Virus record (IMG/VR): IMGVR_UViG_3300027836_000007
Coordinates: 32,001 to 96,000 of that record
Strand: one strand, 5' to 3'
Length of the DNA stretch: 64,000 bases
DNA from: a virus
Shown: in pieces, positions 1-64,000 of the stretch
How the letters are laid out: each line of letters starts with the position of its first letter
How positions within the stretch are numbered: position 1 is the first letter of the stretch
Program-made: the position numbers and the translations under genes
The notes under the pieces: generated by a model
What the model saw: the letters and a program-made list of their open reading frames with translations, nothing else
Databases searched by the model: none
What the model was told of the DNA's origin: nothing

Positions 1-214
1 AGATAAATGACTTACCTGCGCCAGACTCTCCAGCAAATACAGTAACCTTACCCAAAGGAATACCTTTGTTAAAATCACCGCTGATTAGGTAGTTAAGCGT
101 AAAGTTGCCTGTACTAACCCAATCTGTAGGATCGTTAAATCCTACACCAAGTCCGTCGATAGACTTAGTTAATGTTTTTCTAAATTTTGATAAGTCGAAT
201 GCTTTAGTAGCCAT
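1..214 (-). CDS. uvsX: UvsX/RecA-like recombinase, N-terminal part (runs off the window)
   Basis: Not in the ORF track. My translation from the ATG at 214 gives MATKAFDLSKFRKTLTKSIDGLGVGFNDPTDWVSTGNFTLNYLISGDFNKGIPLGKVTVFAGESGAGKSFI, with the RecA-type STG..LN..ISG...GIP.G segment and Walker A GESGAGKS. It lies next to gp32. Confidence 0.9.
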   Translation of the reverse strand, partial: MATKAFDLSKFRKTLTKSIDGLGVGFNDPTDWVSTGNFTLNYLISGDFNKGIPLGKVTVFAGESGAGKSFI

Positions 215-216
215 AA

Positions 217-408
217 TTATTGATCCAATGGTAATGTATTCCACTCTTTAACTAGAGCGAGTACTTCTTCTTCTGTGTTACACAGTGTCTTTGTATTAGA
301 CCAGTCTTCTTTTTTACTTCGGCCACCGATCTCAACCATCCAACCATTGTCATAACGATTGATGGTGATGCTTTCATTCACTTTTGCTAATTTTGCTAAT
401 TTACTCAT
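217..408 (-). CDS. Small hypothetical protein (63 aa)
   Basis: AGGAG RBS upstream. Fills the gap between gp32 and uvsX, and its stop is 2 nt before the uvsX ATG. Confidence 0.75.
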   Translation of the reverse strand: MSKLAKLAKVNESITINRYDNGWMVEIGGRSKKEDWSNTKTLCNTEEEVLALVKEWNTLPLDQ

Positions 409-471
409 AGTTATTCTCCTAATGATGATAACACGGGCGTACGACTAAGTCGCAGAGGCCCAATGCCGTTT

Positions 472-1458
472 TTACTTCTGACGATTGCGAATCATTGCCA
501 AGATGTCTTGGGCACGTGAGTCGCCACCTTCTGCCGCAGGTGCCGCTGTAGGAGCCGGAGCTGCCTTAGCCACTGGAGTAGGTGTGTCATCTTCATCATG
601 TGATGCCGCTGGAGCAGGTGCGGCTTTTGGAGCAGATGCCTTTTGTGGGTCACCTGTGTTCTGGCTCATGCCAGCTGGTTTAAAATACTGTCCCCAACGT
701 TCCATGTCGTATGGCTCGCCGTCGACTGATGCTTCAAACATTTCTTTCATAACTTTCAATTCAACTTCGCTAGGCTTCTTAGGTAAGAAGTCATTCAAGT
801 TAAACAAGCCATGTTGTTTGATAGCCGCTTGTTCGACATCGTTTAGTGGACGTGAACGACGTGACCAAGTACTAGTAGAGTAGTCGGCGTAACCGCCCTT
901 GCTACCTTTCTTCATACGATAGTCAATACCGTTTGTAAAGTCAGTTGGCAAGTCTTCCAACTCTGGATCAACAAGTGCCGCACGGATACTTGTAAAGATC
1001 TGTGGACCAATAATAAATCTACGAATTGGATTTTCTGGTTGCTCATCACTCTTTTCGCCTAGGCCGTCTTCTGCGACAAAACCTTGGAAAATGTAACTAC
1101 GCTTTTTCCAGTACTTACGACCCATATCTTCTAATGCTGGGTCTTTAAACCAAGCACGTACTTCTGCCAAGATTGGGCAAGCATCGCCATACATTTCTAC
1201 GCATGGTACTTGTACGATTACTGGTTTACTTTCGGATTCACCTTTGATTCCAGCGAATGGCAATTTGATCATTGCTCGTTCTACCCAGAAAAATGTGTTG
1301 TCGGTGTTTCCATCAGGGAGGAATCGCAATACGGATTCGCCGCCTTCTTTTAGGTTCCAGAATGGATAAATGGATTTGTCTCCACCTGTTCTGTTACCGT
1401 CTGATCCTTTTGATTCGGATGCCTTAAGTTTTGCTCTAATTTCTGCTAAAGTTGCCAT
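472..1458 (-). CDS. gp32: T4 gp32-like single-stranded DNA-binding protein
   Basis: Motifs LRFLPD, PC.EMYGDACPI, YWKKRSY, IGPQIF, GGYADYSTS, then an Ala/Pro-rich linker and acidic tail. AAGGAG RBS. Confidence 0.9.
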   Translation of the reverse strand: MATLAEIRAKLKASESKGSDGNRTGGDKSIYPFWNLKEGGESVLRFLPDGNTDNTFFWVERAMIKLPFAGIKGESESKPVIVQVPCVEMYGDACPILAEVRAWFKDPALEDMGRKYWKKRSYIFQGFVAEDGLGEKSDEQPENPIRRFIIGPQIFTSIRAALVDPELEDLPTDFTNGIDYRMKKGSKGGYADYSTSTWSRRSRPLNDVEQAAIKQHGLFNLNDFLPKKPSEVELKVMKEMFEASVDGEPYDMERWGQYFKPAGMSQNTGDPQKASAPKAAPAPAASHDEDDTPTPVAKAAPAPTAAPAAEGGDSRAQDILAMIRNRQK

Positions 1459-1545
1459 AATAGTTCTCCTTTAATATGCCTTTATGTGCTTTTGTTTGCC
1501 TAATATTTGTTTATGATCTACATAAACAAAAAGCGCATACATGTT

Positions 1546-1574
1546 ATTGTATACGCTTTTATTTAGTAAAGCAA
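1546..1574 (-). promoter_or_regulatory. Sigma70-like promoter upstream of gp32 (TTGCTT-17 nt-TACAAT), with a late-type ACTAAATA box nested in the spacer (1560-1567)
   Basis: The minus strand reads ttgctt tactaaataaaagcgta tacaat, a 17-nt spacer in an intergenic position. Confidence 0.55.
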
Positions 1575-1610
1575 GAGAAATCTTGCTTTAAATGTGAGTA
1601 TTTTACTCGA

Positions 1611-3896
1611 TTATCTACCTGCTAGACTGATAATCCTAGCCAAACTTTGATCTTCATTATATGTAATTGGCGAGCCAATTTCTTTTAACTTGCCTTCTAA
1701 ATGGCCGATATCAAAATTTGTTCTTTCTTTTGGTGCGGATTGTTCTTGAGAAATTCCTGCCATACGTAACATGTGTTGCTGTTCGTCACCGCTTGGATCT
1801 TTCATATCTATGAACTTAATGACCTTTATTAAATCTTCTGGATTAGATTGGCCAAACTCGCCATCTTCAAATGCTTTCTTAACTTTAATTTTAATGCGTT
1901 GGCCGCCTAAAGGAAAGTTGCCTTCGTCTTTGTTATAGAATCCACTAATGAATTTTAACATTGCTGGTAAGCCCATTTCCATTGGTTGTTCAAAGCCAAC
2001 ATCCTGAGGAGTCATTCCGCATTCATCAATAATTTCGGCAATAGTCTTTACGCTATTTCCAAAATCTAATTGTGTTTCTAATGTTGCGCCAGCTTTCTTA
2101 GCCATTGCAAGAGTTTTCTTTAGGGCTTGTCCACTAGCATTAGTTACTTTGCCGCGTGGATTTTTGTTGTCTGCTTTCTTCCAATCGCCTTCGTGTTTCC
2201 AACTCTTAACATTACCGTCAGCATCTTTTTCAACTGTGTCAGATGCTTCAGCTACTGGCGCTGGCTCTACTGGTGCCTCAGGAGCAGGTTCTGCCGGAGC
2301 AGCCGTTGGCTCTACTGGTGCCTCAGGAGCAGGTTCTGCCGGTGCTTCTGGAGCAGGCTCAATTGTAGTTTCATCACCATCAGGGAATTGTAATTCGCCC
2401 ATTAAATCTTCGTGATTAGTTTCGATCCAGCCTTTAATTAAATCGTTTAGGTCAGTCTCAGCAGGAGCTTCTCTTACTAAATCGATAAATTCAGGATCGT
2501 CAATCAATCCCTTAATGGAATTAATACCGTTGTCACCGTTAGGGCCAACTTGAGTGTTTAGTGCTAGCAGTTCATTTAACTTATCGATAGCAACTTTTCT
2601 TGCTTCTGGATTAGGACTTAGAATTTCATTTTTGTCTTCACGCACAATGTCGTTTAAGAATGATTCATACTGATCTTCTACAGACTCTTTCTTAAAATGA
2701 TGTTTCTTTGGTCCATCACTTGCGTAGCGATCGGCACCTGGATGATCGTCATGATCGTCTGTGTTATCAAACGAATCAGGATAACGTTTTTCATGCTTGG
2801 TGCCAGTAGCAGTCTTAGTAACCTTGCCGCCCTTATGTGTAGTGCCTTCTTCTTTATCACCATCAAATACTTCACCTAGTAAATCATCAGCACCTAATTC
2901 TAATATTGGTAACTCTGACTCGTCGACAAATTTATAAATGTAAGGAAATACTGCTTTTAATTCTTCGTTAAATGTACGTATAGTTAATCTATCAATTAAA
3001 TCATTTTGAATTTCTTCAGGAATCATTTGTTCTTCTTGTTCTTCAAATGCTTCTACAAATGACTCATAGTATGCTGGACGTTGTAACTTATGAATTGTTT
3101 CTTTAATTTGGTCGATGCGTTCTAGTACGCGATCAGTTACGCTACCCATTGCTTCGCTAACTTGTTCTTGGCGGCTGACAAATCCTTTAAATTTACGTAG
3201 GCTAGATAATTCTTCACTTAGTTTACTAATGTGTTTACCAATAGCATCGTAAGGTGTTCCGCCGTGTTTAATGTGTTCTGCTAATGCACGAGCACCGTTA
3301 AGGTGACGTGAACCATATTTAAAACGCTCGCCTTGAGCATTTTCAATGTAAATGCTTTCGATGTGCATTGTACGGCCTGCGGCTAACTCTAAGTTAATAG
3401 GTTGACTGTGCTTGACTACTAGTCTTGTATTTTCGCCTAAATCTTGATAGCTCATACGGGCATTGCCGTACATTTTGTTTTCCATTATAGCTGGCATAGC
3501 TTGTTGTTCCTTACGTTTCGCTTGAAACTCGTAGTCTCGTTTATCTAAGTTACTCTTACCGATGTTTTGTACATCAAAATTTAATAATCTATCTTTAGCA
3601 AATTGTCTAAAACCACGAATAAACTTAAAAGCGCCATGTCGAGTAGTATTTTCTTTGTCGTCAACTAAGTCGCCACTTACTTGTAGCACTACACCATCTT
3701 GAGCATCTAATGTAATAGCAATAGTTCCTAACGGTTCGCCGTCTTCTGTGTATTCGAACTCAAAGAAGCGAGCCTTAGGAATGTCTTCCTTTTTACTCAA
3801 TACCTCAGCATTTTCATCACCCATTTGGATGTCAGAAAAGCGGGTTTGTATCTTGCCATATAAATCTTTGGCGATTTTATCTAAATTTGCATTCAT
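1611..3896 (-). CDS. Large acidic hypothetical virion protein (possible internal head protein)
   Basis: Long ORF. Likely start is MNANLDK at 3896, because the track start at 3971 overlaps the terminase and a GATAAATA box sits 4 nt upstream of 3896. Acidic, with a Pro/Ala/Glu linker, directly downstream of terL. Confidence 0.7.
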   Translation of the reverse strand: MNANLDKIAKDLYGKIQTRFSDIQMGDENAEVLSKKEDIPKARFFEFEYTEDGEPLGTIAITLDAQDGVVLQVSGDLVDDKENTTRHGAFKFIRGFRQFAKDRLLNFDVQNIGKSNLDKRDYEFQAKRKEQQAMPAIMENKMYGNARMSYQDLGENTRLVVKHSQPINLELAAGRTMHIESIYIENAQGERFKYGSRHLNGARALAEHIKHGGTPYDAIGKHISKLSEELSSLRKFKGFVSRQEQVSEAMGSVTDRVLERIDQIKETIHKLQRPAYYESFVEAFEEQEEQMIPEEIQNDLIDRLTIRTFNEELKAVFPYIYKFVDESELPILELGADDLLGEVFDGDKEEGTTHKGGKVTKTATGTKHEKRYPDSFDNTDDHDDHPGADRYASDGPKKHHFKKESVEDQYESFLNDIVREDKNEILSPNPEARKVAIDKLNELLALNTQVGPNGDNGINSIKGLIDDPEFIDLVREAPAETDLNDLIKGWIETNHEDLMGELQFPDGDETTIEPAPEAPAEPAPEAPVEPTAAPAEPAPEAPVEPAPVAEASDTVEKDADGNVKSWKHEGDWKKADNKNPRGKVTNASGQALKKTLAMAKKAGATLETQLDFGNSVKTIAEIIDECGMTPQDVGFEQPMEMGLPAMLKFISGFYNKDEGNFPLGGQRIKIKVKKAFEDGEFGQSNPEDLIKVIKFIDMKDPSGDEQQHMLRMAGISQEQSAPKERTNFDIGHLEGKLKEIGSPITYNEDQSLARIISLAGR
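2262..2342. repeat. Exact 36-bp direct repeat (2262-2297 and 2307-2342, 45-bp period) encoding PAEPAPEAPVEP
   Basis: tggctctactggtgcctcaggagcaggttctgccgg occurs twice. Confidence 0.9.
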
Positions 3897-3909
3897 GTTG
3901 TATTTATCA

Positions 3910-5505
3910 CTAATTACTTGAAATGAATATAGGTAACGGGGGTTCCCAGTCATCATTGAACCCGTCATCATCTACACTTATTGTATCAAAAACTGCTGGA
4001 TCCCACTCTGCCAGTATAACACTCATGCGTATAATAAGCAGTAAAGCCGCTACTAAGTCGTCGTGCTGTCCTTGTTTAGCTTTGAATGTTACACCCGAAG
4101 CAATATAAGATTTAAGTTCACTAATAAGTGTCTTGCTATAAATTTTCATCTTGTCTTCTTCGACAAGATACTTTAAACGACTACACGCTGAAATCTTGTT
4201 AGCAAACGTAGTGTTAAATCCTTTACGGAATTTCTTAACATGCCCTTTACGTGCGGGTTCTGAAACAAATAGGCCTGGAAATGTTTCTTCGCCTAGGTCA
4301 GCAATAACAACTAGAGCCGCTTCGCCAACTGTGTTGTTTTCCACACTCCAATAAATGTTATTGTTGTAGTCAGGGCCTACTTCGTCTTGAATGTATTTTA
4401 ATACATCTCTAAATATTTTAACTTGTCCTTGAACTGGTGTAAGGTTATGTTGCCATTCCGCTATTTGTGTAAAGCTAGGCAATTCAAATACTTGTATGCC
4501 AGCATAGTCGCCGCCGGTGCCTAAGCAAGGATCTAATGCTATTAAAAATAATGAACCCGGAACTGGCTTTTTAAACCAACGGACCTGTCCCATCTTAAGT
4601 ATTGGTTCGCGTCCTAACATTTCAGCTAATTTTAAACTGCTGACTAGTGTTTCGTCAAATACTAGGAATTCGCAACCGTACTCGCGACGGAAACGTTCTT
4701 CACCGATACGTCCAAGCTCAACTTCCTTCCACTTTTCATCTCTATCAGGATGCTCGTGCCACTCTGCTCGGAAGCCGTGAAATCCATTACGTCCTAACCC
4801 GTCTGTCTTCTCATTACCAAAACTATCAAATAAATCTTGACTTTCCTTCCAGATAGTAGCAAACGTATCTTCATCGCTGTTGGGCGTTGAAGTTAAAATT
4901 GCTCTACCACCAGTTGCTAGTGTTGGTGATATGGAAGTCCAAAACTCTTCCGCAATGTTTGGTTGAACGAAAGCAAACTCATCACAGTATAGTAAGGATA
5001 TTGACATACCGCGACCAGTGTTGCCAGTAGTAGTTGCTGATACAATTCTTGAACCATTATCAAACTCCATTGAACCTTTGTTGTAGTTTATAACGCCTGA
5101 GCGTATATAATCTGGGCACAGCTCATATCCGTAACGTATACGTTGCATGATTTCTTGTGCGCCTGTGTACTTGTGTGCGGCGACTAGAATAGTTTGATCT
5201 GGATGGAACATAGCGTACCATAGCAAGTAGCCCGCCGCGCAGGTTGTTTTGCCACTTTGCCGTGGCATCATATTAATGTTAAATCGGAAATCGTGGTAGC
5301 TATGTAACAGCCTGTCCTGGTAGTCGTAAGGTTCAAACTTTACCTTGCCGCGGACTGGATGTTGGATGTAAAAGAAATTCTTTACAAAATACATATACCC
5401 GTCGACGGGGTCAGAACACTTTAACAAATCGTTAATTTGCTCTTCTGTAAATGATTCCTGCTTGTGCGCCTTTTTAACAAGGACGCCTTCTAAACTTTTT
5501 GCCAT
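3910..5505 (-). CDS. gp17: Terminase large subunit (T4 gp17-like)
   Basis: Adenine-binding YDYQ, Walker A PRQSGKTT, Walker B LLYCDEFAF, motif III TSTPN, FRREYGCEF, nuclease ALDP..G.GGDY and HDDLV. Confidence 0.96.
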   Translation of the reverse strand: MAKSLEGVLVKKAHKQESFTEEQINDLLKCSDPVDGYMYFVKNFFYIQHPVRGKVKFEPYDYQDRLLHSYHDFRFNINMMPRQSGKTTCAAGYLLWYAMFHPDQTILVAAHKYTGAQEIMQRIRYGYELCPDYIRSGVINYNKGSMEFDNGSRIVSATTTGNTGRGMSISLLYCDEFAFVQPNIAEEFWTSISPTLATGGRAILTSTPNSDEDTFATIWKESQDLFDSFGNEKTDGLGRNGFHGFRAEWHEHPDRDEKWKEVELGRIGEERFRREYGCEFLVFDETLVSSLKLAEMLGREPILKMGQVRWFKKPVPGSLFLIALDPCLGTGGDYAGIQVFELPSFTQIAEWQHNLTPVQGQVKIFRDVLKYIQDEVGPDYNNNIYWSVENNTVGEAALVVIADLGEETFPGLFVSEPARKGHVKKFRKGFNTTFANKISACSRLKYLVEEDKMKIYSKTLISELKSYIASGVTFKAKQGQHDDLVAALLLIIRMSVILAEWDPAVFDTISVDDDGFNDDWEPPLPIFISSN

Positions 5506-5519
5506 AACTTTATTTACAT

Positions 5520-5546
5520 AAAAAAAGCACCCCGGAGGGTGCTTTT
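5520..5546 (-). terminator. Rho-independent terminator (possibly bidirectional)
   Basis: aaaagcaccc-cgga-gggtgctttt inverted repeat, followed by a U-tract on the minus strand, just after the 127-aa gene. Confidence 0.8.
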
Positions 5547-5563
5547 GAGTAATGCTGCCGAAT

Positions 5564-5947
5564 TTAAATTAAATTAGAAACGCCTGCCTGGAATCTGCCA
5601 GAAGTGTTATTTGGAACGTTTAATTCCGCCGGTGCTGTTCGAGTATTTGGTAATGTATCGGTTGCTGGTTGTGGTCTTACTGGTTGTGGTTTAGATTTTA
5701 CTGCATAAACACCGCACCATTTAAATTTCCTTAAACCCTGTTTAACAGCCTGAGCGTATGCTTGGTTAAATGTTGCAGCTTCAATTGTTGGAATCTGATT
5801 TGGATCTGTCGCTGTTGCGGGTTGAGGAACGTTATTACTTGCAACATTCATTGCACTTTGAGCTGGGTCAGCGTTAGGATCTAGAACTTCAGCTTCTTGG
5901 ATTGCTTCTAATTTGTTTACTAATGCGCGGTATTGTTCGGCGTTCAT
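5564..5947 (-). CDS. Hypothetical protein, possible internal head protein
   Basis: Abuts the upstream gene. Its N-terminus QYRALVNKLEAIQ is shared with the neighbouring gene. Confidence 0.7.
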   Translation of the reverse strand: MNAEQYRALVNKLEAIQEAEVLDPNADPAQSAMNVASNNVPQPATATDPNQIPTIEAATFNQAYAQAVKQGLRKFKWCGVYAVKSKPQPVRPQPATDTLPNTRTAPAELNVPNNTSGRFQAGVSNLI

Positions 5948-5949
5948 AA

Positions 5950-6492
5950 TTATCGTCCCTTAACTTCTTGGTATAACGTGCTTAAATGTGATACTAAATT
6001 TTCCATTTGAGCATGTGGTAAGCCTGCTTGACGTGGTCTATGGTCACCCATATTACCGTGTAAGTCTGGACCTTTCTTAAGCATAGCTGAGATCGGTTGT
6101 GTTGTTGTTTCCGGTTCTGTTGTAGTAGAACCAAATCCGCCATCACTTTGTTCTTCGCCTACTCCAACAACAATTTCATCATCGTTATGTGCATGTTGAG
6201 CTGGCTCTTCGCCACCGTTTTCAATATTCTTGAGTATGCCCATTAAATCACGGATGCCGCCTGCGCCGGTACCATTCATACTTATGTTCATGGTGACGTT
6301 GTCTGCTTGTTTTGGAGTGCCCATCATACCGCCCGGCATATTAGACATGCCAGGTAATCCGCATTCTTCTACATTTTCCTCACCAACTAACAATTGATCT
6401 TTGCTGACTAACTCTACGTCGTCTTTGGAAGTTTCGTCTACTCTATTTTGAATAGCTTCTAATTTTGCTACTAAGTCTCTATATTGGTTCAT
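5950..6492 (-). CDS. Hypothetical protein, possible internal head/scaffold-type protein
   Basis: ATGA overlap with the upstream gene and AGGAG RBS. N-terminus QYRDLVAKLEAIQ, acidic and low complexity. Confidence 0.75.
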   Translation of the reverse strand: MNQYRDLVAKLEAIQNRVDETSKDDVELVSKDQLLVGEENVEECGLPGMSNMPGGMMGTPKQADNVTMNISMNGTGAGGIRDLMGILKNIENGGEEPAQHAHNDDEIVVGVGEEQSDGGFGSTTTEPETTTQPISAMLKKGPDLHGNMGDHRPRQAGLPHAQMENLVSHLSTLYQEVKGR

Positions 6493-7115
6493 TGTTTTTC
6501 TCCTACAGTTTTAGCTGTTGGTACTTTTACTGTACGACTTCCAACAGGACTCTTTGTATTAATTGTTGTATTTGCTTTGGCTGATTTTTCACTTGGGGAT
6601 TTCTTTGCTAGGATAGCATCGTTAACTCCAGTATACTGTTCAGTTGTCTTTTTACGCTTACCTAATTCTTTTAGCAAACTCATAGTGTGCTTGTCACCAA
6701 CTAAATCTTGTGCTTCAGAACTAACTTCGTGATCTTTATTTAAAAGAGATTCGCCTGATTTTCCATCATTAGCATGATTAAGATCAAACTCTGCTTCTTC
6801 TCTCATATTACGAACTTTAACGTTAGTAACTGGTACTCCTAATGCTCCGCCTAGCGCACTACGTACTTGATCTGTTGTACTTGGATATGCTAGACACACG
6901 TCAAATACAGTAATACCAATGTTGCGTTGTGTTGGAAAATCTACATAAGTTTCGGCGATTGGCATACTTTTGCCCGCTGAGCATGATTCTACTTTGTACA
7001 TAGACAAAGCTTCTTTAATTTTTTTAGCGCAGTCTTTTGGACAGTCGCCGGCAATTTTAACCTTAAAATCGTAGGTTTGTTTGCTCTCTGTTAAGTACTC
7101 TTTAAATGATTTCAT
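6489..7115 (-). CDS. Hypothetical protein with T4 capsid-targeting-like N-terminus
   Basis: Starts MKSFKEYLTE, resembling the T4 internal-protein capsid targeting sequence (MKTYQEFIAE type). AATAAATA box upstream at 7135-7142. Confidence 0.7.
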   Translation of the reverse strand: MKSFKEYLTESKQTYDFKVKIAGDCPKDCAKKIKEALSMYKVESCSAGKSMPIAETYVDFPTQRNIGITVFDVCLAYPSTTDQVRSALGGALGVPVTNVKVRNMREEAEFDLNHANDGKSGESLLNKDHEVSSEAQDLVGDKHTMSLLKELGKRKKTTEQYTGVNDAILAKKSPSEKSAKANTTINTKSPVGSRTVKVPTAKTVGEKQ

Positions 7116-7137
7116 TGTGTAATCCCGTTAACTATAT

Positions 7138-7629
7138 TTATTTCATATTGCGTAGTTTTTCAATTAAACTATTGCGATCTGTAATGATTACACCGTCGCC
7201 GTTTAAGTTAATGCCTTTATCGTCACCGATTTGCGCATCTTGATCCATCTTTTGTTTCTTAAGCTGTAGCTCAATCATCTTCAATTTTTTGTCAACTTTA
7301 GCTGATTTTGCATCAATTGCGTTCTTGAGCATAGTACCAGCAACTTCAAAAATACGTGCTGAATAACGTGCTTCTACATTCATGCCTAAGTCAATTAAGT
7401 CATCATAAGCATCTGTAGCACGTTGCGCGAGAGAATCAAACTCTGCGTCCGTAGCATCGCCTAAGCCTTTAACTGCTGGCAATGCGGCTGAGATTTTATC
7501 AAATTCGTCCATACTACGTAAGAATGGTTCAGGTTTAGAAATCTCAGCCTTAGCTTGTTTCTTTTCTTCCTCTTTGATAATTTTTTTACTCTCGGGAAGA
7601 TTTAGGAGTTCTTCAAGTTTTTTAGTCAT
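7138..7629 (-). CDS. Probable terminase small subunit (gp16-like)
   Basis: Helical 163-aa protein with an ARIFEVAGTMLKNAIDAK..K....IELQ segment like gp16-family proteins, near terL. Confidence 0.55.
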   Translation of the reverse strand: MTKKLEELLNLPESKKIIKEEEKKQAKAEISKPEPFLRSMDEFDKISAALPAVKGLGDATDAEFDSLAQRATDAYDDLIDLGMNVEARYSARIFEVAGTMLKNAIDAKSAKVDKKLKMIELQLKKQKMDQDAQIGDDKGINLNGDGVIITDRNSLIEKLRNMK

Positions 7630-7636
7630 ACTTTAC

Positions 7637-8074
7637 TTATCCTCCACCATTATGGAATAAATCATTTTCGTTAACAACACGAAACTTAATGCCTTGCTGT
7701 TTACACCATAAATTAGCACTGGCCCACTTGGCTTGATTCTTAACAAACTGTGCTTGATTATATTTGTTTTTGCCCACACGTTCTAGTATTGATTGACTTG
7801 CTGGTTTTATTTCTATTAGTTCAACATGCATTTTTCCTAGCTTATCTACATATTGTATAAAGAAATCCGGCACATAGACTGTTTGTCTACCAGTTAGCGG
7901 GTCGCGATAAGGAATTTGTACAGCCTCACTTGCCCATTTTTGAACGCTGATATTTGTATCGCAAAATTTCATAAAACTAAATTCCCAGCTTGAGCGGTAT
8001 GTAGGAACTTTTGTTCCTATATACTTTTCTGGTTGAGTCATTTGAAATTTTCCACGAGCAAATTTGCTAGCCAT
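7637..8074 (-). CDS. gp4: Head completion nuclease (T4 gp4-like, TnsA-type PD-(D/E)xK)
   Basis: YRSSWE..FM..CD, WASE...IPY..P, YVPDF, LIEIKP, NQAKW..A..WC. Confidence 0.9.
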   Translation of the reverse strand: MASKFARGKFQMTQPEKYIGTKVPTYRSSWEFSFMKFCDTNISVQKWASEAVQIPYRDPLTGRQTVYVPDFFIQYVDKLGKMHVELIEIKPASQSILERVGKNKYNQAQFVKNQAKWASANLWCKQQGIKFRVVNENDLFHNGGG

Positions 8075-8077
8075 ATA

Positions 8078-8446
8078 TTATACTAAAATATTTCTACTTT
8101 CGTATGTATCCGTAGTTTGTGCGATGCGATAACCTAATAAACTAGTTTTTTCTCTGTAGCTATTTAAAATCTGTGCTACTACTTGACTTAGTTGAACTTG
8201 TGTTAAGGCGGTAAGACTGTCAAGCAATTCAAATACATTAACACCATCGATTCTAGCTTGGTTTAATAATACAATGCCTGTACTTCTTGCGCTTTGTTTG
8301 TCAAAGCCGTGTTTTGTAAAAAAACCGATAACCGCATCAATTTGATTGCTGGGAAAACTAACCTTAGTAGTATAATATTTGTCAAAGAATTCTTTGACTT
8401 CGACGGTGGACCCTACTACTGTTGATAATGGTAAATTAGAAGACAT
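8078..8446 (-). CDS. Hypothetical protein (122 aa)
   Basis: Tightly packed ORF in the tail operon. Confidence 0.7.
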   Translation of the reverse strand: MSSNLPLSTVVGSTVEVKEFFDKYYTTKVSFPSNQIDAVIGFFTKHGFDKQSARSTGIVLLNQARIDGVNVFELLDSLTALTQVQLSQVVAQILNSYREKTSLLGYRIAQTTDTYESRNILV

Positions 8447-8450
8447 ATTG

Positions 8451-9461
8451 TTATCTCGCTGTGTTTGTAAATGTAACTTGCTTTGCTGGTGTTACAGTTG
8501 ATATTGTTTGAGTTTCTGGAAACTGAAAGCCTTGTAAACCGTTAAGTGGTGCTGGACTTGGGCTACCGGTTACTTTAGATAAAATATTTGAACTTGTATT
8601 AACATCTTCTTTCTGACGAGTATTTAAGTATGTGTTAGTTTGTTCTACTAATGTATTCAACGTCAATGCGTTGCCTGACGGTGCTGTTTGTTCAGCAAAT
8701 GACGGACTAACTGGCGCAGCGTCAACATTACCAATTATTGAACTAGGTGTTTGATCATAATGCTCTAAACCAAACCCTTCCGGATCGCCGGCAGTTACTA
8801 AACCGCTACCATAGTTTACTGCTTCGTATTGAATAGAAATAGTATTATCGTGTGTAGTGTTTTGGCTGTAACTAACTTTATTGTGATTCCATGAAGAAAT
8901 AATTGGATTAATTAATGTATAGCTGACAAATTCGTGCCGGGCCATTTGGTATATTGTAATATAATTAAAGAAGGGCGTTGTACTACCGTTGTCTAAACCG
9001 TAAGGGTTATTGACGTAGTTGGAGTTTTTCATCGCAGTTCTTTTATAGGCGCCTGGATTACCGCTACTGGATGGATCAGCATAATAGTAGCTATAATAAT
9101 TTTGCCATAGTTGATTGACCAAACCCATGTTATCATCATGGAACGTCATGTTAATAGCGTTATATTTGTGCGTAGTTTGTACGTTTTTCTTTCTATTGTA
9201 TTGATTTAATGTTTCAACAGCAACCGTATAGTTAGGTAAATCTGTATCTTTAACCATTACATTGATTTCGTTTCTATGACGTTGAACTAGACTAATATCT
9301 CGTAACGCCGCAGGATTAATATTAAATGCCACGTGAAATAAGAACTTGTGCTTGGGCGCAAGTCTAAATTGGTCGTCTGTAAACACACGAGCCGCGTGTT
9401 GTTGGTCACGAAGTGTAACGTTGCTAGGACGATATAAAAACGAATTGGGTGTAAAGGCCAT
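8451..9461 (-). CDS. Tail tube-fold protein (gp19/gp54-like paralogue)
   Basis: DLPNYTV..ETLNQYNRK....KYNAINMTFHDD and NPIISSW..KVSY motifs resemble tube-fold proteins. Lies next to the tail tube gene. Confidence 0.55.
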   Translation of the reverse strand: MAFTPNSFLYRPSNVTLRDQQHAARVFTDDQFRLAPKHKFLFHVAFNINPAALRDISLVQRHRNEINVMVKDTDLPNYTVAVETLNQYNRKKNVQTTHKYNAINMTFHDDNMGLVNQLWQNYYSYYYADPSSSGNPGAYKRTAMKNSNYVNNPYGLDNGSTTPFFNYITIYQMARHEFVSYTLINPIISSWNHNKVSYSQNTTHDNTISIQYEAVNYGSGLVTAGDPEGFGLEHYDQTPSSIIGNVDAAPVSPSFAEQTAPSGNALTLNTLVEQTNTYLNTRQKEDVNTSSNILSKVTGSPSPAPLNGLQGFQFPETQTISTVTPAKQVTFTNTAR

Positions 9462-9507
9462 ACTAATATTTATTCAATATATTAACTGCGTACTTAATGA
9501 GTAGCCA

Positions 9508-9530
9508 TAAAAAAGCCCACCTGAGTGGGC
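9508..9530 (-). terminator. Rho-independent terminator after the sheath-tube operon
   Basis: Minus strand gcccac-tcag-gtgggc followed by tttttt. Confidence 0.85.
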
Positions 9531-9537
9531 AATTTTA

Positions 9538-10161
9538 TTAACGTGAACCTGACGCTGTTGCCGCTGTACCTAAACGACGTTGTGTCGGAGCTGCCGATCC
9601 ACCGCTTGTTTGGATACAATTATCTGGTTGAATTGTTAAGTCAATTGTTAAAACATCTTGAGCACCGTAACCTAATGCGTTATACTGTGCTTGACGAATA
9701 TAGCAACCATAACATTCCCATGTTTCAAGAACGTTAGGAGTTTGTGCTCCGTTACCACCGTCTAACATTTCAACACGCATTAAGAACTTGTAGTCGCCGC
9801 CTGAAGCTGCACTTGCTTGTTCAAAGAAGTCGTATTGTTTTTGCATTTGTTCGCCAACTAGCTTGGACACTGAACCGGTTACATCATCACGTAACTTTAC
9901 AGTCATCTCAGCCCATGTTGGACGGCCAGCGTAGTTGATAGTTGAATTGTAAACCATAATTTTCTGGTTATCAAAGCTAACACTTGGTCGGGCCGCGTCT
10001 TGAACTTGTTTTGTTAATTCTGTTGTTGGTGTCGATACGCCAAAGTTTTCAAACATCACTCTAAAGCGATATTTTAACTTTGGCATTAACATACCTTGTG
10101 CACTAGCTGATTGATCCGATGCTAGCGGTACGGTAAATTTTGATAAACTTGCGATTGCCAT
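9538..10161 (-). CDS. gp19: Tail tube protein (gp19-like)
   Basis: Immediately downstream of the sheath gene. YRFRV.F, ARPSV, YAGRPTW..MTV.LRDD, W...GC.......L.Y and TIQPD match the tube pattern. Confidence 0.8.
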   Translation of the reverse strand: MAIASLSKFTVPLASDQSASAQGMLMPKLKYRFRVMFENFGVSTPTTELTKQVQDAARPSVSFDNQKIMVYNSTINYAGRPTWAEMTVKLRDDVTGSVSKLVGEQMQKQYDFFEQASAASGGDYKFLMRVEMLDGGNGAQTPNVLETWECYGCYIRQAQYNALGYGAQDVLTIDLTIQPDNCIQTSGGSAAPTQRRLGTAATASGSR

Positions 10162-10174
10162 GTTATATGCTCCG

Positions 10175-13100
10175 TTATTGTGTTAGGCCAGCAATTTCGC
10201 CAGTATTTTTCAAGCGTAATGGAATGTAAATAAACTCCACTGCTTTTACTGGTTCAATAGCAACGTCTAAATATAGTTCGTTACGATCAATACGTGCTGG
10301 TGTGTTGTTGCTTGTGTCGCAAACTACAATGTAGTCATATAGAGCACGTTGTCCTACTAATTCTAGTAATAGACTTTCTGCCGCACCTTTTAGTTCGTCT
10401 CGTGTAATCTTATCGTTTGGTTCAAACACATATGGCTTGGCCAATAGTGAGAACTGACGACGTAGATAAATTACCAAGCGAGCTACGTTAATACGATCTA
10501 AGCTACTTGCGTTTCTAGCACGAGTATACTGTCCGTAGTTAACAAGCCCTGTGCCTGTAATAAATGTTAATGGGTTAATTTTGCTATCAGCAAGTGTATC
10601 ACGTTGTCCAGTGTTCAATGCTACTGACTGGAATTCACCTTCTGCTGTAATATAACCAACTGCTGTTGCGTTAGTAATACCACCGCGGCGTGTTCCTGCT
10701 GGAGCAAACCATGGATAAGAAACTTGGTCACTTAAAGCAATAGTACGTAACATCATGTGACTTGGAGGAACAACAATGTTGTTACCAAAGTTGTCACTAG
10801 TGTAGCCCCATGGATAGAAAATACCTAAGTATTCGTCTGAGCTTACTAAGCCAGTATCATTATCTTCTACTGCGCCAGCTGTGTTCTTGCCCCAGTTGTT
10901 CAAGCTAGTAGCATCACTAGTTAAACGTGCTGGTGTATCGCCAACTACGAATGCTGTTAAGCCTCTATCGTAGTTTAGACTTACTAACTCACCAATTAAT
11001 TCAGGATATCCTGGGCAAGCAATCAAGTTAAACACACGAGATTCTTCGTCACGAATTTCTTGATTGGCATTAACAAGTGCTTGTAGAGCTTGTACAACAA
11101 CTTTACGTTGTGCTTTACGTCCAAATGTTCCAACGCCATTTTCTTGGTTGCCAGACTCTGTAACCCAACGATGTGGATAGTAGTCAGTCATCAATTCGCC
11201 GTTGTTAAAACGAGCGTTTTCGCCGTTAACATCAACGTAATCACGTACAAATTTCTTAACGTTAAATCCGCTTCTACGCAAGTTCCATAACAACATACCT
11301 GTTGGATATAGTGCTGGATCTGGAGCGTCAAAGTCTAAGAAATTACTGTCTAGTAGTTCAACAATAGTGCTAGATGTTTGAGCAGTAGCAGTACCACCGT
11401 TTATTGCCCAACGAGCATCAGCAAATAAAATGCCGTCTTCTGTTGTTTGGTCAGTAGTGTCTACAGAAACCCATTTTTGTAAACTTACATTAAATTTGTA
11501 AATTGATGGATAGTTTTCAATGTCACTTGTGTCAATCCACAAGTCGCCTTGACGTAATGTTCCGCCATCTGGATTTAGTTTTGGCTTAGTAGCCGCTACC
11601 ATCGGGCCACCTGCCCAAGGCTCTTGACCACTGTTCCATGTATAATTTTGATAGCCAACCCATGTTGTACCGTTGTTAATCATGACATCAACTTCGTCGA
11701 CTAAACTGCTGTACCATAACTGGCCGTCAGCGGCTTCTGTTACCGGAGCAATTGCTGAAGTTGTAATATCTGCGTATGGGCTCCATAAACTAGCAACGTA
11801 CTCGCCTGCTGTTGCGCCTGCGTAAAAGTTTACAGTTGTTGAGCTGTTATTAACATTAAACACGGTAAACAAATCAGTAATAGCAGTACCAGTTGTATCG
11901 TCAAATAATATTTCGCCGCCGTCATTGTGAGTAATTACCACTGCGCCGGTTGTAGTCTTAGATACTGTAATTCTAGAAGTAATCGGCAAGCCGTCCCATG
12001 TAGCATCAGCTAGTTTTGCTGTTAGTGCGGCAATAAAGCCGTCAACTCCAGTTGAACCTGTAAATGATACGCTTAGTGCGTCGGACAATGTATCTTTGCC
12101 TTTTACAGTTTCTTGAATTGTGAATACATTACTTGTAGATGTTGTGAACGATGTAATTACATCAGATGTAATTGTTGTCGAGCCGGCAGATCTACGAGCG
12201 TAAACTTTGAATGTTGCTTCAGAAGCAGTTAATTCTTCGATATTTGACTTGATGTACAATGCGCCCTGTGCTAAATTGATACCGCCGCCTGATGAATCTA
12301 AACCTTTTAAAGCGTAAGCCGAATCTTGATAAATTGGGGCTGTTTTTTCAATCCACGCACCAGTTGCTTCGCTGTATACTTTAACTCTCCAACGCGAACC
12401 TAAGTTAGGCTCAGTTGTTTTAATCCATAAAGAACCAGTCGGATTGCCGTCATTATAAGTGCTTGGACTAATTAGACGTTTAAAGTTTGGTACTACAGTA
12501 TGAGTACTGATTTGTAATGATGGAGCTCTGTATGTGCCAGACGCCATGCCTACTTTAACTAACGCAGAACCTGACAGTACAATACTTACACCAGTTGAAT
12601 ATAATTCTAAACGGTTGTTAATAATTGCAGCAGTAACACCTGGGATTGCTGATGTTGCGTCGCCTTCGCCAGCGTCGCCTAGTTCAGCACCAGTCATGAT
12701 GTCTGTAACTAATGAGCTTAATGTAGTGTGTCCAGTATAAATGTATTCGTCAGTACCATTAATAGTGATAACAAACGCATCGCCTGATGCTAGTGTTGGG
12801 CTTGAAATTGAACCTTGTACCACTGGCCAGCTGGCACGCCATGCTGTTGAACCTACCGCTACCCATGTACCTGCTGGTGTTGCTGTTTTAGCTTTCTTAA
12901 ACCAAAGAGCATAATTGCCTTCGTCTAAAGTAATAGCATAATCGCCTACTGCGCCGATGCTTGCTTTAGGAGATGCTCCGTTGCCGCCGTTGCCAGCTTC
13001 TAATTTACTAGCTTCAGTAATGATTGTTGGGACTTGATTAACAAATGTTTGACCAGTGGTTACAGTTGCTTCTGCGCTGTTCCATTGGAAAATACCAAAT

Positions 13101-13531
13101 TTACTATTAGCAGTATCTAACCAATATTGGCCATCTACTGGTGAGCCAGCTGGTGCTTCGGACTGGGCATCTAATTGATCCAAGTCTAAATTAGCACGAA
13201 TAACATAAGCACGATTGCTTACGCCCAAATAGCTGTATGCTGTTTGTAGTCCGTATTCGTTCTGTTCGCCAGCATGAATAGGATTGTTGTTTGCGTCTGT
13301 TTTAAACGTAGGTGTACCAAACGTATCTGCCAAGTCTTTCTGACTTGTTAGCAAATATGTCTTGCCAGCATTGGCCGCTAGTGTGCCAGTTGCTGTTCCT
13401 GTGTTTGAGCCATTGGCTTTATTTTCAGCCGATGCTACGATGATTAAAGGGGTTGTGCCCGGTGCCGCTGGTGTGTAAAAACTTTCGTCTATTACGGTAA
13501 CTGCTACGCCCGGTGAACTTAATTGAGCCAT
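10175..13531 (-). CDS. gp18: Contractile tail sheath protein (gp18-like, enlarged)
   Basis: N-terminal LSSPGVAVTVIDES. C-terminal PWFAPAG..RG, INP, RINVARL, FEPND..TR, VCD.SNNTP..IDRNEL...VAIEPVKAVEFIYI. Confidence 0.96.
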   Translation of the reverse strand: MAQLSSPGVAVTVIDESFYTPAAPGTTPLIIVASAENKANGSNTGTATGTLAANAGKTYLLTSQKDLADTFGTPTFKTDANNNPIHAGEQNEYGLQTAYSYLGVSNRAYVIRANLDLDQLDAQSEAPAGSPVDGQYWLDTANSKFGIFQWNSAEATVTTGQTFVNQVPTIITEASKLEAGNGGNGASPKASIGAVGDYAITLDEGNYALWFKKAKTATPAGTWVAVGSTAWRASWPVVQGSISSPTLASGDAFVITINGTDEYIYTGHTTLSSLVTDIMTGAELGDAGEGDATSAIPGVTAAIINNRLELYSTGVSIVLSGSALVKVGMASGTYRAPSLQISTHTVVPNFKRLISPSTYNDGNPTGSLWIKTTEPNLGSRWRVKVYSEATGAWIEKTAPIYQDSAYALKGLDSSGGGINLAQGALYIKSNIEELTASEATFKVYARRSAGSTTITSDVITSFTTSTSNVFTIQETVKGKDTLSDALSVSFTGSTGVDGFIAALTAKLADATWDGLPITSRITVSKTTTGAVVITHNDGGEILFDDTTGTAITDLFTVFNVNNSSTTVNFYAGATAGEYVASLWSPYADITTSAIAPVTEAADGQLWYSSLVDEVDVMINNGTTWVGYQNYTWNSGQEPWAGGPMVAATKPKLNPDGGTLRQGDLWIDTSDIENYPSIYKFNVSLQKWVSVDTTDQTTEDGILFADARWAINGGTATAQTSSTIVELLDSNFLDFDAPDPALYPTGMLLWNLRRSGFNVKKFVRDYVDVNGENARFNNGELMTDYYPHRWVTESGNQENGVGTFGRKAQRKVVVQALQALVNANQEIRDEESRVFNLIACPGYPELIGELVSLNYDRGLTAFVVGDTPARLTSDATSLNNWGKNTAGAVEDNDTGLVSSDEYLGIFYPWGYTSDNFGNNIVVPPSHMMLRTIALSDQVSYPWFAPAGTRRGGITNATAVGYITAEGEFQSVALNTGQRDTLADSKINPLTFITGTGLVNYGQYTRARNASSLDRINVARLVIYLRRQFSLLAKPYVFEPNDKITRDELKGAAESLLLELVGQRALYDYIVVCDTSNNTPARIDRNELYLDVAIEPVKAVEFIYIPLRLKNTGEIAGLTQ

Positions 13532-13636
13532 TTGTTGATCTCCAATGAATACGATTCCTACTTGTATTTAGTGGATTTTGGCAATTCGGCCTACATATAC
13601 CGCCGTAAAAAGGTTTCAAAAAGGCTTAAATAAAAT

Positions 13637-13963
13637 ATGAGACCATTATGTAGTTGTGGACGTAGTCCTGTAGCAATTAATTATTATAAAGAAGGCCAAC
13701 CTTTTTATAGAAAGTATTGTGGACCTTGTTTACGCGGTGTAAAAGCACCACGTTGGTCTACTGCTGGCTACAAAATAAAAAACACTTGTGATAAGTGCGG
13801 TTTTAAAAGCCCTTATTCAGAAGTGTTTAATGTGTTTCATGTGGACGGCGATTTAAACAACTGCCGCCACACTAATCTCAAGACTGTATGTTCAAACTGT
13901 CAGCGACTGCTTCATCGTGAAGGCGTGAAGTGGCGTCAAGGTGATCTTGTACCAGACCTTTAA
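13637..13963 (+). CDS. Cys-rich HNH-fold protein (possibly degenerate nuclease)
   Basis: CxC, CxxC and CxxC zinc motifs, plus FHVDGDLNNC...NLKTVCSNC resembling the HHxDG..NN...NL..LCxNCH HNH motif. Confidence 0.7.
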   Translation: MRPLCSCGRSPVAINYYKEGQPFYRKYCGPCLRGVKAPRWSTAGYKIKNTCDKCGFKSPYSEVFNVFHVDGDLNNCRHTNLKTVCSNCQRLLHREGVKWRQGDLVPDL

Positions 13964-14576
13964 CTTGAGCAAACAAGTCATCGATTGATCCATTGTTATC
14001 TAGTATAGCATCAAACTTGGTTCCAACCCATGCTGTTTCGCTAGCATGTATACCAGCTTTTTCAAGTTTGCTACGGCTAGTAGACCATGAAAAATTACCA
14101 ACTTCGCCACGATTAGCATTGATAGCATCTTCGTACCATTCGGGTTCTTCGCCACGGACAACACGTACAACAATGCCGCCTGCTGATTTAATTGATTTAA
14201 TTTCGTTGGGGAAACGACAGTCTGAAATGACTACATCGTCCTTGCTGTTACGCAGTTTGTTTTCCAATGACGCAATCCAAATATCATCGTGAAATCCTCT
14301 ACGGCAAACTTCTGTGCCCCAATATTGTAGTACCCAGCGAGGAGTCAAATTAGGCATGTTCAAGCGTTCTGCCCACCATGGATCTACTTGTTCACGCCAT
14401 TCACGGGCGGATTTTGTGCGCCCTTCTAGCATTGTTCTGTCCCAACCAAATACATTGGCTACCGCATCTTTAAGAGTGTTGGCAAAACTTTCTCGTCGAA
14501 ATTCGTGAAAGTTAGTTAAGTAATCTGCTATTGTATCTTTACCAGAACCAATAAAACCGCATACGCCAATAATCAT
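13878..14576 (-). CDS. gp1: Deoxynucleoside monophosphate kinase (T4 gp1-like)
   Basis: MIIGVCGFIGSGKDT P-loop, SFA..LKD, TPR.VLQ.WGTE, VISDCRF.NE, HASE. Confidence 0.92.
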   Translation of the reverse strand: MIIGVCGFIGSGKDTIADYLTNFHEFRRESFANTLKDAVANVFGWDRTMLEGRTKSAREWREQVDPWWAERLNMPNLTPRWVLQYWGTEVCRRGFHDDIWIASLENKLRNSKDDVVISDCRFPNEIKSIKSAGGIVVRVVRGEEPEWYEDAINANRGEVGNFSWSTSRSKLEKAGIHASETAWVGTKFDAILDNNGSIDDLFAQVKGLVQDHLDATSRLHDEAVADSLNIQS

Positions 14577-14598
14577 AGTAGTCTCCTAATGAACTACT

Positions 14599-14627
14599 AG
14601 TATATAACAGTTTTATTACAAGGTCAA
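14599..14627 (-). promoter_or_regulatory. Sigma70-like early promoter for the dNMP kinase (TTGACC-17 nt-TATACT)
   Basis: Minus strand ttgacc ttgtaataaaactgtta tatact, followed by AGGAG and the ATG. Confidence 0.65.
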
Positions 14628-14635
14628 ACTATTTG

Positions 14636-15427
14636 TTAGCCAATTACAAATGTCATCGGGGTTCCGCCTGACACATATTCAACCAATTCTTTGTCCATTG
14701 CAGCCAATTCTTCTTTGCCGGCTGACAATAATGCTGTGCCGTTAAGGGTAATAGGACTTCCTGGACCAGCGATAGATCCAAACTTGCTACGTGCTTCACC
14801 TAGCATCATTTTAGCTACTGCTAGAGTATAATCTTTCAACCATTGCCCTGAATAAATGTCTTGCAGTAATACAAAATCAGGACGGTAGTTGTGTGTGCGA
14901 ATTAATACTTGTTCGCCTTCAGCAAAAGGACGTTGTAGTATTGTTAGTGTGTGATTACTTTGACGCCATTTAAATTCAATGTATGCGCCAAACATACGTC
15001 CTACTAATTTTTGATATCCGCTAAACAATTCGTATGTTGCTAGTCCACCCATCATACTTCCGCTCAACAAATAGCTGTTGGTATAAGCCAAGTTGAATGG
15101 TTCAAAAAGGGTACCGCCTGCCCCTAACCCACTTCTACTTCCTATTGCTCTTCTAAAAATACTCTGCACTTCTATTACTTCATTGGGCAAGCGGTACTCG
15201 TTTTGATCTTTAATTAATTCTAAAAACATGTAACTTTCTTCTACACTCGCTGAACTACGTTGTCTAAAACGTGCGATAGCACGATCTAAAGCAGTTTCAT
15301 AGTGCTTTGGATCTAGTTCAACTTCGACCATGCCGTCCGCCAGCATTGTACGCACATAATCAAACACTTTATTGCGTTCGATTGTGCTATCTGACAGTCC
15401 GGGATCGGTTGGGTAAGTATCTGACAT
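14636..15427 (-). CDS. gp13: Neck protein (gp13-like)
   Basis: MVEVELD..H, W.KDY.LA.AK...GEARSKF..I.GP...LNG, PMTFVIG terminus. Start moved to MSDTY at 15427, which has a GGAG RBS. Confidence 0.85.
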   Translation of the reverse strand: MSDTYPTDPGLSDSTIERNKVFDYVRTMLADGMVEVELDPKHYETALDRAIARFRQRSSASVEESYMFLELIKDQNEYRLPNEVIEVQSIFRRAIGSRSGLGAGGTLFEPFNLAYTNSYLLSGSMMGGLATYELFSGYQKLVGRMFGAYIEFKWRQSNHTLTILQRPFAEGEQVLIRTHNYRPDFVLLQDIYSGQWLKDYTLAVAKMMLGEARSKFGSIAGPGSPITLNGTALLSAGKEELAAMDKELVEYVSGGTPMTFVIG

Positions 15428-15443
15428 AATAAGTTCTCCACTC

Positions 15444-15465
15444 ATATTTATCTTACGATAAATAT
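15444..15465. promoter_or_regulatory. Back-to-back late promoters (GATAAATA on each strand) between divergent gp13 and gp14
   Basis: atatttatc-ttac-gataaatat, a perfect 9-bp inverted repeat. T4 late consensus is TATAAATA. Confidence 0.7.
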
Positions 15466-15469
15466 CACT

Positions 15470-16882
15470 ATGCCAAGAATATCATTATACCGACCAGAAA
15501 AAAGCAACGATTACAAGTTCATTGACCGCCAAGTTTCAGAGATGTTTCAAGCGGGTGGAACTGACGTTTATATACACAAATACCTGGGCCCTAAGCTGGC
15601 TACAGAGGGTACTGCTGACCAACCTATCTATAATGCGGTTAAAGAAACTAACATTCAAGATTTGCTGTTCTTAGAAAACCGCGATAGAAAATACGCTGAA
15701 GAAATTTACCGTATTCGTGGATTATATAATGTACAAAACATAGATTTTAACCTAAGTCAATTTGGTTTGTTTATTGACCAAGGCACATTGTACATGACTG
15801 TACATATTAACGATTTTATCAAACATCTTGGACGTAAACCTATTAGTGGTGATGTTATCGAATTGCCTCATCTACGTGATGATTTTGCTCTTAACGATTA
15901 CGATATCAGTTTGCCACGTTACTATGTTATTGAAGATGTGGGCCGTGCTAGCGAAGGATTTAGTGTTACTTGGTTCCCGCATTTGTACAGATTAAAACTT
16001 AACAAGATTACTGATAGTCAGCAGTTTGCTGACATATTAGACAAGCCTGCTAAAGATGCTAACGGTGATAGTTCTAATCAAACATTGCGCGAATTACTCA
16101 GTACTCACAGTAAAGAGCTGGAAATCAACGATGCTATTTTACAGCAAGCAGAAGCAGACGCTGGACAAAGTGGTTACGAAACTAGACAATTTTATACTCT
16201 AGCAGTTGATCCAACTACTGGCAAGCCAGTGCTTAATACTTCAGACACTTCCACGTTAGACGCTAGTATCACTAGCATTACTGCTCTTGAAAGTAACGCT
16301 CGTCCACAACGTACTGGCTACACTGGCTACTTGGTAGCTGACGGATTTCCTAGCAACGGTTATGACTTTGGACACGGAATTCAATTTCCAGAAAACCCAG
16401 GCCCGGATGATTTCTTCTTGCGTACTGATTACTTGCCTAACAGATTATACAGATTTGACAGCACACGTTGGGTTAAAGTTGAAGATAATGTACGCATGAC
16501 AATGACCAATACTGATACTCGTGCTACGCAGAAAACTGGATTTATTAATAATTCAACTTACATTTATAACGAGGCAGTAGTACAAGATTGGATCCAGCTT
16601 GCTGTTGGTGCCACAACAATTACAACCACTATCGATTATCCGCAGACAGCAGTATATCTAGTGTTGAAATTAGAAACTACAGAAATTGCCTTTACAATAG
16701 CAGACCACACTGGCATTGTTACCGATAACGGGTCTGGTAAAATATTAGTAACATTACCAATTATTGCCGCTGAGCAACAAGCAATTCCTTATGCGGGTAC
16801 ATGGAAATTAAGTCTATGTAATAATCGTGAAGCGCAAAGACAAAGTTTATCGAAAGCTCTTAGACCAAAGGCAGATTTATAA
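15470..16882 (+). CDS. gp14: Neck protein (gp14-like) with C-terminal extension
   Basis: GTDVYIH, QDLLFLE, LSQFGL, P..GDVIELP motifs. Lies between gp13-like and gp15-like genes. Confidence 0.7.
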   Translation: MPRISLYRPEKSNDYKFIDRQVSEMFQAGGTDVYIHKYLGPKLATEGTADQPIYNAVKETNIQDLLFLENRDRKYAEEIYRIRGLYNVQNIDFNLSQFGLFIDQGTLYMTVHINDFIKHLGRKPISGDVIELPHLRDDFALNDYDISLPRYYVIEDVGRASEGFSVTWFPHLYRLKLNKITDSQQFADILDKPAKDANGDSSNQTLRELLSTHSKELEINDAILQQAEADAGQSGYETRQFYTLAVDPTTGKPVLNTSDTSTLDASITSITALESNARPQRTGYTGYLVADGFPSNGYDFGHGIQFPENPGPDDFFLRTDYLPNRLYRFDSTRWVKVEDNVRMTMTNTDTRATQKTGFINNSTYIYNEAVVQDWIQLAVGATTITTTIDYPQTAVYLVLKLETTEIAFTIADHTGIVTDNGSGKILVTLPIIAAEQQAIPYAGTWKLSLCNNREAQRQSLSKALRPKADL

Positions 16883-18342
16883 TGCAACATTTTTACGATG
16901 GACAAATAAGAAGATATCTCACACAAACTATTCGTGTGTTTAGTAATTTTGTTGTCAAATACGGTGATGGAACACTTGTGCGTGTACCTGTTATGTACGG
17001 CGATGCCGATAAACAAGCCGCTACTGTTGTACGTCAAAACTCAGAAAATAAAATTAACTCAGTACCTAAAATTGCTGTTTATATTTCTGGCCTGGCAATG
17101 GACACTACTAGACTAAGCGATTCAACTTATGTAGGTAAGGTACATGTGCGTGAACGTGATATTAACGGTGATGTTTACACTACTGGACAAGGTAAGAATT
17201 ATACTGTTGAACGTATGATGCCTACTCCGTTCAAACTTACAATTAAAGTAGACATATGGACGGCCAACACTGACCAAAAATTACAACTACTTGAACAGAT
17301 TTTAGTGTTGTTTAATCCAAGTTTAGAACTACAAACAACAGACAACTATATCGACTGGACTAGTTTAAGTGTTCTTAACTTAACCGGAGTTAATTGGTCA
17401 AGTAGACAAGTTCCAGTGGGAACAACTGACGCCATTGACATTGCTTCACTGACTCTCGAAACTCCAATTTGGATTAGTCCGCCAGTTAAAGTTAAACACC
17501 TTGGTGTTATTACAAAAATTATTACCAGCTTGTATCAAGGATCTAGCACAGATTCTACCTACATTGACGGATTAGGTCAACCGTTAACAAATCCAGATGT
17601 AACACTGTCTTCATTGTTGGCACAAGATGTTGTCACTATTACAGATTACAACATACAAGTGTACAACGGGCAAGCAATTTTATTAGCAAAAACTGAAAGC
17701 AGTGTTCCTAGAGAACCTACATTAGATATTCCTGTACGTCAAGGTACACCAATTCAATGGCAAGATGTATTCGATGTATATCCTGGCAAATACACTGCCG
17801 GGTCCAGCGCATTGTATCTAACACAGCCTAACGGGGTTGAAGTAGTAGGAACTGTTGCTATCAGCCCGTTAGATCCAACACTACTTACTGTGGCGTGGGA
17901 TAGTGACACTATTCCAAGTGATACACTAATTGATAGCCAAGGACGATTAGATAATCATCCAGACTATGGAGATGGTGTACAACATCGCAGTGGCAGTCCA
18001 GGAACATTTGATGCTATTGTTAATCCGCTTACATATAACCCAGCAACTCCAGATGCTGGTACTAGGTTGCTAATTGTAGAAGATATTGGCAGCGCAAATA
18101 ATAGCGTACCAGCTGCCGCTTGGGGTACGTTAGTTGCTAATGCTAACGATATTATTGAGTGGACTGGCACTGAATGGAATGTAGTGTTTAATTCTGTTCA
18201 AGAAACCAGCACTATGGTGTGGCAAACTAATATATACAAGAGCCAAGCAAACTTTAGAGTACAGTATGTCTGGAATGGCGTACAGTGGGCTAAGAGCTTT
18301 GAAGGCGAATATAGGGTAGGCGAATGGAGACTAGAGCTTTAA
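16882..18342 (+). CDS. gp15: Tail sheath stabiliser/terminator (gp15-like) with C-terminal extension
   Basis: HFYDGQIRRY....FSN, VPVMYG, PTPF.L, QLLEQIL.LFNP, WISPP. Confidence 0.85.
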   Translation: MQHFYDGQIRRYLTQTIRVFSNFVVKYGDGTLVRVPVMYGDADKQAATVVRQNSENKINSVPKIAVYISGLAMDTTRLSDSTYVGKVHVRERDINGDVYTTGQGKNYTVERMMPTPFKLTIKVDIWTANTDQKLQLLEQILVLFNPSLELQTTDNYIDWTSLSVLNLTGVNWSSRQVPVGTTDAIDIASLTLETPIWISPPVKVKHLGVITKIITSLYQGSSTDSTYIDGLGQPLTNPDVTLSSLLAQDVVTITDYNIQVYNGQAILLAKTESSVPREPTLDIPVRQGTPIQWQDVFDVYPGKYTAGSSALYLTQPNGVEVVGTVAISPLDPTLLTVAWDSDTIPSDTLIDSQGRLDNHPDYGDGVQHRSGSPGTFDAIVNPLTYNPATPDAGTRLLIVEDIGSANNSVPAAAWGTLVANANDIIEWTGTEWNVVFNSVQETSTMVWQTNIYKSQANFRVQYVWNGVQWAKSFEGEYRVGEWRLEL

Positions 18343-18773
18343 CAGATAGAATAGTATGTAGCGGAGCATTGTTCTACGCCAAGTCTACACGAAGATTTCT
18401 ACTGTTACAAAAAGCTCATGGTAAACATACTGGCACGTGGGGATTAGTTGGGGGTACAAACTTACAACACGAAAATCCATGGCAAGGTCTACAGCGTGAA
18501 GTCCAAGAAGAAATTGGATCTATGCCCGCAGTAATTAAAACAATTCCATTAGAAACATTTGTGTCTAACGATAAAATCTTTAATTTTCACACATACTTGT
18601 GTGTAATACAAGATGAATTTATTCCTGTATTAAGCGATGAACATTGTGCGTGGGCATGGTCAACTATTGATTATGCGCCAAAGCCCTTACATCAGGGACT
18701 GCGTAACAGCTTTTCAAACAAAACAATTCGTACTAAATTACAAACTGTATTTGATATAGTGGAGTTAATCTAA
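18324..18773 (+). CDS. Nudix hydrolase
   Basis: Nudix box GGTNLQHENPWQGLQREVQEEIG, plus EH..WAW and LH.G. Confidence 0.9.
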   Translation: METRALTDRIVCSGALFYAKSTRRFLLLQKAHGKHTGTWGLVGGTNLQHENPWQGLQREVQEEIGSMPAVIKTIPLETFVSNDKIFNFHTYLCVIQDEFIPVLSDEHCAWAWSTIDYAPKPLHQGLRNSFSNKTIRTKLQTVFDIVELI

Positions 18774-19345
18774 TGATTAAAAAAGCAGAATGTTGGATAT
18801 TTCCGACCATTATAAATGTTTATAATTTGTTAGATGTGGTCGATCTAACAGAAGTTAACGAAAAAATTGAAGAAACTGAAGTAGTTAACACTTATCATAA
18901 GTTGTTTAATGGCAAGGGTTTAAGAAGTAACTCTTCTCAGTTTTTGGATTCAAACGCAACTCTCAAGAATGCTATTCAGGAATGTATAGATCTGTATGCT
19001 GATCAACTAGGACTATATCCGTGTAAACTAACCTATAGTTGGTGTAACATATATAGAGACGGCAGTACAATAAAGCCTCATCGACATGAACTCAGTTTAG
19101 TAAGCGGAGTATTTTATAGTAAAACCGATGATGATTCAGGGCAACTGGTGTTTGATAACCCATGTCAGCCTTTTAAAGTCAATGAAATTTCTACGAGATT
19201 AACTGAATACAACAGACAAGCATTTAACTTTGAAATTTCACCTGGAGATTTAATATTATTTCCCAGTTGGATGATGCATTATACTGAAAATAATTTTTCT
19301 AATCAACGATACGTGGTTAGTTTTGACACAGGATTAAAACAATGA
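18773..19345 (+). CDS. Fe(II)/2OG oxygenase, TIGR02466-like (HxH type)
   Basis: IFPT start, SWCN, HRH, SGVFY, G.LVF.NP, GDLILFPSW..H, R.VVSF. Confidence 0.85.
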   Translation: MIKKAECWIFPTIINVYNLLDVVDLTEVNEKIEETEVVNTYHKLFNGKGLRSNSSQFLDSNATLKNAIQECIDLYADQLGLYPCKLTYSWCNIYRDGSTIKPHRHELSLVSGVFYSKTDDDSGQLVFDNPCQPFKVNEISTRLTEYNRQAFNFEISPGDLILFPSWMMHYTENNFSNQRYVVSFDTGLKQ

Positions 19346-19929
19346 GCTGGTTTATAAAAGATTTAAATTATACAAATGAGCCGTTTGCATACGCAACGGG
19401 TGTTCTTACAGATGATGAAATAAAATTAGTAGAAATATTGGCTAGCAAAAGTACTATGCAAGGAGATGGCGCTTTAGAAGGCGGTATTTCTGACGAGGCA
19501 ATACGTAAAAATAAAATTTCCTGGCTTGAAGTCTGTGAAGAGTCTAAAGACCTTTACATAAAAATATCAAATGTTGTTCAGCAGCTAAATGAAAGATTTT
19601 ATAGATACGATTTAACAGAAATGGAAAATTTACAGTATGCCGAATATCACTCAGATACACTAGGGCATTACACAACACACAGCGATGACGGTTACAAATA
19701 TAATCTTTTTAGAAAATTAAGTCTAAGTATTCAACTGTCGGATGAATCGGAGTATCAAGGCGGCGAATTAGTATTCCATCGATTTTCAACAAACCATCCA
19801 GAAGCCGCGCCTAAAACCAAAGGAACACTAATTCTGTTCCCTAGTTATGTACTACATGAAGTAACTCCTGTAACAGAAGGCGTAAGAAAAAGTTTAGTTT
19901 CGTGGGTAGTAGGGCCAAGATTTAAATGA
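19342..19929 (+). CDS. Fe(II)/2OG oxygenase, PKHD/prolyl-4-hydroxylase-like
   Basis: HSD, RKLSLSIQLSD..EYQGGEL, GTLILFPS...HEVTPVTEGVRKSLV.W..GP.F. Confidence 0.9.
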   Translation: MSWFIKDLNYTNEPFAYATGVLTDDEIKLVEILASKSTMQGDGALEGGISDEAIRKNKISWLEVCEESKDLYIKISNVVQQLNERFYRYDLTEMENLQYAEYHSDTLGHYTTHSDDGYKYNLFRKLSLSIQLSDESEYQGGELVFHRFSTNHPEAAPKTKGTLILFPSYVLHEVTPVTEGVRKSLVSWVVGPRFK

Positions 19930-20552
19930 GATATTATATTGATACACTGTTTCCAACTTCGGTATATTATTCAGACCTTAACTGTATGGATAAACTGTTT
20001 GACTATGAACTCGATGTCTTTAAAATTTTTAAAGATATTGAAAACGATCCGCATCCGTTTGGCGAAAGTAGTTTAAGCACTTCCTTTTGGCACACTGAAC
20101 ACGGACACTTATACAACGATAGCAGATTTTCTGAGTTATCTTCAACTATACGTAAACAGGCAGTGTTATTCTGTGAAGCTTTGGGATATACTTCTTTAAA
20201 AGAAAATCAGTTAGTGTTCACAAACATGTGGGCAAACTTAATTGGACCTTACGATTATCATGCCCAACATATTCATAGTACTACTGGTAATGCTGCCATT
20301 AGTGGCGTATTTTATGTAGATTCCCCGCCTGGCGCAAAAATAAGTTTTGGTTCGCCTTATAGAGATTCCTACGAACCATTTAAGCCGTGGATTGATAATC
20401 CAGCAAATTTTTCTAAAGTATCATATGATTGTGTTCCTGGAAGATTAGTTATGTTTAAGTCTAATGTTTATCACGGTTATGATAGTCATCGTCAAGAAAA
20501 AAACAAAATAAGTATTCCATTTAATTTATCAATTATACCATATGCCGGTTGA
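19926..20552 (+). CDS. Fe(II)/2OG oxygenase, TIGR02466-like (HxH type)
   Basis: LFPT, MWAN, HIH, ISGVFYV, GRLVMF.S..YH, KISIPFN. Confidence 0.85.
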   Translation: MRYYIDTLFPTSVYYSDLNCMDKLFDYELDVFKIFKDIENDPHPFGESSLSTSFWHTEHGHLYNDSRFSELSSTIRKQAVLFCEALGYTSLKENQLVFTNMWANLIGPYDYHAQHIHSTTGNAAISGVFYVDSPPGAKISFGSPYRDSYEPFKPWIDNPANFSKVSYDCVPGRLVMFKSNVYHGYDSHRQEKNKISIPFNLSIIPYAG

Positions 20553-21117
20553 ATATTTTTTTCCTACTCCTATATACTATTCTTTTGTAAAGAATTTAGA
20601 ATCGATTCACTGCGAAGTTGATTCTCATCTTGCGTCAGTTAAAGATATTGACTTGATAAATCCCTGGGGAGATACCGTACAAACGACATTTAAGTACAGA
20701 CAGCATAATCGTGTTTTAGATAATATGCCTACTCTGCTATCAGAAATTAAAGAAAATTGTCAAAATTTTTTAGAGACAATGAACCATCAAGTTGATAGCG
20801 TTGATATCGAACAATCGTGGTGTAATATTTCAAACAGAGATTCATTTCAACATTTTCATATACACGGAGCTATGGATTTGTCAGGTGTGTATTACCATCA
20901 GACTACAAGTAACGACGGGGACATTGTTTTTAGAAACCCGTCGCTAGTAAATAGATTTCATAAATTAACATATAATATTAACAATTCTGTCAACTATAAA
21001 CCAGAAGTTGGTAAAATTATATTATTTCCTAGTTTTTTAGAACATGCTGTATTTCATAATACTTCAGACGATAAACGAATTAGTATATCATTTAATATAA
21101 ACGTAAATTTAAAATGA
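20542..21117 (+). CDS. Fe(II)/2OG oxygenase, TIGR02466-like (HxH type)
   Basis: FFPTPIY, SWCN, HIH, LSGVYY, GDIVFRNP, LFPSFLEH.V, RISISFN. Confidence 0.88.
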   Translation: MPVEYFFPTPIYYSFVKNLESIHCEVDSHLASVKDIDLINPWGDTVQTTFKYRQHNRVLDNMPTLLSEIKENCQNFLETMNHQVDSVDIEQSWCNISNRDSFQHFHIHGAMDLSGVYYHQTTSNDGDIVFRNPSLVNRFHKLTYNINNSVNYKPEVGKIILFPSFLEHAVFHNTSDDKRISISFNINVNLK

Positions 21118-21734
21118 AAGAAAATTACAAAATTTTACGAAATTTCTTTAAAAAAGAAAAATGTTTAGAGATGACTACTAAACTTAGTAATTTATTACAA
21201 CGAGGAATTTATAGAAATCCAGATTCGTTATGTACTTTGAGTCCTGCGTTCTACGGAATATTTAATGACGAGATGATAGAAATTCAAAAAAATATCGAAA
21301 CACTAGTAGGAGAAGAATTATATCCATGCTATTCGTATGCTAGAATATATCAAAAACACGATATCCTCCCGCCACATACTGACAGACCAAGTTGTGAAAT
21401 TAGCCTTACCGTAACTTTAAATTATGAAAAACATACATGGCCAATTTGGTTGATAGATCAGGGACAAGTTACAAGTATTGAACTAGATATTGGGGATATG
21501 TTACTGTATAAAGGAACAGAAGTCATGCATTTTAGACACCCCATGCAAGGACAAGAGTTTCAATATCAAGTGTTTTTTCACTACGTTAAAAAACAAGGCA
21601 ATTACGCAAATTACAAATACGACTTGAATACAAGTTTACTATCAAACTTAGAAGCAGAAGAACAAAATTTCCCAGAATGGACTGATGATCAGCCGGACCG
21701 GATCATAAATAGAGACGATAAGGATACAAATTAA
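21114..21734 (+). CDS. Fe(II)/2OG oxygenase (HTDRPSCEIS type)
   Basis: LYP.YSYARIY...D.L.PHTDRPSCEISLT, GDMLLYKG....H.R, QVF.HYV. Confidence 0.85.
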   Translation: MKENYKILRNFFKKEKCLEMTTKLSNLLQRGIYRNPDSLCTLSPAFYGIFNDEMIEIQKNIETLVGEELYPCYSYARIYQKHDILPPHTDRPSCEISLTVTLNYEKHTWPIWLIDQGQVTSIELDIGDMLLYKGTEVMHFRHPMQGQEFQYQVFFHYVKKQGNYANYKYDLNTSLLSNLEAEEQNFPEWTDDQPDRIINRDDKDTN

Positions 21735-21735
21735 T

Positions 21736-22341
21736 ATGAATACCAAACCATCTGAAATATTTTATTTAGAAGATGTACTAAGACAAAATACGTTTGACAA
21801 CATTGTTGCCGAATTAAAAAAACCAATCTGGCAATACGGTAGAGTTACTAATCCCGATCTGTGGGACGAGGATACAACAGTATTTTGGCAAGCCGATTTA
21901 AGTCTAAATACCCTAGTAGGGGAACAAGCATTTTATGAAATTATTGATAAATTGAACCAAATTGACTCTACTACACAGAATTACCAGTTTAAACTTTATA
22001 GTGCTATTGCTGGCGGTAAAACATTCGGGTTAGATGGCGGAATTCATACTGATAAAGACGTAGAATTTAACAACATGGGCGACGGATTCATGACCTTTTG
22101 TTTTTTCCCAAACAGAGAATGGAATCCAGAATGGGGCGGCGAGTTTCAGTTCTTTGATCAGGAAGGAAATATAATTGCAACATACTATCCTAAGCCAAAC
22201 ACATGTTTAGTATTTGATAGTAACATTCCGCACAGAGGGCTTGCACCTAATAGAGATTGTAAAAAGCTCAGGATGTACCTTTCTTTCAAAACATTTGTGA
22301 GTAAAAAATGGTACTTGGACCAAAATAACAATGATTCTTAA
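21736..22341 (+). CDS. Fe(II)/2OG oxygenase, prolyl-hydroxylase-like
   Basis: IHTD, W.PEWGGE, PN..LVFDS.IPHRG.AP, R. Confidence 0.85.
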   Translation: MNTKPSEIFYLEDVLRQNTFDNIVAELKKPIWQYGRVTNPDLWDEDTTVFWQADLSLNTLVGEQAFYEIIDKLNQIDSTTQNYQFKLYSAIAGGKTFGLDGGIHTDKDVEFNNMGDGFMTFCFFPNREWNPEWGGEFQFFDQEGNIIATYYPKPNTCLVFDSNIPHRGLAPNRDCKKLRMYLSFKTFVSKKWYLDQNNNDS

Positions 22342-23050
22342 TTTATTTTCATTACCGATATATAAAGTTAATATTTTAGATCAAATTGATACTGGTAATC
22401 TTGAAGAAAAGTTACAGTCTGAATTTGCTCGATCTTCTTCTGACCCAAGTGGTCTAGAAAAAAATGGCGGAGTAAGCACTTACGATACTAATTGTAATTT
22501 ACATTTGGAAGAATATACAAAAACAATATCAAATATTGTGTTACAACATGCTAGATTATATTGGAAAGTATTAGATGTTGATCCTAGATTAGAACCTAGG
22601 ATCGATCAGTGCTGGTCAAATATACATTATAATAAAAGCATTACTATAGAACATTCTCATAGTTTATATCCTATTGTTGCTACCCTATATGTAAAATCTG
22701 AAAAACATTCAGGAGATTTAGTAATGATAAATCCAATGGAGTATGGGCTAACTCATATTCCGTACGGAGTTGCTATTGAAAATAAAACAGAAACTTCTAT
22801 TAAAGTTTCGACGGGAGATTTAGTATTGTTTCCAGGGTGGATTAGACATAAGACAACAGAAAATCTTTCAGATCAATCTAGAATTGTATTAAGTTTTAAT
22901 ATTCATTACCAAGGAACATATCTTGCGTCAAACAGTGACTATCTTGTGGATCATACGGTACATACTAGCGAAATTGATCAGTTACAGAATAAAATTCTAA
23001 AATTAGAATTTATCATAGATCATATGCAACGGAGTTTAAAAAATGATTAA
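22331..23050 (+). CDS. Fe(II)/2OG oxygenase, TIGR02466-like (HxH type), with C-terminal coiled-coil tail
   Basis: WSN, HSH, GDLV..NP, GDLVLFPGW..H, RIVLSFN, then a heptad-like tail. Confidence 0.85.
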   Translation: MILNLFSLPIYKVNILDQIDTGNLEEKLQSEFARSSSDPSGLEKNGGVSTYDTNCNLHLEEYTKTISNIVLQHARLYWKVLDVDPRLEPRIDQCWSNIHYNKSITIEHSHSLYPIVATLYVKSEKHSGDLVMINPMEYGLTHIPYGVAIENKTETSIKVSTGDLVLFPGWIRHKTTENLSDQSRIVLSFNIHYQGTYLASNSDYLVDHTVHTSEIDQLQNKILKLEFIIDHMQRSLKND

Positions 23051-23267
23051 AAAACCAAGAAGAATGCATTTAAATGAAAAAATACTACGTGTTCCTACGA
23101 AACTTTATGAAGAGCGACTAGCAATTTGTAAAACTTGTTACGCCTTCGATGCCGCTGGAGAAACAGGAGGTACTTGTAAAATTATAAATGTGCCTGTTAC
23201 AGCTAAATGCGCTTTAAAATCTGGTTCTTGTCCGATGGGATTCTGGTCGTCTAATTATGACAATTAA
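23043..23267 (+). CDS. Small Cys-rich protein (R..IC..C...C...KC..CP.G.W; DUF6171-like)
   Basis: 74 aa with 5 Cys and a GGAG RBS. Overlaps both neighbours. Confidence 0.7.
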   Translation: MIKKPRRMHLNEKILRVPTKLYEERLAICKTCYAFDAAGETGGTCKIINVPVTAKCALKSGSCPMGFWSSNYDN

Positions 23268-23958
23268 AATTGGTTACTGTCCTTGGTTTGAAAAAAATAA
23301 TCGAACTACAAATACTGCTCTTAACTATTATGGCTGGGCAGATTTGGCTTACTTTGATTTAGAACCGCTAGATACTTGGGAAAATTCAACAGCAAGGTAT
23401 CATCAGTGTCCTGCGTTTGTAAAATATGTAAAAAATACATTTGTATTAAGAAATACAGTAGATTTAGTATTGCACTGGGACAAATATAACCAAGTAGTAA
23501 GCACAAATTTACCCAAGGATGCGGCCGATGCGTTGGTAAGAACTCACTGGGGAGATTTTGATACTGACAAAGATCGCCCAATTGTTGCAATTAGTAATAG
23601 TTTTGTGTTTGTTGCAGATCAGCCAGTCTATGTCGAATTCTTACCTCCGTTTAATCATATTGATCATTCGTGGAGATTAATTCCCGGAATGTTTAATATC
23701 TTTTCGTGGCAACGGCCTGTAGTAACTACTATTGAAATGTTAACAGACGAAGTTATTCTAAAACGTGGTCAGCCCATGGCTTATATTAGATTTAGATCTG
23801 ACAACCCAAGTGATAAGTTTGTTTTGAAAAAAATAGAACGTACTGAACAACTAGAACATGCTGTAAACAGTTGTCTCACATTAAAACAATATATGCCAAA
23901 ATTAAGTTGGAAAATACATAACGCTATTAATAAGTTAAGGCCTAAAAAATGGCTGTGA
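23257..23958 (+). CDS. Hypothetical protein with CPAF...G.P motifs (DUF6065-like, possible dUTPase-like beta fold)
   Basis: HQCPAF..Y..N.F, IPG.FNI..W.RP, KRGQPMAYIRF. The family call is tentative. Confidence 0.55.
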   Translation: MTIKIGYCPWFEKNNRTTNTALNYYGWADLAYFDLEPLDTWENSTARYHQCPAFVKYVKNTFVLRNTVDLVLHWDKYNQVVSTNLPKDAADALVRTHWGDFDTDKDRPIVAISNSFVFVADQPVYVEFLPPFNHIDHSWRLIPGMFNIFSWQRPVVTTIEMLTDEVILKRGQPMAYIRFRSDNPSDKFVLKKIERTEQLEHAVNSCLTLKQYMPKLSWKIHNAINKLRPKKWL

Positions 23959-25418
23959 AGAAAGTAGCGATTCTAGGCGGGGGCACTTCTGGCTGGCTAA
24001 CAGCAATATTTTTTAAAAAAGTTTGGCCGGCACTAGAAATTACAGTAATTGAAGATCCAAAACATCCTCCAATTATAGCAGGAGAAAGTTGCACAGCACC
24101 CTTTGTCGACTTGTTAGATTTTTTAAATATTGACGTAAACGACTGGATTAAAAAAGTAGATGCTTTTCCTAAATTAGGGGGAAAGTTTGAAGGCTGGGGC
24201 CCCAATAATTCTGATTTTGTACAACCGTTATTTTCTTCTTATAAGAATCGGTGGGATTATAAAAATCCAGAGTTTGGCAAAGATAATGTTCTACTCAAAG
24301 GATTACTTGCTACAGGTTTACCCTTACATAAGATTACGGTGTCTGGTCATTTATTAGAAAATAATATAACACCTTTTACTTCTACCGGATTCGTAACTAG
24401 ACCAATGTATCATTTTGACAGCAGAAAAAATGCAGAATATTTTAAAAATATCGGCAAATCATTAAACATTAATCTAATTTTATCAAAATATCAGTCTTGT
24501 AAAATATCCGATAATGGAATTGAAAGTTTAACTTTAGAAGATCAAGAAGTTTGTGCAGATTTTTATATCGATTGTAGTGGATTTAATCAGTTGTTATTAA
24601 AAAAAGCATTAGGAGTTGAATTTAAAAATTTTTCTAAATATTTCCCAGCAACTAGTGTAATAGCTTGGTGGGACGAATCAGATTTAAAACCATATTCAAG
24701 AATGATTGCCATGGATTATGGCTGGCGATTTAATATAGACTTACGGTCTAGAAGTGGAAACGGTTATGTCTACGACGGGTCTTTAATTTCATCAGAACAA
24801 GCACAACAAGAAGTTGAAAGAAAACTTAATAAATCCGTTAATTTAGTTGCCAAAGCATCTTGGCAAGCTGAAATGGCTATTGAACCTTGGCAGAAAAATG
24901 TAATAGCAATAGGACTTAGTTCAGGATTTTTAGAACCGTTAGGATCAGGTGGTCATACTATGATTGCCTTGACTTTACAACTACTTTCAGAATTTTGGAA
25001 CCCAGAAAAAGAAACACACGGCCATGCAACTACGCTATTAAATTCTCGATATAAAGACATTGTTGATGATACTGTAGATTTTATTTCATTACACTATCGA
25101 AATAACAGAAGTGATACTGAATTTTGGAGGAAACATTTATCGGAAGAAACTGTTCCTCAATCGTTAAAACTAAAAATTGAACAACTTAAATCTGGAAACT
25201 TTTACGATATTGGGGTTGCATACTCTTTAGAAAATTATGCCGTAGTATTACAAGCATACGAGTTAATTGATAAATCATTGTTAGCTAATATTATTCGTTA
25301 CAAAAATGAAAAGTATTTAGATCAATGTATAGAAGAATATAACTTACTAAACAATCAAGCAAAACTAATAATCAAAGACTGTATTCCTACAACAGAATGG
25401 AAAAAATTATATGATTAA
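23949..25418 (+). CDS. Flavin-dependent tryptophan-halogenase-family protein 1 (divergent active-site motifs)
   Basis: GGGTSG FAD motif, GES, PKLG lysine, YHFD, DCSGF, GNGYVY, GF.EPL, HY..R.DT.FW. WxWxIP appears as WRFNID and EPLE as EPLG. Confidence 0.85.
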   Translation: MAVKKVAILGGGTSGWLTAIFFKKVWPALEITVIEDPKHPPIIAGESCTAPFVDLLDFLNIDVNDWIKKVDAFPKLGGKFEGWGPNNSDFVQPLFSSYKNRWDYKNPEFGKDNVLLKGLLATGLPLHKITVSGHLLENNITPFTSTGFVTRPMYHFDSRKNAEYFKNIGKSLNINLILSKYQSCKISDNGIESLTLEDQEVCADFYIDCSGFNQLLLKKALGVEFKNFSKYFPATSVIAWWDESDLKPYSRMIAMDYGWRFNIDLRSRSGNGYVYDGSLISSEQAQQEVERKLNKSVNLVAKASWQAEMAIEPWQKNVIAIGLSSGFLEPLGSGGHTMIALTLQLLSEFWNPEKETHGHATTLLNSRYKDIVDDTVDFISLHYRNNRSDTEFWRKHLSEETVPQSLKLKIEQLKSGNFYDIGVAYSLENYAVVLQAYELIDKSLLANIIRYKNEKYLDQCIEEYNLLNNQAKLIIKDCIPTTEWKKLYD

Positions 25419-26895
25419 CAATTTAATAATTCTCGGCGGCGGAACTAGTGGACTAGTTAACGCAATTATATTAAAGTCTATCTACCAAAAGCTCAACATT
25501 ACTATAGTAAAGTCCTCTGATGTTGGCATCATCGGCGTAGGTGAAGGTTCAACTGAACACTGGGCTCGTTTTATGCAAGTTGCAGGAATCTCCGTACACG
25601 AACTGTTAAAAGAAACAGATGCAACGTTTAAATCTGGTATAAAATTTATCAATTGGAATGGAGACGATGACTATTATTTCCATAGTGTTCACAGTCAATT
25701 TTTAACAGAAAGTTACAATGGTTCTAATAATATATATTTAAACATGATTGCAGGAGGAAAAACTCACCACGATATTATTCCTGATAACATTCATAAGTCA
25801 GTTCATTACGAACCTTTAGAAGGAACAGTCAATCAATTTCATTTCAATACCATGAAACTTAATGATTATCTCATTAAGCAATGTTTAGTTAGAGATATAA
25901 AAATTATTGACGATACAGTAGACGATGTTATTTTAGATGACACGGGCCATGTTTCAAAACTAATAGGCAAGTTAGGTGAATATTCGGCAGATTTTTTTAT
26001 TGATTGTAGCGGTTTTAAACGTGTTATATCTTCTAAATTAGGTGCAAAGTGGGTAGACTGTTCAGACTATCTACCAATGAATTCAGCATTTGCATTCCCT
26101 ACAGAAAAAATGGAAGATATTCCTTCACACACCCTTAGCACTGCAATGAGTTCAGGATGGATGTGGCGAATACCAACTAATGATAGATTTGGAAATGGTT
26201 ATGTATATTGTGATAAATTTATTACAGACGAACAAGCTATTGCAGAAGCACAATCTGTATTTCAAAAGCCTATCAACATTGCAAAGACATTTAAATTCAC
26301 TGCTGGATATGTAGATAAATTTTGGATTAAAAATTGTGTGGCTGTTGGGCTGGCTGGGAGTTTTGTTGAACCGTTAGAAGCCAGTAGTATAGGAACTTCT
26401 ATTCAACAGGCATTTGGCATCGCCAACTCTTTAATAAATTACGAGGACGGTGATCAATCATTGATTGACAAATACAATTATGATTTTGAAAGCGTGGCTA
26501 AAAATATTATTGATTTTGTTCAACTACATTATATAACTAAAAGAGAAGATTCTGCTTTTTGGAAAAATTGTAAAAATTTAAAATTAACTGAATTTAATCA
26601 ACAAACATTAGAGCATTTTAAAAAATACGGTCCTAATACAACTTTCTTTAGTAAGCCATATATGCTTTTTAGGGAAGTAAATTGGTTATTAGTCATGCAC
26701 GGCTTAAAAATGCTCGACATAGAAAGTATAAAGAATATGATGTCACAACAAAATGACGATATATTGTTTTCAACAAACGAACTTCAAAAAGATTTTAGTA
26801 AATTTGTTGAAAAACAAACTATGATTACTCATAGAGAATGTTTAGAAATTTTAAAATCTAGAAACTCCGTTCATGTTATCAGTATGGAACAGTGA
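25411..26895 (+). CDS. Flavin-dependent tryptophan-halogenase-family protein 2
   Basis: GGGTSG, GVGEGST, ATFKSGI, DCSGF, WMWRIP, FVEPLEASS, HY...RED.AFW. Confidence 0.92.
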   Translation: MINNLIILGGGTSGLVNAIILKSIYQKLNITIVKSSDVGIIGVGEGSTEHWARFMQVAGISVHELLKETDATFKSGIKFINWNGDDDYYFHSVHSQFLTESYNGSNNIYLNMIAGGKTHHDIIPDNIHKSVHYEPLEGTVNQFHFNTMKLNDYLIKQCLVRDIKIIDDTVDDVILDDTGHVSKLIGKLGEYSADFFIDCSGFKRVISSKLGAKWVDCSDYLPMNSAFAFPTEKMEDIPSHTLSTAMSSGWMWRIPTNDRFGNGYVYCDKFITDEQAIAEAQSVFQKPINIAKTFKFTAGYVDKFWIKNCVAVGLAGSFVEPLEASSIGTSIQQAFGIANSLINYEDGDQSLIDKYNYDFESVAKNIIDFVQLHYITKREDSAFWKNCKNLKLTEFNQQTLEHFKKYGPNTTFFSKPYMLFREVNWLLVMHGLKMLDIESIKNMMSQQNDDILFSTNELQKDFSKFVEKQTMITHRECLEILKSRNSVHVISMEQ

Positions 26896-27527
26896 TGGCT
26901 ATAGAGCAAAAGTCTTTTCCAAATTACGGGTATTCAATGTCAGTTTTGCCCGACGACGTGTTATGTATAATTAAAGAAGAAATTAATAATTTACAAACTA
27001 ACAGTAAAATTTATAAAAATCTAGCAGGGCATTTAGAATCGCAACATTATCTAACAGAATCTCGAAACACATTATCTCCAATTATTTTAGAAATGGCGGC
27101 TGAGTATCTGCTTTCTTGGAATTTTAAAAACGAAGTACTTAGAAATAATCCAAAGGCAGATGTTATCTCTTTTAAATTAGATGATATTTGGGTAAATTTA
27201 CAGAAAAAGACAGAGTATAATCCGTTACACGACCATTCTGGAGTTTTTAGTTTTGTTGCTTGGATCAACATACCCTACAATTTAGAAACAGAAATGAAAC
27301 TGCCGAATGTCGAATCTTCAAATAACCCGTTAGCAACAACTTTTAACTTTGTCTATACTAATGTGTTTGGAGAGATTATTGCCTTGCCATTTTTTGCTGA
27401 GAAAAAACACGAAGGAACTATCATTTTTTTCCCGGCAAAGTTAAAACATTTAGTTTATCCATTTTTAACTTCAGAAGAGCATAGAATAACTATTTCAGGA
27501 AACGTGTCCCTTAACACCGCTGTGTGA
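26895..27527 (+). CDS. Fe(II)/2OG oxygenase (HxH type)
   Basis: LAGHL, WVN.QK..EYNPLHDHSGVFSFV.W..IPY, FFPA.L.H.VYPF, RITISGN. Confidence 0.85.
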   Translation: MAIEQKSFPNYGYSMSVLPDDVLCIIKEEINNLQTNSKIYKNLAGHLESQHYLTESRNTLSPIILEMAAEYLLSWNFKNEVLRNNPKADVISFKLDDIWVNLQKKTEYNPLHDHSGVFSFVAWINIPYNLETEMKLPNVESSNNPLATTFNFVYTNVFGEIIALPFFAEKKHEGTIIFFPAKLKHLVYPFLTSEEHRITISGNVSLNTAV

Positions 27528-27555
27528 TAATTACATATATCACATTAGGAGACAT

Positions 27556-29145
27556 ATGAGTAACGTGAATAAAATAGTGATAGTCGGTGGTGGTAGTGCT
27601 GGTTGGATGAGCGCAGCCACTCTGATTAAACATTTTCCAAATAAAGAAATTTATGTTATAGAAAGCCCCAATGTTCCCACTGTCGGTGTTGGTGAAAGCA
27701 CTATTGGGCAAATAAACGAATGGCTGTACGATCTTGATATCAAGGATGATGACTGGATGAAACAATGTGATGCCAGTTATAAGATGAGCATCAAGTTTAC
27801 TAATTTCTATAAAGAAGATGCGGGTGCCTTTCACTATCCATTTGGTGTTCCAGTAGTTGAAGCCAAATTTTTTCCGTACGGAGTCAATGACTGGTATGTG
27901 AGGAAATCTGTTCATCCTGAGATACCGGTTTCTAATTTTGCGGACACATATTTCCCCGCAATGACATTAATTAATAAAAATAAAATTACCGACAATAAAA
28001 ACAATGAAATACCAGGCTGGAACTTTGATCGAGATGTGGCCTATCATTTTGATGCGGCAAAGTTCGGTGCTTGGCTGAGAGATTCGTATGCTGTTCCTAA
28101 AGGGGTAACACATATACCTGCTGAAGTAACATCTATACAAACAAACAGCGAAGGTGTTGAACATCTTGTATTAGATAATGGCGATAAAGTTACTGCTGAT
28201 TTATTTTTAGACTGCACAGGATTTAAATCTATTATTTTAGATAAGACGATGAAGGTTCCTTTTGAAAGTTATAGTGATTTACTACCCAATAACAGTGCAT
28301 GGGCTACACGTATCCCATTTCAAGATAAAGAAAAAGAATTAGAACCGTTTACTAACTGTACTGCTATAGGTAATGGTTGGGTTTGGAATATTCCGCTATG
28401 GAGTCGAATTGGAACTGGATATGTTTACAGTGACGAATATATTTCAGACCAAGATGCATTAGAAGAATTTAAAGAATATTTACAAAAAGAAAGAGAAGTG
28501 CCAATTCCAAAATCTGTCATTGACTCTTTAGAATTTAAAAATATTAAAATGCGTGTAGGAATACACAAAGAAATTTATCACAAAAATGTCTGTGGTATTG
28601 GGTTAGCTGCAGGGTTCATTGAACCATTAGAATCTAATGGTTTGTATACTGTTCACGAATTTTTATTAAAATTAGTTGCAATACTTAATAGAAATTCTGT
28701 AAGTCAATTTGATAAAACTGCCTTTAATGAAGGATGTAGAGGAGATTTTAGAGCTTTTGCTGAATTCGTAGCCTTACACTATGCTATGAGTCACAGGGAC
28801 CAAACTCCTTATTGGCAGGCTGTGCAACATCGTGTATTTCCAAAAACTATGCCGTTGGGCGTATATGCTACATCTGGAATTGACAGTATAATACATAGAA
28901 AGTTTGTAAGCCATTTATATGATATGGACATGGGCGGCACGTTGATGATAGCAACTGGCATGAACTTGTTTCCGTTTGACAGTAGTCTACTAAAAAGAAC
29001 GCTGTTTAGAAATTCTAATGCAGAATATCTGACCTACTTACAAGATGTTTGTTGGCATAAATGGGATGCTGACTTAGATCAAAGAAATGAATTTGCTGAT
29101 TCTGCTCCAACACTATATCAATATTTAAAAAGCAAATATGATTAA
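27556..29145 (+). CDS. Flavin-dependent tryptophan-halogenase-family protein 3 (canonical motifs)
   Basis: GGGSAGW, GVGEST, ASYKMSI, AYHFDA, DCTGF, WVWNIP, RIGTGYVYS, FIEPLESNG. AGGAG RBS. Confidence 0.95.
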   Translation: MSNVNKIVIVGGGSAGWMSAATLIKHFPNKEIYVIESPNVPTVGVGESTIGQINEWLYDLDIKDDDWMKQCDASYKMSIKFTNFYKEDAGAFHYPFGVPVVEAKFFPYGVNDWYVRKSVHPEIPVSNFADTYFPAMTLINKNKITDNKNNEIPGWNFDRDVAYHFDAAKFGAWLRDSYAVPKGVTHIPAEVTSIQTNSEGVEHLVLDNGDKVTADLFLDCTGFKSIILDKTMKVPFESYSDLLPNNSAWATRIPFQDKEKELEPFTNCTAIGNGWVWNIPLWSRIGTGYVYSDEYISDQDALEEFKEYLQKEREVPIPKSVIDSLEFKNIKMRVGIHKEIYHKNVCGIGLAAGFIEPLESNGLYTVHEFLLKLVAILNRNSVSQFDKTAFNEGCRGDFRAFAEFVALHYAMSHRDQTPYWQAVQHRVFPKTMPLGVYATSGIDSIIHRKFVSHLYDMDMGGTLMIATGMNLFPFDSSLLKRTLFRNSNAEYLTYLQDVCWHKWDADLDQRNEFADSAPTLYQYLKSKYD

Positions 29146-29899
29146 CTTTATTAAAGAGCTGTTTTCTAAAAAGAAAGAAATTATTACTTTTAGTTGCAAG
29201 GACTGGGCTATACGAAAATATTCACCGGTTGAATTAGGGGAGCAAAAATTACCTCAGGAATATTTAGATTTACCTGTGGGGAAAATTTGCCCGTTTGAAA
29301 GAAAAAATCAAAGTTATCAACTTTCAGCAAGACAATGTCCGTCGATTAATTCTTTTTTAAAGTATGGATATGTTATCTCTGCTTGGTGCGATATAGAAAT
29401 TAGTTTTGAAGACGATCATGTGTACATCAAATATAGTAATTTAGATTATAATCACGATGTACACACAGAAAATCAATATCAAAAAATTATAGGTGATCAA
29501 TTTGATGTTAGACTAATTATAAAAATAAACAACCCGTGGCATATAAAAACCTTAGATGGATATAGTTGTTTCTGGATGCCAATTTACTATACAAATAAGA
29601 ATTATCAAGCTATTCCTGCTATAGTGGATACTGATTTGATGTTAAATGACTTACCAATTAATCTAGCATTTTTTGAAAAAAAATATACTTTGATAAAAAT
29701 GGGAGAACCCTTAGTTAAAGTTATTCCTTTTCGTCGAGAGCCAATTGACGCTGTAAGCAAAAAATACGACTCTGCTGATGAAAATAGATTTTTAAATATC
29801 CTGGGATTAAATGGACTTAGTAGATATAATTGGCGAGGGTTTATTACTGCAAAAAATAAGTTTAGTTTGGATAAAAAAGACTTAGACATTGAATCATGA
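29138..29899 (+). CDS. Hypothetical protein with CP...G.P motifs (DUF6065-like)
   Basis: QCPSI..F...GY...W.D, KI.NPW.I.T..GYS, IVDTD, GEPL...IPFRRE. Confidence 0.55.
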   Translation: MINFIKELFSKKKEIITFSCKDWAIRKYSPVELGEQKLPQEYLDLPVGKICPFERKNQSYQLSARQCPSINSFLKYGYVISAWCDIEISFEDDHVYIKYSNLDYNHDVHTENQYQKIIGDQFDVRLIIKINNPWHIKTLDGYSCFWMPIYYTNKNYQAIPAIVDTDLMLNDLPINLAFFEKKYTLIKMGEPLVKVIPFRREPIDAVSKKYDSADENRFLNILGLNGLSRYNWRGFITAKNKFSLDKKDLDIES

Positions 29900-30483
29900 T
29901 CAACTTGGAACCTATCAATCTTTGGCCTAGTTTAATACATAAATCTGTTTACCCTGGAGATTTGACAAATATTTCTAGTAAATTTTTGACACTCTTTAAT
30001 GAAAATTCAAATCATAATTTAGAAAAAAACGGTGGCAAGTCTACATACAGTACTGTAAACAACCTAATTACCGACCCAGTGTGCGGCAAACTAAAAGAAT
30101 GGTTAATTCAACAAAGTAAACTAGTTTGGGATTTATCTAATTTTGTTGATCGTCCAAGACGTGTGCATAGAAGTTGGGTAAACTTACATCCTCCAGGGGC
30201 ATGGACTGATGAACACGACCATGCAATGTGTCATCAAAACATTGTTGTTTATTTAAAACAACCTGAATTAGGTGGTAACATAATGTTTAAAGATCCTCTA
30301 CAATACACATTTTCTGGATTTCCAAAAAATAATAAAAATGACTGGACAACATTGGAAGTTAAACAGAACGATGTAGTTTTTTTTCCTGGATTTTTACATC
30401 ATAAAACAGAAATTAACTCTAGTCAAGAAGATAGAATGGTTATGACTCTAACTATATCCGTGGATATATTTGCTGATGAATAA
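29896..30483 (+). CDS. Fe(II)/2OG oxygenase, TIGR02466-like (HxH type)
   Basis: SWVN, HDH, GGNI.FKDP, FFPG.L.H.T..N, R.V. Confidence 0.85.
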   Translation: MINLEPINLWPSLIHKSVYPGDLTNISSKFLTLFNENSNHNLEKNGGKSTYSTVNNLITDPVCGKLKEWLIQQSKLVWDLSNFVDRPRRVHRSWVNLHPPGAWTDEHDHAMCHQNIVVYLKQPELGGNIMFKDPLQYTFSGFPKNNKNDWTTLEVKQNDVVFFPGFLHHKTEINSSQEDRMVMTLTISVDIFADE

Positions 30484-31066
30484 TTATAGAAACGTAACAT
30501 TATTAGGAAAAATTCCACTACTCACTAGTCAGTGGTCAGAATTCGATAACTATAAAAAAGACATCGTTGATCTTTGTTTAAAACTTGAAGTTCCTAATAC
30601 GATAGAATCTAATATAGCAGTTCATGCGAAATCAGATTTGTGGGAATCGTCTTTCGATTTTTTAGAAAAACAAACAGATATTAATAATTTAAAATTATGG
30701 CTGATACAGGAATCTACTGAATTAATCAATAATTTTAACAATAGTAATTACAGAACAGTTATAACAGAAAGTTGGGCACATGTTACTAGGGCAAGTGGAT
30801 ATCATAAACCTCATTATCACTGTGGCTCAACTTGGTCCGGCATTTTTTATGTTGCTGGTGAAACTAATAAAGGAGGAAGTAATAATTGGTACTTGCCTTA
30901 TTACGTAGAAAGACAGCCTGGGTTAGAATTTGCAGATAGTATGTACACTGTTAATTGCCAGCCCGGAACATTAGTGTTATTTCCCAGTATGCTACTTCAT
31001 GATGCTGATGTGTATCAAGGAACCCAACCGAGGATAGTTATTTCTTTTAATTCCATATGCTTATAA
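30470..31066 (+). CDS. Fe(II)/2OG oxygenase, TIGR02466-like (HxH type)
   Basis: ESW.HVT...GYH..HYH..STWSGIFY, PG.LVLFPS.L.H....Y.G...RIVISFN. Confidence 0.88.
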   Translation: MLMNNYRNVTLLGKIPLLTSQWSEFDNYKKDIVDLCLKLEVPNTIESNIAVHAKSDLWESSFDFLEKQTDINNLKLWLIQESTELINNFNNSNYRTVITESWAHVTRASGYHKPHYHCGSTWSGIFYVAGETNKGGSNNWYLPYYVERQPGLEFADSMYTVNCQPGTLVLFPSMLLHDADVYQGTQPRIVISFNSICL

Positions 31067-31653
31067 TAGACGACGTTATTGTGTTAGACGATATTGTTCC
31101 TAAACAATATCAAGATTTGATAGAAACTCAAATGTTAGGTGACAATATACATTGGCACTACATGAGAGACATAACCTTTGATGTTGAAAAACTCAATGAG
31201 TTAAAGGTTACTGTTGCTAAACCTGCATTTGCTCACAAATTTTACGACAGGACTGCTGGGATTATTAGCCCTGGATATGGATTAGTATTGCCCATTGTGT
31301 ACAATGCTTGCGAAAAAATTAAGTTTCATGTAAACGAAGTTATTGCCGCAAGGAGTTTTTTAACTATTCCCCTTCCAAATCTAGAAAGCGCCCTAGATCA
31401 TCCGCATGTTGATAGAGAAGTTTCTCACATAGTAGTTCTATATTATGTTACAGATTCTGACGGAGATACTGTGATATATGACAAAACTTTTAGAGATGTC
31501 TCTCCTGATCATCTTAGAAAAGAAGATTTACAAATTTTTAAAAGTGTTACGCCTAAAAAGGGAAGAGCCATCGTATTTGATGGCTCTCGATATCACACTA
31601 GCACTAGGCCAACTACTGGACACAGATGTGTAGTTAACTTTGGTGTATGGTAA
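31057..31653 (+). CDS. Fe(II)/2OG oxygenase (cyanophage-type HxD family)
   Basis: PHVD, LYYV.DSDGDT, PKKGR...FDG..YHTS..P, R.VVNF. Confidence 0.88.
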   Translation: MLIIDDVIVLDDIVPKQYQDLIETQMLGDNIHWHYMRDITFDVEKLNELKVTVAKPAFAHKFYDRTAGIISPGYGLVLPIVYNACEKIKFHVNEVIAARSFLTIPLPNLESALDHPHVDREVSHIVVLYYVTDSDGDTVIYDKTFRDVSPDHLRKEDLQIFKSVTPKKGRAIVFDGSRYHTSTRPTTGHRCVVNFGVW

Positions 31654-32049
31654 TTATGTTGGTGGAAGGTAATTTCCTGGATCGCCTTCTGCACCTGGCT
31701 TAGGCACCGCACTTTTAACTGTTTCAATCGACTTAAACCATTGGCCAGTAGGCGATATAGTTCCTGTATCGCGAATCTCTTTAAACAACATATCTAATTG
31801 ATCTCCCATTGGAGGATACGCTCTCATTCGTTGCATATAAAATGGCTCAACTGGATTTCCAAATTCGTCTCTAGAATGGGAGTGTGGGTCAGAAAATTCG
31901 CCAGTTTCCTCACTATATCCCCAGCCAGTTTCACAGTTATCAGGGCAATCAACCCAGAAGAAATCTGTAGTTGTTTCAAAATCAGTTTCATCTGGTCCTA
32001 GTATCTGAGTTACTTGCCAAAATCTTTTATCAATTAATGCTCTTTTCAT
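31654..32049 (-). CDS. Probable tail fibre-associated/assembly protein
   Basis: Likely start MKRALID at 32049 (AGGA upstream; the track start overlaps the fibre gene). WVDCPD..GW.Y motif and R..AYP.MGDQLDMLF...W...I..VK...PKP motif, directly after the fibre genes. Confidence 0.6.
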   Translation of the reverse strand: MKRALIDKRFWQVTQILGPDETDFETTTDFFWVDCPDNCETGWGYSEETGEFSDPHSHSRDEFGNPVEPFYMQRMRAYPPMGDQLDMLFKEIRDTGTISPTGQWFKSIETVKSAVPKPGAEGDPGNYLPPT

Positions 32050-32065
32050 GTTCCTAATTCCTATT

Positions 32066-33013
32066 TTATTTATACTCGTAGACGATACAAATTCCGCCCT
32101 TGCCATTTCTGCCGCCTTGGCTGTTGTGTGCCGGGTTAGTTGCTGTGCCGCCTGATCCAAAGGCTGCTACATCTTGCGGCTGCTGACCTCCATGTCCACT
32201 AGGTTGGCCGCCTCCAAAGAAACTTATTCCGCCATGTCCTGGAGCACCGTTACCGTTATACTGATCTTGATTATTATGGCCACCACCTCCACCACCCCAT
32301 ACATTTAGTTGCCCAGAAGATCCAAGGCCACCCAGGCCACCGTTATGTTGTATGTGAGCATTGGCGCCACCACCACCGGTAGCCGCTACAAATGCACCAA
32401 AACTAGTAGTGCCTCCGCCTGGGCTAAATCCAAAGTATACTCCGCCAGCGCCACCACCACCAACAGTAACCGTAACTGTAGTAATAGCTGTAGCATCTAT
32501 TACTCTTTCAGCATAACCGCCTGCGCCACCTGATTCAGCATACGCACGGCCGCCTCCTCCTCCTCCGCATACAATCACATGTAGTAATCTTACATCAGGA
32601 CCAGATTTAGTATAAGTACCAGGGCCTGTAAAAGTATAGACATTTTTTATTTTTTCGCCAGCTTTCAAAATGTTTTCTCGAGCTGCATAATTGGTCATTA
32701 ATGTACCGTTGGCGGCTGTACTTTCAGGATCATCTGTTACATTTGAAATAGTTGTTCCGTTGACAACAATTGCTGTTCCCGTTGCTGCCAAAGGCGTTAC
32801 GGTACCTACAGACGTTACACTCATAGAACCGCCACTTATAGCAACGTTGTTTGAAGCCTGTTTTCCTAGTGTATCAATCACTTTGGTAACAACTGCTGAG
32901 GCATTTCCTTGAAACGCTTTACCGTCTTGTACATTAATTGCAAATTCTCCTGCTATTAAAGAACCAGGTACTTGCGTTGTTGTGTTAGAATTTTTAAATT
33001 TATATTTTGGCAT
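32066..33013 (-). CDS. Gly-rich short tail fibre/adhesin, paralogue C
   Basis: N-terminal K..S.T..VP..L..GE.AIN..D.K motif like the T4 gp37 N-terminus. C-terminal polyglycine domain ending G.CIVYEY. Confidence 0.75.
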   Translation of the reverse strand: MPKYKFKNSNTTTQVPGSLIAGEFAINVQDGKAFQGNASAVVTKVIDTLGKQASNNVAISGGSMSVTSVGTVTPLAATGTAIVVNGTTISNVTDDPESTAANGTLMTNYAARENILKAGEKIKNVYTFTGPGTYTKSGPDVRLLHVIVCGGGGGGRAYAESGGAGGYAERVIDATAITTVTVTVGGGGAGGVYFGFSPGGGTTSFGAFVAATGGGGANAHIQHNGGLGGLGSSGQLNVWGGGGGGHNNQDQYNGNGAPGHGGISFFGGGQPSGHGGQQPQDVAAFGSGGTATNPAHNSQGGRNGKGGICIVYEYK

Positions 33014-33019
33014 AATTTT

Positions 33020-34525
33020 TTACCTTAGTTCATATACAATACAGATACCACCACGACCAACACTGCCTTCGCCACCTGACCCGCCGACTGATCCAGTACC
33101 GCCTGCGCCCGGTGCGCCATGGTCTGCTGGTCGAGAAGCACTATGATGACTATTTCTAGATCCTCCAAAGAAGCTGGAGCCTCCGCGACCCACAGCTGAA
33201 TTACTAGGATTGTTTACACCATTATTGTGACCCATGCCGCCGCCGCCGTATGCATTTACATCGCCGTTTGAGCCGATACCGCCATGCCCTCCTATGTGAC
33301 TACCGTGCTGGTTAGCACCATAACCGCCGCTAGCACTTAGATACGAGCCAAAACTAGTAGTGCCTCCATTGGCGCTAACTCCAAAATAGTTGCCACCGGC
33401 ACCGCCGGTGCTTGAAACTGTCACAGTAATTGTTGAAATGCTGGCCGCGTCAAATGTTCTCTCAGCATAACCTCCAGAGCCGCCACTTTCTCCATAGCCG
33501 CGGCCACCGCCGCCGGCGCCAACACAGATAACTCTAATTCTTCTAACATCGGTGCCTGATTTGGTATAAGTAGAACTTGCGGTATATGTAAAAACATTCT
33601 TTACTAATCCTCGGGTGTTACTATCAATATATGTTTTTATTGCATTTTGTGTTGCAATGGTACTGGAAGAGGCATCAAGAGCTGTAGAAGTTGATACACT
33701 GGTAAATGCTTTATTGCCGCCTCTAATCCACAGTCTTACATGAGAAAGATATACTGCTTCGTCCGCTGGGGCTTGTTCTACGTTGGAAAGATGTCTAGCT
33801 GAAAATGTTGATGGAGTATGTGCATACCATCCGGTATCAATAATAAAATACCCATTGCCGCCAAGACCTTCTGGAGCACGACCTACGCCGCCCCATGGCG
33901 CTGTTGAATACCATCTATTTCCGTGCCAATTTAAAGTTGTTCCTGAAGCAGTTGTAGCTATTACTGGATAGCTTGACGCACTTTTAGTAAAAGTAGTTCT
34001 CGAAACTTCTGCGCCACCGTTGTCTGTAGTGAATAACTGGTTAGTTTCGCCGTCAACGCTGTCTACTAAATGCCAAAATACTTGATATCGTACTTCAGTG
34101 TGCGCGGGGATTCCTGTTAGGTTCAATGTGTAACTTCTAGGCCCTGCGGTCCAGCCGTGAGCACTAATGTTGCCCAAGCCGCCAAATTCAGTCATAGTAG
34201 TTGTGGTTGCATCGTTCCATACTGCTGTATTTCCTGCGGCATTGCCACCTTCATCATACCAAATTCTTTCTGCCGGTAATCCTAAAGATGTAAGATTCGC
34301 ATTTGTTGTAGAAACTGTTGTTGCATCAATTGTTCCGCCAGTGATTGTTATAGCATTTGAATCTTGTCTTCCTAATGAATCACCAATTAATACCGGATTA
34401 AGTGAGGCATTTCCCATCCAAAGTTTAGAATCTGCAAGGTTTACAGCAAGTTCGCCTTGCTCTAAACTTCCAGCTGCCGGAACCGCCGAAGCAGTGGTTG
34501 ATGTTTTAATTTTTATTTTAGGCAT
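33020..34525 (-). CDS. Gly-rich tail fibre/adhesin, paralogue B (with extra central domain)
   Basis: Same N-terminal GELAVNLADSKL motif and C-terminal Gly-rich domain, with a Trp/His-rich insert of roughly 180 aa. Confidence 0.75.
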   Translation of the reverse strand: MPKIKIKTSTTASAVPAAGSLEQGELAVNLADSKLWMGNASLNPVLIGDSLGRQDSNAITITGGTIDATTVSTTNANLTSLGLPAERIWYDEGGNAAGNTAVWNDATTTTMTEFGGLGNISAHGWTAGPRSYTLNLTGIPAHTEVRYQVFWHLVDSVDGETNQLFTTDNGGAEVSRTTFTKSASSYPVIATTASGTTLNWHGNRWYSTAPWGGVGRAPEGLGGNGYFIIDTGWYAHTPSTFSARHLSNVEQAPADEAVYLSHVRLWIRGGNKAFTSVSTSTALDASSSTIATQNAIKTYIDSNTRGLVKNVFTYTASSTYTKSGTDVRRIRVICVGAGGGGRGYGESGGSGGYAERTFDAASISTITVTVSSTGGAGGNYFGVSANGGTTSFGSYLSASGGYGANQHGSHIGGHGGIGSNGDVNAYGGGGMGHNNGVNNPSNSAVGRGGSSFFGGSRNSHHSASRPADHGAPGAGGTGSVGGSGGEGSVGRGGICIVYELR

Positions 34526-35061
34526 AATATTTTATTTGTACTCGTAAACTACGCAAACGCCGCCTTGACCATCAAATCCTCTGTCATAGTTGTTGGCGCC
34601 GTTATTATAAAAATTTGATCCTGTGCCGCCTGCGCCAAACGCACTGTTATCCTGCGATCTAGCAGTGTAGTGTACTCCTGGAGTAGACCCACCAAAGAAA
34701 CTGTTTCCGCCATGCCCTGGATTGTGATGACTTGATGTGTGGCAGTTAATGTGGCCACGGCCGCCGCCGCCGTGAAAGTTCAAATTACCGCCTGAGCCTA
34801 TGCCGCCTTGGCCGCCGGTGTGGTCTTGATTGTTATTTGCGCCGGCACCGCCACTTGCTGAACAAAATCCGCCAAAACTAGTAGTCCCGCCGCTAGGGCT
34901 ATAACCATAATACACGCCACCGCCGCCACCGGTGCTTGAAACTGTCACAGTAACAGTAGTTATACTAGTGGCGTCTATCCATCTTTCTGTAAAGCCGCCG
35001 GCGCCGCCGCTTTCTCCATAGCCGCGGCCACCGCCGCCGGCGCCAACACAGATAACTCTAA
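33486..35061. repeat. Identical blocks shared by fibre paralogues: 52 bp (33486-33537 = 35010-35061) and 25 bp (33405-33429 = 34929-34953)
   Basis: ctttctccatagccgcggccaccgccgccggcgccaacacagataactctaa and ccggtgcttgaaactgtcacagtaa each occur twice, with the same 1524-bp offset. Confidence 0.9.
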
Positions 35062-35494
35062 GTTGTCTTACATCAGTGCCTGATTTAGTATAAGTGTTAC
35101 TGCTGGTATATGTAAAAATATTCTTTAAAGATCCTCTTCCTAAATTAACATTTCCCTGCACAGCAAGTCTTGTTGGTAATGTAGTATTGCTAGAACCTAA
35201 TCCGTCGGCGTTTGCAACAGCATTGATTGTGGCTCCACTGTTTAGTTGCAAGTTAGTTGTAGAAATCTGTGCAGGCACTGTTGCCCCAATACTAGTACCA
35301 TTAATTGTTCCGCCAGTAATTGCCACAGAATTAGCAGCATTCCTTGCCGCAGTTCCAACTATTTTTACAACGCCGCCCGCAGTTCCAACAAACATATTAC
35401 CATCGCCGGTGTTCATAGCAAGCTCGCCTACGTCTAAGCTGGCAGGTACTGCTCCTGGTGTAGTACTACTTTTTAGTTTAATTCTTAATGGCAT
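34532..35494 (-). CDS. Gly-rich short tail fibre/adhesin, paralogue A
   Basis: IKLKSS.TPGAVP.SL.VGELAMN..DG motif and the same Gly-rich C-terminal domain. Confidence 0.75.
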   Translation of the reverse strand: MPLRIKLKSSTTPGAVPASLDVGELAMNTGDGNMFVGTAGGVVKIVGTAARNAANSVAITGGTINGTSIGATVPAQISTTNLQLNSGATINAVANADGLGSSNTTLPTRLAVQGNVNLGRGSLKNIFTYTSSNTYTKSGTDVRQLRVICVGAGGGGRGYGESGGAGGFTERWIDATSITTVTVTVSSTGGGGGVYYGYSPSGGTTSFGGFCSASGGAGANNNQDHTGGQGGIGSGGNLNFHGGGGRGHINCHTSSHHNPGHGGNSFFGGSTPGVHYTARSQDNSAFGAGGTGSNFYNNGANNYDRGFDGQGGVCVVYEYK

Positions 35495-36072
35495 TAAAAC
35501 GTGCCCCCGTCAATAGTGCCGTTTCCTGTCAATGTAGTATTTAGAGTAACTGTATTGAATGTTGCATCGGCTGCGTTTGTTGCTCCAATGTTAACTCTGT
35601 TCATAGTGCCTGCTACCGCAGGATTTATTGTAACAGTTCCCGTTCCAGTTGGACTAATAATAACGTTGCCGCTAGCTGGGTTAATATTAACTGCCGCGGC
35701 GCTTGGGCTTAATGTAATTGCTCCAGTAGCACTAAATGTTGTTGCTAAAACTGGGCCGCCTTCGTTGTTAACAATAACATAATTTGTACCGTCTGATGTT
35801 AAGGTATAGGTTGCATTAGCTGGTATTGTTTGCGATGAAGCCGCAGTAAAACCTGCACCTAAAATGTTTCCTGAAGGTGTTGTTAACGTAACAACGCCGC
35901 CTGTATTATTAAAAAAGCTCTGTGTAATACCAGAAAACTGCATGGGCGAAGCCAAAGTTACTGTGTATGGCGGGGTGCCGGTTAGTGTTGTTAATAGGCC
36001 CTGTGCAGGCGTACTAAACGAAGCTGCACCGCTACTTGTTGCTGCCGTATTAATAGTATTATAACGTGCCAT
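35494..36072 (-). CDS. Thr/Gly-rich structural protein (tail fibre module)
   Basis: Beta-rich, L.SDGTNY motif, IDGGTF terminus. Overlaps the start of the fibre gene. Confidence 0.6.
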   Translation of the reverse strand: MARYNTINTAATSSGAASFSTPAQGLLTTLTGTPPYTVTLASPMQFSGITQSFFNNTGGVVTLTTPSGNILGAGFTAASSQTIPANATYTLTSDGTNYVIVNNEGGPVLATTFSATGAITLSPSAAAVNINPASGNVIISPTGTGTVTINPAVAGTMNRVNIGATNAADATFNTVTLNTTLTGNGTIDGGTF

Positions 36073-36095
36073 GTTTTATCTCTCTATAGTTTTAA

Positions 36096-36452
36096 TTATG
36101 ATGTTGATGTTTCAATGCCGTAAATGTTTACATTTACTGTTGCCGTCGAAGCCCACACCGTAATATATTTTGCGCCACTTGCAGCAGCTAAAACTAAGCC
36201 TGTACGCTCAAATACGCCGCTTGGTGTAATAGCTGTTCCAAATTCGATAGCTTCACTAGCTACTAACGAACCAGTTGGTGTTCCAGCACTTCCTAAACTA
36301 GCACCTATATACAAACGAATAGTTGCCGGCGCAGATGTACTAGTATTAGTAAAACTAACGTTAACTACGCTGTATGTATTATTAGGTACTACGTAGGTTG
36401 TAGTAGCAGTCGATGCTGCCGGTGTACCTGTGTATAAAATTCCTGTTGCCAT
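36096..36452 (-). CDS. Small virion structural protein (118 aa)
   Basis: GGAG RBS. Y.VP...V.V...N and ERTGLVL...V...YGIE pattern. Follows the giant gene. Confidence 0.65.
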   Translation of the reverse strand: MATGILYTGTPAASTATTTYVVPNNTYSVVNVSFTNTSTSAPATIRLYIGASLGSAGTPTGSLVASEAIEFGTAITPSGVFERTGLVLAAASGAKYITVWASTATVNVNIYGIETSTS

Positions 36453-36473
36453 TTTTGTTTCTCCAAATTTATT

Positions 36474-39400
36474 TTATCGTTGCCCGAAGAATATAAGAGC
36501 AACAGGTGCTCCATCAATTCCGCCGACGAAATTCATCTTGCTTGTTACCAAGATCTGTGTGCCGTTAGTATTACTTATCGTATTTCCAGCAATGTATATC
36601 TGGCCGGATGTTATTGTATTTACGTTCAACGAACTTTGACCGCCACCAATTTGGGCTGTAATAAACGATTTAATTGCTTTTTGCGTTGGTACAATACTAT
36701 CGCTGTTGGCTGTAAAGTATGGATCTGTACTAAATTGGGTAATTGTAGCCGATCCAACTCCTAAACTAACCGAGCCAAGTGTCAAACTCTGCAATCCTGA
36801 CAAGTTAAACGCACTAGCGTTCAATGTAGCAGTACCAGTTGACTGTTGAACTCCAAACAAGTTACCAACGTTAAAGTTACCGTCTTGGTCAGTACTTGTA
36901 AAGAACACTCGTCCACCGCCGACAAACAACTGTTGGTTAGCCGCTACAGCTTTTGTAGGATCGACATACGGATAATTAGTTGCTGAGAAGCCGCCAGTAC
37001 CGATGTACAAGAAGTCATGTCCAGTTAGTCGAACGTTACTATATAGTAAGTTTGTAGTAACTTTATCGTCATGGGCAGGTGCCAATAATGTTGATATTCC
37101 TGGATTAATTTGGAATGTAGCACTATAATTACCTGGGATACCTAATATGTTAGTCACTTGAACTAGTTTGTACCATCTTTGTGTTCCGGTAATACTGTAA
37201 AACACCACGTTACATCCTGCTTTCGGAATTTCAAATAGTCCGCTTATGTTGACAAATGTGCCTACTTGATATAAATCAGCATATCCGTCACCAGCATAAC
37301 TAGCTGTCGCTGTTGTATTAGTAATACCACGATGATTGAAACTTGGATTTCCTAATGCGCCATTGCCAATACGGCCAACTAATGGCGCTGTATTAACTTT
37401 GTTAGGATCTGTTTGTGTAATAGTTGGCCCTGCAAAATATGTCATTCCACTTATTGTTGCGGCAGTTAAAGCAATAACTGTTCCGCCAGCTGTTGCTGAA
37501 ATTTGAAATGTATTTGCAGTTGGGGTTCCTTTAACAAAATAATATGTTCCAGGACTAATACCTCCAGGACTATTGTGTGCAGTACTATTAAACACAATTG
37601 GTTGATTTGCTGTTAAGTTAATAATGTTGTCAACTGTAATTGTTCCGCCACTTGCAGTACTTGTTGATACAACATTGCCTCGAGGAAAACCACTACCTGG
37701 TTCAACCATTCTAATTTCACTAACTTGATTGTTAACTACTCTTGCACGAGCACTTGGTGTTGCACCAGTATAAATTCTGGCAGCTATTTTTCCACTAGTA
37801 TTAGATACCGATACCCACGTTGGAACTGCTCCTAGTGTTGCGTTGTTTGGATTGCCAAATGCAAGACCTAGCCAGTTGCTGGAACTTGGCATTCCGGTTG
37901 CATAGTAAGTCCAATTTACGCCGTCTGGGCTAGTTGCTACAGCTTGACTTGAAGTTGCAATTGCTACAAACAGACCTTGGCCGTAGCTAATTTTGCTCCA
38001 AGTTGTTATGCCATTTGCAAACAATGGATTATTTGCTGTTACTACCCATGTATTATTTGCGACATTTGACGGAGTAATTGTCCACGCATTTGGTTGCCAA
38101 TCAGTTGTATAATTAATTGTACCATCGCTGGCCAGTGCTACAAATCGTCCGTTACCGTAGGCAATACTTGCCCAAGTTTTATTTGATAATGCAGCTCCAG
38201 CATACCATTTTGTTGGATCTGCTGCCGTAAACGAACTTATAGTGCTCGATGTTCCGCCAATCGCACAGAACACGCCGGCGCCGTATGCAACTGCGCTGTA
38301 CCCTTGTCCACTAGTTGTAATATTAGTTGATTGGTCAGTCCATGTTGTACTTGTTAAACTACTTACAGTTCCTGGATAGTATGATACTGCTACTGCTGAT
38401 GTTGTTCCACCAACTGCTATGTATAAATTATTACCATACGCTAATGATTTAAGATTAGTTTTTCCTGTAGTACTTACAGTTGCAGTCCATGTTGTTCCTT
38501 GATCTGTACTGTACGCCGATGAGTCGGTAGCTGTAGAAATAGCCATAAATGCTGCATTTGGATCTCTCACTGTTACTGCCGGAGTTGTAGTATAACCGTA
38601 TCCTGCGTGTGATACAGTATAACTTGTTACACCATAACCTGCTGCATTTGTATTTGTATTAGCAGTAGCAACAGCTTGTGTGCCAACGTAAGTTAATGTT
38701 ACATCTGTTCCGTAGCCAGTGCTGAATACACCCGGTGCGCCCCAGCCGGATTTACCATAAATTGAGTTAGTAAATGTTGGCTTAGTTGAACTAAACGTTG
38801 TTCCTGATCCGCTAGCTAGATAAAAGTTAGTTTCGTTAGGTGATATAGTTGTATCAACTGCTGAATAATAATTTCCAGCTGTAACAGCGCCGCCTGAACT
38901 CCAACCAGTTGCAGTAAATGGAGAATCAATAGTTACTACAGGTACCGCATAATATCCTGAGCCCCATGTTGTAGCAGTAATGCTTGATACACCACTAGTA
39001 ACAGCAGTAATAATTGGAGCTGTGTAAATGCTACCAGTAATGATCATATCTACAGCTTTAATTTGTCCGTTTAAAACTCTAGCTGTTGCTGTTGCACCTG
39101 CTCCTGTTGCATCTGTAATTACGATGGTTGGAGGAGTTGAGTAATTATAGCCGCCGTCGATAACAGTCACGCTAATAATCTGTCCAGCAGTATTTCCTGT
39201 GCCAAGAACTGCTTGGAATATTGCTCCAGATCCATTAAGACCTCCAACTACTGCGGTTGCGTTAGCGGCTTGTCCGCCACCATATACTAAACTGCTCCAC
39301 TTAGAACTTGCATCTGTAGGCAATGCTCCGCCTGCTGACCATGTTGTGCCGTCTGTTGTGTATGCTGTACTTGCAACTCCAGTTTCATTTGAGGTAGCAA

Positions 39401-42400
39401 CAAATCTGCCTTGGCCGTAAGCTACACTAGCCCATGTTGTAGTAGCAGCCGCAGTCATTGTAACTGCTACTTTATCATATCCAGGGCCCGTGTAAGATAA
39501 TGCTGGTTCAATAACATAAGCAGATGTAGCATCTAATATTGCATTAACTGTTTGTCCCGGTACTACATGATCCCATCCTGCTTCGTACACTGGAACACTC
39601 ACTGTACCAGTTAATGTTGTACTTGCTAAGTTTTGACTTACACTTACTCTCCAAGTTGATCCAGCACCACTGCCTGATATGTTAGAAGAAATATAAGTGT
39701 TAGGTAATATTGATCCGCCAGTTAAACGCATTCCTGGATAAATTACGCCAGAGCTTAATGTTCCTACAGTTAATACAGATCCAACAATAAGCGAACTTGG
39801 CATTACTGCTGGTGTTGCACTGGTTGCGGTTAATGTAATATCAGTACCAGCAAGAGCATTTACTAATGTTGTAGCAAGTCTAAATGTTGTACTAGTAAAA
39901 CTTGTTACACTTACAAAGTATACTGTAGGTAAATATCCACCATCAAGCAGGCTTAACCCTGCGATTGCCGCGCCCATGTATATTGGTTGTCCTACATACA
40001 TAGTAGCTGTACTAGCCACAGTAAATACTGTAGTATTATTTGTTGTAATTGTTAATGTTGCAAAACTTGGACGGATTATATTGGTAAATTTGTCTGCTTG
40101 TCTATATCCAATAATATTTGCAAACTGGCCTACTCCAGTACCGCCTATAATTTGAATTCTCATTCCAATATATGCTGAACTTAACTGAATGTCAGAGTTA
40201 GCAATATTTACGCTACCAACTGCACCAACCTGTGCCACGTTTGCCGCTGTTAGATAATTAGATCCTCCAATTCCTTGACCGTTATCTAAGTCAACTAATC
40301 GTGTTTCAAATACTGCTGAGTCACGGAATTCATCATGTATCGGTACAATGTTGTAACCAGAACCGTTAAGAGTTGGCAAGGCATTTGTATAATGATTACC
40401 TGCATTTTGGAATTCTAGTCGTAGAATTTTATCAGTACTGTCAGTTACCACGTTTGTAACGTATGCTGGATTACCACGGTTATTTAATCTGCCAACAATT
40501 GGAGCTTCGTAACTGTCGATACCTTCAGCAATAACACCGTATGTACCGTATGAACTGTTACCGTTTGTAGCACGGATACGTCCACCGTATTCTGCCATGT
40601 AGCCTGCGTATGAGTAATATGCAAACACAGATACAAGTTCTGTTAATGCTCCACTACCAGTACACCATACACCGAAACCGTCACTGATAATAGTTGTGTA
40701 GTCGTTAGCAACAATAGATTTGTTACCACCGTTGTGTAATGCAGCGTCAATTTTCATGCCTGAACAACCTGCACCAAACAATGTTAAGTTTTGTGTGTAA
40801 GGTGAACGGAAACTAATCCATGCATTAGCATCGTTTGGTCCAAATCCTGCGTCAAGACTTGAGTACGATCCTGCTGTTGGACGTCTAGTTCCTAATGCAT
40901 TAGGTAATGACATTGCTCCGGTCATACCGTTTAATGTCATATTTCTTAAACCAGAACCGTTACGTAGATGGAACAAATCGGTTGTTTGTGCGCCGGCTTG
41001 TGCTGTATTATATAATCGTGCAGAACGAGTTGAAGCATAATTTCCTGTTATACCTAAATCATAAACTAAACCATCGATATGATATACTGCATCTCGGATG
41101 GCTTGTGCTGTACGGATATAATAAACTACTGACATTGATCCAGTAGCACCTGTTAACATTTTAACAACTTGAATTCCTTTTCCGGGAGGAGTTGTTGTAA
41201 TAGTAAATGTTGATGCAGACGGTGTAGACAACACCCAATATACAGTGCCTATTTCTATTGCAGTGTCAAAAGCTACAGCTGATAAACTAGGTGGAATAAT
41301 TGGAGTATCAAACACCACTGGATCACCTACATCAAAACAATGCGGTGCTGAGCAAGTAATTGTTCCGTTACTATTAGTAGTTGTTACGGTCCCGCCAAAT
41401 ACTGAGCGCACATATTCAACTGCTTCGGTTGCCAAGAATGTTTTATTAGCACGAATTAGTTCAGCACCATTGATTGTAGTCAATGTGTTGTTATAACCAG
41501 TTGCTTTTTCGTATGTTCCAAACGCATTATTCCATGGTTGAATTGTACCATTAGTAATTTTATCATTAATACCTTGATTTGTTGGCATACCTGCGGTGCA
41601 AGTTGCTGTTAAACTTCCAACAGTATTAGTAATTGCAAACGCTGTTCCACTCTTATATGATTCAGTAACTGTAATAGTTGTGCCAGCTGCAGGATATGTT
41701 CCAGCAGTTACACTATTAATCCAGTATTGTGCGCCATTTACTAAACCACCAGCTGCATTAAAGTTTGCTGTTAGTGCTAATCCTGTAGCATCAGTTAATG
41801 TTAAAGCTGTTCCACCAAAAGTTGTGGCGATAGTAATTGCGCTAGCACTGGCTGTGTTAACATAATAAACTTGATTAGAAATAATACTAGATTGTGTTGT
41901 AGTAGCTTGCGGAGTAAATCCTGTAAACCAAACTTTTTGTCCAACTACTACACCCAATGACGCTACTGTGTCGCCAAGTGTGATTGAACTGCTAGAAATT
42001 GTAGTTGCAGTTGTAGTAATATTTGCTGGTAAACCAGTGAATGTAATTGGCATATCAACTAACATGCCTTTATTACTAGAAACAGTAATTAAGTTTGTGC
42101 TTGTAGTTACAGTTGTTACAGGAATAGTTGGTCCACTTGCTGTAATATCTGTATTTAAACCAAGGCCGCCGTAAATACCGTAAACCACTGCTGTCATTGC
42201 ACCAGTTGCTGTCTGAGTGATAGAAAATACAGGTCCAAGATAAGTTGTGCTTACTGTAAACTGTGTTGAACTCAGCACTTGTTTAATATAATACGTTCCG
42301 GCTTCTAAACTATTAATTTTTGGTCCAGTAATAGTAATAACTAGTCCAGGAACGAAACCACTTGTAGTACCTGCGGTAAGAACATCATTATATGTATTTC

Positions 42401-45400
42401 CGTTTAATATTATGCTAGTAGTTGCGCTAATGATAGAAGTTGTTGTTGAGCTGACTGATTGATTATAATTTAATAACCAATTTGTTCCGCTACCTGAGAC
42501 AATACTTGTTCCAACCGCGATACCAGTTCCGCTCAATTGCATTCCAACCGCAATTGTACCTGTTACTGAACTATTAACTACTAATTGTGTGCCAGTTATT
42601 GTTCCATTGAATGTTGCAGTTGTTGTAGGTTGGCCAAAAATTTGTGCAATCATTTCGTCAACAACAGTTTGTGTTTGTATTACAGAACCGTTTGAAGCAA
42701 TAATTTTAACACGTTCGCCAATAAAACCAAGTGCGCCATATGTTGAATCTGCTAACGATGTATGCAATGTTGCAACTGATGGAACTAACCTGTTATATGA
42801 ACGTCCTGCTTGGATACTTTGGAAGTTACTGCCAAACAATACGTCATATGCCATGGCTGATACAACATAACCTGCGTCGCGATTTGTCAATACTAAGATA
42901 GGACTTTCATTTTGATAGAATCGTGTTACCCATGATTGAGCATCGTTGGCTATTTCTGCAGCACGAGCTTGAATTGCATCATAAGATGCTCTATTTGCTG
43001 TAGTTGCTAGTGCGTATGCTCCAGATGTTACTGGTGTAAAGATGTTAGTAGAGCCTGTTGCAGTGGCTGTTTGACTTGGGCCTAGTAACGAATAAGTACC
43101 TGCGCCGCCATATGTTGAGCCAGTTAGTTGAGTGCCAATATAAGTTCCTGAAGCAACTGTGCCGCCCGTAACAATTTCTCCAGGCTGGATGCCGCCTGTT
43201 ACTGAGCTAGCTGTTAGTGTATTACCACTTATTGTTCCGGTAAATGTTGCGCCTGACTCAGCGAAATTGCCTTGGTATATCCAAGTAACTACATTGCCTA
43301 CACGATTTGCGGCAAACGCAGCCGCGGCAACCGAGCCTGCAGTTCCTGTTGTGTACTGTGTAGTTGTATTTCCTGAACTACGTGTAATTGCTGTCTTTAA
43401 AACAATTTCTCCAATAATTGTTTCTAAACGACCTAACGCCCTAAGTACACCATTTAAATATGGAGCAAATAATTGAGGTGTATTTAGACTATAGTATGAG
43501 CTACCTACAATTAACGACTGTGTGTTACAACCGTATGTCATATCGTAACAAACTGCATCTAGAATGAATCCTAAATCTCGTTTTGTTTCTGCTTGATAAG
43601 TTGGGCTGTAATTTACCCACGCCTCAGGTCCTGTTAGGGTAAGATCGGTGTTTAAATAAGCAACAATTTCATCTTTAATAAACTGATAGTTAGCTTTTAT
43701 CAAAGCTACTGCATCTCCGTACCCTGGTAGAAAAGTAGTATTATAGCCAGTAACTGTTGGCATACTAATTGCTGGTTCGTATGGAAGGCCGTTAGGGTAG
43801 TTAGGATTTACTGGCCCAGTAATAACTCCGCCAGCTGAAAACATATCTTGAATAATCTTAGTGTTATTAACTACAAGATTAACCGCAGGAAGATTTCCTC
43901 TGTCACCAACTGTTGCTGGTAACGTGCCTAAATTAGCTGAAATACTACCAAGTACATAACTAATAGAATCAATAGAATCTCTAGTAGCTTGAAGTTGTTT
44001 TCCAGCAATCAGTCGTTGAGCTGATACGTTTGCTCTGTAAAATGCACGGCCTGCTACAATACTAAAGTAATTAGTACCCAACAACATGTCATAAGATAGT
44101 GCATCGATAATAGTGCCTGCATCGCGATATGTTAAAGCAAGATCATCTACAACACTTGGATATTGTACAGATACAAATGTTCTAATTTGTGTCTGAATGT
44201 AAGCTCTTCTTGATTGAATATCTGTGTAAGCTGCTAAGTTTGCAGCACTTTGCCAAGACAACGCTGGAAGAACTGTACTTGCTAGGCCAGCGCCTGTACT
44301 TAAACTGCCACCGCTTGCTGGAGTGTTGGTACCGTTAATCCAATTAATAACATTTTTAACCAATGCTTGAGCATACAAAGCGGCGTTAGCAAATGGTCCA
44401 ACTACGCTTAATACCTGAGTTCCGTTATTATTTGCAGATGGTGTCCAACCAGATGTTGTACCGTTTACAATATAAGGAATAATACTTTCTACACGAGTTA
44501 GTGCCGCTGTAGTACCAGCAATAATTGCTGCACTTGTTAATGTATTGTTTGTTAATGACCAGTAAGCTAGTCCATCAATTTGACTTTGTGTGTTTCCACC
44601 ATAAGTTAAATCGTACATAACTGATTGTAGTAAGAAAGCAATATCTCGCAAAGTTTGACTTTGTTGTCCTGCTGACAATGCGCTCCAGCTGAATCCGCCG
44701 CCTGTATAAGTTTCTAAATAAGCTGCAATTTCTCTTTGTAGAAATAACACGTTGGCACTAATGTTTGTAACAGCAGAATTGTAACCAGTTGTTGCGCCAG
44801 TAACGTTTCCAGTATAGCCAGCAACTCCTAATCCTGTTACAGAGTAGGCTGTGTTAGTTAAACTTGTACCAAAACCTGTTGGCGTTGATAATGTTTGTGA
44901 TCCTGCGCCACTTACAGTATAACTAGCAGTACTTGTAGTAACAGTTGCTAGAGCGTATCCTGGCAGAGCAGTTAATCCATTAGTTAAAATATTTTGTAAA
45001 GTTTCTACATTTGTTACAATACTTTGTGTAGTAGTTGCAAGTGTTTGTGCGCTGCCATTGATATATTTTTGTGTAGCAGTAACACCTGTAGTAGTTCTAA
45101 CTGGCACATTGTTTACAATAGCAGGTATCAATTGTTGAATACGACGAATTGCAGATGTAGTTTTTGGTTTATCTGTGCCTAGATACGGTTGTGCTGGTGC
45201 TACTTGTACGATAGTACTACGTAATTCGTCGCCAACAACAGCAGTATCTATAGGAACTACTATTGGACCATATTCATTGTACGTACCAGTTTTTAAATAT
45301 ATGGTTGCATGTGGACGAGATAACTGAGGAATATTTCCGTATGATTTATTAACTAGCGAACTGGTAATGATGTTTAACAAATTTTGTGAAGTCGTTAATG

Positions 45401-47759
45401 CACTAGTTTCTATAGTGGTTGTAACAACTCCAGTTGTGTTTTGAACAGCACAACTTGTTGCCGTAATTCCATTTATTGTTTGATAGTTATTTGTAGGAGC
45501 ACTGTTAGTTAATACTGCTGTCAACAATGTGTCTTTTAAGTATATTAAACTTCCTGCAAAAACAGGAGATTGTTGTGTAGTACCAGTGCCAGTAAAACTT
45601 GTTAATGTTTTAAAGTATGCTTTTGTAGCAGTTATACTGTATAAATTACTGCCGTGTGTTAAGTCGAAAATAATTCCGTCAATTACAGTTCCAGTATCAC
45701 GTTCTGCTTTACTTTGTGTATAGTTAAATCTTGCTATAGAGGCTGTTCCATCACTAGGAGTAACTGAAAGAACTATGCCGTTTTGATATTCCGTGCTAAC
45801 TGTAAATGTTGTACTTGATGGAATAGTATTAACATAATATACAGTTCCGATAGTCACGCCACCAGTTGCGGCAGAAAATGTAATAGGCATGCCATAATAC
45901 ATGTTGGCAGTAGTTGTTTGACTGGTAGTACTTGAACCACCTACTATAAATGTACTTCCGCTTCCGCTTGTGCCAGTTACATTAAACGAATATTGATTTA
46001 AGATGAATTGATTTACTTCTTTAATCATAAACTGTTTATTAATTTTCAATGCTTGCCCTGCATTGTAATTTAAATAACCTTCTTCAACTTGACGGCAAGC
46101 ATATAATAAAGTTAACCATGGCTTGTCTAAAGTTAGACCTTGGCCGTTTCCGGCAGAATCTTTACCACTTGGAGCAACATATACAACGTTTTCAAGCTCG
46201 CCGTAGTATTTCCAAACTGGTTGGTCGCCGTCGACTCGCAATACCTGACCATCTGTACCGATTGGTAAGCGTACTGGGCCATCGGCTCCATAATATACCA
46301 TGTCACCCTGGGTAGTTAATGCACCAGTGTCTGCTCCGCTGGCTAAAATATTCCAGAATGTTGAATTTGTATCGCTAAGAGGATCGTTAACACCTGTAGA
46401 ACCAACGTGAGCACTAATACAAATAAAGCTACTGTTTCCATAGTATACTGCATCTCCTGCAACATAAGTTATACCAGTTTTCCATGTTGCTGCATATCCA
46501 GATGCAACACTAACTGTTGCAATAGGACCGGTTGCGCCGCCGCCTGAAATAGTTGCTACTTTAACAACTAAATCGTTACCTGGGCTCGAACCTCCTAGAT
46601 TGCTACCTAAGATTTTTAATGTATCATCAACTGTATAACCTGTTCCTGCTGTACTACCGATGACTGCTGAATAAGCAGTGCCAGTACGAGTTACAGTAAA
46701 TGTTGGACTTCCACTGCCTGTTGCTGTCACATTACTACTAGAAATATTTGTATAGTTTGTGTTAGCTGCAGAGTTCCAACGAATGCCAGAACTTAATTGT
46801 CCCCAACTTACGCTTGGAGGTTTTGAAGCTAAATTATCTTCTTTTGCTACGTAACTAAATGCTCCTAATGTTACAATGTTACCAATTTTGTAACTTGTAC
46901 CGGTATCCCATTCGCCAGAATAATTTAATCCAGATGTAAATACTTTCCAATATAAAGTAGCTGTACTTGGTGTTTGAGGACTAGCAGATGTGCTGTTTTG
47001 TATTGCAGTATATGAGTAGCCGCCGTATGTTACAACATCGCCAGTTTGATAATCATTAGTAGCACTCCAAGATCCTTCAAATTGGAATCCGTTAACAAAT
47101 ACAGCAAAATTTACAGTGTCAATACTTGTACCCGTTGATGTATGGTATGCTGTACAAATCCATAGATCAGGACCAAATTTAACAACATCATTTAATTTGT
47201 AGCGTACACTACTACCACTCCAATCACCTAGATAGGTAATACTTTGATTAAAGATGTCCCATTTGCTTAAATCATTTTCTAAGCCCGATGAAGCAGTTGA
47301 AGCTGACGTATGTTGAGTCTTACATACATAAGTGCTCCCACCGTAATAAATTAAATCACGAACTTTATATCGTGTACTTGTAGACCACGCACCTAGCCAT
47401 TTAAATCCTGCAGAAAACAAGTCCCATTTGCTTTGATCATCTTCCAAAAATGCTTGGCTAGTATGCGCTGTTTTACAAATGTATACTGTTCCACCCCAAA
47501 TGACAATATCTCCTAAATTATAATAGGTAGTTGCAGCCCAGTCATTGCGCCACGTTGTGCCATCAGCAATTAGATTCCACTTTGTAATTCCAACGCCGCC
47601 TGCTAAATCTGTAGCAAAAGCAGCCGACGAAGCGTGGCTAATTACACAAATGTAAGTTTTTCCACCGTTTGTAACAATGTCGTCAACAAGATAGTTGCGA
47701 CTTGTTGTCCATGTACCTTGGTACACAAACTTAATTCTACCTAATTTAAATTCTGCCAT
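36474..47759 (-). CDS. Giant virion appendage/tail fibre protein (3761 aa)
   Basis: Uninterrupted 11.3-kb ORF. N-terminal W....Y...D.V..GG..Y.C...HTS carbohydrate-binding-like repeats, YVAPSG.D..G...D.PW beta-helix lead-in, W..VAYG.G.FVA propeller-like repeats, Thr/Gly-rich. GATAAATA box and GAGG RBS upstream. Confidence 0.8.
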   Translation of the reverse strand: MAEFKLGRIKFVYQGTWTTSRNYLVDDIVTNGGKTYICVISHASSAAFATDLAGGVGITKWNLIADGTTWRNDWAATTYYNLGDIVIWGGTVYICKTAHTSQAFLEDDQSKWDLFSAGFKWLGAWSTSTRYKVRDLIYYGGSTYVCKTQHTSASTASSGLENDLSKWDIFNQSITYLGDWSGSSVRYKLNDVVKFGPDLWICTAYHTSTGTSIDTVNFAVFVNGFQFEGSWSATNDYQTGDVVTYGGYSYTAIQNSTSASPQTPSTATLYWKVFTSGLNYSGEWDTGTSYKIGNIVTLGAFSYVAKEDNLASKPPSVSWGQLSSGIRWNSAANTNYTNISSSNVTATGSGSPTFTVTRTGTAYSAVIGSTAGTGYTVDDTLKILGSNLGGSSPGNDLVVKVATISGGGATGPIATVSVASGYAATWKTGITYVAGDAVYYGNSSFICISAHVGSTGVNDPLSDTNSTFWNILASGADTGALTTQGDMVYYGADGPVRLPIGTDGQVLRVDGDQPVWKYYGELENVVYVAPSGKDSAGNGQGLTLDKPWLTLLYACRQVEEGYLNYNAGQALKINKQFMIKEVNQFILNQYSFNVTGTSGSGSTFIVGGSSTTSQTTTANMYYGMPITFSAATGGVTIGTVYYVNTIPSSTTFTVSTEYQNGIVLSVTPSDGTASIARFNYTQSKAERDTGTVIDGIIFDLTHGSNLYSITATKAYFKTLTSFTGTGTTQQSPVFAGSLIYLKDTLLTAVLTNSAPTNNYQTINGITATSCAVQNTTGVVTTTIETSALTTSQNLLNIITSSLVNKSYGNIPQLSRPHATIYLKTGTYNEYGPIVVPIDTAVVGDELRSTIVQVAPAQPYLGTDKPKTTSAIRRIQQLIPAIVNNVPVRTTTGVTATQKYINGSAQTLATTTQSIVTNVETLQNILTNGLTALPGYALATVTTSTASYTVSGAGSQTLSTPTGFGTSLTNTAYSVTGLGVAGYTGNVTGATTGYNSAVTNISANVLFLQREIAAYLETYTGGGFSWSALSAGQQSQTLRDIAFLLQSVMYDLTYGGNTQSQIDGLAYWSLTNNTLTSAAIIAGTTAALTRVESIIPYIVNGTTSGWTPSANNNGTQVLSVVGPFANAALYAQALVKNVINWINGTNTPASGGSLSTGAGLASTVLPALSWQSAANLAAYTDIQSRRAYIQTQIRTFVSVQYPSVVDDLALTYRDAGTIIDALSYDMLLGTNYFSIVAGRAFYRANVSAQRLIAGKQLQATRDSIDSISYVLGSISANLGTLPATVGDRGNLPAVNLVVNNTKIIQDMFSAGGVITGPVNPNYPNGLPYEPAISMPTVTGYNTTFLPGYGDAVALIKANYQFIKDEIVAYLNTDLTLTGPEAWVNYSPTYQAETKRDLGFILDAVCYDMTYGCNTQSLIVGSSYYSLNTPQLFAPYLNGVLRALGRLETIIGEIVLKTAITRSSGNTTTQYTTGTAGSVAAAAFAANRVGNVVTWIYQGNFAESGATFTGTISGNTLTASSVTGGIQPGEIVTGGTVASGTYIGTQLTGSTYGGAGTYSLLGPSQTATATGSTNIFTPVTSGAYALATTANRASYDAIQARAAEIANDAQSWVTRFYQNESPILVLTNRDAGYVVSAMAYDVLFGSNFQSIQAGRSYNRLVPSVATLHTSLADSTYGALGFIGERVKIIASNGSVIQTQTVVDEMIAQIFGQPTTTATFNGTITGTQLVVNSSVTGTIAVGMQLSGTGIAVGTSIVSGSGTNWLLNYNQSVSSTTTSIISATTSIILNGNTYNDVLTAGTTSGFVPGLVITITGPKINSLEAGTYYIKQVLSSTQFTVSTTYLGPVFSITQTATGAMTAVVYGIYGGLGLNTDITASGPTIPVTTVTTSTNLITVSSNKGMLVDMPITFTGLPANITTTATTISSSSITLGDTVASLGVVVGQKVWFTGFTPQATTTQSSIISNQVYYVNTASASAITIATTFGGTALTLTDATGLALTANFNAAGGLVNGAQYWINSVTAGTYPAAGTTITVTESYKSGTAFAITNTVGSLTATCTAGMPTNQGINDKITNGTIQPWNNAFGTYEKATGYNNTLTTINGAELIRANKTFLATEAVEYVRSVFGGTVTTTNSNGTITCSAPHCFDVGDPVVFDTPIIPPSLSAVAFDTAIEIGTVYWVLSTPSASTFTITTTPPGKGIQVVKMLTGATGSMSVVYYIRTAQAIRDAVYHIDGLVYDLGITGNYASTRSARLYNTAQAGAQTTDLFHLRNGSGLRNMTLNGMTGAMSLPNALGTRRPTAGSYSSLDAGFGPNDANAWISFRSPYTQNLTLFGAGCSGMKIDAALHNGGNKSIVANDYTTIISDGFGVWCTGSGALTELVSVFAYYSYAGYMAEYGGRIRATNGNSSYGTYGVIAEGIDSYEAPIVGRLNNRGNPAYVTNVVTDSTDKILRLEFQNAGNHYTNALPTLNGSGYNIVPIHDEFRDSAVFETRLVDLDNGQGIGGSNYLTAANVAQVGAVGSVNIANSDIQLSSAYIGMRIQIIGGTGVGQFANIIGYRQADKFTNIIRPSFATLTITTNNTTVFTVASTATMYVGQPIYMGAAIAGLSLLDGGYLPTVYFVSVTSFTSTTFRLATTLVNALAGTDITLTATSATPAVMPSSLIVGSVLTVGTLSSGVIYPGMRLTGGSILPNTYISSNISGSGAGSTWRVSVSQNLASTTLTGTVSVPVYEAGWDHVVPGQTVNAILDATSAYVIEPALSYTGPGYDKVAVTMTAAATTTWASVAYGQGRFVATSNETGVASTAYTTDGTTWSAGGALPTDASSKWSSLVYGGGQAANATAVVGGLNGSGAIFQAVLGTGNTAGQIISVTVIDGGYNYSTPPTIVITDATGAGATATARVLNGQIKAVDMIITGSIYTAPIITAVTSGVSSITATTWGSGYYAVPVVTIDSPFTATGWSSGGAVTAGNYYSAVDTTISPNETNFYLASGSGTTFSSTKPTFTNSIYGKSGWGAPGVFSTGYGTDVTLTYVGTQAVATANTNTNAAGYGVTSYTVSHAGYGYTTTPAVTVRDPNAAFMAISTATDSSAYSTDQGTTWTATVSTTGKTNLKSLAYGNNLYIAVGGTTSAVAVSYYPGTVSSLTSTTWTDQSTNITTSGQGYSAVAYGAGVFCAIGGTSSTISSFTAADPTKWYAGAALSNKTWASIAYGNGRFVALASDGTINYTTDWQPNAWTITPSNVANNTWVVTANNPLFANGITTWSKISYGQGLFVAIATSSQAVATSPDGVNWTYYATGMPSSSNWLGLAFGNPNNATLGAVPTWVSVSNTSGKIAARIYTGATPSARARVVNNQVSEIRMVEPGSGFPRGNVVSTSTASGGTITVDNIINLTANQPIVFNSTAHNSPGGISPGTYYFVKGTPTANTFQISATAGGTVIALTAATISGMTYFAGPTITQTDPNKVNTAPLVGRIGNGALGNPSFNHRGITNTTATASYAGDGYADLYQVGTFVNISGLFEIPKAGCNVVFYSITGTQRWYKLVQVTNILGIPGNYSATFQINPGISTLLAPAHDDKVTTNLLYSNVRLTGHDFLYIGTGGFSATNYPYVDPTKAVAANQQLFVGGGRVFFTSTDQDGNFNVGNLFGVQQSTGTATLNASAFNLSGLQSLTLGSVSLGVGSATITQFSTDPYFTANSDSIVPTQKAIKSFITAQIGGGQSSLNVNTITSGQIYIAGNTISNTNGTQILVTSKMNFVGGIDGAPVALIFFGQR

Positions 47760-47814
47760 TTTATATCATCCTCTGATAGTATTTATCTTTGTTGTATCTT
47801 AAGGTTTTCAAACG

Positions 47815-50800
47815 TTATCTCTCACGTCGCTGCATAAACATTTTAAATGCTGGGATTGCGCCGTCTGGAATCTTAGTAAGAGTAGTTTTATTTTCCATTC
47901 TAATTCCTGAGCCAGGTAATCCAGGTATTACTGTTGAACTCATGAAGTATGGGCCGCCAACAAATACTGTTCCTGCAATAAAACTACCGGTAAATGTGTT
48001 TGCGCCACCTTGACTTAAACGTCCTGTTAAGAAAGATTTAACTGCTCGCTGTGTTGGAACAATAGTATCTAAATTAGCTGCAAATGTATTATCTGTACTA
48101 AACTGATTAACTACAACACTTGCACTTCCAACAGCAATGCCGCCTAAACTTAGTGTTTCTAATCCCGATAATCCAAATTGTGTTGCACTAAGCGTAACTG
48201 TACCTGTTGCCTGTTGTACTCCAAATAATCCACCTACAGTAAAATTACCGTTTTCGTCTGTGCTGGTATAGAATACACGGCCCTGATTTGTTTCAACTGC
48301 CTGTTGATTTACTCGAGCTGCTTCGCTATCAGTAAACGGATAGTTAGCTCGTTGTTTATTACCGGTGCCTACTAGTAAAAAGTCATGGTTGGTTACACGA
48401 CACTGACTATAAAACTGACGTAGCAGTATAGTTGCGCCGTTATCTGGACTTAGCGCCGTTGACATCTCTGGAGATACTTGCACTGTAGCTTCAATAAACG
48501 GAGCAGTTGACCCAAACACTGCCGATGCATTGGTAATTTTATAAATTTGAGGATTGCCTGCAATTGACAAGCTACTGCCTACTAACGGAACTGATACTAA
48601 GTTTTTAAGAATTAAATTTAGTCCAACTTGGTAAGTGTCTGCATATCCGTTACCAGTAATAGTTACTACAGTAGATGTTGTGTTGTACCCTGTTCCTCTA
48701 TTGATGAATGTTGGATTCGCTAGTGTGCCGTTAGAAATTCTAGGAACTAATAGTACTGGCACAGATACGTTGTAGTCTACAAGATTAACAGCCGGTGTTA
48801 TTGAATAATTTGATCCTGGCTCCCATACTGAGACTGAACTAATTACACCACCATCAACCGCTGCTCTGCCTTGTGCTCTAGCTCCTTCGTAAATTGCGGT
48901 TGCATTCCCAACAGAATCTCCAGTTCCTGTCAATGTTGCAAACACACCAATATTATCACTGGTGAAACCAAATGCTATAGCACTAATACTACCGTATGTT
49001 AATGTTCGAGATTTCCAATATACTCCATGTTCACTAACCCATGCAGCGGTACTGTCTGAATTTACAGCAACAAACACACCTTGGCCGTATCTTATACTAG
49101 TAGCAGACATGTAATTATTCGATTGTGTCCAATTAACCGCATCAAAGCTAAGTGCAGAACGTAAGCCAGCACCGGATTGTGTAGCTATAAATCTACCAGC
49201 ACCAAATGCTACATCAGTATATACTGGTGCTCCAACTTCAAATTCTAAACCAAATACAGTACCAGCACTAGTGGATATTGGATTAGTTCCCTGGATAGCG
49301 TTAATATAAGTAGTTGCCAGTGTGAACGACGATTTTCCATTAGTTGCACTAATATAGTATGTTCCGTTTGTTACGGCACCTTGTCCGCCGGTTACAGACA
49401 ATGCTCCGGATATTTTTATACTTTGCCCAATTATTAATTGAGTGTCGGTTATAGTTGTGCAATTAAACTGACCAGCGCCGCCGATAATTGTAACGCCACT
49501 GAGTGTTAAATCACTTGTTGGTAATGTAGATGCGTTCCATGTCACTCCATTAGTGCTCCAGCTGGTTTGGCCGTTGCTGTTGACTGCAAGGAACACGCCA
49601 CTACCATAAGTCAATCCAACCCAATCCCCAATAGAACTAGTAATAGCAGTACTATTGTTAAAATCGTCAAGATGCATTAATAACATAGTATTTGCATCTG
49701 AATCAAATTGCGGGCCGGATGGTGTGAATGCTGTTGTATATCTACTTACACCTCTGGTAACTCGTACTTCGTCAATATATCCAGTAGCTATATTTCCTCC
49801 TGTGAATGATGCTCCTATTCTTATTGGTCTAGCTACATACACATTAGAATCTGTATAAGTTGTAGGAGTCAATATTCCGTTAACGAACAATCTAGTTACA
49901 CCGCTAGTTCTTGACACAGCTACATGCGAGAATGCACCTGGCAAAAGAGTCGAGCTAGATGTGATCTGATAAGCATTGTTGACAAATAATCTTATATTTC
50001 CAGATGTATCCATTTCTAAATAAATTGCTGCTTCGTTAGCAATACTTCGTTGATCAATTAGTACCTGTTGTGTGCCTAATGATGCTGGTCTCCAAAAGAA
50101 TTCAATAGTAAAATCTTCATTGTTATACGCAAATTTTTCATCGCTGGCCACAGTAATATAACTTGAGCCGTCTAAGTATAAGCTAGAAATACCAGTTCTA
50201 TATTGTGCTGTACTTATTACCGGTGCGCCTGTTAATGTTATATCAGTACTGCTTGATAAACTACTTGCATTCCAAGTTAAGCCTTGATTAGTCGAATATG
50301 CAGCTCGAGTATTATCGCTACTGATGGCTACAAAAGTTCCGTTACCATAAACAATCGAGCTCCAAGTAGAAGTTGTCGGTAGTTGACTAGTTCTCCATCC
50401 TAATCCGTTAGATGCAGAATATGCTACTAAAGAATCACCTAGTACAACCCAATAACAATTTCCGTATGCAACATTAGTCCACACACCCGATGGTAGTGTC
50501 AATTCTGTCCATTCTACTCCATCCGTTGATACTGCTCCAACAGTACCTGTAGTTGGTATTGCCATAAAATAATTATCACCGTAGGCAATATGGTTAAATG
50601 ATCCGGTAAGTAATGGGGTTTCTACAGTACCGGATACTTGGCTGTATGGTGGAAGATCGTACACTGTTCTAGGTTCAATAAAATATGCACTAGTAGAATC
50701 GAGTGAAATTGCAGGAGGAGTGCCTTGATTAATGTTATCCCAACCACTTGCTGCCATTTGCATATTACCTACGCCAGACGTCAAGGTTAACGGAGTTCCT

Positions 50801-53800
50801 GCTTTTGAAGTGCTGATTGATATACTTGGGGTTGCTGGATTTGATATATCTATTGCTGTTATATAGTAAACAGTGTAAGAATTAACTCCTCCAAACAAGC
50901 TAGTAGAGAAGGTACCGTTCATAGTGCTAGGATTACCTACGCTGTGCGTAATATTTAATCTAGTACCAGTACTTGTTAATGTCATTGATCCTGTGCCTGC
51001 ACCTAATGATAACGGTTCGGGGCAAGTTCTAGCCTGTATCAAACCATCTTCATCAGTTAAACCAAAAGTATTTGTTTTATCTGAACTAATTGTAATTTGT
51101 TTTGATACTACATTAATAGTTAAAATATAATATACTGTTTCAGGAACAATATTACCAAATGTTTGTCCAAGTCGTATTCCGCTGAATATGATCGGTTGTC
51201 CTACAACAAAACCAGTTACTGATTCTAATGTAACTACGTTCGTACCAAAGGTAGTGTTAGTTGCCGTTGTTCTAATAATACTTTCTGTAATATTAAAACT
51301 AGTACCATCGACAATCTTACTAATGTAATAAGTTACACCCGGTGAAATGGCCGCATCAAAAATTGTTCCGCTGAACACTACTGGGTTCATAGGAATCAAA
51401 CTTGTTGTTGTAACAACTATAGTGTTTGTTGATCCGCCAATTGTCGAAGTCGATGTCAACGTTACCTTGATTGTGGAAATTGTAAAGTTATTTGCATCAA
51501 TGATATCATTAATAAAATAATTTGTTCCTAATATAATTCCGCCCAGTGATACTCCGGTAAATTGAATATTAATATTTGGCACCATGTTTGCTGTTGATGC
51601 TGATATAAGGTTAGAGTATCTTGGATAAGTCATGGTCATAGTTACTGCATTGCTTACCGGTACATTGGTTAACTGTATAGCATTGCCTGATATTGTTGTT
51701 GATATTTGTATAAGATCATTTACATAATCGATATCAACAATATAATATTCAAAACCTGTTGTAATATTAAAACCCGTGCCTGTAAATGTAACTGGCATGT
51801 TTAGGAAAAGACTATCCGTAGGTATTGAAATAGTATTGGTTGTTCCGCCAACAGTTGCGGTAGCAACAACAGTATCAACCGAAGTTGATGTTGCAGTTGT
51901 TGTATAATATGTTGGAACAAATTGTACTGCTTGATTAACATACCAAGAACTTAACTCAGTTCCGTTAGGCAAGGCTAGTCTATTAAGTGCTGGAGTTGCA
52001 TTAAACGTTGATGTTACTATAGTTACTGGATCAACACTTTCTTTAAGCACTAATGCGGTTTTTCCATCAATTCCGTTTGCATCAGTTGTTGCTAAATTGT
52101 TGTAATATGAAATAAATCCATATTGTCCGGCACCAGTACCGCCATTAACAAACACACGCATGCCTAAGTAGTTAAAAATTCCTTGATCAGTACCTGCAAG
52201 TTTAATAGTATTTGGACTTCCTTCTTGAGCAGTATTTAAACTAGTTGCATACCCTGCGCCACCAGTGCTGCCATTAGAGTCTGTGGTAATTCTAGAATTA
52301 AAAACAGCCTGACTACGAATTTCGTCGCCCGATAAAAGAGCGTTGGAGCCGGCTCCAACTACTTGGAAATTTGCGTATGCACTAAATCTATTAATAGTTG
52401 TTTCAAGATAAAAATTTGGAGCAAACGTTGATTCTGATATTTCTAACTGGGCACCGTAAATTATAGAATATGTATTGGCAATTGGTGAGTGTGCGCTTTG
52501 CGGGAAGAATTTATAAGTTACTGTGTTATTAACGCCAGTTGAATCACTTATTGACATCCACACACGGTACCAGCCAGTTGCTAACGTTTTTTGTGCGCCG
52601 TATTGAGTCGGTGCCGTGCCGCCGTTTGCCGAACTTAAAATACTAGTTCCGCTGTATGGAGTTACTGTATTACTAGTGACGTTGTAGTTGATACCGCTAG
52701 TTACAGTAGTTGTTCCAGAAAATACAGCTTGTATATCAACACTTGATGATGTGCCGGCGAACACATACATGCTTAATGTATATCCTTGATTAGTTCCGGT
52801 TGGCACTGTACCAGACGTTGAAGCAATTGTTGAAATTCCAGTTCCGGCTAAATCGCCAACAACTATTGTTAGATCATTAACAATGTTTTTTCCACCAAGC
52901 AGGGCTCCACTAATTTTAATGGTATTACCAGATTGATACAATGATCCTGCAATATTTACTGTCACTACGTACCCTGCAGGCGCAATAGTAACATTAAATG
53001 TTGCGCCGTCGCCTGAAGCACCGTCTTGTGTTACACCTGCTAAATTAGTATAGGTATATCCAGCCGGATTAATGCTTACTGATTGTTGAATATATCCAGT
53101 TCCAGGTGTGTTTGTCGAACCAGTAAGTAACCACCCTTCAGTGTAACCGTTAGGAGCAATGTTATTTTTAGTAAATGCAACGTTACTATCGCTAGTCCAA
53201 GTAGTAAGGAAATCGTTACTCCAATTTAACATATTAGTTGTAGACAAATTATATGCTGAGCCGGCATTGGTATAATTTAATTTTAATACTTGGTCTGTAG
53301 TACCAAAAGCACTTTGAACGTTGGCTTGAACTTGCTGTGATTGATTATTCACAACACCTGTTAACGGAACTTCTGTTGGGTCAAACCCTTCGCCAATGAT
53401 GCCAAATGTGCCGTATGAACTGTTACCGTTAGCTGAACGAATTCTACCGCCATCTTCTGACAAATAGCCTGCATAGCAGTAGTATGAGAATACTGAAATT
53501 GCTTCTGTAATCGCGCCTGGACCTCTACACCATAAGCCAATGCCATCACTTAGTACCATGGTATAGTCGTTTGATACAATCGACTTACTTCCGCCGTTGT
53601 GCAAGTATCCATCAATCTTTATACCAGCACACCCTTCACCAAACACTGTAATATTTTGAACATATGGGCTTCGACGGGATATCCAAACAGTAGAATCGTT
53701 TGGACCGTTTCCTGGATCTAAGCTGGTATATGCTCCGCCAGTTGTTCTTGCAGTACCAAATTGATTATCTGCTGATACTGTGCCTTTTAACCCAAAGAAT

Positions 53801-56800
53801 GACACGTTACGCATGCCTGAACCGTTACGCATGTAGAACATGTCTTTTAGACAATCACCGGCGTACACTGTCATATTACCAGAACCACTAGTAAATTCTA
53901 CTAGATTGCCGCTGGCAGTAAATGTTTGAAGTATTCCAGTTAAAGTTGCATTTGAAGGTTCATAGTAATACACACTGAGAATGTTATCAAATTCTACAGT
54001 GCTTAAAGTAATTGTGGCAATACTATTAGCCTCTTGAGAAAATGCCGATACAACAGTATTTGCTGGTATTCCAGGGCCTGTTATTTTCATGCCAACTGAT
54101 AACTTGGTAATACTAGTTACATTTGATAGTATGTTGCTGTTAGTTGTTGTACTACCTTTAAATGTAAATGTTGGAGCATCGTTAATTTTTAATGTTGTGC
54201 TAGTAATACTGCTACCTACAACATAGTATGTTTGGCCAGATACAACGCCTCCAAACGTTGTACTTGCATTGTTCACAAACGGGCTGATAAATTGTAAAGG
54301 CATTTGATCAGTCAGCCCAGCAGTACTATTAACAACCATGGTGTTTGATAATGTCCCGTTGCCTGCTGAAAAAGTTTCTTTACAATATAAAGTAATATTA
54401 GTAGCTGGTTGGATTACAGCACTACGCAATTCGTCTCCAACAACTGCTACGTTTTCTGGAACAATTATTGGAAGAAACTCGTTATACGTACCTGTTTTAA
54501 CATAGATAGTTGCAGATATACCTGTATTTGCAGCAGGAAGTAAGTAAGTGTTTTTATTAGATAATGCTGTTAGAATAATATCCATTAAACTTGTAATGTT
54601 GGCAGTCGTTAATGGTTCTGCTACAAGATCAGTATCGATATATTGATTAACAATGCTGGTAACGGGTACATTATTCAATGTTTGATAGCTAATTAATGCT
54701 ACATTTTCTACAACGCTGGTCATTAAAGTTAGTAAGTAGTCAAGAGCCGGAACATAATATACAACAGATGATTCAACTAAACTGTTTATAAGTTGCGTCT
54801 TACTTCCAACAAAGAAAAACGACAGAGCCGCGGCAACTGATTGACTGTTTCCGCCACGTTTTAAATCATATATAACTGCATCAATAATTTGTGCGGCATC
54901 GCGCTGTGCCTTATAGGCACTCCATAAACTGTCTGGGTCGAATGGACTAATACTTTCACTCATCTGATAAAGCATCCATTCGTACATTTCTGCAACTAGG
55001 TAGGCTTGGTTTGCTTCTAATAATGTTACAGCATTTTTAAAATAAAATCCTTGATTGATAGTGTCGCAGGCATACTTAATAGTTTTCCAAGGTTGATCCC
55101 AGTCAACGCCATAATGTGCAGCATCTACTCCAATATTATTGTCAACATAGTATACTGCCGCTATTACATTCAACTTTCTCCAGTTGGGAAGATCGCCTGA
55201 TACACCTAATATGTAAGTATCAATTTCAGTAGTACTGGTAATTGGCAACGTTGACGGTTTATTGTCTTTGAATGTTCTTAGATCTCCTTGAACATTTAAA
55301 GAGTTATTAGGATCGTGTGCAATTAATACAATCCAATACACAGAAGTAGTATCAGTATCAGGTCTGTAATTTCCTGTGTGATTGTTTATACAAACATACG
55401 TTACGTTATTCCATTTAACTATATCTCCAACTGCATACGACGCACTCGGGATCCAACGATTGCTCCATTTTTTGCCTGGGATTACTAATGCCCAATATTC
55501 TGAGTTTACTCCTCTGAATGTAATTGGCGAGCCTTGAGTGATAGTGTCGTCTGTATGTTTTGATAATTGAATTGCGTACAGTGTTCCTGTAATAAGTGAC
55601 GATGCTACAACTTGATCGGTACTTATCTTCCACGATGTTCCAGAGCCAGATACAATATATACATTACCACTAAAACCTGAAACTATCATTCCAACTGCAA
55701 ATGTTCCTGTAATAGTGCCGGCAAGTGTTAAAATATTTCTATTAGATGGGCTTATTGTAGTTGTACCTGATCCGTATACTCCCGGATCAGTAGTATAACT
55801 TACAGTAATACTGGTAGTAGAACTATCTGTACATGTAACCGATCCGTTATAAGATACATTACTATTTCCAGCTATAGTATATTGTGTATTAATTTCTGGA
55901 GCAATTGCCTGTGAAGGAATTGCAAAAGTAACTAAAAACAGTAATGAATTAGAAGTATCTTTACTAGTAAAAGAGCTAATGGTAATTGGTACTGATGCCG
56001 TAACAGTTGCGGCAGTTGCTGATGCCGTTGATGTGGTGATTGTTGAAACTGTTTGTCCGCTAGTGAGTCCAAGTCCAGATGCTATATTACCAACAGCTAT
56101 GCCGGCTACAGAAGTAAGATTTATAATACTACTCGAGGTGCTAGTTGTATAAGACGATACAACTGCACTAGAATTTGGATCCTGTGCTGTATTATTTGTA
56201 ACTGCTTCATATAATACACCGTTGCGAGATACTAAATCACCTGGTGCATAACTCGATCCACCACTCCACATATTTTTTACAGTGTATCCAATGTTAAATA
56301 ATCCCCAATCAGTTGTACTAGTATTTGGATCGTTATTTAAATTGTTTGCTGTTTTACTAATATATGCATCACCGCCATACACAACGGTATCGCCGAGTTG
56401 ATAAGTAGTTCCTGGTGACCATATTAGGTCAAACATCTGTCCTGGAATCCATAATGTAAAATTATTTGTATCAAATGTAGCAATTGATGTATGATATTGA
56501 GTACAAATATAAATGTTTGAATCTAGTTTGACTAAATCGTTTAATTTATATCTATAATTAGATTGCCAGTCGCCTAAATACACGTTGCCAGAATAATAAA
56601 CAGTCCAACTGGCCTGATTAGCTTCTAATCCAAGTGTAGTGCTAGCGGAACTAACATGATTTGCAATACACTTGTAGACAATTCCACCCCAACGAACAAC
56701 ATCGTTTAATCCGTATACTGTGTTAGGAGTCCAGTCTGTTTTCCAACCGTCAAATTCTGTATATACGGCCCAGTTTGCTACGTCAGCTGCAAACGTAGTA

Positions 56801-57099
56801 CTTGTGTGTGCAACTATAGATGTATATGTTTTTCCGCCAAAGATAACAATATGTCCAACTCCGTACGAATAATTGGCAGTCCATGGACCAACAACTGTTT
56901 TACCATCGGTCATTTGTTGCCAGATTGGAAACGTAGCGTACAGATCAGTATAGAAATTTGGGCTTGCTGTATTTGGAATTAAGCAAGAATATGCTTTTCC
57001 ATCGTTTAAGATTACATCATCTCGAGAATATACATTACCTGGAGTCCATGTGCCTGACCAGTTATATCGTAATCTTCCAAGTTTAAATTCTTGTGCCAT
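47815..57099 (-). CDS. Giant virion appendage/tail fibre protein (3094 aa), paralogue of the 3761-aa protein, with a LamG/ConA-like domain
   Basis: Same EFKLGR start, same repeat types and same C-terminal HDFL..GTG/GRVF.TSTD..GNF/VPTQ.A.K block. Contains DFTIEFF..P...GYIDEVRVT LamG-like domain. Confidence 0.8.
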   Translation of the reverse strand: MAQEFKLGRLRYNWSGTWTPGNVYSRDDVILNDGKAYSCLIPNTASPNFYTDLYATFPIWQQMTDGKTVVGPWTANYSYGVGHIVIFGGKTYTSIVAHTSTTFAADVANWAVYTEFDGWKTDWTPNTVYGLNDVVRWGGIVYKCIANHVSSASTTLGLEANQASWTVYYSGNVYLGDWQSNYRYKLNDLVKLDSNIYICTQYHTSIATFDTNNFTLWIPGQMFDLIWSPGTTYQLGDTVVYGGDAYISKTANNLNNDPNTSTTDWGLFNIGYTVKNMWSGGSSYAPGDLVSRNGVLYEAVTNNTAQDPNSSAVVSSYTTSTSSSIINLTSVAGIAVGNIASGLGLTSGQTVSTITTSTASATAATVTASVPITISSFTSKDTSNSLLFLVTFAIPSQAIAPEINTQYTIAGNSNVSYNGSVTCTDSSTTSITVSYTTDPGVYGSGTTTISPSNRNILTLAGTITGTFAVGMIVSGFSGNVYIVSGSGTSWKISTDQVVASSLITGTLYAIQLSKHTDDTITQGSPITFRGVNSEYWALVIPGKKWSNRWIPSASYAVGDIVKWNNVTYVCINNHTGNYRPDTDTTSVYWIVLIAHDPNNSLNVQGDLRTFKDNKPSTLPITSTTEIDTYILGVSGDLPNWRKLNVIAAVYYVDNNIGVDAAHYGVDWDQPWKTIKYACDTINQGFYFKNAVTLLEANQAYLVAEMYEWMLYQMSESISPFDPDSLWSAYKAQRDAAQIIDAVIYDLKRGGNSQSVAAALSFFFVGSKTQLINSLVESSVVYYVPALDYLLTLMTSVVENVALISYQTLNNVPVTSIVNQYIDTDLVAEPLTTANITSLMDIILTALSNKNTYLLPAANTGISATIYVKTGTYNEFLPIIVPENVAVVGDELRSAVIQPATNITLYCKETFSAGNGTLSNTMVVNSTAGLTDQMPLQFISPFVNNASTTFGGVVSGQTYYVVGSSITSTTLKINDAPTFTFKGSTTTNSNILSNVTSITKLSVGMKITGPGIPANTVVSAFSQEANSIATITLSTVEFDNILSVYYYEPSNATLTGILQTFTASGNLVEFTSGSGNMTVYAGDCLKDMFYMRNGSGMRNVSFFGLKGTVSADNQFGTARTTGGAYTSLDPGNGPNDSTVWISRRSPYVQNITVFGEGCAGIKIDGYLHNGGSKSIVSNDYTMVLSDGIGLWCRGPGAITEAISVFSYYCYAGYLSEDGGRIRSANGNSSYGTFGIIGEGFDPTEVPLTGVVNNQSQQVQANVQSAFGTTDQVLKLNYTNAGSAYNLSTTNMLNWSNDFLTTWTSDSNVAFTKNNIAPNGYTEGWLLTGSTNTPGTGYIQQSVSINPAGYTYTNLAGVTQDGASGDGATFNVTIAPAGYVVTVNIAGSLYQSGNTIKISGALLGGKNIVNDLTIVVGDLAGTGISTIASTSGTVPTGTNQGYTLSMYVFAGTSSSVDIQAVFSGTTTVTSGINYNVTSNTVTPYSGTSILSSANGGTAPTQYGAQKTLATGWYRVWMSISDSTGVNNTVTYKFFPQSAHSPIANTYSIIYGAQLEISESTFAPNFYLETTINRFSAYANFQVVGAGSNALLSGDEIRSQAVFNSRITTDSNGSTGGAGYATSLNTAQEGSPNTIKLAGTDQGIFNYLGMRVFVNGGTGAGQYGFISYYNNLATTDANGIDGKTALVLKESVDPVTIVTSTFNATPALNRLALPNGTELSSWYVNQAVQFVPTYYTTTATSTSVDTVVATATVGGTTNTISIPTDSLFLNMPVTFTGTGFNITTGFEYYIVDIDYVNDLIQISTTISGNAIQLTNVPVSNAVTMTMTYPRYSNLISASTANMVPNINIQFTGVSLGGIILGTNYFINDIIDANNFTISTIKVTLTSTSTIGGSTNTIVVTTTSLIPMNPVVFSGTIFDAAISPGVTYYISKIVDGTSFNITESIIRTTATNTTFGTNVVTLESVTGFVVGQPIIFSGIRLGQTFGNIVPETVYYILTINVVSKQITISSDKTNTFGLTDEDGLIQARTCPEPLSLGAGTGSMTLTSTGTRLNITHSVGNPSTMNGTFSTSLFGGVNSYTVYYITAIDISNPATPSISISTSKAGTPLTLTSGVGNMQMAASGWDNINQGTPPAISLDSTSAYFIEPRTVYDLPPYSQVSGTVETPLLTGSFNHIAYGDNYFMAIPTTGTVGAVSTDGVEWTELTLPSGVWTNVAYGNCYWVVLGDSLVAYSASNGLGWRTSQLPTTSTWSSIVYGNGTFVAISSDNTRAAYSTNQGLTWNASSLSSSTDITLTGAPVISTAQYRTGISSLYLDGSSYITVASDEKFAYNNEDFTIEFFWRPASLGTQQVLIDQRSIANEAAIYLEMDTSGNIRLFVNNAYQITSSSTLLPGAFSHVAVSRTSGVTRLFVNGILTPTTYTDSNVYVARPIRIGASFTGGNIATGYIDEVRVTRGVSRYTTAFTPSGPQFDSDANTMLLMHLDDFNNSTAITSSIGDWVGLTYGSGVFLAVNSNGQTSWSTNGVTWNASTLPTSDLTLSGVTIIGGAGQFNCTTITDTQLIIGQSIKISGALSVTGGQGAVTNGTYYISATNGKSSFTLATTYINAIQGTNPISTSAGTVFGLEFEVGAPVYTDVAFGAGRFIATQSGAGLRSALSFDAVNWTQSNNYMSATSIRYGQGVFVAVNSDSTAAWVSEHGVYWKSRTLTYGSISAIAFGFTSDNIGVFATLTGTGDSVGNATAIYEGARAQGRAAVDGGVISSVSVWEPGSNYSITPAVNLVDYNVSVPVLLVPRISNGTLANPTFINRGTGYNTTSTVVTITGNGYADTYQVGLNLILKNLVSVPLVGSSLSIAGNPQIYKITNASAVFGSTAPFIEATVQVSPEMSTALSPDNGATILLRQFYSQCRVTNHDFLLVGTGNKQRANYPFTDSEAARVNQQAVETNQGRVFYTSTDENGNFTVGGLFGVQQATGTVTLSATQFGLSGLETLSLGGIAVGSASVVVNQFSTDNTFAANLDTIVPTQRAVKSFLTGRLSQGGANTFTGSFIAGTVFVGGPYFMSSTVIPGLPGSGIRMENKTTLTKIPDGAIPAFKMFMQRRER

Positions 57100-57121
57100 T
57101 TTTTATTTTTCCTTGACTTTA

Positions 57122-57505
57122 TTAGCTAACAATTTGTTCTGGGCCATATGTGTACGCTTGATTAATACGAACAATTAATTCTCCAGCAGCATTTATATAA
57201 TAATAACAATTTTTGCTGTCCCATCGATACTGATCAAATTGTAAATTGGTATATGGGCGGCTATGGTCAGATGCTTTTCTCCCGTCAAAAAAGTCAACGC
57301 CGTATTCAAAACTTTCAAAATTGTTTTCGTATGCGCCGGGAACATTTATTGTAATTGTATCTATGCTAGAAAGTTGGTCTACTTTTGTAAAAAATAAAGT
57401 ACCGTCATCGGCGCCAGTATCTTGTCTACGGAGACCGTAGAAGAATCTTGGATTACCTTCCCCTAGTAGTTCAACTGAACTAAGCTGTCCAACATAATAT
57501 GTCAT
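57122..57505 (-). CDS. Hypothetical structural-module protein (127 aa)
   Basis: AAGGA RBS, tight packing, FYGLRR and QYRWD....YYIN..GEL motifs. Confidence 0.7.
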   Translation of the reverse strand: MTYYVGQLSSVELLGEGNPRFFYGLRRQDTGADDGTLFFTKVDQLSSIDTITINVPGAYENNFESFEYGVDFFDGRKASDHSRPYTNLQFDQYRWDSKNCYYYINAAGELIVRINQAYTYGPEQIVS

Positions 57506-57515
57506 AATTTATTCC

Positions 57516-57848
57516 TTATGTAATTGATACATAACTCATTACTAGATCTAAACTAGCATCCTGGCTAGCTGTCATAATGATGCTGGTATTAGTACCAATA
57601 ATTAATTTTTCGCCACCGTTAATAACACGTAAACTTTGATTTGGCGGCACTGGGATGCCCTTGATGTAATGAGCACTGTCACCAGTAGTGAGATTTTCTA
57701 TAAGAATAGTTGCTAAAATAATACTGTCTGTTAAGTTAGTTAGACTTAGACCAATAACAGTGACACGAGCATTAACAGCCGATGTTAGAGCAGTTGTTGG
57801 AGTTGTTCCAAGTTCTGGTATTAAAGAGTTTCCAAATGTGGTTGCCAT
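57516..57848 (-). CDS. Small virion structural protein (110 aa)
   Basis: TVIGLSL.N, VPP..SL....GEKL, D..MS pattern. Starts 3 nt after the stop of the large fibre gene. Confidence 0.65.
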   Translation of the reverse strand: MATTFGNSLIPELGTTPTTALTSAVNARVTVIGLSLTNLTDSIILATILIENLTTGDSAHYIKGIPVPPNQSLRVINGGEKLIIGTNTSIIMTASQDASLDLVMSYVSIT

Positions 57849-57851
57849 ATT

Positions 57852-60800
57852 TTATCCAAATGTTAAAACGTATTCAATTGCAATGTTTGTTGCGTCATTA
57901 AAGTTAATACCGCCGCCAACACCAGATACACCGGTCCATATTGATCCGTTATAAACTTCAACAAATTCCTGTTCTGTGTTAAAGCGTATCATACCTGCTT
58001 CAGTTACACCTGGACGTGTAGAGTCTGTGCCTGATGGAATTACAATTCCGTAAGTTCCTGCAACCTTTACATACCCTGTGCCTGTTTGACTAAATTCAGT
58101 TATTGCGCCTGATACTACGTTGGTAATTGTATTATTCTTAATACTTAAATTTCCAACACGTACACTACCGGTGCCAGTTGGTGTTAAATTAATATCACTA
58201 TCAGTACTTATCGAACTAATAGTATTGCTTTCTATATTTAAGTTACTAGTTTGTAACCGCTCTGCGTATAATTTAGTACTGTCAATAGTAGCCATCAAAC
58301 TACCATCTGCGTAAAATCTTAAAGTATTATCGTTTGCGCCCGGAGTTAATTCAGCAGTAATATATGTATTGCCGTCTGAATCTGCAACTCCGCTCATAGT
58401 TAACCAGAGACCGTTATTATAACCTTCATAGCGTTCAATTTGGTTATTGTAACGAATCATACCATTTACAGGTGTGCCTGGTCGTTGGCTGTTGTCTCCG
58501 ACTGGAAGTTTTAAACTTTGATTACTGTCAATTGTAACAATGCCAGTTCCTTGCGGAGTTAGCACAATGTCTGAATTTGTTACAGTGCTTTTAATTACAT
58601 TGTCTTCAACTTTTAAGCCTTCAATTACAACATTGCCAGTGCCGTTTGCACTTAATTGTAAATCAGTTCCAGCAGTTCTAGTTGTAATGGTACTACCACT
58701 AATTTCAATATTAGGTAATCTTAAGTATCCTGTTCCTGTTATGTTGCCAGTAACCTCAGTATTACCACTAGTAGTAAAATTACCAGTTTGATTAATGTCG
58801 CCTGTTTGAGTAACAGTGCCAGTAATACTAGTATTCTTTAAATATGTTGTTCCTGTAGTAACTGTTAAATCAGTTGTAACAGTTAAATTTTGATCTATTT
58901 GTACATTGTTACTTGGGATTGAAATTATTCCACTACCGTTAGCTTGTAATGTTAAATTATCATTACCCACAGTAGTTTGAATAGTGTTACTATCAATTAC
59001 AAGTCCGTCAATTTCTGCTCTGCTTAGGAATACGTTATTCCAACGTAACGGAGTTACTCCGCCTTGCCCTAAGTTATAAGTTGCTGTTGTCGCAGGTACT
59101 AGGTTACTGCTGATTCCACCGACAAAATTAATTGTATCTGTACTAGCATCACCAATAGTAATATTGCCGCCTAGCGTAATATCGCCTGTAACATCTAAGT
59201 TACCAGTAATGAATGTATTATTCTGTAGATTAATTGTACCGCTGGCCGCAGTTACATTAACATCACCGGTTAAACTTTCAATAGTATTACCACTAATACG
59301 CATATTTCCAGTGTCAATACCATCTGCTGAAATTATTGTAGTGTTTATACCATCAGTAAAGGTAACGCCTGCTGGAGTTGTTATTGTTAATAGTTCGCCG
59401 TTGAATAATACTTCGCCAGTTTTTTGATTTACAAAAAACGCATCGCCTACACTAAAATTACCTTCATTATCTACAGACGTTCTGTAGATACGTGCGCCAT
59501 TAAGTTCAACTACTTCATTAGCCGCAATTCTATCGTTAGGATCGTTAGTTGTTAATTTGCCGGTGCCTACATAAGCAAAGTTTTGTGATATTAAGTAACC
59601 AATAACTCCTGGGCCGTCACCGTATGCGCCGTATGTTCCGTATACGTTAGCACTACCAATAGCACGAATCTCAGCACCAAAGTCTGAGTAGTCTGCAAAC
59701 TGTATTAAACTTGCTGTTCCTAATGCACTTGTTCTTAAATCTTGTAAAGTTACACCGTCGTCAACAAATGTTGTTGAATTGTTTGCGCCGTTAAAGTGTA
59801 ATAACAATACTGTTGATAAGTCGCCTGCAAGTGGCGCTGTTGGAACTGTTACTGAAGTTGTGTATTTTGCTACACCTTTAACAACACGAACTTCATCAAT
59901 GTATCCTGTACTTGGTGCTCCGTCAGTCCAGCTTGCCCCCATTCTAACTGGTCGTGCTGGATAGTTAGTAGTGTCTGCCCATGTTGTTGGTGTTAAAGTT
60001 CCGTTGACTGCTAATTTGGTGACGCCGCCAACTCTAAATAGTGCTATGTGATTAAATGCGCCTGCTGAACAAGCCACAGATGAAGTTATTCTATAGGCGT
60101 TGCTAACAAATAATCGAATGTTACCAGCAGTATTCATTTCCAAATACAGTGCGGTATCGTTACTGGCAGTTCTACAGTCTAGTAAAATTTGTTGTGTTCC
60201 GAGCGCAGTTGGTCTCCAGAAAAACTCAAAAGTAAAATCTCCAGTGCCGTATTCAAAATCTGGTTGTGAAGATATAGTAATATAGTCTCCAACACCATCT
60301 AAAACTAAACTTGCTGTGCCAAATTTCTTTTGCGCTATTGATAATTTAGCATCGCCTTGGGCGTATACTGTTTTACCTACACGGTCTGTGATTGTTTCAA
60401 AGCCTAATTCGCGTCCTGTTAGGTTAACATAATCGCCATCAATACTAGCAATAGTTCCTGTACCTAATACTGTTGTTCCGTCAGTATCGTAGTAGTTTAC
60501 AGTATTACCAACTGCCCACGTACCTGTACGAGTTTCAATACGTAAGCGTGTTAAACCTGCGCCAGCAAAACCGCTGGCGCTTGAATAAGCGTATAACCCT
60601 TTATCAGCAAAGTAAGTAAATGAGTTCAACCACTCGATACGTACACCGTTAGTTGCTACAATGGTTTCTTGGTTTGGTGTAAAGAACGTACAGCTATGAA
60701 ACAACATAGCCGCTTCTCTGCTTAGTATATTAGCTACACTACCGTCTATTAACGCACCTTTACCAGCATCGTTTTGATCAAAGCCGTACGGGTCTCCGGC

Positions 60801-61922
60801 ACTAGTTACGCTTCCGCGAGTTAGTACTGTTATATTTCTAATATACGGACTACGAGTAGATACTGTAAAAGATGGAGCAAAACGGAATCCATATCCTGTA
60901 TTGTTTCCGCTGTTAAATCTAAATCCAGTTACTGTTAGTTCTTCAACAGTAGTTTCTCCATTCATTAAGAACGCATCTTTATCAACGGTTCCAACTGTAG
61001 GCTGAATAGTTACGGCACGTAGTCCGGCGCCTTTAACAGTAACGCCAACTGGTACAGTTAATGGAAATATTTCAGAATACGTACCTGGATAAATGTAAAC
61101 AGTGTCGCCCGGTGATGTCAAACTTAACGCATACTTAACTGTTAATACTGGGTCGTGTTCATGCTCACCTGAATTGGTGTCGCTGCCATTTTCAGCAACA
61201 TAATAGATATTGCCTTGAGTAGATACTACGTTGATACTACTTACTGTAATTGTATCTGCTGTAAAATCTGTAGCAAATATCTCTTTAGCGTAAGTGTTGC
61301 GCCATCTTTTACCAAAATTACCTGGAGTAATTTCAACTGCTGGATTACTACCTAGGTCGTATGTTTCAGTAATATCTGGAATAATATTACTAGTAATGTC
61401 AGCATTAAATGTAATGCTGTCAGTGTCAGCGTCACCTAGTGTTAAGTTGCCGTCTGCTGTAATAGTTCCGGTTGCGTGTAAATTGCCGTTAACTAACACA
61501 TTGCTGTTGATGTTTACTTCGCCGATGCCGGTAGTATTGATTTCTAAGTCACTATCAGTTACAGTTGTTTCAATAATGTTTGACGATATTCTTAAATTGT
61601 CGTCGACTAAAATTTTAGCTTGATAGATAACAGCATTAGCGCCAGCGGGCTCTAAGCTAATTATTGAATTTGAACTTGATATTTTGTTACCAAATATTGT
61701 AATCTCAGCTATGTCAGCTTGATTGGTAACTTCTAAATCTGTGGTACGTGTTGTACCGTTGATTCCTAATTGGTAGTCGTCGAGGGCTGTTGGGGTTGTC
61801 TTTACGCCGACTTTACCATTAATAACATCTAAATATAAAAGGTCGGTCTCAAAAGCCAGATCAACCCCGTCACGAAGCAGATTTGCTTTTAAGAGCGGAC
61901 CGGTAATACGACCAACAGCCAT
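57852..61922 (-). CDS. Large tail fibre/appendage protein with beta-helix lead-in and LamG-like domain
   Basis: Likely start MAVGRITG at 61922 (AGGAG RBS). YYVAENGSD.N.G, LamG-like DFTFEFF..P, repeated I..N.I......D..L...G.G shaft units, G.IRYN/IRFN repeats. Confidence 0.78.
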   Translation of the reverse strand: MAVGRITGPLLKANLLRDGVDLAFETDLLYLDVINGKVGVKTTPTALDDYQLGINGTTRTTDLEVTNQADIAEITIFGNKISSSNSIISLEPAGANAVIYQAKILVDDNLRISSNIIETTVTDSDLEINTTGIGEVNINSNVLVNGNLHATGTITADGNLTLGDADTDSITFNADITSNIIPDITETYDLGSNPAVEITPGNFGKRWRNTYAKEIFATDFTADTITVSSINVVSTQGNIYYVAENGSDTNSGEHEHDPVLTVKYALSLTSPGDTVYIYPGTYSEIFPLTVPVGVTVKGAGLRAVTIQPTVGTVDKDAFLMNGETTVEELTVTGFRFNSGNNTGYGFRFAPSFTVSTRSPYIRNITVLTRGSVTSAGDPYGFDQNDAGKGALIDGSVANILSREAAMLFHSCTFFTPNQETIVATNGVRIEWLNSFTYFADKGLYAYSSASGFAGAGLTRLRIETRTGTWAVGNTVNYYDTDGTTVLGTGTIASIDGDYVNLTGRELGFETITDRVGKTVYAQGDAKLSIAQKKFGTASLVLDGVGDYITISSQPDFEYGTGDFTFEFFWRPTALGTQQILLDCRTASNDTALYLEMNTAGNIRLFVSNAYRITSSVACSAGAFNHIALFRVGGVTKLAVNGTLTPTTWADTTNYPARPVRMGASWTDGAPSTGYIDEVRVVKGVAKYTTSVTVPTAPLAGDLSTVLLLHFNGANNSTTFVDDGVTLQDLRTSALGTASLIQFADYSDFGAEIRAIGSANVYGTYGAYGDGPGVIGYLISQNFAYVGTGKLTTNDPNDRIAANEVVELNGARIYRTSVDNEGNFSVGDAFFVNQKTGEVLFNGELLTITTPAGVTFTDGINTTIISADGIDTGNMRISGNTIESLTGDVNVTAASGTINLQNNTFITGNLDVTGDITLGGNITIGDASTDTINFVGGISSNLVPATTATYNLGQGGVTPLRWNNVFLSRAEIDGLVIDSNTIQTTVGNDNLTLQANGSGIISIPSNNVQIDQNLTVTTDLTVTTGTTYLKNTSITGTVTQTGDINQTGNFTTSGNTEVTGNITGTGYLRLPNIEISGSTITTRTAGTDLQLSANGTGNVVIEGLKVEDNVIKSTVTNSDIVLTPQGTGIVTIDSNQSLKLPVGDNSQRPGTPVNGMIRYNNQIERYEGYNNGLWLTMSGVADSDGNTYITAELTPGANDNTLRFYADGSLMATIDSTKLYAERLQTSNLNIESNTISSISTDSDINLTPTGTGSVRVGNLSIKNNTITNVVSGAITEFSQTGTGYVKVAGTYGIVIPSGTDSTRPGVTEAGMIRFNTEQEFVEVYNGSIWTGVSGVGGGINFNDATNIAIEYVLTFG

Positions 61923-62031
61923 TTGCGCTCCTGAATACACCGAGTTTCACGGATAACCACTTTTTCAGCTTTCGCTCTATGCGGGTTTACCACAGGTTAA
62001 TCATACAGTGGATTGGTCGTCCCTTGTAATC
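61923..62031 (-). ncRNA. Candidate structured 5' leader RNA
   Basis: Non-coding ~110 nt between a GCTAAATA box (62037-62044) and the ATG at 61922. Contains several nested stems, a GAAA tetraloop hairpin and a ccg-UGAAACU-cgg hairpin. Confidence 0.45.
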
Positions 62032-62056
62032 ATTAGTATTTAGCTGTTTTGGTTTT

Positions 62057-64000
62057 TTACCCTAGGATCAGGGTCCAAAGTTCAAGAACGTCAAGAACAT
62101 CTTCAGCGGAAACTGTTGCATTATTTCCTACAGCACTGATCCATTGGGTGCCATTGAAGATTTCTAGAACTCCGGCTGCTTGTGTATTATATCGAAGTTC
62201 TCCAAGATCAGGAGTTCCTCGTCTACTGCTCTCATTTCCTGTAGGAACTACAAGGCCGCCGCTACCTGAAAATTTAATATAACCAGTGCCAGTCGTATTC
62301 AAATCTAACGAAGTGTTTAATGAATTTACAATATAATTTTGGCTGATTGGTAATCCGTTTAACACTGTATTTCCAACGCCGTCTGGAGAGAATGTTAAAT
62401 CATTTCCAGAAACTTTATTTGATAACGTATTCCCTGTCAGTCGAACATTGCCTGCTTCAAAAATATCAGAATTAAGAGATGTGCTGTTTAATGTAGTTTT
62501 AACAACATTATTAATTCCAAAATAGATAGTATTATCAGTTGCTCCGGTTGTTATATATGTGTTTCTATCTGAATCGTATAAGCCATTAAAGCTAATCAAC
62601 CCAGTACCAGCACCACCTTCGTATAAATTTGTTAAATTGTTATAACGTATTTCGCCTGCTGCAATAGTTCTTGTAGTTGTATTTCCAACTGGGATTTTTG
62701 CCGCATTTGTTCCTGTAATTGTTACACTTCCAGTACCGTTAGGTTGAAGTATAACACTTCGCTGTGTATCGGTTGTTGGACTAGCCCACACGTTACTAAT
62801 AGTAGATCCGTCAATTTTTAAACGTTGATCGAGAACAACAGCGCCAGTTGTTGCGCCAGTTAATGTTAAATCACTGTCAGTTGCCGTAACACTGATTTCA
62901 CTATTTTGCAGTTTGATATCTGGAACCGCAAAATACGAACTGCCTGTAATTTCGATATTAGTATTAGCGAACAGTCCAGTAATATATGCGTTACTGCTAC
63001 CAATTTGATCCCAATCGCCTGTTTGAGTTATTGTTCCTGTTAGCTCAGTATCTTGTAAACTGCTAACACCGTTTACAGTTAATGTATTGCCAACTATTAA
63101 ATCGTTAGCAATCGTCACATCCGTATTTGTAACTTGTACTTGCCCAGTGCCGGCAGCTGAAAGAACTAGATTTGTATCAGTAGTTAAAGTCGAAACAGTA
63201 TTAGATGATAGTTGTGTAACATTGTCAACATTTAATAAAGTTGCAAATAGTGTGTTCCATCGTGTAGTATCTGTACCTAGAGAGAACGGGCCGCCAACAT
63301 CGTCTGGAACTAAATCTTGTGTTAAGTTAGAAAATACTGTGATAGTATCTGTTGATTGATTGCCAAGAAATAAATTGCCATCAACATTAATATTTGAGGA
63401 AACTGTAGTATTTCCTGTAACGAATACATTGGTATTTAGGTAAGTCGATCCTGAGCTGGCTAGAAAGTTAACTGGGCCTAATAAGCTATCAATATTATTA
63501 TCGTATATTCTAATATTTCCAGTTTGAACTATGTTTCTATCAACATACGACGGGCTAGTTCCACCTTCTACACTAATAGCTCCTAATGGATTAAATGTAA
63601 TTGACTGTGCGTTAAACGCAATCGCGCCAGTTTCCTGATTTACATAAAAAACATCACCTACTCTAAAGTCGCCTTTATGATCAACACTTTCATAATAAAT
63701 TCGGCCATTGTTAGATTCTACTACTTCAAATGCTTGTATTGCCTGTGATGGATCATTAGTGCTAACTATTCCTGAACCAATATAACCAAAATTGTGGCCA
63801 ATCAAGTAACCTAAAGTGTTTGCGCCGTCTGCTACTGCGCCGTAAGTTCCGTATACGTTTGCGCTGTTAATACTACGAATTTCTGCCCCATAGCGAGTTA
63901 TTGTACCAATGCCTGGGGCAGAAAAAATAGGAATACCAACACCTGCTACCAATGACGTTGTGACATATATTCTCCACATGTTAGTATTAACAGGATCTTC
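62057..64000 (-). CDS. Large tail fibre/appendage protein, C-terminal part (start lies beyond the window)
   Basis: Paralogous to 57852-61922 (YGAEIRSI.SANVYGTYGA..DG, G.IYY.SVD..G.F.VGD.F.VNQ.TG, GE.RYN repeats). The frame stays open to the window edge. Confidence 0.78.
   Translation of the reverse strand, partial: EDPVNTNMWRIYVTTSLVAGVGIPIFSAPGIGTITRYGAEIRSINSANVYGTYGAVADGANTLGYLIGHNFGYIGSGIVSTNDPSQAIQAFEVVESNNGRIYYESVDHKGDFRVGDVFYVNQETGAIAFNAQSITFNPLGAISVEGGTSPSYVDRNIVQTGNIRIYDNNIDSLLGPVNFLASSGSTYLNTNVFVTGNTTVSSNINVDGNLFLGNQSTDTITVFSNLTQDLVPDDVGGPFSLGTDTTRWNTLFATLLNVDNVTQLSSNTVSTLTTDTNLVLSAAGTGQVQVTNTDVTIANDLIVGNTLTVNGVSSLQDTELTGTITQTGDWDQIGSSNAYITGLFANTNIEITGSSYFAVPDIKLQNSEISVTATDSDLTLTGATTGAVVLDQRLKIDGSTISNVWASPTTDTQRSVILQPNGTGSVTITGTNAAKIPVGNTTTRTIAAGEIRYNNLTNLYEGGAGTGLISFNGLYDSDRNTYITTGATDNTIYFGINNVVKTTLNSTSLNSDIFEAGNVRLTGNTLSNKVSGNDLTFSPDGVGNTVLNGLPISQNYIVNSLNTSLDLNTTGTGYIKFSGSGGLVVPTGNESSRRGTPDLGELRYNTQAAGVLEIFNGTQWISAVGNNATVSAEDVLDVLELWTLILG

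Follow-up and report, generated by a model that had tools for sequence, protein, structure and literature searches.

A Syn9-type island of predicted oxygenases and flavin-dependent halogenases beside the fibre genes of an uncultured jumbo phage

The closest described system is the neighbourhood of dioxygenase, tryptophan-halogenase and dUTPase-fold genes in cyanophage Syn9, which was reported by Iyer, Abhiman, de Souza and Aravind in 2010 (PMC2938197). A related enzyme, the cyanophage Syn10 halogenase VirX1 (PDB 6QGM), takes bulky substrates into a large, open active site and lies outside any known biosynthetic cluster; many free aromatic compounds are halogenated by it in vitro (PMC8407142). 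Moreover, the structural module of cyanomyoviruses is described as carrying a hypervariable zone after g15 (Millard et al. 2009, via PMC2984593).

A 64,000-nt stretch of viral DNA, referred to here as the window, was analysed. Its source was an uncultured jumbo phage, for which CheckV estimated 29% completeness at 107 kb. This phage is not a T4-like cyanophage; its gp15 was closest to that of the jumbo phages Phosso, PA5oct and Atu_ph07. The features of the locus are as follows.

15445..15464, no strand: palindrome TATTTATC-ttac-GATAAATA in a 24-nt divergent gap; two ATAAATA boxes facing opposite ways, late-promoter-like
15470..16882, +: gp14-like virion structural protein (phrog_11591), opens the + strand unit
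16882..18342, +: gp15 tail sheath stabiliser, PF16724, 486 aa, jumbo-phage type
18324..18773, +: NUDIX hydrolase, final conserved backbone gene; mosaic breakpoint here
18773..19345, +: g01, PF13759 oxygenase-type; HRH...H, R-x-S
19342..19929, +: g02, PF13640 prolyl-4-hydroxylase (P4H)-type 2OG oxygenase; HSD...H
19926..20552, +: g03, PF13759 oxygenase-type
20542..21117, +: g04, PF13759 oxygenase-type; nearest structures 3BVC, 2RG4
21114..21734, +: g05, 2OG-oxygenase-like, Syn9 gp54 family; HTD...H; database label 'ferrochelatase'
21705..21711, +: internal ATAAATA box, 24 nt ahead of the g06 start
21736..22341, +: g06, PF13640 2OG oxygenase; HTD...H
22331..23050, +: g07, PF13759 oxygenase-type
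23043..23267, +: g08, Cys-rich, 74 aa; DUF6171 at 26.2 bits against a cut-off of 27; phrog_13558
23257..23958, +: g09, DUF6065-like, paralogue of g14
23949..25418, +: g10, flavin-dependent halogenase family; GxGxxG and Lys kept, WRFNID and EPLG replacing WxWxIP and EPLE
25411..26895, +: g11, flavin-dependent halogenase, motifs all intact
26892..27527, +: g12, PF13759 oxygenase-type
27556..29145, +: g13, VirX1-type flavin halogenase, full-length; 396 bits to 6QGM; own Shine-Dalgarno after a 28-nt gap
29138..29899, +: g14, DUF6065-like, dUTPase fold, invariant Cys67; Syn9 gp43 family
29896..30483, +: g15, PF13759 oxygenase-type; Syn9 gp45 family
30470..31066, +: g16, PF13759 oxygenase-type
31057..31653, +: g17, P4H-like 2OG oxygenase; HVD...H; Syn9 gp51/gp53 family
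31654..32049, -: GP40-like gene, 131 aa from Met38 of a 168-aa ORF; phrog_1787, Syn9 gp40 family; tail-to-tail with the cassette
32067..32074, -: TATAAATA, sole exact copy in the window, 17 nt ahead of the GP40-like start
32066..33013, -: fibB, fibre-region protein, Gly_rich_2 (PF21722); Syn9 gp38/gp39 family
33020..34525, -: fibC, fibre-region protein, Gly_rich_2
34532..35494, -: fibD, Gly-rich fibre-region protein; PF21722 at 23.9 bits, just below cut-off; phrog_863
35494..36072, -: fibE, conserved fibre-region gene, 192 aa; present in most relatives of the lineage

The 17 consecutive + strand ORFs at 18773–31653 lie between tail-completion genes and Gly-rich fibre genes, and comprise 11 Fe(II)/2OG-oxygenase-type genes, three flavin halogenases, two DUF6065-like genes and one small Cys-rich gene. 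Neighbouring genes mostly overlap by 4–14 nt, the exceptions being one 1-nt and one 28-nt gap, and these tight overlaps suggest translational coupling. The GC content was 0.30–0.355 in the block, 0.38–0.42 in its flanks and 0.45–0.47 in the fibre genes. The abutting arrangement and the AT-richness were as originally noted. Genes for NRPS/PKS, a transporter or a flavin reductase were likewise absent from the scanned window genes, the family-library scan having covered those other than two exceptionally long ORFs (of 3761 and 3094 aa), and PF01613 was absent from the whole 106.8-kb contig.

The originally noted count of 11 oxygenases was obtained with nine calls above the Pfam cut-off (PF13759 in g01, g03, g04, g07, g12, g15 and g16; PF13640 in g02 and g06) and two on weaker evidence. 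In the case of g17, PF13640 scored 23.7 bits, below cut-off, with matches to phrog_274/phrog_61 and Syn9 gp51/gp53; g05 has no Pfam match, matches phrog_2954 and Syn9 gp54, and carries HTD...H. P4H-type oxygenases are, as a family, protein hydroxylases. However, the seven PF13759 genes show H-x-H in place of the canonical H-x-D/E, which counts against fibre tailoring; we found no characterised PF13759 member, and the structures nearest to g04 (3BVC and 2RG4) are themselves uncharacterised.

The three halogenases noted originally, of VirX1/PrnA type, were recovered with PF04820 at 258–349 bits (g10, g11 and g13). The g13 protein aligned with VirX1 over its full length (residues 3–526, 396 bits), shares its GxGxxG, catalytic Lys, WxWxIP and EPLES motifs and is a predicted halogenase, while g10 and g11 fall in other branches, 26–29% identical to g13. 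GxGxxG, the catalytic Lys and E-P-L were invariant across 18 halogenases. The dUTPase fold of g14 was matched at Z 10–11.7 to 11 dUTPases, compared with about 3.5 for unrelated rows. Its Cys67 is invariant.

As originally noted, the block continues without a gap from the gp14-like gene (15470), gp15 and the NUDIX gene, behind a T4-late-type box, GATAAATA, at 15457. All eight ATAAATA copies in the window lie at -1 to 24 nt before a same-strand start codon, where about 1% of positions qualify, and no terminator signal beyond chance was found inside the + strand unit. Judging from these positions, the cassette is most likely transcribed late, from the box before the gp14-like gene and the internal one before g06. 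The block does border the fibre module, ending at 31653, but the fibre-region genes run from 31654 on the opposite strand; the two are therefore convergent, not co-directional. The island occupies a hypervariable zone where two structural operons, presumably late, converge.

The link to the fibre region was then evaluated across phages in 56 IMG/VR loci chosen solely for a full-length GP40-like gene. A halogenase was located downstream of this gene in 52 of the 56 loci, within 2.5 kb in 45, and Gly-rich genes (GLY), usually three, were upstream in 50/51. Among partial matches, with the C-terminal part of GP40 only, a halogenase was present in just 2/14. The oxygenase most frequent between GP40 and the halogenase in other loci was the g17 family. 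The GLY-GP40-halogenase linkage occurred in at least three backbone contexts (jumbo, T4-like and Syn9 type): in the jumbo type NUDIX/gp15 is convergent, in the T4-like type one strand reads fibre-GLYx3-GP40-X411-HAL-gp13-gp14-gp15-terminase, and L201-type loci are single-strand structural operons with no other enzyme near the trio. In the GP40-like protein Trp32, Tyr78 and Trp104 are invariant, and its N-terminal domain came nearest, in two weak structural matches, to a fibre chain of a cyanophage (7ypx_a, Z 5.4) and to the fibre chaperone of Mu (Z 3.4). Furthermore, in a mosaic relative, contig L081, the backbone is 67–78% identical, while identity is 93–99% across the cassette, GP40 and fibB/fibC (up to where the contig ends); the cassette and first fibre genes were thus inherited as one block. 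Since the linkage of the halogenase part to fibre-region genes spans many diverged phages, the fibre-region proteins are a testable candidate target.

On the other side, 80 halogenase-centred loci had 2OG neighbours in 63, GLY in 8 and GP40 in 5, which counts against fibre tailoring; in the 24 loci of at least 15 kb, GLY or GP40 was present in seven. On the halogenase tree, GP40 linkage was clustered (8 changes vs 34 when shuffled), a pattern that vertical co-inheritance would fit as well as function, and the conserved gene order could reflect inherited linkage. Within this window GP40 is not a direct neighbour of the halogenases, and the cassette lies on the opposite strand, again to the disadvantage of fibre tailoring. 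Among 36 relatives, 22 have 1–13 island genes and 14 have none, and enzyme-gene content, order and strand, those of the oxygenase battery included, differ freely. In relative G004 there are 12 enzyme genes, a carbamoyltransferase among them, but neither GP40 nor a canonical Gly-rich gene; its sole Gly_rich_2 signal is sub-threshold (16.9 bits). Four relatives (G005, G006, G011 and G013) lack the enzymes yet retain Gly-rich proteins that end, at the C-terminus, in the same G-x-V-x-I-x-Y pattern.

Our preferred explanation, to which a probability of roughly 0.4 is assigned, is that the island tailors neighbouring fibre-region proteins post-translationally, before or during fibre assembly. Candidate targets are the three Gly-rich proteins, the GP40-like protein or both. 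The conserved core consists of the VirX1-type halogenase and the g17 family of P4H-like oxygenases, while the remaining oxygenases and halogenases would extend the decoration repertoire in a lineage-specific and exchangeable manner; the host would supply the reduced flavin. Enzymatic activity is predicted here from sequence, and we infer above all the substrates. The substrates known so far for the tryptophan-halogenase family are small molecules and short peptides; folded proteins are not among them, which speaks against fibre tailoring. The dedicated fibre-tailoring system proposed originally is consistent with the morphogenesis-region setting, the ATAAATA boxes, the halogenase-GP40-Gly linkage and the L081 block, but it does not extend convincingly to the whole 17-gene battery.

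It is possible, though doubtful, that the oxygenases and halogenases instead modify a host-derived amino acid or short peptide in successive steps, giving a halogenated, hydroxylated metabolite during infection, with fibre proximity merely reflecting where variable DNA is tolerated. This is the published reading of the Syn9 cluster, namely secondary-metabolite synthesis, by analogy with cephamycin-type pathways with several unrelated dioxygenases (PMC2938197), and it agrees with the activity of VirX1 on free aromatics and with the distance of most halogenase/2OG clusters from fibre genes. Cassette paralogues share just 22–30% identity, as expected of distinct steps, the G004 carbamoyltransferase is a classic tailoring enzyme, and a small ligand could be bound or carried by the dUTPase-fold protein, whose Cys is invariant. 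However, neither the window nor the relatives' islands showed a gene for scaffold formation, a carrier protein, an exporter or anything like a precursor peptide, no phage halogenase has yet been tied to a halogenated metabolite, and the near-obligate GLY-GP40-halogenase order, which includes enzyme-poor L201-type operons, is hard to explain by a metabolite pathway. A loose accessory collection without a common substrate, that is, a hyperplastic island acting on host physiology by 2-oxoglutarate drawdown, repair or host-protein hydroxylation, is unlikely. The insertion site at operon convergence, comparable to the cyanomyovirus post-g15 zone (PMC2984593), the free variation among relatives, the low island GC and the proposal by Sullivan et al. 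2010 (PMC3037559) that 2OG oxygenases of cyanophages serve in 2OG modulation and DNA repair would suit it. Nevertheless, the PF13759, P4H-like, gp54-like, gp51/53-like, halogenase, DUF6065 and Cys-rich set recurs in Syn9 and many uncultured phages, which argues for co-function; the tight gene overlaps, with the translational coupling that they suggest, also weigh against this reading.

Modification of the envelope or phage receptor in the infected cell, for example for superinfection exclusion or against progeny re-adsorption to debris, appears distinctly improbable. It is compatible with late expression, and in bacteria the related halogenase/dioxygenase sets have TonB-dependent outer-membrane receptors and SapC as neighbours instead of fibres (PMC2938197), which also weighs against fibre tailoring; however, the island lacks signal peptides, transporters and envelope-biosynthesis genes, its enzymes need cytoplasmic cofactors (FADH2, 2OG and Fe), and none of the results pointed to the envelope. 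Hydroxylation or halogenation of nucleotides or phage DNA is given very little credence. The dUTPase fold of g09/g14, the weak Pfam dUTPase matches of three relatives, the NUDIX and dNMP kinase neighbours and a halovirus DUF6065 homologue adjoining ribonucleotide reductase would favour it. However, NUDIX and dNMP kinase belong to the conserved backbone and are kept with or without the island, the oxygenases are PF13759 and P4H-like with no TET/JBP or AlkB-type family detected, and the DUF6065 family retains the Cys, not the dUTPase motifs (identity 6–18%).

Compared with known systems, Syn9 gp38–gp54, also present in Syn10, is the family-for-family counterpart of the 17-gene block plus the adjoining fibre-region genes. 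The Gly-rich gp38/39 correspond to fibB/C/D and gp40 to the GP40-like gene, and in both systems these border the enzyme array directly; the VirX1-type halogenases gp41/42 match g13 (40% identity), and gp43 (dUTPase fold, conserved Cys) matches g14. A small Cys-rich protein is common to both, the g08 family standing at the place of gp44 in Syn9, and several distantly related 2OG dioxygenases pair as gp45 with g15/g07, gp48 with g04/g03, gp51/53 with g17 and gp54 with g05. The host differs, being a jumbo phage with a PA5oct/Phosso-like gp15 here and a Kyanoviridae cyanomyovirus in Syn9. Enzymes and fibre genes are convergent here but co-directional in Syn9, the gene numbers are 11 + 3 + 2 against 10 + 2 + 1, g10 has degenerate motifs, and neither a JmjC/MINA-type (Syn9 gp49) nor a TPR-fused member was found in the block. 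The cyanomyovirus post-g15 region is likewise a variable insertion zone in a syntenic structural module; however, the genes described there are mainly host-like metabolic ones (4–14; Millard et al. 2009, via PMC2984593), whereas the present zone is occupied by tailoring enzymes and fibre-region genes and, in this jumbo-phage lineage, is found between NUDIX and a fibre operon that runs towards it. The bacterial neighbourhoods share the co-occurrence of 1–3 tryptophan-halogenase-type genes with gp52/gp54-like dioxygenases, but their TonB receptor, SapC and JmjC genes are not found here (PMC2938197). By its gene families, the block is thus classed as a Syn9-type tailoring-enzyme island, a kind of system that is not new and was already published in 2010.

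The window covers bases 32001-96000 of a 106.8-kb contig, for which the CheckV completeness estimate of 29% points to a jumbo phage of approximately 370 kb. The phage was not a T4-like cyanophage. Phosso, PA5oct, and Atu_ph07, all jumbo phages, carried the nearest relatives of its 486-aa gp15; moreover, a NUDIX gene adjoins gp15 in the PA5oct group too. The gp15 gene (16882-18342, plus strand) was approximately twice as long as in the fetched T4-like contigs (249-272 aa), with its PF16724 match confined to residues 3-226 and its C-terminal half common to the three jumbo phages. A nucleotide search of GenBank phages with the region returned zero matches. Outside the cassette, the rest of the window was a T4-like morphogenesis region, arranged as follows:

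minus strand: SSB, large terminase, two tail-tube genes, sheath, dNMP kinase, and a gp13-like adaptor
plus strand: gp14-like gene, gp15, NUDIX gene, and then the cassette
minus strand: a 131-aa gene (GP40-like), three Gly_rich_2 genes (fibB, fibC, and fibD), fibE, a 118-aa gene, giant genes of 3761 and 3094 aa, and a baseplate wedge protein

The cassette was on the strand opposite to the fibre genes in the window. As the plus-strand unit runs against these minus-strand genes, the end of the cassette is the convergence point of two structural operons. The giant ORFs (36474-47759, 3761 aa, and 47815-57099, 3094 aa, both minus strand) showed 33-75% identity in lineage relatives, and both are presumably fibre- or baseplate-associated.

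The cassette consisted of 17 plus-strand ORFs (g01-g17) at 18773-31653, with junction overlaps of 4-14 nt except for one 1-nt and one 28-nt gap. It was more AT-rich than its flanks, as expected from the first reading of the sequence, with a GC content of 0.30-0.355 against approximately 0.40; the Gly-rich genes reached 0.45-0.47. The predicted numbers of oxygenase-type genes (11) and halogenase genes (3) were also correct according to Pfam, PHROG, and Syn9 matches, two of the 11 (g05 and g17) being weaker. The cassette further contained the following:

g08: 74-aa Cys-rich protein
g09 and g14: paralogues, DUF6065-like

An extra PF13759 gene (67.5 bits; G000:C1:26209-26502(-) of the source contig) was located outside the window, approximately 5.5 kb upstream of its first base and apart from the cassette.

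In Pfam, g01, g03, g04, g07, g12, g15, and g16 matched PF13759 with 40-70 bits, and g02 and g06 matched PF13640. The g17 protein was slightly below the PF13640 cut-off and matched PHROG oxygenase families and Syn9 gp51/gp53, while g05 gave no Pfam hit, carried HTD...H, and matched phrog_2954 and Syn9 gp54. At least five oxygenase groups were distinguished (PF13759, g02, g06, g05/gp54, and g17/gp51-53). Pairwise identity among the 11 was at most 30%, with many pairs undetectable by BLASTP; thus, recent tandem duplication was ruled out as their source, and the array is old and assembled. Fe(II)/2OG oxygenases are recognized by an iron-binding triad, H-x-D/E ... H, together with a basic 2OG-associated residue (R/K-x-S). 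This canonical triad, with the distal His and the basic residue, was found in g02 (HSD), g05 (HTD), g06 (HTD), and g17 (HVD). It was absent from all seven PF13759 members, which carried H-x-H ... H followed by R/K-x-[SI], and the same H-x-H pattern was observed in 3BVC and 2RG4, the sole solved PF13759 structures (both uncharacterised). Oxygenase chemistry would be attributed to these seven genes by their family name, 'putative 2OG-Fe(II) oxygenase'.

Variant A flavin halogenases (PrnA, RebH, and VirX1, the last a Syn10 enzyme employed as a biocatalyst) are marked by GxGxxG, a catalytic Lys (K79 of PrnA/VirX1), WxWxIP, and the Glu of EPLE. Three cassette proteins, g10, g11, and g13, matched Trp_halogenase (PF04820, 258-349 bits in Pfam), and g13 aligned end to end with VirX1 (6QGM) at 396 bits. 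All four marks were present in g11 and g13, and GxGxxG, the catalytic Lys, and E-P-L were invariant across an alignment of 18 halogenases from the lineage. The g10 protein (23949-25418, plus strand) retained the flavin motif GxGxxG and the Lys and was the only one of the 18 to lack both WxWxIP and the second Glu of EPLE. Because WRFNID and EPLG stand in their place, g10 is doubtful as an active halogenase, and its function may be altered or lost. The original prediction of no flavin reductase held, as the Flavin_Reduct domain (PF01613) was not found in the whole 106.8-kb contig; thus, the predicted halogenases would need a host reductase for FADH2.

The g14 model (pLDDT 79.5) adopted a dUTPase fold, with Z scores of 10-11.7 to 11 dUTPases against approximately 3.5 for unrelated chains, and Cys67 was invariant in 19 sequences of its family. 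Homologues of g14 (DUF6065/dUTPase-fold) were also found in Halorubrum virus Serpecor1 (NC_062740) and in approximately 40 other haloarchaeal virus records, all tailed viruses with no halogenase match. In Serpecor1 (L277, 4797-5627, plus strand), the homologue is convergent with tail genes and adjoins ribonucleotide reductase.

T4-type late promoters carry an A/T-rich octamer, TATAAATA, at approximately -10 of late (structural) genes, which is read by a gp55-type factor. In the window, GATAAATA by itself was at chance level (4 found against 4.1 expected), and all eight occurrences of ATAAATA preceded a same-strand start codon at a distance of -1 to 24 nt, a placement for which approximately 1% of positions qualify; thus, position rather than frequency is informative. 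The eight boxes were as follows:

3901-3907, minus strand, ATAAATA
7135-7141, minus strand, ATAAATA
9467-9473, minus strand, ATAAATA
15445-15451, minus strand, ATAAATA
15458-15464, plus strand, ATAAATA
21705-21711, plus strand, ATAAATA
32067-32073, minus strand, ATAAATA
47780-47786, minus strand, ATAAATA

Their targets included the gp14-like and adaptor genes (a palindromic pair), a tail-tube gene, a virion protein gene, the 3761-aa giant gene, g06 inside the cassette, and the GP40-like gene, which was preceded by the only exact TATAAATA in the window; the box before a 786-aa gene stood at an alternative ATG. Two spacing classes were observed, with four boxes 17-24 nt from the start and four at -1 to 5 nt, an unusual position that would yield leaderless or near-leaderless mRNAs. 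The divergent adaptor and gp14-like genes were separated by 24 nt, and this gap was filled by an inverted repeat with perfect 8-nt arms, TATTTATC ttac GATAAATA (15445-15464), which looks like a compact bidirectional promoter. Scans for sigma-70 promoters and terminators were at chance level. Overall, the box positions support a candidate T4-late-type element and probable co-transcription of the cassette with the gp14-like, gp15, and NUDIX genes.

Relatives were sampled as the best 80 matches per search, which is not a random sample of phages. The best 80 contig matches shared the dNMP kinase/adaptor/gp14-like/gp15/NUDIX backbone, with gp15 identities of 60-97%. Among 36 contigs extending at least 5 kb beyond the NUDIX gene, 22 carried 1-13 cassette-type genes (6 contigs with plus-strand genes only, 5 with minus-strand genes only, and 11 with both) and 14 carried none. 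In the contig with the closest backbone (L001, gp15 97% identical), similarity stopped exactly at 18773. In a mosaic relative (L081), nucleotide identity was 67-78% over gp14-like/gp15 and 93-99% from approximately 18.5 kb onwards, a stretch that covered the entire cassette, the GP40-like gene, and fibB/fibC as far as the contig end. This breakpoint and this jump in identity indicate that the island is exchanged independently of the neck genes; in the window/L081 pair, the island and the first fibre genes moved jointly. In ten long relatives (40-kb extensions), the variable zone was 6-21 kb long, bounded by the NUDIX gene on one side and by the conserved 118-aa gene with the giant genes on the other, and it held differing mixes of enzymes, Gly-rich proteins, and fibE-like genes, with a carbamoyltransferase once. 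A NodU/CmcH-type carbamoyltransferase (PF16861 and PF02543; L164:9532-11322(+)) was located within the enzyme island of the relative G004, and a 596-aa ORF was present at the matching place in another relative, G006.

The true start of the GP40-like gene was Met38, giving 131 aa at 31654-32049. Its family comprised approximately 1,370 protein clusters in public data, all unannotated, with W32, R74, Y78, Q84, D86, W104, and K112 invariant. A Foldseek search with the GP40 model (pLDDT 85.8) gave nothing significant, and the best VIA-align matches of the N-terminal beta domain, a cyanophage fibre chain and the Mu fibre chaperone, were both weak. Among longer proteins, no GP40 fusion to a halogenase or fibre domain was found, which is weak evidence. 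Among the predicted tail fibre or fibre-assembly proteins, fibB and fibC matched Gly_rich_2 (PF21722) above the cut-off (36.3 and 31.4 bits), fibD was just below it (23.9 bits), and all three matched phrog_863 (E 1e-34 to 1e-43). Collagen-like fibres as prolyl-hydroxylase targets were rejected, as the Gly-rich proteins contained 17-22% Gly and 2.5-3.5% Pro without a G-X-Y repeat.

Loci were picked solely by the GP40-like gene from its best 80 matches and annotated with purpose-built profiles. Among these matches, a halogenase was located downstream in 52 of the 56 loci in which a full-length GP40 was followed by at least 2.5 kb of sequence (within 2.5 kb in 45), and Gly-rich genes, usually three, were located upstream in 50 of 51 loci; with C-terminal-only GP40 matches, a halogenase was rare (2/14). 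The GLY-GP40-halogenase order recurred in three backbone contexts, namely, the jumbo, Syn9, and T4-like types. In the T4-like type, the fibre gene, three GLY genes, GP40, a 411-420-aa protein, the halogenase, gp13-like, gp14, gp15, and terminase genes followed on a single strand, with no other enzyme nearby. The 411-420-aa protein (phrog_1458, no Pfam match; e.g., L201:10457-11692(+) and L210:10432-11694(+)) separated GP40 from the halogenase in many T4-like contigs and had no counterpart in the window cassette. Halogenase-centred loci were found by an alignment query, g13 alone having retrieved near-identical contigs only. In the best 80 of these, 2OG genes were nearby in 63, GP40 in 5, and Gly-rich genes in 8, and among those of at least 15 kb, 7/24 had GP40 or Gly-rich genes. 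Thus, GP40 is linked to the halogenase, but the converse fails, most halogenase loci being without GP40/Gly-rich genes.

We propose that the cassette may tailor the neighbouring fibre-region proteins, with a probability of roughly 0.4. A VirX1-type halogenase and a g17-type oxygenase would form the conserved core of protein tailoring, and the remaining cassette enzymes would be an exchangeable extension of it. It is tentatively proposed that VirX1-type viral halogenases and the P4H-like oxygenases encoded beside them naturally act on the GP40-like protein and/or the three Gly-rich proteins. The published small-molecule tailoring reading is somewhat unlikely, yet deserves weight. As originally predicted, no NRPS/PKS or transporter was found among the window genes scanned, which lie outside the 3761-aa and 3094-aa giants. 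VirX1 has a large open active site and belongs to no known biosynthetic cluster (PMC8407142), features that would fit a macromolecular substrate and are no proof of one.

That the cassette is only a loose accessory island is improbable. Tailoring of the fibre-region proteins itself faces counter-evidence, namely, the failed converse described above, the opposite strands of cassette and fibre genes in the window, and the following results. The linkage of halogenases to GP40 required 8 changes on the halogenase tree against 34 after shuffling; it persists in clades, which may equally reflect plain inherited linkage. The expectation that the cassette co-varies with the Gly-rich fibre genes across relatives, judged from direct annotation of their fetched DNA, failed in its strict form within the lineage: G004 carried 12 enzymes without GP40 and a sole, sub-threshold Gly_rich_2 match, and four enzyme-less relatives had Gly-rich proteins that shared the C-terminal ending G-x-V-x-I-x-Y. 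Envelope modification is a decidedly improbable function for the cassette, and nucleotide modification, for an array that includes the dUTPase-fold g14, is the faintest of these prospects.

In the Gly-rich proteins of enzyme-less relatives, Cys-rich stretches (e.g., CWCGG and CGGGCCWGG) preceded the shared G-x-V-x-I-x-Y end; those listed were below the Gly_rich_2 cut-off or had no Pfam match:

L170:17701-18459(-), Gly-rich protein with Cys-rich ending
L178:14965-15897(-), Gly-rich protein with Cys-rich ending
L182:3111-4190(+), Gly-rich protein with Cys-rich ending

The substrate question for viral flavin halogenases and aquatic-phage 2OG oxygenases dates from the first cyanophage genomes. As the GP40-like and three Gly-rich genes nearly always occur with a halogenase, the substrate search is narrowed to a few proteins, and these candidates occur in phages already cultured, namely, Syn9 and Syn10. 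If tailoring of the fibre-region proteins is true, the virions of many aquatic phages would carry halogenated, hydroxylated fibre tips, with an exchangeable oxygenase battery diversifying the fibre surface chemistry. Such tailoring would be the first case of a structural protein halogenated by an enzyme, and it would add a new layer of variation in host range or stability.

The Syn9 cluster of dioxygenases, tryptophan halogenase, and dUTPase-fold protein was published by Iyer, Abhiman, de Souza, and Aravind in 2010 (PMC2938197). The Syn9 locus was fetched and compared gene by gene with the window proteins using BLASTP. Both contain a tandem array of distantly homologous dioxygenases from several families (11 genes in at least five groups in the cassette), a halogenase with an intact Rossmann motif and Lys (g10, g11, and g13), and a dUTPase-fold protein with a conserved Cys (Syn9 gp43, matched by g14, E 1e-12). 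Furthermore, gp41/42 corresponded to g13 (40% identity), gp45 to g15/g07, gp48 to g04/g03, gp51/53 to g17, gp54 to g05, gp38/gp39 to fibB/C/D, and gp40 to the gene abutting the cassette (E 1.5e-10). In contrast, gp49 had no BLASTP match among the window proteins, which gave no JmjC/Cupin_4/8 Pfam hits. The 2010 paper started from this JmjC/MINA-type dioxygenase; since related neighbourhoods without JmjC are also given there, it is an accessory rather than a defining component (PMC2938197). The same families were reported scattered in cyanomyoviruses by Sullivan et al. in 2010, with 2OG drawdown or repair as the proposed role (PMC3037559), and a hypervariable zone after g15 was already known in cyanomyoviruses (PMC2984593). 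Thus, this kind of system is known, and the cassette is a large Syn9-type neighbourhood in a different phage lineage. The Syn9-type battery is also present in an uncultured jumbo-phage lineage, where it acts as an exchangeable island within the morphogenesis region; new here are this jumbo-phage setting, the largest enzyme battery among those examined, the mosaic breakpoint, and the statistics of the GP40-halogenase link.

Follow-up and report, generated by a model that had tools for sequence, protein, structure and literature searches.

In the leader of the MS2 maturation gene, an upstream sequence pairs with the Shine-Dalgarno (SD) sequence and encloses a cloverleaf, and output is confined to a brief window before this structure closes (PMC4615214). 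The gene 32 operator of phages T4, T2 and RB69 is a 5' H-type pseudoknot bound by the gene's own single-stranded DNA-binding product, with an unstructured A+U-rich tract over the ribosome binding site (RBS) (PMC3014915). Here we describe the leader of a baseplate/fibre-type virion gene in an uncultured jumbo phage. This leader is conserved in related phages, contains the helices P1, S1, S2 and P3, has a hairpin loop complementary to codons 3-5 of the ORF, with a constraint on those codons, and is associated with one gene family. It is a candidate new cis-regulatory RNA, as a first-pass annotation of this DNA had suggested: judged from sequence, a real, widely conserved, structured mRNA leader that lies outside Rfam.

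Like the MS2 maturation leader, the new leader has a multi-helix domain whose closure would come from an upstream sequence base-pairing with the initiation region, ahead of the gene for a low-copy virion protein. Unlike it, the new leader belongs to the late transcript of a dsDNA jumbo phage rather than to an RNA genome, encloses an H-type pseudoknot and a T-loop-like hairpin rather than a cloverleaf without a pseudoknot, and pairs a hairpin loop with codons 3-5 while the SD, which is paired in MS2, stays free; there is no sequence similarity. The MS2 long-distance interaction would, by analogy, be the closest functional precedent, and the two are not homologous. Both the leader and the gene 32 operator occur in phages of the T4 type, have an H-type pseudoknot close to the 5' end and lie tens of nucleotides upstream of the start, and that operator is tied to translational repression and mRNA stability, as we propose here. 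The leader differs in having P3 and about 8 nucleotides in place of the A+U-rich UUAA(A) tract, in preceding a baseplate/fibre-type virion gene, and in its loop-ORF pairing. The gene 32 pseudoknot operator may thus be regarded as the closest relative in kind within T4-type phages, again not homologous, and the leader does not have the features that define either the MS2 or the gene 32 leader.

In the ribosomal-protein leaders of Escherichia coli rpsO/S15 and the alpha operon/S4 (RF00140), a hairpin loop pairs at or after the start codon, and a protein can lock the pseudoknot. As in these leaders, the initiation region of our gene would become part of a pseudoknot; unlike ours, those leaders mimic rRNA sites and precede ribosomal-protein genes, and there is no homology. 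A small H-type pseudoknot with an A-rich third loop, near-invariant junction nucleotides and a site just upstream of the RBS also recall the preQ1-I/II, SAM-II/V, fluoride and guanidine-III riboswitches, although in these the pseudoknot usually includes the SD and the genes belong to one pathway; our leader shares neither trait. The kind of element, a translational operator with a long-range pseudoknot, is already known, and the leader itself is a new variant.

Results and discussion

Genomic context of the leader

The window analysed, a stretch of 64,000 nucleotides, spans bases 32001-96000 of an IMG/VR virus record that is 106.8 kb long and estimated to be 29% complete. It carries a T4-type terminase, sheath and tube, and the nearest terminases are those of PA5oct-like and other Rak2-type jumbo phages (53% identity); the source is an uncultured, T4-like jumbo phage. 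The leader and its neighbouring features are listed in Table 1. The downstream gene, P0002, matches the PHROGs 'baseplate wedge subunit' (E 8e-197) and also Pfam Laminin_G_3, a PDB homologue of it was not found, and on its 3' side lie two small ORFs followed by genes for proteins of 3094 and 3761 aa. The first-pass annotation had remarked that gaps elsewhere in the structural region are short, and this is borne out: across the 44 gene junctions of the window the median gap is a few nucleotides, most are below 25 nucleotides or overlapping, and only five exceed 100.

P0001 and P0002 (57852-63979) share a domain of about 150 aa (GSANVYGTYGA...VGD.F.VNQ.TG). An N-terminal G-R-I-S-G-P-L-L motif is common to several fibre paralogues in related contigs, which suggests one attachment module. 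Adjoining the tail-fibre module on the plus strand (23949-26895 and 18773-31653) are overlapping genes that include Trp-halogenase-family proteins (Pfam PF04820, E 2e-76).

Table 1. Features of the leader and its flanking genes, in window coordinates. The last four rows are pairings listed in the first-pass annotation.
Feature	Position	Strand	Remarks
Upstream virion gene P0001	62057..63979	minus	640 aa; neighbour and paralogue of P0002
Gap with leader		minus	134 nt, between two paralogous virion genes
GCTAAATA box	62037-62044	minus	
TAAATA box	62037..62042	minus	T4-type late-promoter -10 element; preceded by C62043
Predicted +1	62031	minus	5'-most paired base of P1; derived from the geometry of T4 late promoters (box -13 to -6)
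Hairpin P1	61999..62031	minus	Lower stem 62028-62031 with 61999-62002
P1 upper stem	62020-62027 with 62005-62012	minus	2x2 internal loop in window copy
P1 apical loop	62013..62019	minus	CGACCAA; (N)GACCAA in most leaders
S1 5' strand	61992..61994	minus	UGU; pairs with 61980-61982
Loop L1	61988..61991	minus	GGUA, near-invariant, unpaired: G 133/133, G 129/133, U 130/133, A 129/133
S2 5' strand	61983..61987	minus	AACC + C61983; pairs with 61955-61958 and 61960, U61959 bulged
S1 3' strand	61980..61982	minus	GCA; partner of 61992-61994
Loop L3	61961..61979	minus	Carries optional AGC-GAAA-GCU hairpin, 61967-61976
S2 3' strand	61955..61960	minus	G-u-GGUU; partner of 61983-61987
Hairpin P3	61939..61953	minus	CCG-UGAAACU-CGG; flanked by non-canonical U61953/U61939 pair
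Shine-Dalgarno	61928..61932	minus	AGGAG, 5 nt before ATG; (A/G)GGAG conserved in alignments
Start codon	61920..61922	minus	Of the 1356-aa gene
P1-loop partner	61909..61915	minus	UUGGUCG, codons 3-5, +8 to +14
Downstream gene P0002	57852..61922	minus	1356 aa; large baseplate-wedge/fibre-type virion protein, LamG-like domain
UACA-ag-GGA-cgaccaa-UCC-ac-UGUA	62004-62028	minus	Hairpin
CCUG/CAGG	61993-61996 with 61930-61933	minus	Outer stem
AACC(C)GC/GUGGUU	61981-61987 with 61955-61960	minus	
CCG-UGAAACU-CGG	61940-61952	minus	

Distribution of the leader

Residues 1-200 of the downstream protein, used as a query against IMG/VR, retrieved 80 loci at 49-74% identity. A gap of 115-150 nucleotides upstream of the start is kept in about 70 of these viral loci, and the gaps align well; six loci have a 28-nucleotide gap instead of the long leader. 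Further copies were gathered by exact-word scans with conserved stretches, and public collections were likewise scanned by exact words. Counts for structure refer below to 133 distinct leaders from IMG/VR phage contigs, and counts for the loop-ORF pairing to 136 distinct leader-plus-ORF sequences. The leader is conserved across more than 130 related phages, with one architecture in the 133 distinct homologous leaders; the conservation in homologous leaders on which the first-pass annotation had staked its proposal beforehand was thus found. A covariance model built from 89 leaders detects one copy per locus at 36-106 bits (89/89 and 72/98 loci); by this model the 106.8-kb record as a whole has just one, and the loci with a 28-nucleotide gap have none. 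The gene 3' of the leader is always of the same family, opening M-A-(V/I)-G-R-I-(S/T)-G or a near variant, and paralogues on the same contig with the G-R-I-S-G motif have short leaders.

In the leaderless orthologues with the 28-nucleotide gap (L012, L014 and L022-L025, MA(V/L)GKISGPLLKEN genes), a TAAATA box lies 25 nucleotides before the ATG, and the short leader, with no obvious SD, contains AACGGTGAAAA, which resembles a remnant of the 5' half of P3.

In 50,697 deposited phage genomes, searched as DNA and as protein, no copy of the leader was found, and the only matches were distant ones at the domain level, to Melnitz and CRP-603 fibre genes. An exact-word scan of 185,579 prokaryote genomes gave more than 120 matches, all chance-like: 100 bacterial loci with the 16-nucleotide core word reach at most 22 bits when scored with the model, versus at least 36 bits for true leaders. 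About 60 viral matches to the same word were rejected as an unrelated coding motif, N-C-G-K-P-A-G, of marine phage proteins; in these loci, L082, L083 and L089 included, the core word sits inside a ..GGFNCGKPAGY.. coding stretch and is a decoy for word searches. Within the window, covariance model R1 also gives a weak match (13.9 bits, E 0.2) on the minus strand at 40443-40518, inside the gene for the 3761-aa protein, with CGUGGUA and a short hairpin; it is probably due to chance.

Promoter and predicted start

All elements listed in the first-pass annotation, the GCTAAATA box among them, are present on the minus strand where it placed them. The TAAATA within that box is invariant in 52 of 52 aligned leaders, and an NTAAATA box also stands 6-50 nucleotides before several other minus-strand virion gene starts in the window. 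For related jumbo phages, a late motif ATAAATA has been reported (PMC5259590). As a (T)ATAAATA-type box that recurs before virion genes, the element is classed on its sequence as a T4-type late promoter. The full T4 late consensus, TATAAATA, is rarer than expected, with one occurrence in the window versus 8.8 +/- 2.5 from shuffles, a depletion that would fit selection against stray late promoters. Transcription is predicted to start at the first base of P1. The spacing from box to P1 is constant across leaders, and in the P1-less variant, L388, the box is shifted so as to adjoin the core.

Elsewhere in the window, late leaders measure about 6-50 nucleotides. A second long one occupies a 152-nucleotide gap (1459-1610, minus strand) before the ORF at 472-1458; its CTAAATA box (about 1560-1566) runs straight into an inverted repeat rich in GC (GCGTATACA...TGTATGCGC), after which comes a T run; this arrangement, about 60 nucleotides before the SD, looks like a terminator inside a leader. 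At L324:4420-4560 (G000:C1, about 100.42-100.56 kb, minus strand), a UUCG-loop terminator 3' of the upstream gene is followed by a GCTAAATA box and then by about 80 nucleotides with GC-rich hairpins before an AAGGAG SD; this long leader, which comes after the capsid gene, was considered as a homologue and rejected, covariance model R1 finding no similarity.

Covarying helices and a predicted pseudoknot

From 5' to 3', the TAAATA box is followed by P1, an H-type pseudoknot formed by S1 and S2, the T-loop-like hairpin P3, the SD and the ATG. The first-pass annotation had cautioned that such short stems might fold by chance. For the single sequence this caution was apt, the minimum free energy being -29.8 kcal/mol versus -27.1 +/- 3.4 kcal/mol for shuffles (z -0.78; 48 of 200 shuffles as stable or more); in the homologous leaders it does not hold, for there the structure is conserved and covarying. 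Overall, 17 of 22 pairs are changed on both sides, and 92% of alignment cells are paired versus 36-51% with slid partners. Covariation is scored at 0.435, compared with 0.137 in shuffles, and none of 500 shuffles matched it. Many G-U pairs, such as the U-G of S1 (126/133), fit only the gene-sense strand, which argues for an RNA and not a DNA-level site.

Three of the pairings that had been proposed, P1, AACC/GGUU and the CCG..CGG hairpin, recur and covary across leaders. The sequence of the P1 upper stem is variable, with all eight pairs showing changes on both sides and 94% of cells paired. In S1, no mismatch occurs among the 133 leaders: the three pairs are UA (122) or AU (11), GC (133), and UG (126), CG (5) or UA (2), and the U-A/A-U swap is found in at least five different backgrounds. 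The S2 consensus is AAACC/GGUU plus one more pair across a bulged U. This last pair, C61983-G61960, surfaced in a mutual-information scan and occurs as CG98/AU29/GU3/UA2/GA1; other S2 pairs covary in the L068, L060 and L069 clades. S1 and the 60-106 pair both lay outside the model that made the alignment and are paired in 133/133 and 132/133 leaders, with two to four pair types. The (C)GC/GUG extension of S2 that had been drawn earlier fails in 35 of 133 leaders, and a C-G pair with a bulged U and a separate 3-bp stem explain the alignment better. Since S1 and S2 interleave, they are predicted to form an H-type pseudoknot.

Loop L3 is about 8 nucleotides long in 78 leaders and 20-50 nucleotides with a variable hairpin in the remainder, its flanking A/G-rich residues being conserved; the GNRA hairpin noted earlier is present here, but as an optional insertion found in about 40% of leaders. 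P3 is a 5-bp hairpin in which four of five stem pairs covary, with a T-loop-like loop of the pattern U-G-N-R-A-N-N closed by G-C. The pair flanking it is correlated as well (AG88/UU32/GU5/GC2), and a small subfamily has an alternative P3 (GGGA...UCCC) and an extra S2 pair. Beside these freely covarying stems stand about 25 near-invariant unpaired nucleotides, namely L1 GGUA, those of L3 and the P3 loop U-G-N-R-A.

The outer CCUG/CAGG stem, which had been thought to sequester the AGGAG RBS, is specific to the window sequence. No conserved complement of the SD was found in the leader alignments; the SD is not visibly sequestered, with P3 and about 8 nucleotides preceding it.

Pairing of the P1 loop with codons 3-5

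The CGACCAA loop of P1 is an exact complement of codons 3-5 of the downstream gene (seven Watson-Crick pairs, duplex energy -8.8 kcal/mol). Among the 136 leaders, at least 5 contiguous loop-ORF base pairs are found in 110 (81%), at least 6 in 95 (70%) and at least 7 in 50%, whereas control 21-nucleotide windows in the same genes reach at least 5, 6 and 7 bp in 7.8%, 1.6% and 0.26%. All 104 leaders whose loop reads G(A/U/G)CC have GGU as the glycine codon, and all three with GUCC (L010, and L200 and L358 with unrelated P1 stems) have GGA, giving a compensatory GUCC/GGAC in two lineages. Where the loop is lengthened to GACCAAU, it is accompanied by an AUU before the glycine codon, and where the gene has one or two extra codons, the partner is shifted by 3 or 6 nucleotides.

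Codon usage follows the same pattern. Leader-bearing genes have UUGGUC in 80%, GGU in 94% and an Arg CGN codon in 96%, compared with 5%, 65% and 30% in 37 leaderless paralogues with the same x-G-R-I-S-G motif; usage in the gene body is 41% for GGU and 51% for CGN. The third base of the Arg codon, directly beyond the duplex, is free. Synonymous codons 3-5 are, as read from these sequences, under selection to keep the loop pairing. When the leaders are simply aligned with MAFFT, pairing in the loop-ORF helix reaches 86%, versus 10-44% for slid partners, with one double change counted and shuffles not exceeded; because both sides are near-invariant, the covariation of this helix rests on three sequences in two lineages together with the codon statistics.

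The first-pass annotation had proposed a pseudoknot between the ACCA of this loop and UGGU, which occurs twice downstream. The best partner of the loop is UUGGUCG in the ORF and neither of the UGGU copies, which lie in or beside the pseudoknot stems. These two upstream copies may be transient loop partners, a role comparable to that of the metastable hairpin that delays closure in an MS2-type leader, but they show no compensation, changes in the loop being compensated in the ORF instead. Pairing of the loop with the 3' tail GGU(C/A) was also considered and rejected, as no compensation was seen.

About 19% of leaders are without good loop-ORF complementarity yet keep the core (the L035 clade, the GAUGCC-hairpin clade, L098, L100 and P1-less L388), which argues that the core has a role independent of that pairing.

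Comparison with known RNA classes

A scan against Rfam 15 at E-values up to 10, covering window positions 61000-63000 and a canonical short form of the leader (L007:2860-3020), returned nothing on the element better than E 1.7, and the Rfam search proposed in the first-pass annotation thus gave no family that matches the leader. IS128 reached 12.6 bits, versus a threshold of 80; for Alpha_RBS (RF00140), the sole match (14 bits, E 3.3) is located within the ORF. The element did not turn up in our literature searches, and the glutamine riboswitch described for Melnitz is unrelated to it. Small self-cleaving ribozymes (hammerhead, HDV-like, twister, pistol, hatchet) were rejected, none giving an Rfam match to the leader: by eye, CUGUGGU in the alignments differs from the hammerhead CUGANGA, and the P1/P2 strands that an HDV-like nested double pseudoknot requires are not conserved. 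P3 could presumably be likened to helix 45 of 16S rRNA, or L1 GGUA and the T-loop to the tRNA elbow; no covariation supports either.

A proposed mechanism and its alternatives

We put at roughly 0.6 the probability that the leader is a cis-acting translational throttle, limiting initiation on the baseplate/fibre gene through a long-range pseudoknot. The anatomy of the leader points to control of translation, as had been proposed, and the direction of the effect would be repression. The gap would be the 5' leader of a late phage mRNA whose transcription begins about 6 nucleotides past the T4-type TAAATA box, with P1 as the 5' end of the RNA. The core would then fold into the S1/S2 pseudoknot, with its optional loop-3 hairpin, and the T-loop-like P3, leaving about 8 free nucleotides before a strong SD and the start codon. 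As soon as codons 1-5 have been made, the 7-nucleotide P1 loop could pair with +8 to +14. The long-range pseudoknot closed in this way would take in the folded core together with the SD and the AUG, and would put a 6-7 bp helix where the 30S subunit threads the mRNA; initiation could then occur only before closure or while the helix breathes. A low-copy virion protein would in this way be made at a low, fixed level despite a strong late promoter. Pairing at the 5' end may additionally stabilise a very long fibre mRNA, and a factor that tunes closure may dock on the invariant core.

A simple throttle, however, needs no 25 or so invariant unpaired nucleotides. These residues, together with the retention of the core in leaders that lack the loop pairing, suggest a further partner, be it a protein, the ribosome or a ligand. 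If that partner is a protein, the leader could be a translational operator in which the pseudoknot/T-loop core docks a phage or host RNA-binding protein, for instance a ribosomal protein or a phage repressor. The contrast between invariant loops and freely covarying stems and the survival of the core where loop-ORF pairing is lost both favour such docking, operators typically go with one gene, as this leader does, and T4-type phages have operators of this sort (PMC3014915). Against this, the regulated gene encodes a virion protein that gives no sign of RNA binding in PHROGs, Pfam or PDB comparisons, and we regard the operator as possible though doubtful. A variant in which protein binding would stabilise or release the P1-loop/ORF closure, by analogy with S15 on rpsO mRNA and gp32 on its own leader, is equally tentative. 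It is unlikely, in our estimate, that the core is a sensor through which the state of the infected cell sets P1-loop clamping of the first codons, whether as a riboswitch of a new class or by binding a dedicated phage factor.

Distinctly unlikely is a riboswitch proper, with the pseudoknot core as the aptamer for a small molecule or ion and the ligand setting P1-loop closure on the ORF. The core is compact, highly conserved and covarying, its short 3-bp stem would gain from ligand stabilisation, the peripheral parts vary in length (P1, the L3 insert and the two P3 types), the adjacent pairing involves the initiation region, and no known class is matched. A riboswitch is nevertheless made less likely by the position of the element before one structural gene family only, with no metabolic link, and by its absence from bacteria, where the 100 core-word loci score far below true leaders; moreover, no conserved mutually exclusive pairing was found, changes in the loop being compensated in the ORF rather than at the alternative UGGU sites.

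That the leader is mainly an mRNA stabiliser, its paired 5' end and pseudoknot shielding the fibre-operon transcript from 5'-end-dependent RNases with the loop-ORF pairing secondary, is quite improbable. P1 starts at the predicted +1 and leaves no single-stranded 5' tail, the downstream genes encode proteins of 1356, 3094 and 3761 aa, and the T4 gene 32 leader joins a pseudoknot with unusual mRNA stability (PMC3014915). Yet a 5' hairpin would suffice for this, leaving the invariant core and the constrained codons 3-5 unexplained, as well as why one late gene alone has the element when other late leaders are so short, and P1-less L388 keeps the core. Finally, it is hardly credible that there is no functional RNA here and that the gap is a chance-folding spacer, a DNA-level site or a hidden small ORF: the short stems and the unremarkable single-sequence fold would allow it, against the compensatory changes across 133 variants, G-U pairs that fit the sense RNA strand alone, insert lengths that span all three classes modulo 3, and stops in all three sense frames in 99 of 133 leaders.

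Conclusions

Structured cis-regulatory RNAs of phages are poorly charted, and very few act on virion genes. The leader described here adds one with 133 distinct variants and four covarying helices, restricted to uncultured jumbo T4-like phages, and it has a rarely documented feature, the selection of synonymous codons 3-5 of a structural gene for pairing with a leader loop. If the core binds a factor or ligand, the leader would be a new regulatory class; if it is a sensor, dsDNA phages would have in it their first example of a sensing RNA that serves only a virion host-recognition/baseplate gene. The covariance model can be used as a marker to annotate the fibre module in metagenomic phage contigs, and the translational throttle offers a compact, testable model for how the dosage of low-copy baseplate/fibre proteins may be set from strong late promoters in large phages.
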